Assembly (NCBI GenBank): GCA_041476345.1
Contig: JBGOTH010000001.1
Location: forward strand, 1 to 41,214
DNA: 41,214 nucleotides
Direction: 5' to 3'
From: Candidatus Methylomirabilia bacterium
GTDB taxonomy: Bacteria; Methylomirabilota; Methylomirabilia; Rokubacteriales; CSP1-6
Part shown: piece by piece, positions 1 to 41,214 of the stretch
Layout of the letters: every line of letters starts with the position of its first letter
How positions within the stretch are numbered: position 1 is the first letter of the stretch
Position numbers and translations under genes: made by a program
Notes under the pieces: generated by a model
Told to the model about the DNA's origin: nothing
What the model saw: the letters and a program-made list of their open reading frames with translations, nothing else
Databases searched by the model: none

Positions 1-379
1 CCGTCCCGTCCTTGCGCCGCGCGAACAATTCGAGGTCGGCGCCCATCGGCCGCGTGTGCGGATCGGCGACGTAGCGCTCGCGATGGTGGACGTGACCCCC
101 GCGGTAGCTCTCGGGAATCAGGGCCTCGACCGCCTGGCCGACGAGCTCGTCGGGGTCGTAGCCGAACAGGGTCTGCGCCTGGCGATTCGCCAGCACGATG
201 CGACCGTCGCGATCGGCGATCACCATCGCGTCCGGCGCGGCCTCGAGGAGCCCGCGGAAGCGCGCTTCGCTCACGCGCAGGGCCTCGTCCCGGGAGTCGC
301 CTCGTTCCACCACGACACGAATGATAGCGCGCGCGGCACTCCAGAGCGGCGCTTCGGCGACGGCTCGGGCCGCGCGCGC
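1..379 (-). CDS. PAS-domain sensor/regulator, N-terminal part; gene continues past the left window edge
   Basis: Absent from the ORF track because it is open at the edge. The minus-strand translation reads ...RGDSRDEALRVSEARFRGLLEAAPDAMVIADRDGRIVLANRQAQTLFGYDPDELVGQAVEALIPESYRGGHVHHRERYVADPHTRPMGADLELFARRKDGT, a textbook PAS start. The same frame continues upstream through TAG 380-382 into a TM-helix ORF. Confidence 0.75.
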
Positions 380-454
380 CTACCGCAGGTCGAAGACCCA
401 CATGACGAGCACCGTCACGACCGCCATCGTCACGTGGACCAACGTGTCGCTCAT
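380..454 (-). CDS. 24-codon hydrophobic ORF (MSDTLVHVTMAVVTVLVMWVFDLR) in frame with the PAS gene, separated from it only by TAG
   Basis: ATG at 454 overlaps the TGA (451-453) of the upstream TraR-like gene as ATGA. It encodes a single TM-like helix. The TAG at 380-382 is followed in the same frame by the PAS protein. It is either the interrupted N-terminus of the sensor or a leader peptide. Confidence 0.35.
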   Translation of the reverse strand: MSDTLVHVTMAVVTVLVMWVFDLR

Positions 455-660
455 TTCGGGGCTCGCCGTGACGGCGCCGACCCGCCCGGGGCGGGAGCGT
501 CCTGGCACGTCGCGCAGTATCGCGCCGCCGGCATGATGCGCAGGCGGGACACCGCGATGGGCCGGCCGCACGAGAGGCACGGTCGCGGCGAAAGCTCGGG
601 GGGCCGTTCCGGTCCGGGACTACGTGCCGGATCGATCGGATCGTGTCGCATGGCGCTCAC
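451..660 (-). CDS. TraR/DksA-family C4 zinc-finger protein (69 aa)
   Basis: Contains CLSCGRPIAVSRLRIMPAARYCATCQ, which fits the CxxC-N17-CxxC DksA/TraR finger. The GTG start overlaps the BON gene stop as GTGA. Confidence 0.7.
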   Translation of the reverse strand: MSAMRHDPIDPARSPGPERPPELSPRPCLSCGRPIAVSRLRIMPAARYCATCQDAPAPGGSAPSRRAPK

Positions 661-1352
661 GAAGCCGGCGTCGCGACCCAGACGTACGACTCGACGCTCA
701 ACCGGTCGTCGACGGCGTGCACGCCGGACGTGAGGCGGGCCGCGGCGACGAGCGCACGGCGCTCGGCCAGCGAGTCGACCGGCCCCGACAGCGTCACCAC
801 CCCATCGCGCACCTCGACGTTGATGCGCTTCGCGTGGCGCTCCGCGCGCCGGGCAAGCACCGCTTCGATCACGTGCCGCAGATCGTCGGACTTCGCGGGA
901 TGCTTCGCCACGCGGATGTCGTTCGTCACGCCCTGCACGCCGGAGAGGTTCGCGATGACGTGTTCCGCGTCCTCACGCTCGCTCCACGTGTCGACCGTGC
1001 CGTCGAGCGTGACCCAGCCGTTCGACACGGTCGAGGTGATGCGCGTGTCGGGCACGCGCTCATCCCACTCGAGCATCCGCCGCACGGCTTGCGCGAGCTC
1101 GGTATCGGTGCCCCGGCCCGGCTGAACGTCCACCTTGATGTCGTTGGCGACGTCACGGACCCCTTCGACGCGATGAGCCGCCTCCTGGGCGGCGAGGCGC
1201 GTGCCGTACCCGTACACCGTGCCCGTGAGCGTCACCGCGCCGTCGCCGACATGGACGCTGATGTGCCGGTCCTGAACGCGCGGGTCCCACCGGAGCTCGG
1301 CCAGGACCTTGTCGCGGAGGTCGCCGTCGCTGATCGTCGTCGTGGTCATCAT
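657..1352 (-). CDS. BON-domain (OsmY-like) protein, three BON repeats
   Basis: 231 aa with three repeats of the pattern V.V.V.dG.VTL.G.V.....r..a...a..v.GV..V.N.i.V. The SD AGGAGGGG lies just upstream of the ATG. Confidence 0.85.
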   Translation of the reverse strand: MMTTTTISDGDLRDKVLAELRWDPRVQDRHISVHVGDGAVTLTGTVYGYGTRLAAQEAAHRVEGVRDVANDIKVDVQPGRGTDTELAQAVRRMLEWDERVPDTRITSTVSNGWVTLDGTVDTWSEREDAEHVIANLSGVQGVTNDIRVAKHPAKSDDLRHVIEAVLARRAERHAKRINVEVRDGVVTLSGPVDSLAERRALVAAARLTSGVHAVDDRLSVESYVWVATPAS

Positions 1353-1381
1353 CCCCTCCTGGATCGTTGGTCATGGCAGGG

Positions 1382-1398
1382 TGCAACGGCGTTGCCAG
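1382..1398 (-). promoter_or_regulatory. sigma-54 promoter P1 (BON/TraR/PAS operon)
   Basis: The minus strand reads CTGGCAACGCCGTTGCA with exact GG-N10-GC spacing. The -12 GC is at 1383-1384, about 31 nt upstream of the ATG at 1352. Confidence 0.7.
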
Positions 1399-1440
1399 AC
1401 TCCGGCGTAACGAAGTCCATCACTTGCGAGTGACGCGCGC

Positions 1441-1488
1441 GCGACCTGGGACTCGAGCGCCCCAACCGCCGCGGGCGCCGGCGCCCCA
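1441..1488. promoter_or_regulatory. two GC-rich dyads upstream of P1 (candidate enhancer sites)
   Basis: In minus sense, 1465-1441 reads TTGGGGCGCTCGAGTCCCAGGTCGC (GGGG-N8-TCCC+AGGT). 1473-1486 is GGGCGCCGGCGCCC, a perfect 14-nt palindrome, followed by CA. Confidence 0.45.
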
Positions 1489-1494
1489 CCACTT

Positions 1495-3636
1495 TCACTG
1501 CACCGGACCGTGGATGGCACGGAGCAGCGCGAGCGCGCGGCCGGCGAGCGAGAACGGCACACCGACGTCGAGCGTGCGTGTCTTCACGGATGGCGCGTCC
1601 TCGGCTGTGTCCACGACAACCTCCCATCCGATGCCGGGGTGCGCGTTCGGCAAGACGAAGTCGACCGCCGCCGCTCGGGCGTTGAGCAGGACCAGTAGCG
1701 TGTCGTCGGTGATCGGCTCGCCGCGGTCGTTCACGTCGTCCATCGCGAGCCCGCACAGACGAAAACCGAACGCCGTCGTGCCGGCCGCCCAGTCGGCGCC
1801 CGTCATCTCGCCGCCGTCGGGGCGGAGCCACGTGAGATCCTTCATGCCCCCGGCGCAGTCGGGACTTCCCCGGAAGAATTTCCGGCGGTGCAGCTCGGGG
1901 TGCTCGCGGCGCAGCGCGATGAGCCGCCGCGTGAAGGCGAGCCGCGCGCGCGCCTCCTCGTCGAGCGTCCAGTCGTGCCACGAGATCTCGTTGTCCTGGC
2001 AGAACGCGTTGTTGTTGCCGCGCTGAGTCCGTCCGGTCTCGTCGCCGCCGCACAGCATCGGCACACCCTGGGACAGGAACAGCGTCGCGAGCAGGGTGCG
2101 CACCTGGCGCCGCCGCAGCGCCACGATCGCGGGGTCGTCGGTCGGCCCCTCGGCGCCGAAGTTCCACGAGAAGTTCTCGTCGGCACCGTCACGGTTGCCA
2201 AGGCCGTTGGCCTCGTTGTGCTTGCGCTCGTAGCTCACGAGGTCGGCGAGGGTGAAGCCGTCGTGCGCGGTGACGAAGTTGACGCTCGCGTACGGCCGGC
2301 GGCCGTCGCTCTGATAGAGATCGCTGGAGCCGGTGAGACGGTACGCGAGCTCGGCCACCTGCCCGTCACCCCGCCAGTACCGCCGCACGGCATCGCGATA
2401 CTTGCCGTTCCATTCCGCCCATCCCACGGGGAAGTTGCCGACCTGATAGCCGCCCTCTCCGAGATCCCAGGGCTCCGCGATGAGCTTCGCCTGACCGACG
2501 ACCGGGTCCTGGTGGATGACGTCGAAGAACGCCGACAGGCGATCGACGTCGTGGAGCTGGCGCGCGAGCGCGGCGGCGAGGTCGAAGCGGAAGCCGTCGA
2601 CGTGCATCTCGAGGATCCAGTACCGGAGACTGTCCATGAGCAGCTGGAGCGTGCGCGGATGCATCATGTTGAGCGTGTTGCCGCAGCCGGTGTAATCCAC
2701 GTAGCGGCGGCGATCGGCCGGGAGGAGCCGGTAGTACGCGTCGTTGTCGATGCCCCGGAACGAGAGCGTCGGCCCGAGATGGTCGCCTTCGGCGGTGTGG
2801 TTGTAGACGACGTCGAGGATGACCTCGATGCCGGCCTGATGCAGCGTCTTCACGAGCGTCTTGAACTCGCGCACCTGCTCGCCGCGGTCGCCTCCGCTCG
2901 AGTAGCGCGCGTCGGGCGCGAAGAAGCCGATCGAGTTGTAGCCCCAGTAATTCGTGAAGCCGAGGGCTGAGACGGCGCCTTCGGTCACCGCGTGGTGCAC
3001 GGGCAGGAGCTCGACGGCCGTCACGCCGAGCGCGCGGAGATAGTCGACGGCCGCGGGGGACGCGAGCCCGGCGTACGTCCCGCGCAGTGCCGCGGGCACG
3101 CCGGGGTGGCGGGCGGTGAACCCCTTCACGTGCAGCTCGTAGATGACCGTCTCGTTCCACGGCGTCCGGAGCGGGCGGTCGCCGTTCCACGGAAACGTGG
3201 AATCCACGACCACGCTCTTCGCGACGTGCGCCGCGTCGTCGACCGGATCCGGAGCGGGATCGTCGGGCGCTCCGCGACGATAGCCGAATATCGGGGCGTC
3301 GAGCGCGGGATGACCGGCGATCGCCCTCGCGTAGGGATCGAGGAGGAGCTTGGCCGGATCGAATCGATGGCCCGTCCACGGCTCGTAGGGACCGTGCACG
3401 CGATAGCCGTAGAGGAGGCCGGGCTTCGCTTCCGGCAGATACGCGTGCCACACCTGATCGGTCCGCTCGCCGAGCGGAATCCGCGCCGTCTCCCGTGCGG
3501 ACTCCGCATCGTCGAAGAGGCACAGCTCGATCTTCGAGGCGTGCTCGCTGAAGAGCGCGAAGTTCACCCCGATTCCGTCCCACGTCGCGCCGAGCGGAAA
3601 CGGACGTCCGGGCCACGCCCGCCACGCGATCGTCAC
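1495..3636 (-). CDS. glgX: glycogen debranching enzyme GlgX (GH13 isoamylase type)
   Basis: The N-terminus has WPGRPFPLGATWDGIGVNFALFSEHA. GH13 blocks are present: DVVYNHT, GFRFDLA, EPWD, FVTAHDGF. I start it at GTG 3636, which overlaps the USP stop as GTGA, rather than at track start 3687. Confidence 0.9.
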   Translation of the reverse strand: MTIAWRAWPGRPFPLGATWDGIGVNFALFSEHASKIELCLFDDAESARETARIPLGERTDQVWHAYLPEAKPGLLYGYRVHGPYEPWTGHRFDPAKLLLDPYARAIAGHPALDAPIFGYRRGAPDDPAPDPVDDAAHVAKSVVVDSTFPWNGDRPLRTPWNETVIYELHVKGFTARHPGVPAALRGTYAGLASPAAVDYLRALGVTAVELLPVHHAVTEGAVSALGFTNYWGYNSIGFFAPDARYSSGGDRGEQVREFKTLVKTLHQAGIEVILDVVYNHTAEGDHLGPTLSFRGIDNDAYYRLLPADRRRYVDYTGCGNTLNMMHPRTLQLLMDSLRYWILEMHVDGFRFDLAAALARQLHDVDRLSAFFDVIHQDPVVGQAKLIAEPWDLGEGGYQVGNFPVGWAEWNGKYRDAVRRYWRGDGQVAELAYRLTGSSDLYQSDGRRPYASVNFVTAHDGFTLADLVSYERKHNEANGLGNRDGADENFSWNFGAEGPTDDPAIVALRRRQVRTLLATLFLSQGVPMLCGGDETGRTQRGNNNAFCQDNEISWHDWTLDEEARARLAFTRRLIALRREHPELHRRKFFRGSPDCAGGMKDLTWLRPDGGEMTGADWAAGTTAFGFRLCGLAMDDVNDRGEPITDDTLLVLLNARAAAVDFVLPNAHPGIGWEVVVDTAEDAPSVKTRTLDVGVPFSLAGRALALLRAIHGPVQ

Positions 3637-4100
3637 GCGCGGAGGGGAGCGGCGCTCGCGTGGGGTCGTACGGTGAGCACGGGGCACGCCGCCGCGCGAA
3701 CGACGCGATCGGCGACGCTGCCGAGCATGAACCGCTCGAAGCCGCCGCGACCGTGCGTGCCGATGACGATGTACGTGGCCCGTTCCTCCGCCGCCGCCCT
3801 CAGGATCTCCTCGTGAGGGACGCCGACGCGCCGGCGCCAGACCGCCTTCACGCCCTCCTTCACCAGCCGCTGCGCGCGCTCACCGAGCCTCGCCTCCGCC
3901 CAGGCCGCCTGCGTCGCGTAGAGCTTCTCGAGCTCGCCCATGCCGAACGGCGTCTCGCCGTAGAGCGGCGCTTCGACCGACACGTGCAGGAGAATCAGCC
4001 CGGCGCCGAAGCCACGCGCGAGCCGTGCGGCTTCGGCTTCCGCCGCGTCCGCTTCGACCGAAAAATCCGTGGGGTGAAGAATCGTGACCTGGTCAGTCAT
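3633..4100 (-). CDS. universal stress protein (single USP domain)
   Basis: Reads MTDQVTILHPTDFS...ILLHV...ATYIVIGTHGRGGFERFMLGSVADRVVRAAACPVLTV. The ATG at 4100 is preceded by GGAGG. The longer track ORF (to 4526) is an unsupported extension. Confidence 0.9.
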   Translation of the reverse strand: MTDQVTILHPTDFSVEADAAEAEAARLARGFGAGLILLHVSVEAPLYGETPFGMGELEKLYATQAAWAEARLGERAQRLVKEGVKAVWRRRVGVPHEEILRAAAEERATYIVIGTHGRGGFERFMLGSVADRVVRAAACPVLTVRPHASAAPLRA

Positions 4101-4129
4101 GCGCACCTCCATTGCCGTGCGGCGATGGG

Positions 4130-4146
4130 TGCACCGCCAATGCCAG
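4130..4146 (-). promoter_or_regulatory. sigma-54 promoter P2 (USP-glgX operon)
   Basis: The minus strand reads CTGGCATTGGCGGTGCA with GG-N10-GC exact. The predicted leader to the ATG at 4100 is about 19 nt and contains the SD. Confidence 0.65.
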
Positions 4147-4211
4147 ACCGTTGACCACGCAATTCCAACCATTTGAGCGCGGCCGGACCGCCGAGCCGTG
4201 TCCCAGCCGCG

Positions 4212-4240
4212 CCTCGCGTGGGGAGCCGCCACCCCAGTCG
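4212..4240. promoter_or_regulatory. GGGG-N8-CCCC dyad between divergent promoters P2 and P3
   Basis: Reads CCTCGCGTGGGGAGCCGCCACCCCAGTCG. In minus sense it is TGGGG-N8-CCCCACGCGAGG. It lies 54 bp from the P3 GG and 79 bp from the P2 GG. Confidence 0.5.
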
Positions 4241-4284
4241 GTCCGGGAACAGCCGCCTCCGCGACTTGACGCGATTGCAACGTG

Positions 4285-4300
4285 TGGCGTATGCGTTGCA
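4285..4300 (+). promoter_or_regulatory. sigma-54 promoter P3 (LOG-family gene)
   Basis: Reads TGGCGTATGCGTTGCA with GG-N10-GC exact. The leader to the ATG at 4318 would be very short (about 7 nt), which lowers confidence. Confidence 0.55.
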
Positions 4301-4317
4301 CGCGGGTCTCCACATCG

Positions 4318-5091
4318 ATGAAGGACGACAGAAGATCGATCGACACCGGCGCGGACTGGACGACCGCGGCGCATCCCGTCGAGGCCGTCCGCTTTCTCGA
4401 AGGTCCCCAATCGCGCGGCTTCGAGCTTGCCCGCGCGATCCGCATCTTCGTCGAGCTCATGCGCGGGTTCCGCGCGCTGCACTTCGTCGGGCCCTGCGTC
4501 ACCATCTTCGGCTCCGCCCGCTTCAAGGAAGACCATCCCTACTACGCGATCGCGCGCGAGGTCGGCGCCGGAGTCGCGCGCTGCGGGTTCACGGTGATGA
4601 CAGGCGGCGGGCCCGGCATCATGGAGGCGGCCAACCGGGGCGCGCGGGAGGCGGGCGGACGCTCGATCGGCTGCAACATCGAGCTGGCGCTAGAGCAGGA
4701 GCCCAACCCGTATCTCGATCGCTGGATCACCTTCCGCCACTTCTTCGTGCGCAAGCTGATGCTCGTGAAGTACTCGTACGCGTTCATCGCGCTGCCGGGA
4801 GGCTTCGGCACCCTGGACGAGATCTTCGAGACCGCCACGCTGATCCAGACCGGCAAGATCCGTGACTTCCCGCTCATCCTCGTCGGGAGGGACTTCTGGC
4901 GTCCGCTCACCGACTTCCTCCACGGCCCGCTCGAGGCCACGGCTGTCATCGATCCCGCCGACGCCGACCGCATTCGGGTCACGGACTCCGCGGCCGAGGC
5001 CGTGAGCGCCGTGCGCGACATCGCGATGCTGCGCTTCGGGCTGCACTACCCTCGCCCGCGGCGCCTCTGGTTCCTGCGCGAGCGCAGCTAG
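4318..5091 (+). CDS. LOG-family (TIGR00730) nucleotide/cytokinin riboside 5'-monophosphate phosphoribohydrolase-like protein
   Basis: Contains TIFGSARF...MTGGGPGIMEAANRGA...PGGFGTLDEIFE, the LOG PGGxGTxxE signature. The start is taken at ATG 4318. Confidence 0.85.
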   Translation: MKDDRRSIDTGADWTTAAHPVEAVRFLEGPQSRGFELARAIRIFVELMRGFRALHFVGPCVTIFGSARFKEDHPYYAIAREVGAGVARCGFTVMTGGGPGIMEAANRGAREAGGRSIGCNIELALEQEPNPYLDRWITFRHFFVRKLMLVKYSYAFIALPGGFGTLDEIFETATLIQTGKIRDFPLILVGRDFWRPLTDFLHGPLEATAVIDPADADRIRVTDSAAEAVSAVRDIAMLRFGLHYPRPRRLWFLRERS

Positions 5092-5092
5092 G

Positions 5093-5285
5093 TGGATTAT
5101 TCATGAGCGGGGCCGGGAGCGTGCCGCCTCCTGTCCTCGCCGAGGTGAGGGCGGTGGGCCGGGGTGGACGGCCGACATCCGCAGCCGCCTCGGCGAGGAC
5201 AGGAGGCCGTCTACCTCGGCCCACCGCCCTCACCTCGGCTGCGGATGTCGCCGGCACACCCCCGGCCTCGCTCATGAATAATCCA
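5093..5285. repeat. 193-bp MITE-like palindromic element filling the LOG-MFS intergenic space
   Basis: It has perfect 17-bp terminal inverted repeats: TGGATTATTCATGAGCG (5093-5109) and CGCTCATGAATAATCCA (5269-5285). The arm similarity extends to about 33 bp. The interior holds three interleaved inverted-repeat pairs in the order A B C A' B' C'. Confidence 0.6.
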
Positions 5286-5295
5286 GGCTAGCGCC

Positions 5296-6504
5296 GTGCG
5301 CCTGTCCCGCAATCTCTGGGCGGTCAGCGCGGCGAGCTTCTTCATGGACGTCGCGAGCGAGATGACGATGAACCTCGTGCCCCTTCTGCTGAGCAACGTG
5401 CTGGGCGCGAGCACCGCGGTCATCGGTCTGGTGGAAGGCGTCTCGCAGGCGACGGCGAACCTGGTTCAGGTGGGCTCGGGCTGGCTCTCCGATCGGCTGC
5501 GCGCGCGCAAGTGGCTCGCGGTCGCGGGCTATGCGCTGTCCGCCGCGTCGAAGCCGACGCTGTACGTCGCAGACACGTGGGGGCTCGTGCTCGGCGCGCG
5601 ATGGATCGATCGCGTCGGGAAGGGCGTCCGCACGGCGCCTCGGGACGCCCTCGTCGCCGACTCGACGGACCGTCAGCATCACGGCGCGGCGTTCGGGTTT
5701 CAACGCGCCGCCGACACGGCGGGGGCCGTCGTCGGTCTCGGCATCGCGCTGGCCGTGGTCGTCGCCAGCGGAGGGGCATCGGCGTCGCTCGCGCGTGGCA
5801 CGTTTCAGACGATCGCCCTCGTGAGCGTCATCCCGGCCACGCTGGCCGTGCTGTCGCTCGCGGTCGGCGCTCGTGACGTGCCGCCGCCCGCTCCCGACGC
5901 GCGCGCGGGGCCGGGTCGGCTCGACGGGTCGTTCCTCATGTTCGTCGGCATCGTGGCGATCTTCGGTCTCGGCAACGCCTCGGACGCGTTCCTCGTGCTG
6001 CGCGCGCAGGAGCGCGGGCTGCGCGTCGCGGACATCCTCCTCGCTCTCCTCGCGTTCAATGTCGTGTACGCGCTCGTGTCGGCGCCCGCGGGCGCGCTCT
6101 CCGATCGCCTCGGGCGCCGGCGCATGATCGTCGTCGGATGGCTCGTCTACGCGGCGGTGTATTTCGGGTTCGCGCTCGCCCGCGCGCCGTGGCACGTATG
6201 GCTCCTGTACCTGGTCTACGGCGCGTACTACGGCGCCACGTACGGCGTCCTCAAGGCGGCGATCGCGGATCTCGTGCCGGTCGAGCGGCGCGCCACCGCG
6301 TACGGCGTTTACAACACGACCGTCGCGATGGCCAACCTCGCCGCCTCGCTCGTCGCGGGTGTGCTGTGGCAAGGCGTGGGAAGCTGGCCAGGCTTCGGGC
6401 CCTCGGCGCCGTTCCTCTTCGGCGGCACGCTGGCGCTGGCCGCGGCAATCCTTCTGAGCCTCGTACCGACGTGGCCCGACGCGCGCCGAGCGGACATGAT
6501 GTAA
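5296..6504 (+). CDS. MFS transporter
   Basis: 402 aa with about 12 predicted hydrophobic helices and the MFS loop motif GWLSDRLRARK. It is a paralog of the minus-strand MFS at 37636-38829 (similar N-termini). Confidence 0.85.
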   Translation: MRLSRNLWAVSAASFFMDVASEMTMNLVPLLLSNVLGASTAVIGLVEGVSQATANLVQVGSGWLSDRLRARKWLAVAGYALSAASKPTLYVADTWGLVLGARWIDRVGKGVRTAPRDALVADSTDRQHHGAAFGFQRAADTAGAVVGLGIALAVVVASGGASASLARGTFQTIALVSVIPATLAVLSLAVGARDVPPPAPDARAGPGRLDGSFLMFVGIVAIFGLGNASDAFLVLRAQERGLRVADILLALLAFNVVYALVSAPAGALSDRLGRRRMIVVGWLVYAAVYFGFALARAPWHVWLLYLVYGAYYGATYGVLKAAIADLVPVERRATAYGVYNTTVAMANLAASLVAGVLWQGVGSWPGFGPSAPFLFGGTLALAAAILLSLVPTWPDARRADMM

Positions 6505-6517
6505 AGATCGGTGCGCT

Positions 6518-6548
6518 TGGGGGCGGCGGCGCCCCAGGTGAGGTAGCC
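6518..6548. promoter_or_regulatory. GGGG-N8-CCCC+AGGTGAGG dyad upstream of P4
   Basis: Reads TGGGGGCGGCGGCGCCCCAGGTGAGGTAGCC. The CCCC starts 88 bp upstream of the P4 GG. Confidence 0.5.
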
Positions 6549-6619
6549 ACGCCGCTATTCATCGCGCGCTCGGCGCGCGCGCATCCCTCATCTGCGCGAT
6601 TTGTCTCTCGAAGCGCCGG

Positions 6620-6634
6620 GGTATGCCCATTGCA
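6620..6634 (+). promoter_or_regulatory. sigma-54 promoter P4 (Leu/Glu-type dehydrogenase)
   Basis: Reads GGTATGCCCATTGCA with GG-N10-GC exact. The -12 TTGCA is perfect; the -24 is weaker (GGTAT). Confidence 0.55.
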
Positions 6635-6682
6635 TCCGATCCGGCGTATGGGGCTCGACTCTGACCTGAGCGTGCGCGGACG

Positions 6683-7804
6683 ATGAGCCTCGACGACGTT
6701 TTCGACGTTGCGGACGAGCTCGGTCCCTCGAAGATCATCCACGTCAGCGAGCCGACACTCGGGCTCAAAGCGGTGCTGGTCGTCGACAACGTCGCGCGCG
6801 GCCCGTCGATTGGCGGCCTTCGGATGGCGCCTGACGTGAGCACGACCGAGTGCGTCCGTCTCGCGCGGGCGATGACGCTGAAGAACGCCGCCGCCAACCT
6901 GCCTCACGGCGGCGGCAAGTCAGTGCTCTACGGCGACCCGCGCATGCCGCGCGACCGGAAGGAGCGCCTCATTCGCGGGTTCGCGCACGCCCTCCGGAAC
7001 GAGACGGACTACATCTTCGGTCCCGACATGGGCACCGACGAGGCGTGCATGGCGTGGGTCGAGGACGAGATCGGCCGCGCCGTCGGCCTGCCGGCCGCGC
7101 TCGGCGGCATTCCGCTCGACGAGATCGGGGCAACCGGCTGGGGCGTCCTCCACGCGGTGGAGACCGCGGCGTCCCATTGCAGGTTCGACCTCAAGGGCGC
7201 GCGCGTGGTGATCCAGGGCTTCGGGGCCGTCGGCAAGCACAGCGCGCGATTCCTGGTCGAACGCGGCGCGGTGCTCGTCGCGGCATCGGATTCTCGAGGG
7301 ACGATCTACGACCCAGGCGGGATTCGCGTGGCGGAGCTGATCGCGCTGAAGGCCGCCGGCGGCGCCGTCGGAGACTATGCGAGCGGCGGCGAGAAGCTCG
7401 ATCGCGATGCGGTGCTCGATGTGGAATGTGAGATCTGGATCCCTGCCGCCCGCCCCGATGTGGTGCGCGAGGACAACGTGGACCGTTTGAAGACCAGGCT
7501 GGTCGTCCAGGGCGCCAATATTCCATTCACGCCGGGCGCGGAGAAGATGCTGCACGACCGGGGCGTCCTGGTGATTCCCGATTTCATCGCGAACGCCGGC
7601 GGCGTCATCTGCGCCGCGATGGAGTACCACGGCGCGACGCAATCGGCGGCCTTCGCCGCGATCGAGGAGAGAACCCGCGCGAATACCACGGCGGTCCTCG
7701 ACGCGATGAAGGCCGAGAACGTCACGCCGCGTCGGGCCGCGCTCGATCTGGCGACCGCGCGCGTCAGAGAGGCGATGAGCTACCGCCGTTTCTCGATCTC
7801 CTGA
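6683..7804 (+). CDS. Glu/Leu/Phe/Val dehydrogenase family protein (LeuDH/ValDH-sized)
   Basis: 373 aa with GPSIGGLRM, the catalytic-Lys box LPHGGGKSV and the Rossmann motif IQGFGAVGK. Confidence 0.85.
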   Translation: MSLDDVFDVADELGPSKIIHVSEPTLGLKAVLVVDNVARGPSIGGLRMAPDVSTTECVRLARAMTLKNAAANLPHGGGKSVLYGDPRMPRDRKERLIRGFAHALRNETDYIFGPDMGTDEACMAWVEDEIGRAVGLPAALGGIPLDEIGATGWGVLHAVETAASHCRFDLKGARVVIQGFGAVGKHSARFLVERGAVLVAASDSRGTIYDPGGIRVAELIALKAAGGAVGDYASGGEKLDRDAVLDVECEIWIPAARPDVVREDNVDRLKTRLVVQGANIPFTPGAEKMLHDRGVLVIPDFIANAGGVICAAMEYHGATQSAAFAAIEERTRANTTAVLDAMKAENVTPRRAALDLATARVREAMSYRRFSIS

Positions 7805-7814
7805 CGCTACTCGC

Positions 7815-7840
7815 TGGGGCGCGGCGACCCCACGTGAGAC
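7815..7840. promoter_or_regulatory. GGGG-N8-CCCC+ACGTGAGAC dyad upstream of P5
   Basis: Reads TGGGGCGCGGCGACCCCACGTGAGAC. The CCCC starts 100 bp upstream of the P5 GG. A near-identical copy is at 12301-12326. Confidence 0.5.
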
Positions 7841-7926
7841 GTGCACGCAGCACTCGCACGGCTCGGCGTTGTCGCCGTTTCCAGCTCGCACCAAGCAATT
7901 TCGCGGAATTGCCCCGCTCGACTGAT

Positions 7927-7942
7927 TGGCATTGACGATGCA
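7927..7942 (+). promoter_or_regulatory. sigma-54 promoter P5 (PRTase-esterase operon)
   Basis: Reads TGGCATTGACGATGCA with GG-N10-GC exact. The SD AAGGGGGG and the TTG/GTG start at 7969/7972 follow. Confidence 0.65.
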
Positions 7943-7968
7943 CCCATTCCCAGGCGAAAGGGGGGATC

Positions 7969-8631
7969 TTGGTGCGTACCTTCCGCGACCGGCGACAGGC
8001 TGGGCAACTCCTCGCCGCGCATCTCGGCGCTTACGCAGGACGAGATGACGTGATCGTGCTCGCGTTGCCACGGGGTGGCGTTCCGGTTGCGTTCGAAATC
8101 GCCCGTGCGCTCCACGCCCCCCTCGACGTGTTCACGGTGCGCAAGCTCGGCGTGCCGGGCCACGAGGAATGGGGATTCGGTGCCATCGCAACGGGCGGTG
8201 TCAGAGTCCTCGATGACGACCTGGTCGACAGGCTCGGGTTACCCGTGCGCGTCATCGAACACATCACCGACCTCGAGCGTCGTGAGCTCGGACGACGTGA
8301 GCGCGCCTACCGCGGTGATCGACCGGCGCCCGCGGTGACCGGGAAGACAGTCATCGTCGTCGACGACGGGTTGGCGACGGGCGCGTCCATGCGCGCCGCC
8401 GTGCGGGCGCTGCGAGCGCTGCGACCGGCCGCGATCGTCGTGGCCGTACCCACGGGCGCCCGTGAGACGTGCCAGACGCTGCGGTCGGAGGTCGAGGCCC
8501 TCATCTGCGTCTCGATGCCCGAGCCGTTCTACGCCGTCGGATCGCAGTATCGCGACTTTCAGCCGACATCGGACGAGGAGGTGTGTCAGCTGCTCGCCGC
8601 CGCTCGGGACCAGGCGGCCGTTTCCGCATGA
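7969..8631 (+). CDS. phosphoribosyltransferase-family protein
   Basis: Contains F-RDRRQAG..LA..L...VLALPRGGVPVAFEIA and the PRPP loop VIVVDDGLATGAS. This type is commonly paired or fused with a dienelactone hydrolase. Confidence 0.85.
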   Translation: MVRTFRDRRQAGQLLAAHLGAYAGRDDVIVLALPRGGVPVAFEIARALHAPLDVFTVRKLGVPGHEEWGFGAIATGGVRVLDDDLVDRLGLPVRVIEHITDLERRELGRRERAYRGDRPAPAVTGKTVIVVDDGLATGASMRAAVRALRALRPAAIVVAVPTGARETCQTLRSEVEALICVSMPEPFYAVGSQYRDFQPTSDEEVCQLLAAARDQAAVSA

Positions 8632-9974
8632 CGACGAACGGCGAGGACCTCGCGGCGTCCGTGCGGCAGGTCGCCCGGCCGCTCGCGGGGACGCCGCGTG
8701 ATTTCGACCCCGTCATCGCCGCCGTCGATCGCGCGCGCTTCGTCCTCATCGGCGAGGCCTCGCACGGGACGCACGAGTTCTACCGCATCCGCGCCGAGAT
8801 CACGAAGCGGCTCATCCGCGAGTGCGGCTTCGAGGCGGTCGCCGTCGAGGCGGACTGGCCGGATGCCTACCGGATCAACCGGTATGTGCGCGGCGCCGGC
8901 ACGGATCACGATGCGATCGAGGCCCTCGACGACTTCAAGCGCTTTCCTCACTGGATGTGGCGTAACGCCGACGTGCTGGACTTCGTGGGCTGGCTGCGTG
9001 AGCACGACGACGCGTGCACGGATGATGCCCGGAAGGTCGGCTTCTACGGTCTCGACCTCTACAGCCTTCACGCCTCGATGGAGGCGGTGGTCCGTTACCT
9101 CCGGGTCGTCGATCCCGACGCCGCGCGCCGCGCGCAGTCCCGGTACGCGTGCTTCGACCACTTCGGCGGCGACGTCGAGACCTACGCCCGGACGGCGGGG
9201 TTGGGACTCGCCGCGTCGTGCGAGCGCGAGGTGGTGAGCCAGCTCGTCGATCTCCGGCGCTCCGCGTCCGACTACGCGCGCCGCGATGGGCGTGTGGCCG
9301 CGGACGATCTCTTCGTGGCCGAGCAGAATGCGCGCCTGGTGAAGAACGCCGAGGCGTACTACCGCACGATGTTCGGGGGCCACGTCGCGTCGTGGAATCT
9401 CCGCGACCGGCACATGGTCGAGACCCTGGAAGCGCTCGCCGAGCACGTGCAGGCAGCGCGTGGACGGCCCGCGAAGATCGTGGTGTGGGCGCACAACTCG
9501 CATCTCGGCGACGCCCGCGCCACCGAGCTCGGTCAGCGTGGCGAGTTGAACGTGGGTCAGCTCGTGCGTGAGCGCTACGGTCGCGAAGCGCTCCTCGTCG
9601 GCTTCACGACCAACGAAGGCACGGTGACCGCGGCGTCCGACTGGGGCGAGCCCGCCGAGCGCAAGACGGTGCGACCGGCCTTGCCCGGCAGCTACGAATC
9701 CATCTTCCACGCCGTGGGCCTGGGGAACTTCGCGCTGGACCTGCGCCATCACGGTCTCGCGAGCTCAGCGCTGGCGTCGCCACGACTCGAGCGCGCGATT
9801 GGTGTCGTGTACCGGCCGGAGACGGAGCGGCAGAGCCACTACTTCGACGCCGTGCTCCCGCGCCAGTTCGATCTGGTTTTACACTACGACCACACGCGCG
9901 CCGTCGAGCCGCTCGAGCGCACGGCCCAGTGGGAACGCGGCGAGTTGCCGGAAACATATCCGTCCTCGCTGTGA
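8628..9974 (+). CDS. erythromycin esterase-like (PF05139-type) protein
   Basis: The start is taken at ATG 8628 (ATGA overlap with the PRTase stop). Contains FVLIGEASHGTHEFY...AVEADWPD...VVWAHNSHLGD. Confidence 0.8.
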   Translation: MTTNGEDLAASVRQVARPLAGTPRDFDPVIAAVDRARFVLIGEASHGTHEFYRIRAEITKRLIRECGFEAVAVEADWPDAYRINRYVRGAGTDHDAIEALDDFKRFPHWMWRNADVLDFVGWLREHDDACTDDARKVGFYGLDLYSLHASMEAVVRYLRVVDPDAARRAQSRYACFDHFGGDVETYARTAGLGLAASCEREVVSQLVDLRRSASDYARRDGRVAADDLFVAEQNARLVKNAEAYYRTMFGGHVASWNLRDRHMVETLEALAEHVQAARGRPAKIVVWAHNSHLGDARATELGQRGELNVGQLVRERYGREALLVGFTTNEGTVTAASDWGEPAERKTVRPALPGSYESIFHAVGLGNFALDLRHHGLASSALASPRLERAIGVVYRPETERQSHYFDAVLPRQFDLVLHYDHTRAVEPLERTAQWERGELPETYPSSL

Positions 9975-9981
9975 CGCGACG

Positions 9982-10071
9982 ATGAATTCCCTCGCGATCC
10001 CCTTGGGAGAATGTCACAGGTGATCGCGGCATCGTCCTGTTCGCTCACGGCAGCGGCAGCAGCCGCTTGAG
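9982..10071 (+). pseudogene. dienelactone-hydrolase gene remnant (5' scrap only)
   Basis: 10022-10071 matches the intact DLH gene at 12766-12815 in 48 of 50 nt (encoding GDRGIVLFAHGSGSSRL). The stop/start junction 9963-9985 matches 12654-12676 in 21 of 23 nt. The ATG at 9982 runs into a stop at 10021-10023, and about 53 nt are missing relative to the intact copy. Nothing DLH-like follows 10071. Confidence 0.8.
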
Positions 10072-10368
10072 GAGCGCGCGCCGACGCTGCACATCGACCC
10101 GGATGCGCTTGGCTTCGCGCTCGGCACGCCGTTCCAGCGCGGCCGCCGGCGCCTGGCTCAGCTCGGCCGCTCCCCGCCCGCGCGATGTCCCATGGAGCGC
10201 CCGCGCACATCAGCACACGAGTGCGGCGATCAGGGATCTTCGTCGTACTGGCGTTTTCATGGCGCCCACGAACGTACCGGACGAAGAAGGAGGACCGCGT
10301 ACGGTGACACTGCCGCGCCGTGAGGCGATCCGCACCGGCTCTCCTTCCCAGATCCGGCCTGCGGTTCA

Positions 10369-10785
10369 TCATCGACCGTTCTCCTTGGTGAACGTTCCGC
10401 CGGGAAGATCCGTCACGGTGATCTTCAGCGCGACCATCCGCGCGCCCTCGTTGCGGCACTCGATGGTGACGTAGTCCCCGACGTAGACTCCGGAGCGATC
10501 GAGCGGCGCTTCGACGAACTCGCCGGGGAATCCTTCCCCGGTGTCCTCGACCCGGAACGCGATGGCACATTCCGTCCGTGTCGTGAGCGCGATCCTTGGG
10601 CGCGTGACGACCGTGGCGCCGTCGTGAATCCGCCACGGCCCGACCTCCGCGAGCACGATCGAGTCGGTGTTCTCGTCGTCGTCCACGATGGTGCCGGAAT
10701 GCTTCACGATCTCGGCGCGCGCGGACACGGTGACGGTCAGCAGCAACGTGAGGGTCATACCGAGCACGAGTGCATGTGAGCGCAT
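10369..10785 (-). CDS. secreted hypothetical protein (signal peptide)
   Basis: The N-terminus MRSHALVLGMTLTLLLTVTVSARA is signal-peptide-like. Composition is non-Arg-rich and protein-like. It is last in the minus-strand operon after DUF2267. Confidence 0.65.
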   Translation of the reverse strand: MRSHALVLGMTLTLLLTVTVSARAEIVKHSGTIVDDDENTDSIVLAEVGPWRIHDGATVVTRPRIALTTRTECAIAFRVEDTGEGFPGEFVEAPLDRSGVYVGDYVTIECRNEGARMVALKITVTDLPGGTFTKENGR

Positions 10786-10800
10786 CGTCGTCGTCCTTCC

Positions 10801-11202
10801 TCAGGCGGCCTGTTGCGCGGTCGCCCAGACCGCTTTGAGGTCTTTCGGGAGCTGCGCGAGGATGTCGTCCGACTCGCCGGGCGAGAGCTGCTCCTTGAGC
10901 GCCGCGAAGACCGCGAGCGTGGCATCGCGCGCCTCGCGCTCGGATCCGAGGCCGGCATCGAGGCGGATGCGAGCATAGAACTCGCGGCGGTGCATGCGCA
11001 CGGGGCGTTGATCGACGTCGTGGCCGAAGTCCCACACACGCTTCAGGGGACGCGGGAGCTGCGCACGCGCCTGGCGCGCCTCGCCCGACGTCAAGCGATC
11101 GCGGAGCGCCTGCAACACGGCGGCGGTGACGGCATGAACCTTCGAACGGTCGTCGAGCTCCAGAGTCTCGGCGACGAGGTCGTAGAAGACGTTGGCGTTC
11201 AA
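10801..11202 (-). CDS. DUF2267-domain protein (two repeats)
   Basis: It has two repeats of the DUF2267 pattern: A..AVLQALRDRLTSGEARQARAQLPRPLKRVW and ATLAVFAALKEQLSPGESDDILAQLPKDLKAVW. Confidence 0.8.
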   Translation of the reverse strand: MNANVFYDLVAETLELDDRSKVHAVTAAVLQALRDRLTSGEARQARAQLPRPLKRVWDFGHDVDQRPVRMHRREFYARIRLDAGLGSEREARDATLAVFAALKEQLSPGESDDILAQLPKDLKAVWATAQQAA

Positions 11203-11210
11203 CGCGTGCT

Positions 11211-11330
11211 TCAGGCCGCCGCCAGCTCGCGCTCAGCGTCCAGCGGCGCCGTGATGACCTGTCGTGACTCGCCGAAGTAGTCGATCAGCTGGTCGATCGT
11301 GCGGGGACGATCCGTCTTGAACAGCACCAT
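11211..11330 (-). CDS. 39-aa ORF (MVLFKTDRPRTIDQLIDYFGESRQVITAPLDAERELAAA), first gene of the DUF2267 operon
   Basis: A strong SD, AAGGAGGG, lies 6 nt upstream of the ATG at 11330. It sits directly downstream of sigma-54 promoter P6. I recognise no family. Confidence 0.5.
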   Translation of the reverse strand: MVLFKTDRPRTIDQLIDYFGESRQVITAPLDAERELAAA

Positions 11331-11370
11331 CGCGTTCCCTCCTTCTCCGTGATGACTCCGGTTCGAGATC

Positions 11371-11385
11371 GCAACGGCGATGCCA
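11371..11385 (-). promoter_or_regulatory. sigma-54 promoter P6 (39-aa ORF/DUF2267/secreted protein operon)
   Basis: The minus strand reads (C)TGGCATCGCCGTTGC(G) with GG-N10-GC exact. The leader is about 29 nt. Confidence 0.65.
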
Positions 11386-11436
11386 GACCCGGCCCGAGCG
11401 AAATCACACCGTTGGGCGGACCCGTGCGCGTTCGGT

Positions 11437-11458
11437 GAGGCACGCGTGCCCCAGTGCG
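11437..11458. promoter_or_regulatory. degenerate dyad (GAGG-N8-CCCC+AGTGCG) near P6
   Basis: Reads GAGGCACGCGTGCCCCAGTGCG and lies 56 bp from the P6 GG. A CCTCAC word at about 11470 forms an inverted repeat with GTGAGG at 11435-11440. Confidence 0.35.
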
Positions 11459-11500
11459 GCAGCGTCACCTCACGCTCAAGAGTCGCGCGGACATGAAAGA

Positions 11501-11530
11501 GGTGAAGCTCACCCCAGGTGAGGCAGCCAC
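11501..11530. promoter_or_regulatory. CCCCAGGTGAGGCAGCCAC element upstream of P7 (left half replaced by GGTGA-AGC-TCACC)
   Basis: Reads GGTGAAGCTCACCCCAGGTGAGGCAGCCAC. The CCCC starts 88 bp upstream of the P7 GG. It is collinear with the P4 copy at a constant offset of 4980 nt. Confidence 0.45.
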
Positions 11531-11598
11531 GCCGCTGGTGATCGCGCCGTCGACGCGGGGCGTCTTCTCATCTGCGCGATTTGTCTCACGCGGCACCC

Positions 11599-11614
11599 AG
11601 GCAGGCCTGTTGCA
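11599..11614 (+). promoter_or_regulatory. sigma-54 promoter P7 (CDF-like transporter)
   Basis: Reads AGGCAGGCCTGTTGCA with GG-N10-GC exact. The leader to the ATG at 11644 is about 19 nt. Confidence 0.6.
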
Positions 11615-11643
11615 CTCCATGGGGACATGACGATTCACGGCTG

Positions 11644-12282
11644 ATGCCGATCCTCGAAACGGAAGGTCTCACGCGACCCGAGCATCACCACATCGAGGCG
11701 CCCCGCGTCGCCATCGCCCTTGCGATCACTCTCCTCGCCGCCGCCGGGGAGCTGGCAGGCGCGCGCAGTGCGGGCAGCCTGTTTCTCACCGCCGACGCCG
11801 TGCACCTCGTCGCCCATATCGGCATCTTCGCCGTCCTCCTGATTCCGCGCGGTCGATGGCATGGCGCCGAGGAAGACGTGGCGACGGCCGGTGTCCTCGC
11901 GCTCGTCGCGCTGATCGCCACGGCAATCACCGCCGCCTCGATCAATGCCGTGCTCTTCGCCAACCACGGCGCGCCCGCGCCGGCCTTCCTCTTGCTGTCC
12001 CTCCTCGGGCTCGGCGCGAACGTCGCGACCGCCTGGCTGTTTCGGACCCCCGCCGCATCCCGCTGGTCATTTCGTGCGGCGCTCGCTCACGAGCTCGCCG
12101 ATGGAATGATCACTGTCGCGGGACTCGCCGGCGCGCTGCTCATCAGACTCTTTGGGTGGTGGTGGATCGACCCGGGTCTGTCGCTCGCGATCGGGGTATG
12201 GCTCGACGTCTGGGCGCTCCGCCTCGTCCGACTCCGAATCCGGCACGGGGCGAGCGCGTGGACGATCGACGACGGCGTCTGA
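11644..12282 (+). CDS. cation diffusion facilitator (CDF)-like membrane protein lacking the cytosolic C-terminal domain
   Basis: 212 aa with 5-6 hydrophobic helices. CDF-like metal-site motifs TADAVHLVAH and AHELADG are present. The start is taken at ATG 11644, because track start 11581 lies inside the promoter. Confidence 0.6.
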   Translation: MPILETEGLTRPEHHHIEAPRVAIALAITLLAAAGELAGARSAGSLFLTADAVHLVAHIGIFAVLLIPRGRWHGAEEDVATAGVLALVALIATAITAASINAVLFANHGAPAPAFLLLSLLGLGANVATAWLFRTPAASRWSFRAALAHELADGMITVAGLAGALLIRLFGWWWIDPGLSLAIGVWLDVWALRLVRLRIRHGASAWTIDDGV

Positions 12283-12300
12283 GACGTCGGGCGCTCGCGT

Positions 12301-12326
12301 TGGGGCGCAATGACCCCACGTGAGAC
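12301..12326. promoter_or_regulatory. GGGG-N8-CCCC+ACGTGAGAC dyad upstream of P8
   Basis: Reads TGGGGCGCAATGACCCCACGTGAGAC. The CCCC starts 98 bp upstream of the P8 GG. It is a duplicate of 7815-7840. Confidence 0.5.
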
Positions 12327-12410
12327 GCGGGCGCAACACTCGTGCGGATCGGCCTCTCACACCTTCCGGCGCACGTCACGCGGTTTTGCCCAATTACGCG
12401 GGTAACCGCG

Positions 12411-12426
12411 TGGCATTAACGATGCA
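12411..12426 (+). promoter_or_regulatory. sigma-54 promoter P8 (DLH / Cys-rich / FAAL / MFS operon)
   Basis: Reads TGGCATTAACGATGCA, 15 of 16 nt identical to P5, with GG-N10-GC exact. The SD AAGGGGG and the ATG at 12454 follow. Confidence 0.65.
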
Positions 12427-12453
12427 CCTCCCTGCGGCGCAAGGGGGCGCGAT

Positions 12454-12665
12454 ATGGACGCACTCGTCGGCATCGCCAGATCCGGGTACATCGAGGGACG
12501 GCAACGTCGGGAGCGTGCGCTGGATTTCGCAGGTGTCGCCTTCGGCGTGGGATTGGGCACGGCGCTATGGCTCATCCTCGCGGCGGTCGCTCGCCTCATC
12601 GGATGACACCGGTGGCGTTCGAGGTCGCTCGTGCGGAAAGACGGTCATCGACATCCTCGCTGTGA
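12454..12665 (+). pseudogene. collapsed remnant of a PRTase + esterase gene pair
   Basis: The start context is homologous to the PRTase start. 12609-12635 matches PRTase 8083-8109 in 23 of 27 nt (PVAFE[VI]ARA). 12636-12653 matches 8341-8358 in 15 of 18 nt (GKTVI). 12654-12665 matches the esterase end (SSL-stop). About 2 kb has been reduced to about 210 nt, spread over different frames. A 50-codon ORF (12454-12606) with a TM-like tail is open here but may be fortuitous. Confidence 0.65.
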
Positions 12666-12672
12666 GACGACG

Positions 12673-13347
12673 ATGACCCCTCTCCCGTACGCCGCCGACG
12701 TCCCGGAAGTCGAGATCCCTGCGGACGATGTCTCCCTTCACGGAAACCTCGCGACCCGGCCGGGCGATCGCGGCATCGTCCTGTTCGCGCACGGGAGCGG
12801 CAGCAGCCGCTTGAGCGGTCGCAATCGTTACGTCGCGCGCGCGCTCGAGAACGCGGGGTTCTCGACCCTGCTCTTCGATCTCCTGACGAGGGACGAGGAG
12901 CGCGTGGACGAGATGACGCGCGCGTTGCGGTTCGACATCGAGATGCTCGCGCGCCGCCTCGTCGCCGTCACGGACTGGATCTCGGCGCGGCCGGACACGC
13001 GACACATGTCCGTCGGCTATTTCGGAGCCAGCACGGGCGCGGCCGCCGCGCTGATCGCCGCCGCCGAACGCCCGGGGGTCGTGGCCGCCGTCGTGTCGCG
13101 CGGAGGACGTCCCGATCTTGCCGCGCGTGCGCTTCGGAACGTGAAGGCGCCGACGCTGCTCATCGTCGGGAGTCTCGACGTGCCGGTCATCGCGATGAAC
13201 CGGAGCGCGCTCGACGCGCTCACCACCGAGAAAAAACTGGAGATCGTGGCGGGTGCCAGCCATCTCTTCGAGGAGCCTGGAACACTGCAGATCGTCGCCC
13301 GTCTCGCGAGCGACTGGTTCCACCGACACCTGGGCGTTCCACGATGA
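12673..13347 (+). CDS. dienelactone hydrolase-family alpha/beta hydrolase
   Basis: Contains GIVLFAHGSGSSRLS.RN, the nucleophile elbow GYFGASTGAAAA, and VVSRGGRPDLA...LLIVGSLD...GASHLFEEPG. The start is taken at ATG 12673. Confidence 0.85.
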   Translation: MTPLPYAADVPEVEIPADDVSLHGNLATRPGDRGIVLFAHGSGSSRLSGRNRYVARALENAGFSTLLFDLLTRDEERVDEMTRALRFDIEMLARRLVAVTDWISARPDTRHMSVGYFGASTGAAAALIAAAERPGVVAAVVSRGGRPDLAARALRNVKAPTLLIVGSLDVPVIAMNRSALDALTTEKKLEIVAGASHLFEEPGTLQIVARLASDWFHRHLGVPR

Positions 13348-13625
13348 GCTACACCTGCGGCCATCCCGAGCGGGCGCACGTGGGCGGTGGACGCTGCCGT
13401 GTTCCCGATTGTCCGTGCGAGCGGGTCGAGCCGGGCGACACCATCGCGCGGGAGTTTGCCGTCACCAGTGCCCACACTCCGGCGCATGTCGAGCGCGCGG
13501 TGATCCCCATGCTGAAGAACTCCACCTATGACCTCATGGAAACCGCCGCCGTCCTCTCGAAGGGTCGGCACGACCTCAAGGCGCACTTCGCCGGCGAAGG
13601 CGACGTGAAGATCGCCGCTTCCTAG
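13344..13625 (+). CDS. 93-aa chimeric ORF: Cys/His-rich N-terminal module fused to a Kbl C-terminal fragment plus an unknown tail
   Basis: ATGA overlap with the DLH stop. The third codon position is strongly G/C. Nt 13344-13445 are roughly 80% identical to the small ORF at 18105-18206. 13470-13503 matches the kbl 3' end 21626-21659 in 30 of 34 nt (AHTPAH[VL]ERAV). Confidence 0.6.
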   Translation: MSYTCGHPERAHVGGGRCRVPDCPCERVEPGDTIAREFAVTSAHTPAHVERAVIPMLKNSTYDLMETAAVLSKGRHDLKAHFAGEGDVKIAAS

Positions 13626-13641
13626 TCACCCACGGCGCGTC

Positions 13642-16491
<2,850 letters not shown>

Positions 16492-16494
16492 GCC

Positions 16495-17811
16495 GTGGAC
16501 GATCGGCGCCGAGCACGCGTCGGCTGGTATTTCTATGACTTCGCCAACTCCGCCTTCTCCACCACGGTCATCACGGTGTTCCTCGGACCCCACCTGACTG
16601 CCGTGACGCGGGCGGCGGCCGATGCGGAAGGATTCGTCCATCCGCTGGGTCTCTCGCTCCACGCCGGATCGTTCTTCCCGTACGTCGTCTCGCTCTCCGT
16701 CGCCCTCCAGGCACTCGTGCTCCCCTCGCTCGGAGCGATGGCCGACCATTCGCGTCGCAAGAAGCAGATGCTCGGAGTCTTCGCGTACCTCGGCGCCTGC
16801 ACGACCATGGCCCTCTACTTCGTGCGCGCGCCGGACTACGTGCTCGGTGGAGTCCTGTGCGTCATCGCCAACCTGAGTTTCGGGGCGTCAGTGGTCTTCT
16901 ACAACGCGCTCCTCGCGGACGTCGCGGCGCCGGATGAGCGTGATGCGGTCTCTTCGCGAGGCTGGGCGCTCGGCTACCTCGGGGGCGGATTGCTGCTTGC
17001 CATGAATTTCGGCCTCGTGTCCCGCGCGCCGGCGCTCGGGCTTACTGGCGACCAGGCGACGCGTATCAGCCTCGCCTCCGCCGGCCTCTGGTGGGCGCTG
17101 TTCACGCTCGTCCCGATGCTGACCTTGCGGAGCACCGAGCCGGCCACGCCGTTGCCGCCTCACGCGCGCTCTCTCACCGCCGGCTTTACACAGCTCGCGC
17201 TGACCGTGCGCTCCTTGCGGAAGCAGCCGCGCACCCTGCTCTTCCTCGTCGCCTACCTCCTCTACAACGACGGGATCCAGACGGTCGTGACGCTCTCGTC
17301 TCAGTTCGGCCACGAGGAGCTTGGACTGTCGATGGCGACCCTCGCCGGCGTGATCCTCATGGTGCAGTTCGTCGCGCTGCTGGGGTCGCTGGCATTCGAG
17401 CAGGTCGCACGGGTATCGGGCGCCAAGGGCGCGATCATCATTGCGCTCCTCGGGTGGACGGGCGCGCTCGTGTACGTGTACGCGCTGCTGAGGACGCCCG
17501 GCGAGTTCGTGGGGCTGGCCGTCGTCATCGCGCTGGTGCTCGGCGGCAGCCAGGCCCTCAGCCGATCGCTCTACTCGCTGATGATCCCGCACGGCTACGA
17601 GGCCCGATATTTCAGTCTCTACGAGGTGAGCGATCGGGGGACGAGCTGGCTCGGACCGCTCGTCTTCGGCCTGTCGCTTCAATTCTCCGGTAGCTACCGC
17701 GTGGCCCTTCTCTCGCTCGTGGTCTTCTTCGCCGCCGGCCTACTCCTCCTGGCGCGGGTCGACGTCCGGCGCGCCATCGCCGAGGCCACAAACCCTGCCA
17801 ACGTGCCGTGA
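16495..17811 (+). CDS. MFS transporter, UMF1/Atg22-like family
   Basis: The N-terminus WYFYDFANSAFSTTVITVFLGPHL is typical of UMF1. About 12 hydrophobic helices. It starts 4 nt after the FAAL-LPLAT stop. Confidence 0.8.
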   Translation: MDDRRRARVGWYFYDFANSAFSTTVITVFLGPHLTAVTRAAADAEGFVHPLGLSLHAGSFFPYVVSLSVALQALVLPSLGAMADHSRRKKQMLGVFAYLGACTTMALYFVRAPDYVLGGVLCVIANLSFGASVVFYNALLADVAAPDERDAVSSRGWALGYLGGGLLLAMNFGLVSRAPALGLTGDQATRISLASAGLWWALFTLVPMLTLRSTEPATPLPPHARSLTAGFTQLALTVRSLRKQPRTLLFLVAYLLYNDGIQTVVTLSSQFGHEELGLSMATLAGVILMVQFVALLGSLAFEQVARVSGAKGAIIIALLGWTGALVYVYALLRTPGEFVGLAVVIALVLGGSQALSRSLYSLMIPHGYEARYFSLYEVSDRGTSWLGPLVFGLSLQFSGSYRVALLSLVVFFAAGLLLLARVDVRRAIAEATNPANVP

Positions 17812-17867
17812 TGCTGCGCACCATTTCCGCGGCGGCGGTCGGCCAGCGCGGCCCGGGATGGTGCGGC

Positions 17868-17907
17868 GACGCCTCACCCGGGGCAACCGTGCCCCGGGTG
17901 AGGCGTC
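17868..17907. promoter_or_regulatory. perfect 40-nt palindrome: full-symmetry version of the regulon dyad and/or intrinsic terminator stem
   Basis: Reads GACGCCTCACCCGGGG-CAACCGTG-CCCCGGGTGAGGCGTC, with 16-bp perfect arms and an 8-nt centre. It lies 57 nt after the MFS stop and 58 bp upstream of the P11 GG. No T-tract follows. Confidence 0.55.
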
Positions 17908-17948
17908 AGCTCTTCGGGCCAAGCCTGTGTTCACGCGTACTTCTGGAT

Positions 17949-17964
17949 CGGTCTCGCTCTTGCT
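17949..17964 (+). promoter_or_regulatory. possible sigma-54 promoter P11 (CBS-fragment/Cys-rich/baeRF1/tdh/kbl/ATPase operon)
   Basis: Reads CGGTCTCGCTCTTGCT with GG-N10-GC exact and a perfect -12 TTGCT, but the -24 has only the GG. The leader to the ATG at 17995 is about 20 nt and carries a GGGAG SD. Confidence 0.35.
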
Positions 17965-17994
17965 CAGGATCTGGCTCGCGCGCGGGAGTCAGCG

Positions 17995-18105
17995 ATGAAC
18001 GTTGAGGACATCATGACGGCGGACGTGATCACCGTAGGGCCCGAGGAATCCGTCGACAACCGTCTGATCGCCGGTGTCGGTCTCGCCCACACGTACGGCG
18101 CCTGA
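17995..18105 (+). CDS. 36-codon ORF = N-terminal fragment of a CBS domain
   Basis: MNVEDIMTADVITVGPEESVDN is a canonical CBS-domain start, but the ORF stops after 36 codons. Its TGA overlaps the next ATG (TGATG). It is likely a gene remnant kept as a coupling leader. Confidence 0.45.
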   Translation: MNVEDIMTADVITVGPEESVDNRLIAGVGLAHTYGA

Positions 18106-18257
18106 TGAACTGCATTTGCGGCCATCCGGAGCGCGCCCATGCAGGCAGCGGGCGCTGTCGCGTTCCCGATTGTCCCTGCGAGCGGTTTGAGCCGGGCGAC
18201 ACCATCAAAGACATCGATCCACGGCGCGATCGCAACACCCGCGCTGCGCCGCCTTGA
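18105..18257 (+). CDS. 50-aa Cys/His-rich small protein (MNCICGHPERAHAGSGRCRVPDCPCERFEPGDTI...)
   Basis: Below the ORF-track size cutoff; found by hand. It is a paralog of the N-terminus of 13344-13625. It sits 13 nt upstream of the baeRF1 gene. The conserved C-x-C-G-H-x4-H-x5-C-x4-C-x-C pattern suggests metal binding. Confidence 0.55.
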   Translation: MNCICGHPERAHAGSGRCRVPDCPCERFEPGDTIKDIDPRRDRNTRAAPP

Positions 18258-18270
18258 AGAGAGGATACGG

Positions 18271-19440
18271 ATGAGCGACACAGGGGCCGGCACGGCCGCA
18301 TCGACGACGTTCGACATCGCCGCCAAGCTCCAGCAACTCGCGCGGCTGGCACCGGGGCGAGCGCCGGTGATCAGCGTCTATCTCGATACGCGCTGGACCG
18401 ACGAGCATCAACGCGAGCGCGTGCGTGTCTTCCTGAAGAACGAGACGCGCAAGGCCGCCGCCATGGCCGCCGGTCGACTCGAGGACGAGCTCGCGTGGAT
18501 CGCCGCGCAGGGCGAGCGGCTCGTTCGCCAGGAGTTCCATCCCGACGCGGCCGGCGTGGCGATGTTCGTCGGAGGGTCGGGAGATATGCGCGAGATCCTA
18601 TCCTTCGCCGTCCCGTTCACCGACACATTCACGATGGCCGATATCCCGCGGTTGCGGCCGCTGGTGGCCGCGCTCGGCGAGGCGCCGCGGGCGGCCGTGC
18701 TGTTCGTCGACGGTGAGAGCGCACGTGTCATCGCGTTGACCGAGCAAGGCGCCGCGGATGAGATCGCGTTGGAGACGACCGACGTGATCGGTCAGCATCG
18801 CCGCGGCGGCTGGCTGCTGCTCCTGCAGTCGCGCTACCAGCGCCACATCCACGAACTCCGCAAGCGTCACTTCGACGCCGTGGCCGATGCGCTTGCCGCC
18901 GCCGTCGACCACTACGGTCTTCGGGCCATCGTGCTCGCCGGTGAGGCGCGGAACCTCGCCGTCTTCCGGACACAAGTCCCGCCGCGGCTGGCGGGACGGA
19001 TCGTCGGCAACGTGGCGGGCGCGCGCTACGAGCCCTCGAGCGTGCTCGCAGAGCGCGCGCTTGCGCTGATCCGGCACCGGAACGCCGGCGAAGAGGCAGC
19101 GGCTCTCGACTCCGTCCTGGTCGACGCGGAAGGAGGCGGACGCGCGTCCGCCGGCGTCGATGCCACGGTCGACGCCGTCAACCGCGGCACGGTCGATCGT
19201 CTCTATCTGCTGCAGACCTACGAGGAGGATGGGCGAGTGTGCTCCCGTTGCCACGCGCTCCAGCGTGCCGCGACGGCCGTCTGCCAATGGTGCAGCGCCG
19301 TGACGAATCCGATGGAGCTCGGTGAAGCGATGGTCCGGTGCGTCCTTGCCGCCGACGGCGACGTCGCGAGCGTGGACGGGCACGAGGGGCTCGCGCGCGT
19401 AGGAGGCGTGGCGGCGCTCCTCCGCTACCCGCCTCGCTGA
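18271..19440 (+). CDS. bacterial eRF1-like protein (baeRF1 / Vms1-like peptidyl-tRNA hydrolase superfamily) with C-terminal zinc ribbon
   Basis: 389 aa from ATG 18271 (SD GAGAGGA). It has a central IGQHRRGGW....SRYQR block like the hkqGGwSq.RyqR motif of bacterial aeRF1 homologs. CSRC...CQWC forms a zinc ribbon near the C-terminus. Confidence 0.6.
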   Translation: MSDTGAGTAASTTFDIAAKLQQLARLAPGRAPVISVYLDTRWTDEHQRERVRVFLKNETRKAAAMAAGRLEDELAWIAAQGERLVRQEFHPDAAGVAMFVGGSGDMREILSFAVPFTDTFTMADIPRLRPLVAALGEAPRAAVLFVDGESARVIALTEQGAADEIALETTDVIGQHRRGGWLLLLQSRYQRHIHELRKRHFDAVADALAAAVDHYGLRAIVLAGEARNLAVFRTQVPPRLAGRIVGNVAGARYEPSSVLAERALALIRHRNAGEEAAALDSVLVDAEGGGRASAGVDATVDAVNRGTVDRLYLLQTYEEDGRVCSRCHALQRAATAVCQWCSAVTNPMELGEAMVRCVLAADGDVASVDGHEGLARVGGVAALLRYPPR

Positions 19441-19457
19441 CGGGAATCTGATCCGCG

Positions 19458-20510
19458 ATGGCGCGCAGACCCGTAGCCCTGGTGACGGGCGCCGGCGGCG
19501 AGATGGGACATGCGCTCGTGCGCTGCCTCGCCCGGACGGGCGATGTCGACGTCCTCGCCCTCGACGTTCGCGCGCTCGATCCGGAGCTCGCCCGCCATTG
19601 CGTCGCCGTGCGAGTCGGCGACATCCTCGATCGGCGTCTGCTCGACCGGCTCACGAGCGAGTTCGAGATCGCCACGATCTTCCATCTCGCCGCGCTGCTG
19701 TCGACCCGCGCCGAGTTCGTGCCCGAAACCGCGCACGAGGTAAACGTGGATGGAACGCTGAACCTGCTGCGGCTCGCCGTCGAGGAGGCGCGCGCGCTGG
19801 GGCGTCCGGTGACGTTCCTCTTCCCCAGCTCGATCGCCGTCTACGGCCTGCCTGACGTGCCGACCAAGCGTGCGGTGGGCCGAGTGGGCGAGCACGAGTG
19901 GACGACGCCCGTCACCATGTACGGCTGCAACAAGCTCTACTGCGAGCACCTGGGCCGCTACTTCGGTCGTCACTACCGCCAGCTCGCGCCCCAGGCCGGG
20001 CCGAGCGGCGTCGACTTCCGCGCGATCCGCTTCCCGGGACTCATTTCGGCCTTCACCATGCCGAGCGGCGGCACCAGCGACTACGCGCCGGAGATGATCC
20101 ACGCCGCGGCCCAGGGCCGGCCTTACACCTGCTTCGTGCGGGCCGACACCCGGATTCCGTTCATGGCGATGCCGGACGCGATCGACGCGCTCCTGACCCT
20201 GCTGCGGGCACCGGCGGCATCGCTGACGAGCGCCGTGTACAACGTGACGGGATTCTCTGCGAGCGCGGGTGAGCTGGCCGATCTCGTGCGCGAGGCGTTT
20301 CCCGGAGCGCGAATCACGTTCGCGCCCGATCCCCGCCGTCAGGCCATCGTCGATTCCTGGCCCCAAGATGTGGACGACGCGCGTGCGCGCCGCGACTGGG
20401 GCTTTCGGGCCGCGCACGACCTCCAGCGCACGTTCGACGAGTACCTTCTCCCGAACGTCAGGCGCCGATATGCCGCGGCGGGCGTCGAGAGGGATTCAAA
20501 GGAGGCATGA
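19458..20510 (+). CDS. tdh: L-threonine 3-dehydrogenase (GalE-like extended SDR type)
   Basis: Contains the TGAGGEMG Rossmann motif, catalytic YGCNK, the DSWP motif, and [11 protein letters not shown]. It overlaps kbl as ATGA. Confidence 0.8.
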
Positions 20511-21700
20511 CGATGTACGGCGAGATCGTCAAGCAGCGACTCGCGGCCGAGCTCGACGAGATGGAGGCGACGGGACTGCTCAAGAGCGAGCGGGTCCTCC
20601 AGGGACCGCAGGGTCCCGAGGTCACGGTCGGCGGCCGGACGGTCCTCAATTTCTGCGCCAACAACTATCTCGGCCTCGCCGACGACCCGGCACTCGTCCA
20701 CGCCGCCCAGGATGGGCTCGCCCGCTGGGGCTTCGGGCTCGCCAGCGTGCGGTTCATCTGCGGCACTCAGACCATTCACAAGGAGCTCGAGGAGGCCATC
20801 GCCGGCTTCCTCGGCACCGACGACGTCATCCTCTACACGTCCTGCTTCGACGCCAACGGCGGCCTCTTCGAGACGCTGCTCGGGGAGGGCGACGTCGTGA
20901 TCTCCGACGCCCTCAACCACGCCTCGATCGTCGACGGCATCCGCCTCTGCCGCGCGGAACGCCACCGCTACGCGCACGGTGACATGGCCGACCTGGAGCG
21001 CATCCTCGCGGCGACGCGCGGCGCGCGCACGCGGCTCATCGCCACCGACGGCGTGTTCTCGATGGACGGCGACGTCGCACCCCTGGCGGAGATCTGCGAT
21101 CTCGCCGACCGCTACGACGCCCTCGTGATGGTGGACGACAGCCATGCCACCGGCTTCTTCGGTCCCACCGGGCGTGGGACGCCGGAGCATTGCGGCGTCC
21201 AGGCGCGCGTGGACATCATCACGTCGACTCTGGGCAAGGCGCTCGGCGGAGCCAGCGGCGGCTTCACGGCCGCGCGGCGCGAGATCGTTGCCATCCTGCG
21301 GCAGCGCTCGCGCCCCTACCTCTTCTCGAACACGCTGCCGCCCGCGCTCGTCTGCGCGTCCCTGGCCTGCCTCGAGCTGCTCGCGCGGTCGTCGATGCGG
21401 CGTGACGTGCTCGCCGCAAACACGCGGTGGTTTCGTGCAGCGATGACGGCCGCCGGCTTCGCCATTCGCCCCGGCGTCCATCCGATCGTCCCGATCGTGC
21501 TGGGCGACGCCCGCCTCGCCCAGCAGATGGCCGGCGATCTCCTGGAAGAGGGCATCTACGTCGTCGGCTTCTCCTATCCCGTCGTCCCCAGGGACGCGGC
21601 GCGCATCCGCGTGCAGCTCAGCGCCGCCCACACGCCGGCCCATCTCGAGCGCGCGGTCACGGCGTTCGTGAAAATCGGCCGCGTCCGTGGTGTCGTTTGA
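20507..21700 (+). CDS. kbl: glycine C-acetyltransferase (2-amino-3-ketobutyrate CoA ligase)
   Basis: Contains [29 protein letters not shown] and the PLP-Lys block [14 protein letters not shown]. The C-terminus reads [13 protein letters not shown]. Confidence 0.9.
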
Positions 21701-21705
21701 CCGCG

Positions 21706-24700
21706 ATGCCGGCTGCGCCCTCGCCCGCTCCGCCCCTCACGTCGCTCGTCGCCGGCGATCCGCAGTCGCTCGGGCCTGCCGTCGATTGCCTGGAAGCCCT
21801 CGCGCGCGCGCTCGGTCGGCCGGGGCTCTCCCGCGCGCGGCCGGTCGCCCTCGCGCCTGACGTCGTCCTCGTGCGCGACGAGGGGGCCGGCACGCTTGCG
21901 CTGACGTGCGTCGTCCTCGACCACGCGCCGCCCCTCGGGCCCGACGGCTCGCGGGCGAGGCTCGTCGTCGTCCTCGAGGCGCCCCTCGCAGCGAGCGCGC
22001 GCGGGGTGCGCGCTGCGGCGCGGCTGGCCGCCTGCCTCGCCAACATCGACGTGCGCGCACGGCTCATCTCCGCTCGTAATCGCCAGGACCTGGTCGAGGC
22101 GCTCGGTCCCGCGCAGGCGCGTGCCGGCGAAGCCGCGCTCGACGACGCGACGCTGTTCGCGCTGCTCGGGAGCACTGCCCGCGGGATCGAAAGCGCCGAG
22201 GCAACGCGCCGCCTCGCCGCGTGCGGAACCAATGAACTGCGCCGAGGGGCGCGCCGGTCGCTCGCCGCGCGTCTCGTCGCCCAGCTCACCAGCCTCTTCG
22301 CCGCCCTGCTCTGGATCGGTGGCGCGCTCGCCTTCCTCGTGGGCTCGCCGGAGGCCGGCTGGGCCATCTTCGGCGTCATCGTGATCAACGGCGTCTTCAG
22401 CTTCGTGCAGGAGTACCGGGCCGAGCGTGCGGTGGAGGCGCTGCAGGCGCTCCTCCCGCGCCGCATCGCGGTCCTGCGTGACGGCGCGGTCGTCACGGTC
22501 GACCTCACCGATGTCGTCCCGGGTGACGTGATCCAGCTGGCGGAGGGCGACCACGTGCCGGCCGACGGCCGCGTCCTCGACGCCGCGGGCCTGCGCGTCG
22601 ATCAGAGCGCGCTCACCGGCGAGCCGCAGCCGGTGTTCAAGCTGCCGCTGCGCGGTGACGGTCGCGAGAACGTCCCGCGGCTCGAGCGTACCGAGCTCGT
22701 CTTCGCGGGCACGAGCGTGATGGCCGGCGCCGCCACCGTGCTCGTGACCGCGACCGGCATGGAGACCGAGATCGGCGGGATCGCCAGGCTCACCGAGGCG
22801 GTCGAGGAAACCGCGAGCCCCCTCCAGCGCGAGCTGGCGCGCACGACCCGGGTCGTCACGGCCCTGGCGGTCGGGATCGGCGTGGGCGCCTTCGTGTTGA
22901 GCGTCGCGGCGAGACGGCTGGCGCTCGGCGAGGCACTGCTCTTCGCGCTCGGCGTCATCGTGGCGAACGTCCCCGAAGGTCTCCTCCCCACCCTCAGCCT
23001 GACCCTTGCGCTCGCCGTCCAGCGACTCGCGCGCGCCGGCACGCTGATGAAGCGGCTGAGCGCGGTCGAGACGCTCGGCGAGACGACCGTGATCTGCACG
23101 GACAAGACGGGCACGCTGACGCTCGGCACGATGGTGGTCCGTCATCTGTGGATCGACGGCCGGGTCATCGCCGGCGATGACTCCGCCGGTCGAGAGCTTC
23201 TCGAGGCCGCCACGCTCGCGTCGCTCGCCGGCCGCGACCGCGGGGATCCCACCGAGGTCGCGTTGGTGACCGCGGCCACCCAGGCCGGCGCGGATCCGGA
23301 CGCCCTCCGGAACGCGGCGCCGATCGTCACCCCCTACCCGTTCGACTCGTTCCGCAAGCGCATGACGCTCGTGCGCGACGGGCGCGGTGAACGCACGGCC
23401 TGGGTGAAGGGCGCTCCCGCCGAGACGCTCGCACTCTGCGCGTCGATACGGCAGGACGGACGAACGGTGTCGCTCACCGAGGCGCAGCGCCAGGCGATCC
23501 TCGCCGAGCACGACCGGCTCGCCGCGGAAGGACTCCGCATCCTCGCCGTCGCCACGCGCCCCGTGGGGAGCGAGCTGCACGATGCGCCGGCCGGCGTCAT
23601 CGAGCACGAGCTGACCTTCCTCGGGCTGATCGCGCTGTGGGATCCGCCGCGCCCCGAGGTCGCCGGCGCCGTCGCGGCATTCCGCCGCGCCGGTATCCGC
23701 GTCGTGATCGTCACCGGAGATTACGGGCTCACGGCGCGGTCGATCGCCCTCCAGATCGGGCTTGCGGCCACGAAAGTCGTCACCGGCGCGGAAGTGGAGC
23801 GCCTCCCGGCGAGCGCGCTCCGCGAGCTCGCGCTCGAGCCGGGCGTTCTGTTCGCGCGGACCTCGCCGGCGCACAAGCTCGCGATCGTCGAGGCGTTGCG
23901 AGCGGGCGGCGAGGTCGTGGCCGTGACCGGTGACGGCGTCAACGACGCGCCCGCGCTCAAGGCGGCCGACATCGGCGTCGCCATGGGGCAGCGCGGCAGC
24001 GACGTCGCCCGAGAGGCGTCGGAGATGGTGCTGGTGCGCGATGACTTCACCGCCATCGTCGCCGCCATCCGGCTCGGACGCGCGGCATGGGCCAACATCG
24101 GCAAGTTCGTCACCTACATCTTCGTCTCGAATCTCGCCGAGCTCGTGCCCTTCCTGGCGTTCGTCCTCTTCCACATTCCGCTGCCCTTGAACGTCCTGCA
24201 GATCCTCGCCATCGACCTCGGAACGAACCTCCTGCCCGGTCTCGCGCTCGGCGCGGAGGCACCGGAGCCGGGAGTGATGGAGCGGCCGCCACGATCGCGG
24301 ACCGAGCGGCTTCTCGGACGCGATCGCCTGCTGCGCGCGTATTGCTTCCTCGGCGTCGCGGAGGCGGCCTTGGCGCTGGCGGCGTTCTTCTGGGTGTACT
24401 GGCTCGCCGGCTGGCGTCCGGGGCTGCCGCTCGCGGCGGAGGGTGAGATCTACCGTCGCGCGACCACGATGACGTTTGCCGCCATCGTGGCCGGGCAGGT
24501 CGGCAACGTGTTCGCCTGCCGCACCGATCGCGTGTCCGTTTTCCACGTGGGCCTGGCCGCCAACCGCATGGTCATCTCGGCGGTGCTCGCAGAGATCGGC
24601 CTGCTCGTGGTGTTGATCCTCGTGCCGCCCTTCCCCGCCGTCCTCGGGTTGGCGCCGCTCGGCGTGCACGAGTGGAGCGTGCTCCTGCTCTTCCCATTCG

Positions 24701-24786
24701 TGATCCTGGGTCTCGAGGAGGGCCGCAAGTGGCTGGTGCGCCGCCCGTGGCGCGCGGCGGCCGACCGGCGAGTCCCCGAGCGCTGA
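21706..24786 (+). CDS. cation-transporting P-type ATPase (type II-like) with about 160-aa N-terminal extension
   Basis: Contains CTDKTGTLT, M4 PEGLLPT, TGDYGLTA and VTGDGVNDAPALK. The start is taken at ATG 21706, just after the kbl stop; the track ORF start 21427 overlaps kbl. Confidence 0.9.
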   Translation: MPAAPSPAPPLTSLVAGDPQSLGPAVDCLEALARALGRPGLSRARPVALAPDVVLVRDEGAGTLALTCVVLDHAPPLGPDGSRARLVVVLEAPLAASARGVRAAARLAACLANIDVRARLISARNRQDLVEALGPAQARAGEAALDDATLFALLGSTARGIESAEATRRLAACGTNELRRGARRSLAARLVAQLTSLFAALLWIGGALAFLVGSPEAGWAIFGVIVINGVFSFVQEYRAERAVEALQALLPRRIAVLRDGAVVTVDLTDVVPGDVIQLAEGDHVPADGRVLDAAGLRVDQSALTGEPQPVFKLPLRGDGRENVPRLERTELVFAGTSVMAGAATVLVTATGMETEIGGIARLTEAVEETASPLQRELARTTRVVTALAVGIGVGAFVLSVAARRLALGEALLFALGVIVANVPEGLLPTLSLTLALAVQRLARAGTLMKRLSAVETLGETTVICTDKTGTLTLGTMVVRHLWIDGRVIAGDDSAGRELLEAATLASLAGRDRGDPTEVALVTAATQAGADPDALRNAAPIVTPYPFDSFRKRMTLVRDGRGERTAWVKGAPAETLALCASIRQDGRTVSLTEAQRQAILAEHDRLAAEGLRILAVATRPVGSELHDAPAGVIEHELTFLGLIALWDPPRPEVAGAVAAFRRAGIRVVIVTGDYGLTARSIALQIGLAATKVVTGAEVERLPASALRELALEPGVLFARTSPAHKLAIVEALRAGGEVVAVTGDGVNDAPALKAADIGVAMGQRGSDVAREASEMVLVRDDFTAIVAAIRLGRAAWANIGKFVTYIFVSNLAELVPFLAFVLFHIPLPLNVLQILAIDLGTNLLPGLALGAEAPEPGVMERPPRSRTERLLGRDRLLRAYCFLGVAEAALALAAFFWVYWLAGWRPGLPLAAEGEIYRRATTMTFAAIVAGQVGNVFACRTDRVSVFHVGLAANRMVISAVLAEIGLLVVLILVPPFPAVLGLAPLGVHEWSVLLLFPFVILGLEEGRKWLVRRPWRAAADRRVPER

Positions 24787-24809
24787 GTCGCGTTCCGCAT
24801 CGGTGATTG

Positions 24810-25355
24810 TCAGGGCGCCCGCCCTGTGCGACGCAGGAGCCTCTTGAGCCAGCCCTTGGATCTTGATGTCGTCGCTGGCTCGAACAATGCGACCGCCTCA
24901 ACCGGATCGGGCTTCGCACGACGACCGGTCACCCGGTCAACGTGAATGCGGTAGTACGTCGGAATCAGCGGCTCTACAGCACCAAGATGGGTCTCTCCGA
25001 CGCAGGCTGGTTCCCACCACAGGGCCCGCCGCTGGAGCAGCGCGTACGCCAATTCACGTTCCACGCTCCATTCAGGCGTATCCGGCAACTCCTCATAGCG
25101 ACCTTGGACGACCACACTCGTCCAATGATGGTCATTGATTATTTCGTCTGCTTCGACACAGACCAGCGGGTTGGTACGCATCCATTCGATCTTCTGACCG
25201 AGCGCGGCGACGCTGTAGAGATGCCTGTCGTCGTAAGCGAAATTGACCGGCACGACGTACGGCTGATTGTCACGTGAACAGCCGAGTCTGGCGAATCTCA
25301 GGCGTGTCAGCGTCTCAACGCATTCTTTATTCGTCAGTTCGAGAATCAACGTCAC
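24810..25355 (-). CDS. pyridoxamine 5'-phosphate oxidase-like (flavin-binding split-barrel) family protein
   Basis: 181 aa. CVETLTRLRFARLGCSRDNQPYVVPVNFAYDDRHLY...VCVEAD fits the Pyridox_ox_2-type pattern. GTG start with SD AAGAAGGGA. Its G+C is markedly lower than that of its neighbours. Confidence 0.65.
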   Translation of the reverse strand: MTLILELTNKECVETLTRLRFARLGCSRDNQPYVVPVNFAYDDRHLYSVAALGQKIEWMRTNPLVCVEADEIINDHHWTSVVVQGRYEELPDTPEWSVERELAYALLQRRALWWEPACVGETHLGAVEPLIPTYYRIHVDRVTGRRAKPDPVEAVALFEPATTSRSKGWLKRLLRRTGRAP

Positions 25356-25410
25356 ACGTATCCCTTCTTGTCGCCGAGGAGCCGCGCGTTACCCGGCTCA
25401 GTCGTGCACG

Positions 25411-25830
25411 TCACTCGTCGGCGAGCGACTCCCGTAGCGCCTCCAACACGTCGACATAGCTCACGATGCCGATCAGTTCACCGGTCTCGGGTCTGACGAC
25501 GGGAACCGCGCCCACGCGGTGCTCGATCAGGAGGTCGACCACTTCACCGAGCCCCGTCTCGGGATTGACGGCGACGACATCGGTGCTCATGACCTTCACG
25601 ACCGGGGTGCTGAGCTCGCGGCGAAGCGCCTCGGCTCCGTCAACCGTGAGGAGAGGCACCATGTCGAAGTGGGCGAGGTCGCGGTCGCTCAGCATGCCGA
25701 CGAGGGTGCCGCCGTCGAGCACGGGCACGTGTCGGATCGCCCGCACGCGCATGAGGTCCCAGACTTCGGCAACGGTCGCATCGGGGCTCACGAACACCGG
25801 ATTCGGCGTCATCAGATCTTGCGCGCTCAC
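25411..25830 (-). CDS. CBS-domain pair protein
   Basis: Two CBS repeats: DLMTPNPVFVSPDATVAEVWDLM...IRHVPVLD and VMSTDVVAVNPETGLGEVVDLL...GAVPVV. The GTG at 25830 is preceded by AAGGAGGAG; the longer track ORF is not supported. Confidence 0.85.
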   Translation of the reverse strand: MSAQDLMTPNPVFVSPDATVAEVWDLMRVRAIRHVPVLDGGTLVGMLSDRDLAHFDMVPLLTVDGAEALRRELSTPVVKVMSTDVVAVNPETGLGEVVDLLIEHRVGAVPVVRPETGELIGIVSYVDVLEALRESLADE

Positions 25831-25893
25831 GGGACTCCTCCTTCGGCACCGCCGGGGTCCGTCATACGGGAACGGCCTGTGGCGATAGGGGGG

Positions 25894-25909
25894 TGCAACA
25901 CGAGTGCCG
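25894..25909 (-). promoter_or_regulatory. sigma-54 promoter P9 (CBS-PNPOx operon)
   Basis: The minus strand reads CGGCACTCGTGTTGCA, near-consensus GGCAC-N5-TTGCA. The leader is about 53 nt. Confidence 0.7.
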
Positions 25910-25997
25910 ATCGCGAACTCGCGGATTTGCTCGAATTCCGACGGATCGCTGCGGGAGATCGCCGTCGCGATGGGGCGACGCGGGGACACCTGGGAAC

Positions 25998-26020
25998 GGG
26001 GCGCCCCGCCCGGTGAGCGC
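25998..26020. promoter_or_regulatory. GGGG-N8-CC+GGTGAGCGC dyad upstream of P9
   Basis: Reads GGGGCGCCCCGCCCGGTGAGCGC, with CACCTGGG at 25987-25994 as a possible opposite half. It lies about 93 bp from the P9 GG and abuts the DASS stop codon. Confidence 0.4.
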
Positions 26021-26023
26021 CAC

Positions 26024-27496
26024 TCAGCGGTACAGCAGCACGAGGTAGGGCAGCTCCACGACGAGGATCGACACGAGGTAGAGGGCGCCGAAGACGAGCC
26101 CGAACGTCCAGAAGTCGCGGTGGCTGATGTAGCCGCTGCCGTAGTAGAGCGGCGCCGATCCCGTCGCGTACGGCGTGATGATCCCCATGAGCCCGAGCGT
26201 GTAGGACAGACACAGCGCGACCACGATGATGGGCAACTCCGGAATCACGACGATTGCAGTGAGCAGCACAGGCAAGAGCGCGGTGGCGTGCGCGGTGAGG
26301 CTCGCGAACATGTAGTGCGCGACGAAGAAGACGCTGACGATCAGGGCGACCTTGACCGCGACCGGGAAACCGCCGACGGAAGAGGCCAGCTTCGCCGCGA
26401 ACCACCGCAGGAACCCCACGCGGCCCAGACCGTCCGCCAGCGTGATCAACGTCGCGAACCAGACGAGGTTGTTCCACCCGCGCCGGTATTCGAGGACGTC
26501 GTCCCAGGACACGACGCGGGTCACGATCATCAGACAGAGGCTGAGGAGCGCCACCGTCGTGGCGTGTATCCACCGCCCTCCGAAGATCCAGAGCGACAGT
26601 GCGAGGATGGCGAGCAGCCCCATGCTCAGTTCTCGCCGCGAGAGCGGGCCCATCGCGACGAGCTCGCGGCCGGCCCACCTGGGAATCTCCGCGGTCGTCG
26701 TCACCGCCGGCCGACAGAGCCGATGGATGAGAAAGGGCTGGGCGACGAACAGCAGCAGGCCCAGCGGCAGGAAGCCGATCAGCCATTGCGTCCACGTCAC
26801 CTCGACGTGGGCGATCTCCTTCATCAGCGAGACGGCAAGCAGGTTCGGCGCGAGGGCAGTGACGAACATCGAGCTGGTGACGCACGTGGTGGCGAAGGCG
26901 GTCCACATCACGTACGCGCCGAGGCCCCGGCGGGTCTCTCCGGGTGCCGCGCCGTAGAGCGCGGGAATGTTCTCGACGATCGGGAAGACGATGCCGCCGC
27001 TCCGCGCGGTGTTCGACGGGACGAACGGCGCCAGGGCGAGGTCGGCCAGCGCGATCGCGTAGCCGAGCCCGAGGGTTCGTCCGCCCAGACGGCGGACCAG
27101 CAGGAGCGCGATCCGCCGGCCGAGCCCGGTCTTGGCGTAGCCGAGCGCGAACATGAAGGCGACGAACATCAGCCACACGGTGCTGTCCGCGAAGCCGGTG
27201 AGCGCCCAGCGGATCGAGTCGACGGGCCGAGGCGCGACGAGCAGGAGCACCGTCGCGACGGTGATGCCGATCAGCCCGGCCGCCGCACCGGGAATCGGCT
27301 CGGTGATCAGGCTGACGATCACCGCGAGGAACAGCGCGAAGTAGCGCCAGGCCTCAGTCGTGAGCCCGGCGGGCACGGGGAGCGCAGCGACGAGGCCGCC
27401 GACCAACAGCGGCAGGATCACCCGCCAGCGCCGGTCGCGCGATCCGAGCGGAGGACGCGTCGGCCACGTCGAGGCGTCGATTGCGCGCCCCGTCAT
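26024..27496 (-). CDS. DASS-family anion:cation symporter (2-oxoglutarate/malate or di/tricarboxylate/sulfate type)
   Basis: 490 aa from ATG 27496 (SD GAAGGAGG). Contains FVPSNTARSGGIVFPI and ITPYATGSAPLYYGSGY hairpin motifs typical of DASS/SLC13. Confidence 0.8.
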   Translation of the reverse strand: MTGRAIDASTWPTRPPLGSRDRRWRVILPLLVGGLVAALPVPAGLTTEAWRYFALFLAVIVSLITEPIPGAAAGLIGITVATVLLLVAPRPVDSIRWALTGFADSTVWLMFVAFMFALGYAKTGLGRRIALLLVRRLGGRTLGLGYAIALADLALAPFVPSNTARSGGIVFPIVENIPALYGAAPGETRRGLGAYVMWTAFATTCVTSSMFVTALAPNLLAVSLMKEIAHVEVTWTQWLIGFLPLGLLLFVAQPFLIHRLCRPAVTTTAEIPRWAGRELVAMGPLSRRELSMGLLAILALSLWIFGGRWIHATTVALLSLCLMIVTRVVSWDDVLEYRRGWNNLVWFATLITLADGLGRVGFLRWFAAKLASSVGGFPVAVKVALIVSVFFVAHYMFASLTAHATALLPVLLTAIVVIPELPIIVVALCLSYTLGLMGIITPYATGSAPLYYGSGYISHRDFWTFGLVFGALYLVSILVVELPYLVLLYR

Positions 27497-27594
27497 AGTG
27501 ACCTCCTTCGGGAAGCCGGTGCCGGAGTGCACTGAGCGTCGGTATTGGAGAGAAGGGCCCGAGGGGCCAAGTTCGACGACGCAAAGAAGGTACA

Positions 27595-27638
27595 GCTTCC
27601 CGCCCGAGATTCTTACCAATTCGACCGCAGCGGGAAGC
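27595..27638. repeat. 9-bp inverted repeat with AT-richer 26-nt loop in the 400-bp divergent intergenic region
   Basis: GCTTCCCGC (27595-27603) pairs with GCGGGAAGC (27630-27638). The loop is CCGAGATTCTTACCAATTCGACCGCA. Function unknown. Confidence 0.3.
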
Positions 27639-27717
27639 GCGGCCTCGGACGCCCGCCACCCCTCCAGCGACACGCTCGCCCGGCTGCCTATTTCCGCTGT
27701 GGTCTTGACGACCGGGG

Positions 27718-27745
27718 TGGGGCAGCAGGAGGACACGTGAGGCGG
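27718..27745. promoter_or_regulatory. TGGGG-N8-GGAC+ACGTGAGGCGG element upstream of P10
   Basis: Reads TGGGGCAGCAGGAGGACACGTGAGGCGG. The right CCCC is replaced by GGAC but the ACGTGAGG tail is conserved. It lies 122 bp upstream of the P10 GG. Confidence 0.4.
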
Positions 27746-27851
27746 GAGTGCCCGCCCAAGCCTCTCGGAGCCAAGCCTTGGCATCGCCGGGTGTGCCGTG
27801 GAACGCCGCAGTTAGACGTCGCGTTCGGCGAATCGTGTCTCGGGCGTGCTC

Positions 27852-27867
27852 TGGCACCGCCCTTGCC
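27852..27867 (+). promoter_or_regulatory. sigma-54 promoter P10 (tandem-USP / glucan synthase operon)
   Basis: Reads (C)TGGCACCGCCCTTGCC, near-consensus, with GG-N10-GC exact. The leader to the ATG at 27899 is about 21 nt and includes the SD GGAGGAGG. Confidence 0.75.
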
Positions 27868-27898
27868 TCAACTGAGGTCCTTCGTTGGAGGAGGCAGC

Positions 27899-28951
27899 AT
27901 GCCCGTGAACTTGATTTCGAAGACCGTTCCCGGAGCCGCCACTGGGCCGATGACTGGACACCCCGAAGCCGGGTGCGCCGGGCTCGCGATCCGCCATGTG
28001 CTCGTTCCCCTGGACGGGTCGGCGCTCGCCGAATGTGCTCTCCCCTGGACGGTCGCAGTGGCGATGGCGCTGCCCGCGCGCTTGACGCTCCTGCGCGTCC
28101 TCGAGAAACCTGCCCTCTCGTGCTCGACGAGCCATCACCACGACGCCGTGGACTGGGAGATGCGGAGAGTCGAGGCCCAGAGCGAGCTCACCAGGATCGA
28201 CCGCGAGCTCAAGGCAAGAGGGCTCACATCGTCGATCGAGCTGCTCGAGGGACGGCCCGCCGAGCAGATCGTCAATTTCGCCGGGGCTCAGCATGTCGAT
28301 CTCGTCGTGCTCTCGAGCCACGGTGAGGGAGGACTCAGCGGATGGGCTCTCAGCAGCACGGTCTCGATGGTCGTCGCGCGGACGCACAATTCGGTGCTCC
28401 TCGTCCCCGCGCGCGCGACCGAAGGCCGGCGGATCGGCGAGGTGCAGATGCGCCGGCTCCTCGTGCCTCTCGATTGCTCGCCACGCGCGGAGTGCATCCT
28501 GCCGCTCGCGACGGCGCTCTCACGTGCGCATGACGCCGAGATCATCCTCGCGCACGTCGTGCCGGAGCCCGAGATGCCACGGCGTCTGCCCCCATCGGGG
28601 GAGGATCTGGCGGTCGCGTCGACGTTCACCGAGCGAAACCGGGTCGAAGCCGAGCGCTATCTCGGCGAGGTGCGAGACCGGCTCGTGGAGCAGAACGTTC
28701 GAGTCGGCACGCGCATCGTGGTGTCGTCGCAGAGAGCACGAGCCATTCGGGCGATGGCCGACGAGACCGGCGCCGACCTCGTGATGGTGAGCGCGCACGG
28801 GCGGACCGGCGACGCGAATGAACGGTACGGCAGCGTGGCGGCACGGCTGATGGAGCAAAGTCGCCGGCCTATTCTCGTGCTTCAAGATCTCGGGTCCGGA
28901 CGCGAGCCGACGCCCGACGAAGAGGCGGCGCGAAGCCGTCCCGGGCACTGA
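27899..28951 (+). CDS. tandem universal stress protein (two USP domains)
   Basis: Two repeats of the pattern VLVPLDGS...A...LL.V....DLVV.SSHG..G...W.LSSTV..V......VLLV. The start is taken at ATG 27899; the open frame back to 27545 spans the promoter. Confidence 0.85.
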   Translation: MPVNLISKTVPGAATGPMTGHPEAGCAGLAIRHVLVPLDGSALAECALPWTVAVAMALPARLTLLRVLEKPALSCSTSHHHDAVDWEMRRVEAQSELTRIDRELKARGLTSSIELLEGRPAEQIVNFAGAQHVDLVVLSSHGEGGLSGWALSSTVSMVVARTHNSVLLVPARATEGRRIGEVQMRRLLVPLDCSPRAECILPLATALSRAHDAEIILAHVVPEPEMPRRLPPSGEDLAVASTFTERNRVEAERYLGEVRDRLVEQNVRVGTRIVVSSQRARAIRAMADETGADLVMVSAHGRTGDANERYGSVAARLMEQSRRPILVLQDLGSGREPTPDEEAARSRPGH

Positions 28952-28983
28952 AGCCCGGGCATCCCCTGGCGGCGAGCGCACGC

Positions 28984-31900
28984 GTGGCATCCGGTGGCAA
29001 GGGCGTTCGGCTCGCCGAACGCCTGCGCGGCCCGCAGGAAGCCCTCGAGGCCACGTATCGACGTCTCGCTGGAGGCGCCCCGGGCGCGGATCGACCTGCG
29101 GCGGAGTGGCTGCTCGACAACTACTACATCGTCGAGCGGGCCTTCCAACTGGTTCGGGAGGAGTTCCCGCCCGCGTTCGAGCACCGTCTCCCGCCCAGTG
29201 CTCCCGGTCCGCTGCTCGGTTTCCCCGTGAGCTATGCACTGGCTCAGGAAATCGTCACCGCCGGCGCCCAGCTCGTCGAGGTAGACACGATCGTACGGGT
29301 CGTCGAGGAATTCCAAACCGTCCGCACTCTATCGGTGGCGGAGGTCTGGGCACTGCCCGTGCTCCTCCGCATCGTGCTGCTCGAGTCCCTGGCATCCGCC
29401 GTCTCCATCGCACTCCCCGAGGAGAGAGCCGCGGGGGAAACGGCGGGGGACCGGATCGTCGCGGCCTGCATCCGCAGTCTGCACACCCTCGAGACCACCG
29501 ATTGGAGAGTGTTCTTCGAAAGGGTCAGCGAGATCGAGCGGATCCTCCGCGAGGACCCGGCCGGCGCGTACGCCCGGATGGACTTCGAGACGCGCGATCG
29601 CTACCGCAAGGTCGTGGAAGAACTGGCCGCGCGCAGCGACTGGTCCGAGGAAGCCGTCGCGCGCGAGGCTGTCGAGCGGTCGCGGAAAGGCATGGACGGC
29701 CGTCGCGGCCATGTCGGCTACCACCTCATCGACGGCGGCTCCGAGGCGCTCGGTCACGCGGTCGGCTACCGTCCCCGTTGGGGAACGCGATGGCGTCGCT
29801 TCCTTCTGCGTCACCCGACGCCGTGGTACCTCGGCGCGATCGCCGTGGTTGCCGTGGTTCATCTGGTGGCGCTGGGCATGGCGCTACTCGCTACGGGAAC
29901 CGCGTCTGTCGTTATCGCTGCAGGGCTGGTGCTGGCCCTCGTCCCCGCCGCGACCATCGCCGTAAGTGTCGTGAACCGTCTCGGGACGCGTGTCGTCCCG
30001 GTGCGCGTTCTGCCCAAGCTGGACTTCCGCGAGGGCCTCCCCATCGATTGCCGAACCATGATCGTCGTCCACGCCATCCTCTCGCCGGAAGACGATATCG
30101 CGCCACTGCTGTCGCGGCTCGAGGTTCACGGGCTCGCCAGCGCCGACGCCAATCTCCATCTCGCCCTGCTCGTCACGCTCGCGGACGCGCCCGAGGAATC
30201 GATGCCGGGTGACGTCGATCTGCTACGACGGCTCGAAGCAGGCGTGCGCGCGCTGAATGCAAAGTACGGGCACGGCGCCAGCGGCCCGTTTCACGTGTTG
30301 CATCGAAGGCGACTGTGGAACCCCGGTGAGGGGTGCTGGATGGGCTGGGAGCGCAAGCGCGGCCAGCTCGCCGAGTTCAACCGCCTGCTCGCCGGCGACC
30401 ATCGGACCAGCTTTGCGACGCACGTCGGCGATGCGAGCTTCCTTTCGACGACCCGGTTCGTGATCACCCTGGACACGGACACCGAGCTCCCCCGTGGCGC
30501 GGCCCGCCGCCTCGTCGCCACCCTCGCGCATCCCCTCAACCGGGCCGAGATCGAGACCGGGACGGGTCGCGTGACCGCCGGCTACACGGTCCTGCAGCCT
30601 CGGATGGAAGTGACGCCCTCGGGCGCCGCCTCGTCGCTCTCGCGCCTCTTCGCGGGGGACCCCGGCTTCGATCTCTACGCCCGCGCGTCATCGGACGTGT
30701 ACCAGGACCTCTTCGGCGAGGGCGTCTACGTCGGCAAGGGGATCTACGACCCGGTGGCGTTCGAGGCGAGCCTGCGCGGGCGGGTGCCGGAGAACGCAAT
30801 CCTCAGTCACGACCTCTTCGAGGGAATTCACGGAAGAACGGCGCTGGTGACGGACGTCGTCCTCTTCGAGAACTACCCCGCCGACTACCGTAGTTACTGG
30901 CGACGTCTCCACCGCTGGGTCCGGGGAGACTGGCAATTGCTCCCGTGGCTCGGCCCCCGGGTACCCCTTGCGGCAGGCGGTCGCGCACCGAACCGACTGT
31001 CGCTGATCTCGCGTTGGAAGATCATCGACAACCTTCGCCGCACCTTGCTTCCGCCGACATTGCTCGCCTTCCTGCTCCTGGCATGGGTTGGGTTCCCCAG
31101 CTCGCCCGCCGTGTGGACGATGATCGCCGTCCTCGTGCTCGCGGCCCCGCTGCTCACGGAGGCGATGGGAGGTCTCCTCGCGGCGAATCGGGTGGCGGCC
31201 TTGCCTCCGGCCGTCCGGGGCGTGGTGCTGCGACTGCGGCCTGCGTCGGTGCTCTGGATCCTCCACATCGCCCTGCTCCCCCATCGCGCCGTCGTCCTGG
31301 CTGACGCCATTCTCCGCACGCTCGTCCGTCTGCGCCGGGGGCGCCGCCTTCTGGAATGGACGTCAGCGGCGCGCGTGGCACGCCTGCTGGTTGACACGGA
31401 GTCACGCCGACTGTTCTGGCGCGAAATGGTCACGGCTCCCATCATCGCAATCGGCACGCTGGTGCTGCTCGCGCTCTGTCGGCCGACCGCGCTTCCGGCC
31501 GCGCTTCCACTCGCGGCGCTCTGGCTCCTCGCTCCCGAAATCGCGGCGTTCGTCAGCCGGCCACGACGTCGGCGTGTGGCGGCGCTGTCGGAGGGCGATG
31601 CTCGACGCCTCCGTCTGCTGGCGCGCCGCACGTGGCTCTTCTTCGACAGGTTCGTGGGACCGGACGACCACTGGCTGCCACCTGATCACTTCCACGAGGA
31701 GCCGCGCGGTGAAGTCGCGCGGCGAACCTCGCCGACCAACATCGGACTCCTGCAACTCGCCACGCTGTCCGCGCACGATCTCGGTCACGCGGGTTTGCTG
31801 TCCGTGATCCTGCGCCTGCGGAACACGTTCGAGACGCTCGCACGCATGGAGCGCCACCGCGGCCACTTCTACAACTGGTACGACACACGCGATCTCTCTC

Positions 31901-34900
31901 CGCTGTCGCCCCGTTATGTCTCCACGGTCGACAGCGGAAATCTCGCCGCCTGTCTTTTGGTCGTGAAGCAGGCCTGTCGGGAGCTCGTCGGGGCCCCTGT
32001 CATCGGGCCTGCCCGATGGGATGGGCTGATCGACACGCTGGACATGCTGCCTCAGGTCATCGAGCGACGCGTTCGACAGGAGCACGCCGAGCGGTTCACC
32101 GCCCTTCGCACGTGCGTGGAGAAGATGCGCGCGGAGGCGATCGAGTTGAAGGCGGCGCGGCAGGCGTGGGGGCCCGGCATCGCCTCGCTCCTCGAGCGCG
32201 GCGGCACCGAGCTCGATCAGGCCGTTCTCGCGGCGATCGCGCAGGACGGCGCAGGCCTCGATTCCGATCTGCTCTCTGAGCTGCGCGTGTGGTCCGCCGA
32301 AGTGCCCCAGCACCTCGAGGCCATGTGGCGCGACGTCGAGCTCTGTCTTCCGTGGGAGGCGCCGGATGCCAGGCCACCTGTCGTGGGACCTGGAGACGTT
32401 CGCGAGGCGCTGGCGGAGACATGGACGGCGCTCGAGCGAAGCCTCCCCGTCGATCCCACGCTGAACGGGCTGCCCTCGACGTGCGAGACCGCCAGCGCCG
32501 GCCTGTCACGGCTCGAGAAGCAACTTGATGGGTCGCCCAACGACGCGGCGGGTCTGGCGGAAGCACGCGCCTGGGCAGAGCGCCTCCAGAAGGCGATCGC
32601 ACGGGCACGCGAGACCGCGCGCAGCATGCTGTCCACTCTCGATGTGCTCGCGGAACAGGCCGAGGCGCTCTTCGATGCGATGGACTTCACCTTCCTTTAC
32701 GACGAGGGACGACGACTCTTCTACATCGGCCACGATGTCACCGCGGATCGCCACGACGCTTACCACTACGACCTGCTCGCCTCCGAGGCGAGGCTGGCCA
32801 GCTTCATCGCCATCGCGAAGGGCGACGTCCCTGAAGAGCACTGGCTCCAGCTCGGCCGGCCGCTCGCTCGCGTGGACGGCGCGACCGCACTCCTCTCCTG
32901 GAACGGCACGATGTTCGAGTACCTGATGCCGACGCTGCTCTTGCGCGAAGCGCCGGACAGTCTGATGGGTCGAGCGTGCGTAGCCGCCGTGCAGACCCAG
33001 ATCGCATACGCCGGCCGTCATGGCGTGCCGTGGGGCATGTCGGAATCGGAGTACTACCGCTTCGACGCCCAGCGCAACTACCGGTACCGCGCCTTCGGCG
33101 TCCCTGATCTCGGCTTCAAGCGCGGGTTGGCGGACGACATCGTCGTCGCGCCGTATGCCTCCCTGCTCGCGTTGCCGTTTGCGCTACCGGCGGTGATGGC
33201 GAATCTCGACCGCCTGGACGAGCTCGGCGTCCTGGGACGCTACGGGCTCTACGAAGCCGTGGACTTCACGGCGTCACGTCTGGAGGCCGGGACGACCCAC
33301 GCCATCGTCCGCTCGTTCATGGCCCACCACCAGGGGATGATCCTCACGTCGATCAATAACCTGATCCACGACGCGCGCATGGTGCATCGCTTCCACGCCG
33401 ACGCCATCGTCAGAACGACGGAAACGCTCCTCTTCGAGCGTCCGGCCGTCGCGGCTCCGAAGACCCTGACGCGCCTCGTGCTCGCCATGCCTCGCCCTGC
33501 TCCACTCCGGCGAGCACCGCTCGCACCGTGGTCGGCGCGTTCCGGCACTGGCATTCCGCAGGCCCACGTGCTGTCGAACGGTCGCTATCGCGTCCTCGTC
33601 TCGGAAGGAGGCGGCGGCAGCGACTGGGGTGCCGTGGCCCTCACGCGCTGGCAGGCTGACCGCACGCTCGACGGCCCCGGCTTCCGTGTGTACCTTCGCG
33701 ATCTCGACCGCCGACTCTCCTGGTCTGTGACGCCCGGTGACGGCGAGCTGGTGTTCCACGCGCACATGGTCGAGCGGCGTCAGCGCGTCCACGACATCGC
33801 GCTTCACGAGCAGGTCTGCGTGGCGCCGGACGATGACATCGAAGTCCGGCTGGTGACGCTGCGGAACCACACGGCCTCGCGGCGGCGGCTGGTCGTGACG
33901 AGCTACGCGGAGGTCGTGGTCGGTGACGCAGCCGAGGACCAGCGACATCCGGCGTTCAGCAAGCTGTTCGTCGAAAGCGAGTACGTCGACGACCTGCACG
34001 CGCTCGTGTTCCACCGCCGCCCGCCCTCGGCGCGAAAGCCCGACGCCTGGCTCGCCCACCTGTTGGTGCTCCCCTCCGCACGGGCGCGAGCGGCCGGTTA
34101 CGAAAGCTCGCGCGAGCGCTTCGTCGGCCGCGGAAGGACGGTGCGGCAGCCGGGCGCATTCGACCGAGACGAGCCGACCGGCGCGGGAATGACGGGCGCG
34201 ACGCTCGATCCGATCATGGCGCTGTCGGCAGAGATCGAGCTCCCGGCGTATCACGCCGCGACGATCGGCTATGTGGTCCTGGCCGCCAATTCACGCGAGG
34301 ACGTCCTCGCCCTCGCGCGCCGCTATCGCTCGCTTCCGACCCTCGAGTGGAGCTTCGAGCTGGCGCGCCAGCGCAGCGAAGCCGAAGTCGCCGATCTGGC
34401 GCTCAGCTCGCAGGATCTCCCAGCGGTGGCGATGCTGCTCTCTCTTCTCCTGTACTCCCACGACGCCCTGCGAGCTCCCGCCGGGATCCTCGCCGCAAAC
34501 CGCCTCGGGCAACGCTCTCTGTGGAAGTACGCGCTCTCCGGAGACCTGCCGATCCTCCTCGTGCGTATCGGCTCCGCCGAGGACGCGGCGATCCTCTCTT
34601 CAGTGCTGCGCGCACACCGCTTCTGGCGAGGACGGGGCGTCTCCGTGGACGTGGTCATCCTGAACGAGCGGGCCGAAGGCTACCTGACCGAGACCGACGA
34701 TCACGTCAACCGTGCGATCACGCAGGCCGGTGCCGACGCCTGGCGCGATCGGCCGGGCGGCGTCTTCGTCATCCCGTCCGCTCGGATCGCGGAGGCCGAT
34801 CGCATCCTGCTCCTGTCGGCGGCGCGCGTCGTGCTGGACGGCACTCAGGGGAGCATCGGCCAGCAGCTCGCGCGTATGGGAGCCGAGCCGGCGAGACTAC

Positions 34901-37362
34901 CGCGCCTCGTTCCGAGCCTGGCGCAGCCACCGGCGTCGGAGAGCCTCCCGCGACCGGACACGCTCGTGTTCGACAACGGACTCGGAGGATTCAGCGCCGA
35001 CGGCCGCGAGTACGTGATCCACCTGGAGCCGGGCACGTCGACGCCGGCGCCGTGGGTGAACGTGGTGGCGAATCGGCACCTGGGCTTCGTCGTGTCTGAG
35101 TCCGGCGGCGGCTACACGTGGGCCGAGAACAGCGGCGAGAACCGGCTGACGCCGTGGCGCAACGATCCGACGGCGGATGAGCCGGGCGAGGTCGTATATC
35201 TCCGCGACGAGGAGACCGGTGCCGTGTGGACTCCGACGCCGCGGCCGACCCCGGCCGACGGCGGCTACCAGATCCGCTACGGGGCGGGGTACGCCACCTT
35301 CGTGCACCGCAGCCACGGACTGGAGCAGACGTTGCGTCTGTGGGTCCCGCCCGACGATCCGATCAAGCTCGTCGAGCTCAGGCTCACCAACCGGCTGGAC
35401 CGCCCCCGCCGCCTGACGGTGACGTACTACGTCGAGTGGGTGCTCGGGGCAACGCGCGATCGATCGCAGGCGTTCGTGGTACCGGAATTCGATCCGGCCT
35501 CGGAGGCCCTGCTCGCGCGGAGCCCGTGGAACGAGGATTTCGCAGACCGCGTGGCGTTCGTCGCGGCGAGCGACAAGCTCCACGGCCTGACTGCCGACCG
35601 AACGGAGTTCCTCGGCCGGCACGGCCACTATGCCGCCCCGGCGGCGATGGAACGCATCGGTCTCGCGAGCGCGGTCCGCGCCGGGCTCGATCCGTGCGCC
35701 GCGCTGCAGCTTCATCTCGACCTCGCGCCCGGCGCGACGGCGCAGGTGCACTTCATGCTCGGCCAGGCCGCGGGACGCGACGAGGCATTGGGCCTCGTGA
35801 CGAAGTACCGCGAGCGCGCCACCGTCGAGGCCGCGTGGGCCGATCTGCAGCGGCACTGGGACGCAGTGCTTGGCACGGTGACCGTGCGCACGCCGGATCC
35901 CGCGCTCGATGTGATGCTCAACCGGTGGCTCCTCTACCAGGTGCTCTCGAGCCGGGTCTGGGGGCGGACCGGCTACTACCAATCCAGCGGCGCGGTCGGG
36001 TTCCGCGATCAGCTGCAGGACGTCGCCGCGCTGATCCATGCCGCACCCACGATGTGCCGAGACCATATCCTCGAGGCGGCGCGGCACCAGTTCGAGGAGG
36101 GAGACGTGCTTCACTGGTGGCACCCACCGGCGGGCGCCGGGGTGCGGACGCGGTGCTCCGACGATCTTCTGTGGCTGCCCTTCATCACGGCGCACTACGT
36201 CGAGGCCACTGGAGACGACACGATTCTGTCCGAGGAGGTGGCATTCCTCGCCGGGGCGCCGCTCGAGCCGAACGAGGTCGAGCGCTACGCCCGCTTCGAA
36301 CCCTGCGAACGCCGCGCGCCGCTCTACCGGCATTGCGTGGCGGCGCTGGAGCGCGGTCTAACCGCGGGTCCCCATGGCCTGCCCCTCTTCGGAAGCGGCG
36401 ACTGGAACGACGGGATGAACCGCGTCGGGATCGGCGGTCGCGGTGAAAGCGTGTGGCTCGGCTGGTTCCTTCACGCGACGCTCACGCGCTTCGCGTGCGT
36501 GAGCGAGCGCATGGGCGATACGGATCGAGCACGGACGCTGCGACGCCAGGCGGAGGAACTGCGCACCGCACTCGAAGCCTCGGCGTGGGACGGGGCATGG
36601 TACCGGCGTGGATACTACGACGACGGTACGCCGCTCGGATCGGCCCAGCGGGTCGAATGCCGGATCGATTCCCTCGCCCAATCCTGGGCGGTCCTCTCGT
36701 CAGCGGCGGACAAGCCGCGAGCCGCGTCGTCGATGGACGCGGTGGCAGAACACCTCGTGCGCGAGGAGGATGGACTGATCCTCCTCCTCGTGCCTCCCTT
36801 CGCAAGCTCCGAACAGGATCCCGGCTACATCCGCGGCTACCCTCCGGGCATTCGGGAAAATGGCGGCCAGTACACCCACGCCGCACTGTGGGTGCTCTGG
36901 GCGCTGGTGGAGCGCGGCGACGTCGAGCGCGCGGTCGGTCTGTTCCAGCGGCTGCTGCCGATCCATCACGCACTCACGCGCGGTGCGGTGGTCACCTATC
37001 GAGCCGAACCGTACGTGATGGCCGCCGATGTGTACGCGGCGCCACCGTGGACCGGTCGCGGAGGCTGGACCTGGTACACAGGTGCCGCGGCTTGGGCATA
37101 TCGCCTGGGCATCGAAGCGATCCTGGGGCTGCGGCCTTCGCGGGCAGGATGGCGCCTCGATCCACACATTCCGGCGAGCTGGCCCGAATTCGAAATGGCC
37201 GTACGCGACGGGCTCACCGTCCTTCACATTCGCGTGGAGAACCCGCGCCGCGTGAACTCAGGGGTCGAGCGGATGCTCCTCGACGGCGAGCCCATCGATC
37301 CGCCGATCCTGCCGCGCCTGAAAGACGGGCGGACTCACGAGGTACGCGTCACGATGGGATAG
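28984..37362 (+). CDS. cyclic beta-1,2-glucan synthase-like protein (NdvB/ChvB/Cgs type: TM GT84 + GH94 phosphorylase-like domains)
   Basis: 2792 aa. The N-terminus has EWLLDNYYIVERAF. TM helices follow, then the GT motif ITLDTDTELPRGAA. The C-terminal GH94-like blocks are GFRDQLQD, HWWHP and FGSGDWNDGMNRVG. Confidence 0.85.
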   Translation: MASGGKGVRLAERLRGPQEALEATYRRLAGGAPGADRPAAEWLLDNYYIVERAFQLVREEFPPAFEHRLPPSAPGPLLGFPVSYALAQEIVTAGAQLVEVDTIVRVVEEFQTVRTLSVAEVWALPVLLRIVLLESLASAVSIALPEERAAGETAGDRIVAACIRSLHTLETTDWRVFFERVSEIERILREDPAGAYARMDFETRDRYRKVVEELAARSDWSEEAVAREAVERSRKGMDGRRGHVGYHLIDGGSEALGHAVGYRPRWGTRWRRFLLRHPTPWYLGAIAVVAVVHLVALGMALLATGTASVVIAAGLVLALVPAATIAVSVVNRLGTRVVPVRVLPKLDFREGLPIDCRTMIVVHAILSPEDDIAPLLSRLEVHGLASADANLHLALLVTLADAPEESMPGDVDLLRRLEAGVRALNAKYGHGASGPFHVLHRRRLWNPGEGCWMGWERKRGQLAEFNRLLAGDHRTSFATHVGDASFLSTTRFVITLDTDTELPRGAARRLVATLAHPLNRAEIETGTGRVTAGYTVLQPRMEVTPSGAASSLSRLFAGDPGFDLYARASSDVYQDLFGEGVYVGKGIYDPVAFEASLRGRVPENAILSHDLFEGIHGRTALVTDVVLFENYPADYRSYWRRLHRWVRGDWQLLPWLGPRVPLAAGGRAPNRLSLISRWKIIDNLRRTLLPPTLLAFLLLAWVGFPSSPAVWTMIAVLVLAAPLLTEAMGGLLAANRVAALPPAVRGVVLRLRPASVLWILHIALLPHRAVVLADAILRTLVRLRRGRRLLEWTSAARVARLLVDTESRRLFWREMVTAPIIAIGTLVLLALCRPTALPAALPLAALWLLAPEIAAFVSRPRRRRVAALSEGDARRLRLLARRTWLFFDRFVGPDDHWLPPDHFHEEPRGEVARRTSPTNIGLLQLATLSAHDLGHAGLLSVILRLRNTFETLARMERHRGHFYNWYDTRDLSPLSPRYVSTVDSGNLAACLLVVKQACRELVGAPVIGPARWDGLIDTLDMLPQVIERRVRQEHAERFTALRTCVEKMRAEAIELKAARQAWGPGIASLLERGGTELDQAVLAAIAQDGAGLDSDLLSELRVWSAEVPQHLEAMWRDVELCLPWEAPDARPPVVGPGDVREALAETWTALERSLPVDPTLNGLPSTCETASAGLSRLEKQLDGSPNDAAGLAEARAWAERLQKAIARARETARSMLSTLDVLAEQAEALFDAMDFTFLYDEGRRLFYIGHDVTADRHDAYHYDLLASEARLASFIAIAKGDVPEEHWLQLGRPLARVDGATALLSWNGTMFEYLMPTLLLREAPDSLMGRACVAAVQTQIAYAGRHGVPWGMSESEYYRFDAQRNYRYRAFGVPDLGFKRGLADDIVVAPYASLLALPFALPAVMANLDRLDELGVLGRYGLYEAVDFTASRLEAGTTHAIVRSFMAHHQGMILTSINNLIHDARMVHRFHADAIVRTTETLLFERPAVAAPKTLTRLVLAMPRPAPLRRAPLAPWSARSGTGIPQAHVLSNGRYRVLVSEGGGGSDWGAVALTRWQADRTLDGPGFRVYLRDLDRRLSWSVTPGDGELVFHAHMVERRQRVHDIALHEQVCVAPDDDIEVRLVTLRNHTASRRRLVVTSYAEVVVGDAAEDQRHPAFSKLFVESEYVDDLHALVFHRRPPSARKPDAWLAHLLVLPSARARAAGYESSRERFVGRGRTVRQPGAFDRDEPTGAGMTGATLDPIMALSAEIELPAYHAATIGYVVLAANSREDVLALARRYRSLPTLEWSFELARQRSEAEVADLALSSQDLPAVAMLLSLLLYSHDALRAPAGILAANRLGQRSLWKYALSGDLPILLVRIGSAEDAAILSSVLRAHRFWRGRGVSVDVVILNERAEGYLTETDDHVNRAITQAGADAWRDRPGGVFVIPSARIAEADRILLLSAARVVLDGTQGSIGQQLARMGAEPARLPRLVPSLAQPPASESLPRPDTLVFDNGLGGFSADGREYVIHLEPGTSTPAPWVNVVANRHLGFVVSESGGGYTWAENSGENRLTPWRNDPTADEPGEVVYLRDEETGAVWTPTPRPTPADGGYQIRYGAGYATFVHRSHGLEQTLRLWVPPDDPIKLVELRLTNRLDRPRRLTVTYYVEWVLGATRDRSQAFVVPEFDPASEALLARSPWNEDFADRVAFVAASDKLHGLTADRTEFLGRHGHYAAPAAMERIGLASAVRAGLDPCAALQLHLDLAPGATAQVHFMLGQAAGRDEALGLVTKYRERATVEAAWADLQRHWDAVLGTVTVRTPDPALDVMLNRWLLYQVLSSRVWGRTGYYQSSGAVGFRDQLQDVAALIHAAPTMCRDHILEAARHQFEEGDVLHWWHPPAGAGVRTRCSDDLLWLPFITAHYVEATGDDTILSEEVAFLAGAPLEPNEVERYARFEPCERRAPLYRHCVAALERGLTAGPHGLPLFGSGDWNDGMNRVGIGGRGESVWLGWFLHATLTRFACVSERMGDTDRARTLRRQAEELRTALEASAWDGAWYRRGYYDDGTPLGSAQRVECRIDSLAQSWAVLSSAADKPRAASSMDAVAEHLVREEDGLILLLVPPFASSEQDPGYIRGYPPGIRENGGQYTHAALWVLWALVERGDVERAVGLFQRLLPIHHALTRGAVVTYRAEPYVMAADVYAAPPWTGRGGWTWYTGAAAWAYRLGIEAILGLRPSRAGWRLDPHIPASWPEFEMAVRDGLTVLHIRVENPRRVNSGVERMLLDGEPIDPPILPRLKDGRTHEVRVTMG

Positions 37363-37363
37363 C

Positions 37364-37561
37364 TCAGCCCTTCTTGACTCGTGGCTTCGCCCGTCCCCAC
37401 AGCACGCGCGGCCCGCGTGGACTCTGGAGGATCATCGTGTCTTTGCGGACGGCAGTGGTCGCGCTCTTCTGGCGCCGCTTGACGGCGGGCGTCGAGCGCG
37501 TCTCGACGGGAGGGCGACCGGCCTTCGGAGATCGGGGTGGATGCGGAGCGTCCTTTGCCAT
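37364..37561 (-). CDS. 65-aa highly basic small protein (MAKDAPHPPRSPKAGRPPVETRSTPAVKRRQKSATTAVRKDT...KPRVKKG)
   Basis: SD GAGAGGAG lies 7 nt upstream of the ATG at 37561. It is downstream of the MFS gene on the same strand. Its stop is 1 nt from the convergent glucan synthase stop. No family recognised. Confidence 0.45.
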   Translation of the reverse strand: MAKDAPHPPRSPKAGRPPVETRSTPAVKRRQKSATTAVRKDTMILQSPRGPRVLWGRAKPRVKKG

Positions 37562-37635
37562 CGTGAACTCCTCTCGTTTGGACTGGAGTCGTGGCGCAAT
37601 CGCCGTCCTCCGTCGCGGAAGGTTTCTCTTCTCCA

Positions 37636-38829
37636 TCAGCGAACTCTGAACACGATCGCTGCGCCGATCACGCTCAGCCCGGCCGCATAGGCGAATCCCG
37701 CCGTCGGGCCGACCACCGTCCACAACACGCCGACGACGAGCGACGAGGCGAGATCGCCGAGGCCGTTGGCGGTCGCCAGCACGCCGTAGCCGGTGCTGCG
37801 CAGGTCTTCGGGCAGCAGGTCGGCGGCGATCGCTCGTTCGAGCGTATCCTCGATCGCGATATACAACCCGCCGACACCGAACAGCAGTGCGAGCATCCAC
37901 ACGGACGGAAACGCGAAGATGAACCCCACGCTCATCAGCGCCGCGAGCAGGTAGCCACCGGCCAGAACCGCCCGCTTGTCGTAGCGATCACCGAGCGCTC
38001 CCATCGGATAGGAGGCTGCCGCGTAGAGGACGTTGTGCACCGTGTACAGCCCCACGGCGAACGTCCCGGCCGGCGCCGTGCCGAGCGTCGGCGTGAGCGC
38101 CTGCGCCGCGCGTAAGATCAACAACGTGTGAGCGAAGTCGCCGGCGCCGAAGATCGCCACGCCGACAAGGAACAGCCGGAACCTGGGCGGCAGCGCGCCG
38201 AGCGCCTCCCAGAACTTTCGGGGTCTGATCGACGACCTTCCGCGTTCCCTGACGAGCACGGCGAATGACAGCGCCGCCAGCAAGCCCGGAAGCAGCGTCG
38301 CAAGGAAGATCTGGCGATACGTGAACGCGGACAACAGCAGAATCGCCAGCACCGGGCCGACGACCGCACCCAGTGTGTCTCCCGCCCGCTCGAAGCCGAA
38401 GGCGCGGCCCCGCACTCGCGGCTCGACCGAATCCGAGAGCATCGCGTCCCGCAAAGGGCCGCGGATCCCGCGGCCGCACCAGCCGATCGCCCGGCTGACG
38501 AGGATGTGCGGCCACACCGTCGCCAGACCGAACAGCGCGGTGGCGATGCCCGTCACCGCATAACCGCCGACGATGATGGGCTTGCGGCGCCGCACGCGGT
38601 CGCCGATCCAACCCGCGCCGAGCTTGACGAAGCTCGACGCGGCGTCGGACACGCCTTCGATCGCGCCGAGCGCGGCGGGCGGCGCGCCGATAGAGGCCAG
38701 GAACAGCGGCAGGATGGCGGTGGCCGTCTCGTGACCGAGGTCGCTGAAGAAGCTGGTCAGACCCATCCCGATGACGGTCCGGTTGCGCCAGGTGGTCGGC
38801 TTCGCGCTCCCGGGCAGCTCCACCCTCAC
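37636..38829 (-). CDS. MFS transporter (paralog of 5296-6504)
   Basis: GMGLTSFFSDLGHETATAILPLFL...GAGWIGDRVRRRK parallels the other MFS. The start is taken at GTG 38829, which overlaps the upstream TGA as GTGA; the track ORF start 39147 is not supported. Confidence 0.8.
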   Translation of the reverse strand: MRVELPGSAKPTTWRNRTVIGMGLTSFFSDLGHETATAILPLFLASIGAPPAALGAIEGVSDAASSFVKLGAGWIGDRVRRRKPIIVGGYAVTGIATALFGLATVWPHILVSRAIGWCGRGIRGPLRDAMLSDSVEPRVRGRAFGFERAGDTLGAVVGPVLAILLLSAFTYRQIFLATLLPGLLAALSFAVLVRERGRSSIRPRKFWEALGALPPRFRLFLVGVAIFGAGDFAHTLLILRAAQALTPTLGTAPAGTFAVGLYTVHNVLYAAASYPMGALGDRYDKRAVLAGGYLLAALMSVGFIFAFPSVWMLALLFGVGGLYIAIEDTLERAIAADLLPEDLRSTGYGVLATANGLGDLASSLVVGVLWTVVGPTAGFAYAAGLSVIGAAIVFRVR

Positions 38830-39424
38830 GGTGCCAGCTCCACGGCGATGCCGATGACGCCACCGAACGGGATGCGGACGTGCGCGGCAACGAGACCGCC
38901 GGGAAACAGGGCGCTCGCCCACCGAAGTCCGCGAAGTCGTGGCCCGGCAGCGGCCAACGCGTGCGATCGAAGGGACGCGAGCGTGAAGTCCCGGGCGCGG
39001 CCGAGCACCCGCCCGCGCGCATCGGAACCCCAGCGGCGCGACGCACCGCCCAGACTCCAGCGGTTCAGCGCCACGACGAGCACGCCCTGACGCGCGACCC
39101 GAACCGCCTCGCTCAACGCCGGCTCCGGATGGGAAGATCGTGAGCATCGCCCTGGATCAGGAGCAGACGTGGCTGGCGCCGCCGCGCTTCCGCGAGCATG
39201 GCGAGCGCGCGGTCGAGTCCCGCCACGTGGAGCCGCCGAGCGGACAGCCATTGCGTGAAGTGTCCGGTCCCGCAGCCCACCTCGAGTGCGCTCTGCGCCG
39301 TCGCGAACGGCGCCAGCAGCCGATCGAGCAAGACGCACTCGGCACGATCGGCGCGCCGACCGCGCAGCGTGGTGTACCACGCCTCGTACCGGGCAGCATC
39401 ATGCTCGAAGGGCTGCGAAGCCAT
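38826..39424 (-). pseudogene. class I SAM-dependent methyltransferase with internal deletion/frameshift
   Basis: The N-part (39424-39113) has motif I LEVGCGTGHF and ends at GDAHDLP followed by a stop. The C-part continues in another frame from ...PEPALSEAVRVARQGVLVVALN to 38826. About 20 aa expected between LP and PE (F.D.sFD......) are missing. Confidence 0.5.
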
Positions 39425-39431
39425 CAAGCGC

Positions 39432-39701
39432 CTATGCCCGGTGAAGCGCGTTCCAGATCGCACCGATGACGCGGCCGAAGACGTAGCCGAGAGTCGCCGT
39501 GATGGCGATCAGCCCGACGGCACGCCCGAGTACGAATGCGCCGACCTGGTATGGCGGCGTGATGAAGTGGAGCCAGAATATGAAGTCGATCACCGGCTGC
39601 GCCCATCCCAGCAGGACCAGCGCCGACCAGACCAGGTGCCAGCCACCGATGAACGTCGCCAGCACCAGTCCGAGCTTGTGCGGGCTGATCTGTCTGGACA
39701 T
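39432..39701 (-). CDS. 89-aa small membrane protein (3 hydrophobic helices)
   Basis: SD AAGGAGA lies 6 nt upstream of the ATG at 39701. Reads [24 protein letters not shown]...[22 protein letters not shown]. No family recognised. Confidence 0.55.
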
Positions 39702-39729
39702 GCCGGTCTCCTTGTCGAAATGGTGGACG

Positions 39730-41214
39730 TCAGCGCACCAGGGCGCGGTGCCCTTCGAGCCACGCGGAGAGCTTCCTGGCCGGCCACGTGTTGATCACGC
39801 CGCTCGCCTCGACCCATCCGCGGCGCGCGGTGGCGACACCCAGCTCCATGTAGCCGAGGTGATCGAGCATGTGCGTGTCGGTCCCGATGGCGAGGAGGAC
39901 GCCGAGGTCGCGCGCACGCCGCGCGTGCACATCGCAGAGGTCGACGTCGTACGGCTCGCGCTCCCCGAGGAGGCGGCCGGTCGGATGCGCGAAGAGGTCG
40001 ACGTGCGGGTTCGCGAGCGCCGTGCAGATGCGCCTGGTCATCTCGCGCTTCGACTGCTTGAAGCGGCTGTGCACGGCCGCCACCACGATATCGAGCTCGG
40101 CGAGGACGCGATCGGGATAGTCGAGACGCCCGTCGGGCAGGATGTCGCACTCGCTCCCCGCGAGCACGGTGATCTTCGGATGCTTCGTCGCCACCGCGCG
40201 GATCTTTCGCACGTGGGCGCGCAGCTCATCGGGGCCGAGGCCGCCGGCGACGCGCGCGGCCCGGCTGTGGTCGGTGACGGCCACGTAGTCGTACCCGCGC
40301 GCCGCCGCGGCCTCCACCAGCGCCTCGACCGAATGATGACCGTCGGTGGCGTCGGTGTGGCAGTGGAGATCGCCGCGCACGTCAGCCAGCGTGACGAGAT
40401 GCGGGAGCCGCTTTGCTTTCGCGGCCTCGATTTCGCCTGTGTCCTCGCGCAGCTCGGGCGGGATCCACGGCAGGCCGACCGTGGCGTAGACTTCCTCCTC
40501 GGTGGCGCCGGCCATGCGGCGCCCCGTCTTCTCGCGGAAGACGCCATACTCGGAGATCTTGAGACCGCGCTTCACGCCCATCTCGCGGATGCGGATACTG
40601 TGCTGCTTCCCGCCGGTAAAATACGCGAGGGCGGCGCCGAAGCACTCAGGCTCCACGACGCGCAGGTCGACCTGGATTCCCTCGCGGTGGCGAATGGACG
40701 CCTTGGTGGTTCCACGCTCCAGCACCTCCGCGGCCTGCCGCAAGCCGGTGAAGGCCTTGACGGCAGCGGCGGGCTCGTCGCCGACCGTCTCCTTCATCCG
40801 GCGCAGCGAGCCCGCGAGCGTGACCGTCTTGACACCACGCGCATCCTCGAGCGCGCGCACGAGCTCGCGCCCCAGCGGGAGCGCGCGCCCGAGCGGCATC
40901 CGCGCTTGGCCGCCGCGCACCAGCGTGATGCCCCGCAGGATGTTCCGCTCCGCGCGCGCCTGGATGCCACGCAGCCCCCGCAGCTTGCCGGCGGCGGCGA
41001 GCCGCTCGAGTTGCGCGAGGCTCGTCACGCCCTCGCGCGTGTAGAGCAGCTTCGCGGTCTTCGGCCCGATCCTCGGAACGTCGAGGAGCTCCACGACGCC
41101 GCGCGGCACCGTACGGCAGGCGGCGTCGATCTCCTTGATGTGTCCGGTGCGCAGGTACTCGGCGATCTTCCCGGCGAGATCGGCGCCGATGCCGGGGACT
41201 TCGTCCAGCCGCTC
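39730..41214 (-). CDS. polX: DNA polymerase X family protein with C-terminal PHP domain (5' end beyond right window edge)
   Basis: HhH motifs ([12 protein letters not shown]), [32 protein letters not shown], then PHP motifs GDLHCHT, AVTDHS, VHSRF, AHPTGR, GTDTH. The frame stays open upstream of the track's start at 41109 to the window end. Confidence 0.85.

What the first reader, a model, noticed from the sequence alone, without database searches (positions are those of the whole stretch)
17995..19440. Translationally coupled trio: CBS fragment, Cys-rich peptide and eRF1-like protein heading a Thr-catabolism / P-type ATPase operon
A 36-codon ORF with a canonical CBS-domain start (MNVEDIMTADVITVGPEESV) ends in TGATG, overlapping the start of the 50-aa Cys-rich ORF. 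That ORF ends 13 nt before the eRF1-like gene. The eRF1-like protein carries an IGQHRRGGW...SRYQR block and a CSRC/CQWC zinc ribbon. Then tdh, kbl (ATGA overlap) and the ATPase follow with gaps of 18 nt or less. Bacterial aeRF1 homologs are poorly characterised and are proposed to act in ribosome rescue or quality control. A dedicated small metal-binding partner and co-transcription with a dormancy-type regulon have not, to my knowledge, been described experimentally. The CBS fragment may be a remnant kept only because its translation delivers ribosomes to the downstream starts.
Basis: partly seen in the sequence, partly recalled or inferred. Interest (0 to 1): 0.65.

Follow-up and report, generated by a model that had tools for sequence, protein, structure and literature searches.

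The report
Balon-type stress operon with coupled micro-protein
This is a stress operon from an uncultured soil or sediment bacterium that encodes a known kind of ribosome-silencing protein (Balon family), preceded by the leftover stub of a deleted sensor gene that probably still feeds ribosomes to a small, previously undescribed metal-binding protein.

Summary

- **The 389-aa protein** is a baeRF_family10 protein. That is the Pfam family of the mycobacterial hibernation factor Balon (Msmeg1130), which is also its best structural match (TM 0.76-0.78). This family, and its stress and CBS-gene neighbourhoods, were described in 2024.
- **The 36-codon "CBS fragment"** is an in-frame internal deletion (191 codons lost) of a 227-aa CBS-pair+BON gene. 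That gene is intact in relatives and ends in the same TGATG overlap.
  - At least four other lineages carry 5-39-codon stubs of the same gene. Each keeps its Shine-Dalgarno sequence and ATG, and a stop that overlaps the start of the small ORF.
  - This supports the idea that the stub survives as a ribosome loader.
- **The 50-aa ORF** is a real protein module under purifying selection, with the motif CxCGHx4H…Cx4CxC. It matches no Pfam, NCBIfam or PDB entry.
  - It is not a dedicated Balon partner. Most copies lie elsewhere, many behind an exact sigma-54-type promoter motif.
  - Some copies are fused to membrane HtrA proteases.
  - Close relatives have deleted the Balon gene but kept the small ORF.

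tdh, kbl and the P-type ATPase follow as claimed.

The parts
17865..17911 (+). Very stable GC-rich hairpin between the upstream MFS (Atg22-like) gene and the operon. It is probably a terminator or insulator of the upstream unit.
   Evidence: Folding gives -45.8 kcal/mol with z = -7.5 against shuffles. The core GGGGC-N6-GCCCC is conserved in 5 loci, with a G-C to A-T double change in L017. There is no clear T-tract, so the function is inferred.
17948..17964 (+). Conserved promoter-like block TCGGTCTCGCTCTTGCT, about 30 nt upstream of the stub's ATG. It is a possible weak sigma-54-type -24/-12 element (GG-N10-GC).
   Evidence: It is invariant in the 5 aligned loci. It lies at the same distance from the ATG as the exact TGGCA-N6-TTGCW motifs in front of stand-alone small ORFs. 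However, it has 3 mismatches to TGGCA, and no sigma-70-like site was found. This assignment is inferred.
17995..18105 (+). 36-codon stub of a CBS-pair+BON gene, produced by an in-frame deletion of 191 codons. It keeps the ancestral Shine-Dalgarno sequence (GGGAG), the ATG, and a stop that overlaps the next ATG (TGATG).
   Evidence: Residues 1-20 align with the N-terminus and residues 21-36 with the C-terminus of the intact 227-aa protein in L007, L016 and L017. That protein scores CBS 101.7 bits and BON 40.5 bits. GC3 is 0.81.
18105..18257 (+). 50-aa small protein made of a 33-residue Cys/His module (C3, C5, H7, H12, C18, C23, C25) and an unconserved tail. It has no Shine-Dalgarno sequence of its own.
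   Evidence: Fifteen homologues were found, with E-values down to 1e-18. Ninety-nine 50%-identity clusters were found among 1.84 billion representatives. Entropy by codon position is 0.44/0.39/1.13 over 42 distinct cores. There is no Pfam, NCBIfam or PDB match. No SD motif occurs within 16 nt upstream.
18271..19440 (+). Balon-family (baeRF_family10) aeRF1-like protein of 389 aa. It has an RGGW loop in place of GGQ and a C4 zinc ribbon in the C-terminal domain.
   Evidence: Pfam scores 72.7 bits. phmmer against Msmeg1130 Balon gives E 2.4e-10. The AF2 model has pLDDT 87.4. The top PDB fold hits are 8v9l_z, 8v9j_z and 8v9k_z, with TM 0.71-0.78. The loop and the four Cys are invariant or nearly invariant in 56 homologues.
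19458..20510 (+). SDR-type L-threonine 3-dehydrogenase (tdh).
   Evidence: phmmer against solved L-threonine 3-dehydrogenases gives E 1.6e-58 to 1e-45. The Pfam Epimerase model matches.
20507..21700 (+). Glycine C-acetyltransferase (kbl), with an ATGA overlap with tdh.
   Evidence: TIGR01822 scores 621 bits against a cut-off of 493.
21706..24786 (+). P-type cation ATPase (1026 aa), the last gene of the unit. The next gene is convergent.
   Evidence: The Cation_ATPase_N, E1-E2_ATPase, Hydrolase and Cation_ATPase_C models all match. The start was fixed by the in-frame ATG 5 nt after the kbl stop. The convergent PNPOx-like gene lies at 24810-25355.
13344..13625 (+). Second copy of the Cys/His module in the window (93 aa, with the first Cys replaced by Tyr). 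Its start overlaps the stop of a dienelactone-hydrolase-family gene (ATGA), and it has a coding-like C-terminal extension.
   Evidence: It shares 81.6% nucleotide identity over 103 nt with the L011 small ORF, the near-identical homologue of the window's 18105 ORF. The sequence and ORF are shown. The tail has GC3 0.85 and GC2 0.44. The upstream gene matches DLH.

Best explanation
The region is one stress-type transcription unit (about 17950-24786) of an uncultured Methylomirabilota (Rokubacteria) bacterium.

**The stub.** The original first gene encoded a 227-aa CBS-pair+BON protein, probably a nucleotide or energy sensor. In this lineage an in-frame deletion removed 191 codons. It occurred between two short GT(G/C) (Val-codon) matches. 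What remains is a 36-codon stub that keeps the ancestral ribosome-binding site and ATG. Its stop codon still overlaps the ATG of the next cistron (UGAUG).

**The small ORF.** This next cistron has no Shine-Dalgarno sequence of its own. It is therefore most likely translated by ribosomes that terminate on the stub and re-initiate (inferred). It encodes a 33-residue Cys5His2 module, probably zinc-binding, followed by a disordered tail.
- The module is a general component of Methylomirabilota stress islands.
- Elsewhere it has its own sigma-54-type promoter motif.
- In some proteins it forms the cytoplasmic N-terminal domain of membrane-anchored HtrA proteases.
- Its most likely role is a metal- or thiol-dependent sensor or adaptor, not a Balon-specific subunit (inferred).

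**The Balon-family protein.** The third cistron encodes a Balon-family factor. By homology, this factor occupies the A site of ribosomes during stress and silences them, with its zinc-ribbon hairpin at the EF-Tu-contacting site.

**The downstream genes.** tdh and kbl (threonine to glycine plus acetyl-CoA) and a P-type cation ATPase are co-expressed downstream.

The locus is evolutionarily unstable. Relatives have lost the CBS-BON gene, the Balon gene or the whole downstream block, but always keep the small ORF.
For: **Shown**
- The stub equals the N-terminal 20 residues plus the C-terminal 16 residues of the intact CBS+BON protein. That protein has the same TGATG overlap in L007, L016 and L017.
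- Further stubs of 39, 6, 6 and 5 codons occur in L032, L011, L014/15/19/20 and L018/22/23. Each has an SD sequence and ATG, and a stop overlapping the small-ORF ATG. In all of these except L011, the small ORF itself lacks an SD. In L011, codons 4-5 of the shrunken stub form an SD-like GAGGA 6 nt upstream of the ATG.
- The small ORF is under protein-level selection, and its family comprises 99 clusters.
- HtrA fusions contain Trypsin_2 plus two PDZ domains after a transmembrane segment.
- An exact TGGCA-N6-TTGCW motif lies 39-61 nt upstream of the small ORF in 17 loci.
- Neighbouring genes include M50-CBS, USP, CBS, DUF2267, LonC-like, PNPOx, an HPF-like gene and a P-type ATPase.
- Balon membership rests on the Pfam family, which also holds Msmeg1130, on sequence similarity and on fold.
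- In L028, L044 and L016 the small-ORF stop overlaps the baeRF ATG.
- Deletion variants are L011 and L016.
- Independent contigs confirm the window sequence.
- tdh and kbl are identified.

Against: - There is no expression, Ribo-seq or metal-binding data. No RNA runs hold the locus.
- The AF2 model of the small protein has low confidence (pLDDT 59), so the fold and metal site are unverified.
- The ATGA type of overlap is automatic for any ORF starting ATG-AAC. Only the presence of SD-bearing mini-ORFs is therefore informative, not the overlap itself.
- Some stubs may be nested descendants of one deletion rather than independent events.
- The protein is far below the NCBIfam equivalog cut-offs for the two mycobacterial Balon families (64 vs 480 and 62 vs 320 bits).
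- Its loop HRRGGWxLLLQSRYQRH is nearly invariant, unlike the poorly conserved loops of most baeRF families (PMC6514570). It might therefore do more than passively block the A site.
- The promoter assignment for this particular locus is weak: there are 3 mismatches in the -24 box.
Confidence: 0.62

Rival explanations
1. The Cys-rich peptide is a dedicated metal-binding subunit or chaperone of the eRF1-like protein. The two act as a complex on the ribosome.
For: In one sub-lineage (window, L007, L028, L044 and ancestrally L016) the two genes are adjacent. They are separated by 13 nt or joined by an ATGA overlap. Both proteins carry conserved Cys clusters.
Against: - Only 4 of about 42 distinct small-ORF copies are directly upstream of a baeRF gene. 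Most are followed by a convergent gene.
- The closest baeRF relatives (86, 79, 78 and 78% identity: L065-L068 and L001) have no small ORF anywhere in the fetched DNA.
- L011 and L016 deleted the baeRF gene but kept an intact small ORF.
- The module also occurs fused to HtrA proteases.
Confidence: 0.1
2. The small ORF is not a functional protein. It is a regulatory leader peptide or a nucleotide-level element (RNA structure or mobile repeat) that controls downstream genes, for example in response to cysteine or zinc supply.
For: - It is short and Cys-rich, and it sits at the 5' end of an operon here.
- Its GC3 (0.69-0.73) is lower than that of neighbouring genes at 0.84-0.91.
- Two copies in the same window are about 80% identical at the nucleotide level. 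This is inferred from the L011 and L012 alignments to both copies.
Against: - Variation is concentrated at third codon positions, with entropy 1.13 against 0.44 and 0.39.
- Non-Cys residues (G6, G16, R17, R19, P21, D22, P24, E26, F28, P30) are invariant in the closest homologues.
- Many copies have no downstream gene on the same strand.
- The module is the N-terminus of 400-530-aa HtrA proteases.
- There is no Rfam hit.
Confidence: 0.06
3. The stub is a neutral, recent pseudogene relic with no role. The small ORF is translated independently, and the in-frame state is coincidence in a locus undergoing general decay.
For: - The locus is clearly unstable. L011, which is 95% identical at the nucleotide level, has a frame-breaking 323-nt deletion in the MFS gene. 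It has also lost the baeRF gene and shrunk the stub further.
- L016 lost 6.5 kb.
- The stub's high GC3 (0.81) is simply inherited from the parent gene.
- Frequent loss of hibernation-factor genes is reported generally (bioRxiv 10.1101/2025.11.04.686544).
Against: - At least two different primary junctions exist: the window's after codon 20 and L032's after codon 24. At least three further very short stubs also exist.
- All of them retain SD, ATG and a stop overlapping the small-ORF ATG. Apart from L011, the small ORFs behind these stubs have no SD.
- If the events are independent, five in-frame outcomes have a chance of about (1/3)^5. Stand-alone copies, by contrast, carry GGAGG-type SDs.
Confidence: 0.2
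4. The 389-aa protein is a catalytically active peptidyl-tRNA hydrolase or ribosome-rescue factor, not a passive hibernation factor.
For: - The loop homologous to the eRF1 GGQ loop keeps H-R-R-G-G and is nearly invariant, together with Q186, S187, Y189 and H192.
- Burroughs and Aravind singled out family 10 as having a conserved glutamine and being potentially active (PMC6514570).
Against: - The residue at the Q position of GGQ is W (50 of 56) or F (6 of 56).
- Msmeg1130, which belongs to the same Pfam family, is an experimentally shown non-hydrolytic hibernation factor and is the best fold match (PMC10901736).
Confidence: 0.15

Closest known systems
Balon-type ribosome hibernation factors (Psychrobacter Balon; mycobacterial Msmeg1130 and Rv2629; Pfam baeRF_family10)
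   Same: It has the three-domain aeRF1-like fold, with TM 0.71-0.78 to the ribosome-bound Msmeg1130 and Rv2629. It falls in the same Pfam family as Msmeg1130. It has no NIKS and no GGQ. It sits in a stress island with CBS, USP, PNPOx and P-type ATPase genes, much as Rv2629 lies near Hrp1 in the hypoxia regulon.
   Different: It is only 22-23% identical and far below the NCBIfam equivalog cut-offs. It has a nearly invariant HRRGGW...QSRYQRH loop, where Msmeg1130 has QERAGQ. It carries an intact C4 zinc ribbon where the mycobacterial proteins have a Cys-less hairpin. Here it is co-transcribed with tdh-kbl.
CBS-domain stress proteins linked to ribosome hibernation: M. tuberculosis Hrp1 (Rv2626c) next to Rv2629, and the archaeal CBS-HPF fusions HibA/AHA
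   Same: In the ancestral arrangement a CBS-pair protein is encoded immediately upstream of the hibernation factor (L007). The adjacency of CBS and Balon genes, and CBS-HPF fusions, are published (PMC10901736; PMC13324472 and PMC12934967, abstracts).
   Different: The protein here has an added BON domain. It is translationally coupled through a small ORF. In this window it is reduced to a 36-codon non-functional stub.
Translational coupling by termination-reinitiation at overlapping stop and start codons (UGAUG/AUGA), as in many bacterial operons (textbook knowledge)
   Same: The overlapping stop and start, together with a downstream cistron lacking an SD, fit this mechanism.
   Different: The upstream cistron is no longer a gene. 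It is a deletion stub that appears to be retained, in several lineages and sizes, only as the ribosome entry point.
Small Cys/His zinc modules at the cytoplasmic N-terminus of membrane proteins, such as ZAS-type anti-sigma factors. This comparison is from memory and is a lead only.
   Same: In the HtrA fusions the architecture is a short N-terminal Cys/His module, then a linker, then a single transmembrane helix.
   Different: The motif CxCGHx4Hx3-4GxCx4CxCxxFxP is not the HxxxCxxC ZAS motif. No Pfam zinc-finger model matches it. The only recurrent weak hit is FAM221 (10 of 73 members, best E 0.042).

Membership tests
Balon / baeRF_family10 ribosome hibernation factors | Match to the family's sequence model | tested here: met
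   PF18854 scores 72.7 bits against a cut-off of 27.1. Msmeg1130 itself scores 126 bits on the same model. phmmer against 8v9j_z gives E 2.4e-10.
Balon / baeRF_family10 ribosome hibernation factors | Three-domain aeRF1-like fold resembling ribosome-bound Balon | tested here: met
   The AF2 model has pLDDT 87.4 and pTM 0.81. The top Foldseek hits are 8v9l_z (TM 0.76/0.78), 8v9j_z, 8v9k_z and 8rd8_B.
Balon / baeRF_family10 ribosome hibernation factors | Absence of the NIKS and GGQ motifs of aeRF1 | tested here: met
   The sequence has no NIKS and no GGQ. The loop reads HRRGGW, with W or F at the Q position in all 56 homologues. The retained GG and the invariant Q186 leave a residual question.
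Balon / baeRF_family10 ribosome hibernation factors | Beta-hairpin insertion in the C-terminal domain that contacts EF-Tu | tested here: inconclusive
   An insertion is present at the aligned site, but as a C4 zinc ribbon (C324, C327, C338 and C341 are invariant). EF-Tu contact cannot be tested here.
Balon / baeRF_family10 ribosome hibernation factors | HP motif, lasso loop and bL27 trap | tested here: inconclusive
   An HP dipeptide at residues 90-91 is only moderately conserved (H in 35 of 56, P in 49 of 56). Its equivalence to the Balon HP motif was not established.
Balon / baeRF_family10 ribosome hibernation factors | Binds the ribosomal A site and inhibits translation | not testable with these tools
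   This needs biochemistry or cryo-EM.
NCBIfam MSMEG_1130-family / Rv2629-family RHF equivalogs | Score above the curated equivalog cut-off | tested here: not met
   It scores 64.2 against 480 bits and 62.2 against 320 bits. It is a distinct subfamily, not an equivalog.
Classical class-I release factor aeRF1 (peptidyl-tRNA hydrolase) | GGQ catalytic motif and NIKS stop-codon motif | tested here: not met
   Both motifs are absent. Pfam eRF1_3 scores only 14.3 bits.
CBS-pair domain protein (the 36-aa ORF) | A complete CBS pair | tested here: not met
   Only profile positions 1-19 of one CBS repeat match, at 17.2 bits against a cut-off of 24. Comparison with the intact 227-aa CBS+BON protein shows that 191 codons were deleted.
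Described zinc-finger or small-protein families (the 50-aa ORF) | Match to any curated model or solved structure | tested here: not met
   There is no Pfam or NCBIfam hit and no PDB hit with a profile. Only weak FAM221 hits appear, in 10 of 73 members, with E 0.04 or above.
Attenuator-type leader peptide | No selection on the peptide sequence beyond its regulatory codons, and always upstream of a regulated gene | tested here: not met
   There is strong purifying selection on many residues. Many copies are followed by a convergent gene.
Sigma-54-dependent promoter (for the small-ORF family) | TGGCAC-N5-TTGCW with GG at -24 and GC at -12, at a fixed short distance upstream | tested here: met
   An exact TGGCA-N6-TTGCW lies 39-61 nt upstream of the ATG in 17 loci, including the HtrA fusions. 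For the window's own operon only GG-N10-GC plus TTGCT is kept, with 3 mismatches, which is inconclusive there. Function was not tested.
Tdh-Kbl threonine degradation pair | SDR-type L-threonine 3-dehydrogenase followed by glycine C-acetyltransferase | tested here: met
   tdh matches solved TDHs at E 1.6e-58. kbl scores 621 bits on TIGR01822 against a cut-off of 493. The two genes share an ATGA overlap.

The most novel reading that the evidence does not exclude
The 33-residue CxCGHx4H...Cx4CxC module defines a new family of sigma-54-controlled metal- or thiol-sensing micro-proteins. On this reading it acts as the cytoplasmic signalling or adaptor element of the Methylomirabilota dormancy response. 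It would link stress proteolysis (HtrA fusions; neighbouring M50-CBS site-2 protease and LonC-like genes) with ribosome hibernation (the coupled CBS-BON and Balon-like genes). Its expression would be important enough that deleted upstream genes are conserved as mini-ORFs purely to load ribosomes onto it.
Probability: 0.2. Interest if true: 0.7.

Novelty: new variant of a known kind. Interest (0 to 1): 0.45.

Why it matters
The main gene belongs to a recently characterised class (Balon), so the operon itself extends a known theme to Methylomirabilota. That theme is hibernation factors embedded in hypoxia- or stress-type islands next to CBS proteins. Three points go beyond the known picture.

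1. **An undescribed small protein family.** A conserved small Cys/His protein family recurs in these islands. It often sits behind an exact sigma-54-type promoter motif and is sometimes fused to HtrA proteases. This makes it a tractable candidate for a new stress sensor or adaptor.
2. **A natural series of deletion stubs.** These show how a dead gene's start and stop can be kept as a translational loader for an SD-less downstream cistron.
3. **An unusual Balon clade.** It has an invariant RGGW loop and an intact zinc ribbon. It could show how the release-factor catalytic loop and the EF-Tu-binding hairpin were repurposed.

Tried and rejected
- **Small-protein structure.** The AF2 model of the 50-aa protein from the 16-sequence alignment gave pLDDT 59. 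That is too poor for a fold search, so none was run.
- **Small-protein database searches.** Pfam, NCBIfam and PDB-profile searches found nothing. A relaxed Pfam scan of 73 members gave only weak FAM221 hits.
- **RNA families.** Rfam found none anywhere in the window.
- **Promoter scan.** The sigma-70 promoter and intrinsic-terminator scan of 17600-19600 was uninformative.
- **Transcription evidence.** No RNA-seq runs hold the locus, so transcription could not be checked.
- **The 433-aa gene call from ATG 18139.** Rejected, because homologues are 385-389 aa and the N-terminal extension has no coding-type composition.
- **Assembly artefact as the cause of the stub.** Rejected.
- **RNA element or leader-peptide reading of the small ORF.** Rejected on codon-position variability.
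- **ATGA overlaps as evidence of coupling.** Counting them was abandoned, because ATG-AAC creates that overlap automatically. Only mini-ORFs with their own SD were counted.
- **A mis-spaced pattern search.** The search for the stub's promoter block used N6 instead of N5, so it says nothing.
Full report
**1. Observation**

- A 36-codon ORF (17995-18105) ends in TGA. That stop shares its A with the ATG of a 50-codon Cys-rich ORF (18105-18257).
- Thirteen nucleotides later, after an AGAGGA Shine-Dalgarno sequence, a 389-codon ORF starts at 18271 and ends at 19440.
- tdh follows after 17 nt (19458-20510).
- kbl overlaps tdh by ATGA (20507-21700).
- A P-type ATPase starts 5 nt after kbl, at ATG 21706, and ends at 24786. 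The next gene is convergent.

The stored gene call for the eRF1-like gene is 433 aa from ATG 18139. More than a hundred homologues are 385-389 aa and align from residue 1 of the 18271 start. The extension also shows no coding-type base composition.

Independent contigs from three sediment metagenome runs reproduce 17400-19600 with 0-2 differences. The arrangement is therefore real DNA. Named relatives are Candidatus Methylomirabilota/Rokubacteria MAGs.

**2. The eRF1-like protein is a Balon-family factor**

- It scores 72.7 bits on Pfam baeRF_family10.
- The reconstructed sequence of the cryo-EM-characterised hibernation factor Msmeg1130 scores 126 bits on the same model.
- phmmer links the two directly, with E 2.4e-10.
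- An AlphaFold2 model (pLDDT 87.4) has ribosome-bound Msmeg1130 and Rv2629 as its best PDB matches (TM 0.71-0.78). Archaeal aRF1, Psychrobacter Balon and eukaryotic eRF1 rank just behind them in the same hit list, with Rv2629 fourth after aRF1.

Balon proteins bind the A site, lack NIKS and GGQ, contact EF-Tu through a C-domain hairpin, and sit in stress operons. One such operon lies next to the CBS protein Hrp1 in mycobacteria (PMC10901736). The statement that such proteins are uncharacterised is therefore outdated.

This clade is nevertheless a distinct subfamily.
- It is far below the NCBIfam equivalog cut-offs.
- Its loop G-[HQ]-H-R-R-G-G-W-x-L-L-x-Q-S-R-Y-Q-R-H is almost invariant in 56 homologues. 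By eye it aligns with the eRF1 HGRGGQS loop, with W or F at the Q position.
- The four Cys of the C-domain zinc ribbon are invariant.

Burroughs and Aravind noted that the zinc ribbon is ancestral in aeRF1 and degenerate in many bacterial families. They also noted that family 10 might retain activity (PMC6514570). I consider hydrolase activity unlikely but not excluded.

**3. The CBS fragment is a deletion stub**

In L007, a Rokubacteria MAG syntenic with the window, the gene order is:
1. acyl-CoA synthetase/acyltransferase;
2. a 227-aa CBS-pair+BON protein (CBS 101.7 bits, BON 40.5 bits);
3. the small ORF;
4. baeRF, then tdh and kbl.

That CBS+BON protein ends ...AYHYGA with the same TGATG overlap onto the small ORF.

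The window's 36 residues are the first 20 plus the last 16 of this protein. They are joined at a Val codon present on both sides. This means 191 codons were lost in frame.

Other lineages carry further stubs of the same gene:
- 39 codons in L032, with a junction four codons later than the window's;
- 6 codons (MNVEDS) in L011, which is about 95% identical to the window at the nucleotide level;
- 5 codons (MIGAR) in L018, L022 and L023;
- 6 codons (M[AS]T[AV]RG, behind a strong GGGAGGG) in L014, L015, L019 and L020.

Every stub keeps a Shine-Dalgarno sequence, an ATG and a stop that overlaps the small ORF's ATG. Apart from L011, the small ORF behind these stubs has no Shine-Dalgarno sequence of its own. 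In L011 the deletion brought the stub's GAGGA to 6 nt upstream of the small-ORF ATG.

Stand-alone copies do have GGAGG-type sites. This is the best evidence available here that the stub is retained as a ribosome loader. It remains an inference, for two reasons. The ATGA type of overlap arises automatically from ATG-AAC. Some stubs may also be nested descendants of one deletion event.

**4. The small ORF is a real, undescribed protein module, not a Balon-specific partner**

*Evidence that it is a protein*
- Fifteen close homologues were found.
- A full HMMER scan of 1.84 billion representatives found 99 clusters.
- Across 42 distinct nucleotide versions, variability is 0.44, 0.39 and 1.13 bits at codon positions 1, 2 and 3. 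That is a clear protein-coding signature.
- The conserved core is M-x-C-x-C-G-H-x4-H-x3-4-G-x-C-x4-C-x-C-x2-F-x-P, with seven potential metal ligands. The tail is not conserved.
- No curated family or solved structure matches it.

*Where it occurs*
- Only the window, L007, L028 and L044 have it directly upstream of a baeRF gene. In L028, L044 and ancestrally L016, its stop overlaps the baeRF ATG.
- Most copies are followed by a convergent gene.
- Several copies form the cytoplasmic N-terminus of membrane-anchored HtrA-type proteases, followed by a linker and a transmembrane helix.
- Recurrent neighbours are M50-CBS site-2 proteases, DUF2267/THUMP, CBS, USP, acyltransferases, LonC-like proteases, PNPOx-like proteins, P-type ATPases and HPF-like proteins.
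- Of 14 baeRF loci sampled independently of the small ORF, one has it adjacent and one has it 2.7 kb away. The closest baeRF relatives (78-86% identity) lack it.
- L011 has precisely lost the 1.18-kb baeRF gene. L016 has lost baeRF through the ATPase, leaving the baeRF ATG and a 46-nt relic of codons 36-52. Both keep the small ORF intact.
- A second, 93-aa copy lies in the window at 13344-13625.

**5. Regulation**

Seventeen small-ORF loci, including the HtrA fusions, carry an exact TGGCA-N6-TTGCW 39-61 nt upstream of the ATG. That is the sigma-54 -24/-12 pattern. The window has nine such motifs at one mismatch or fewer, against 1.33 expected.

The stub's own upstream region contains a block that is invariant in five loci: TCGGTCTCGCTCTTGCT at 17948-17964. 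It has the same GG-N10-GC spacing and the same distance to the ATG, but a poor -24 box. A sigma-54-type promoter is therefore possible here but not shown.

A very stable hairpin at 17865-17911 (-45.8 kcal/mol, z = -7.5) separates the operon from the upstream MFS gene.

**6. Verdict**

| Claim | Result |
|---|---|
| The protein is eRF1-like | Right |
| The CBS fragment is a remnant kept as a ribosome loader | Right, and now supported by comparative evidence |
| The family is uncharacterised | Outdated |
| The small peptide is a dedicated metal-binding partner | Wrong |

The locus is a new variant of a known kind: a Balon-type stress operon. Its added interest lies in three things:
- the undescribed small Cys/His protein family;
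- the series of deletion stubs;
- the unusual RGGW plus zinc-ribbon Balon clade.

Noticed in passing
window 13344-13625 (+): A second member of the Cys/His module family (93 aa, MSYTCGHPERAHVGGGRCRVPDCPCERVEPGDT...). The first Cys is replaced by Tyr. Its ATG overlaps the stop of a dienelactone-hydrolase-family gene (12631-13347) by ATGA, and it has a coding-like 60-aa C-terminal extension. It lies just upstream of the acyl-CoA synthetase/acyltransferase gene.
   Followed up: partly
window 1382, 4130, 4285, 7927, 11370, 11599, 12411, 25894, 27852 (16-mers): Sigma-54-type motifs (TGGCA-N6-TTGCW with one mismatch or fewer) are enriched: 9 found against 1.33 expected, and none of 100 shuffles reached 9. 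Several lie in front of stress genes. Examples are 12411-12426 before the DLH/small-ORF pair, 25894-25909 (-) before the CBS-pair gene, and 27852-27867 near the tandem-USP gene. This suggests a sigma-54 stress regulon.
   Followed up: partly
L037 712-2301; L038 240-1751; L055 2291-3802; protein P0157: The Cys/His module is fused as the N-terminal cytoplasmic domain, followed by a linker and one transmembrane helix, to HtrA/DegP-type proteases (Trypsin_2 plus two PDZ domains). In L055 an M50-CBS site-2 protease gene lies 35 nt upstream on the same strand.
   Followed up: partly
L011 1-1696 and L016 757-1515: Close relatives show population-level gene loss at this locus. L011 has a frame-breaking 323-nt deletion in the MFS gene, a 6-codon stub and a precise loss of the baeRF gene. 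L016 lost baeRF, tdh, kbl and the ATPase (about 6.5 kb), leaving the baeRF ATG and a 46-nt relic.
   Followed up: yes
window 17865-17911 (+): A near-perfect hairpin with 21 predicted base pairs (-45.8 kcal/mol, z = -7.5) lies between the MFS gene and the operon. Its core is conserved in related loci, with one compensatory change. It has no clear T-tract.
   Followed up: partly
L003 5141-5536; L061/L062 (about 120-aa ORFs downstream of the small-ORF fusion): Short HPF/RaiA-like proteins (Ribosomal_S30AE, 22 bits, just under the cut-off) are encoded next to Balon-like and USP genes. This matches the published baeRF-HPF association.
   Followed up: no
window 21706-22140 (+): The P-type ATPase has an N-terminal extension of about 145 aa before the Cation_ATPase_N domain. 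This extension has no Pfam match.
   Followed up: no
window 18139-18270 (+): The stored gene call (P0016, 433 aa) over-extends the baeRF gene by 44 codons across the small ORF in another frame. Because of this, automatic annotation hides the small ORF.
   Followed up: yes
alignment A4 (73 family members): Ten members give weak hits to Pfam FAM221 (best E 0.042), a eukaryotic family of unknown function. This may reflect a shared Cys/His motif or may be chance.
   Followed up: no
window 28984-37362 (+): A very long ORF (2792 aa) lies downstream of the tandem-USP gene. It was not examined.
   Followed up: no
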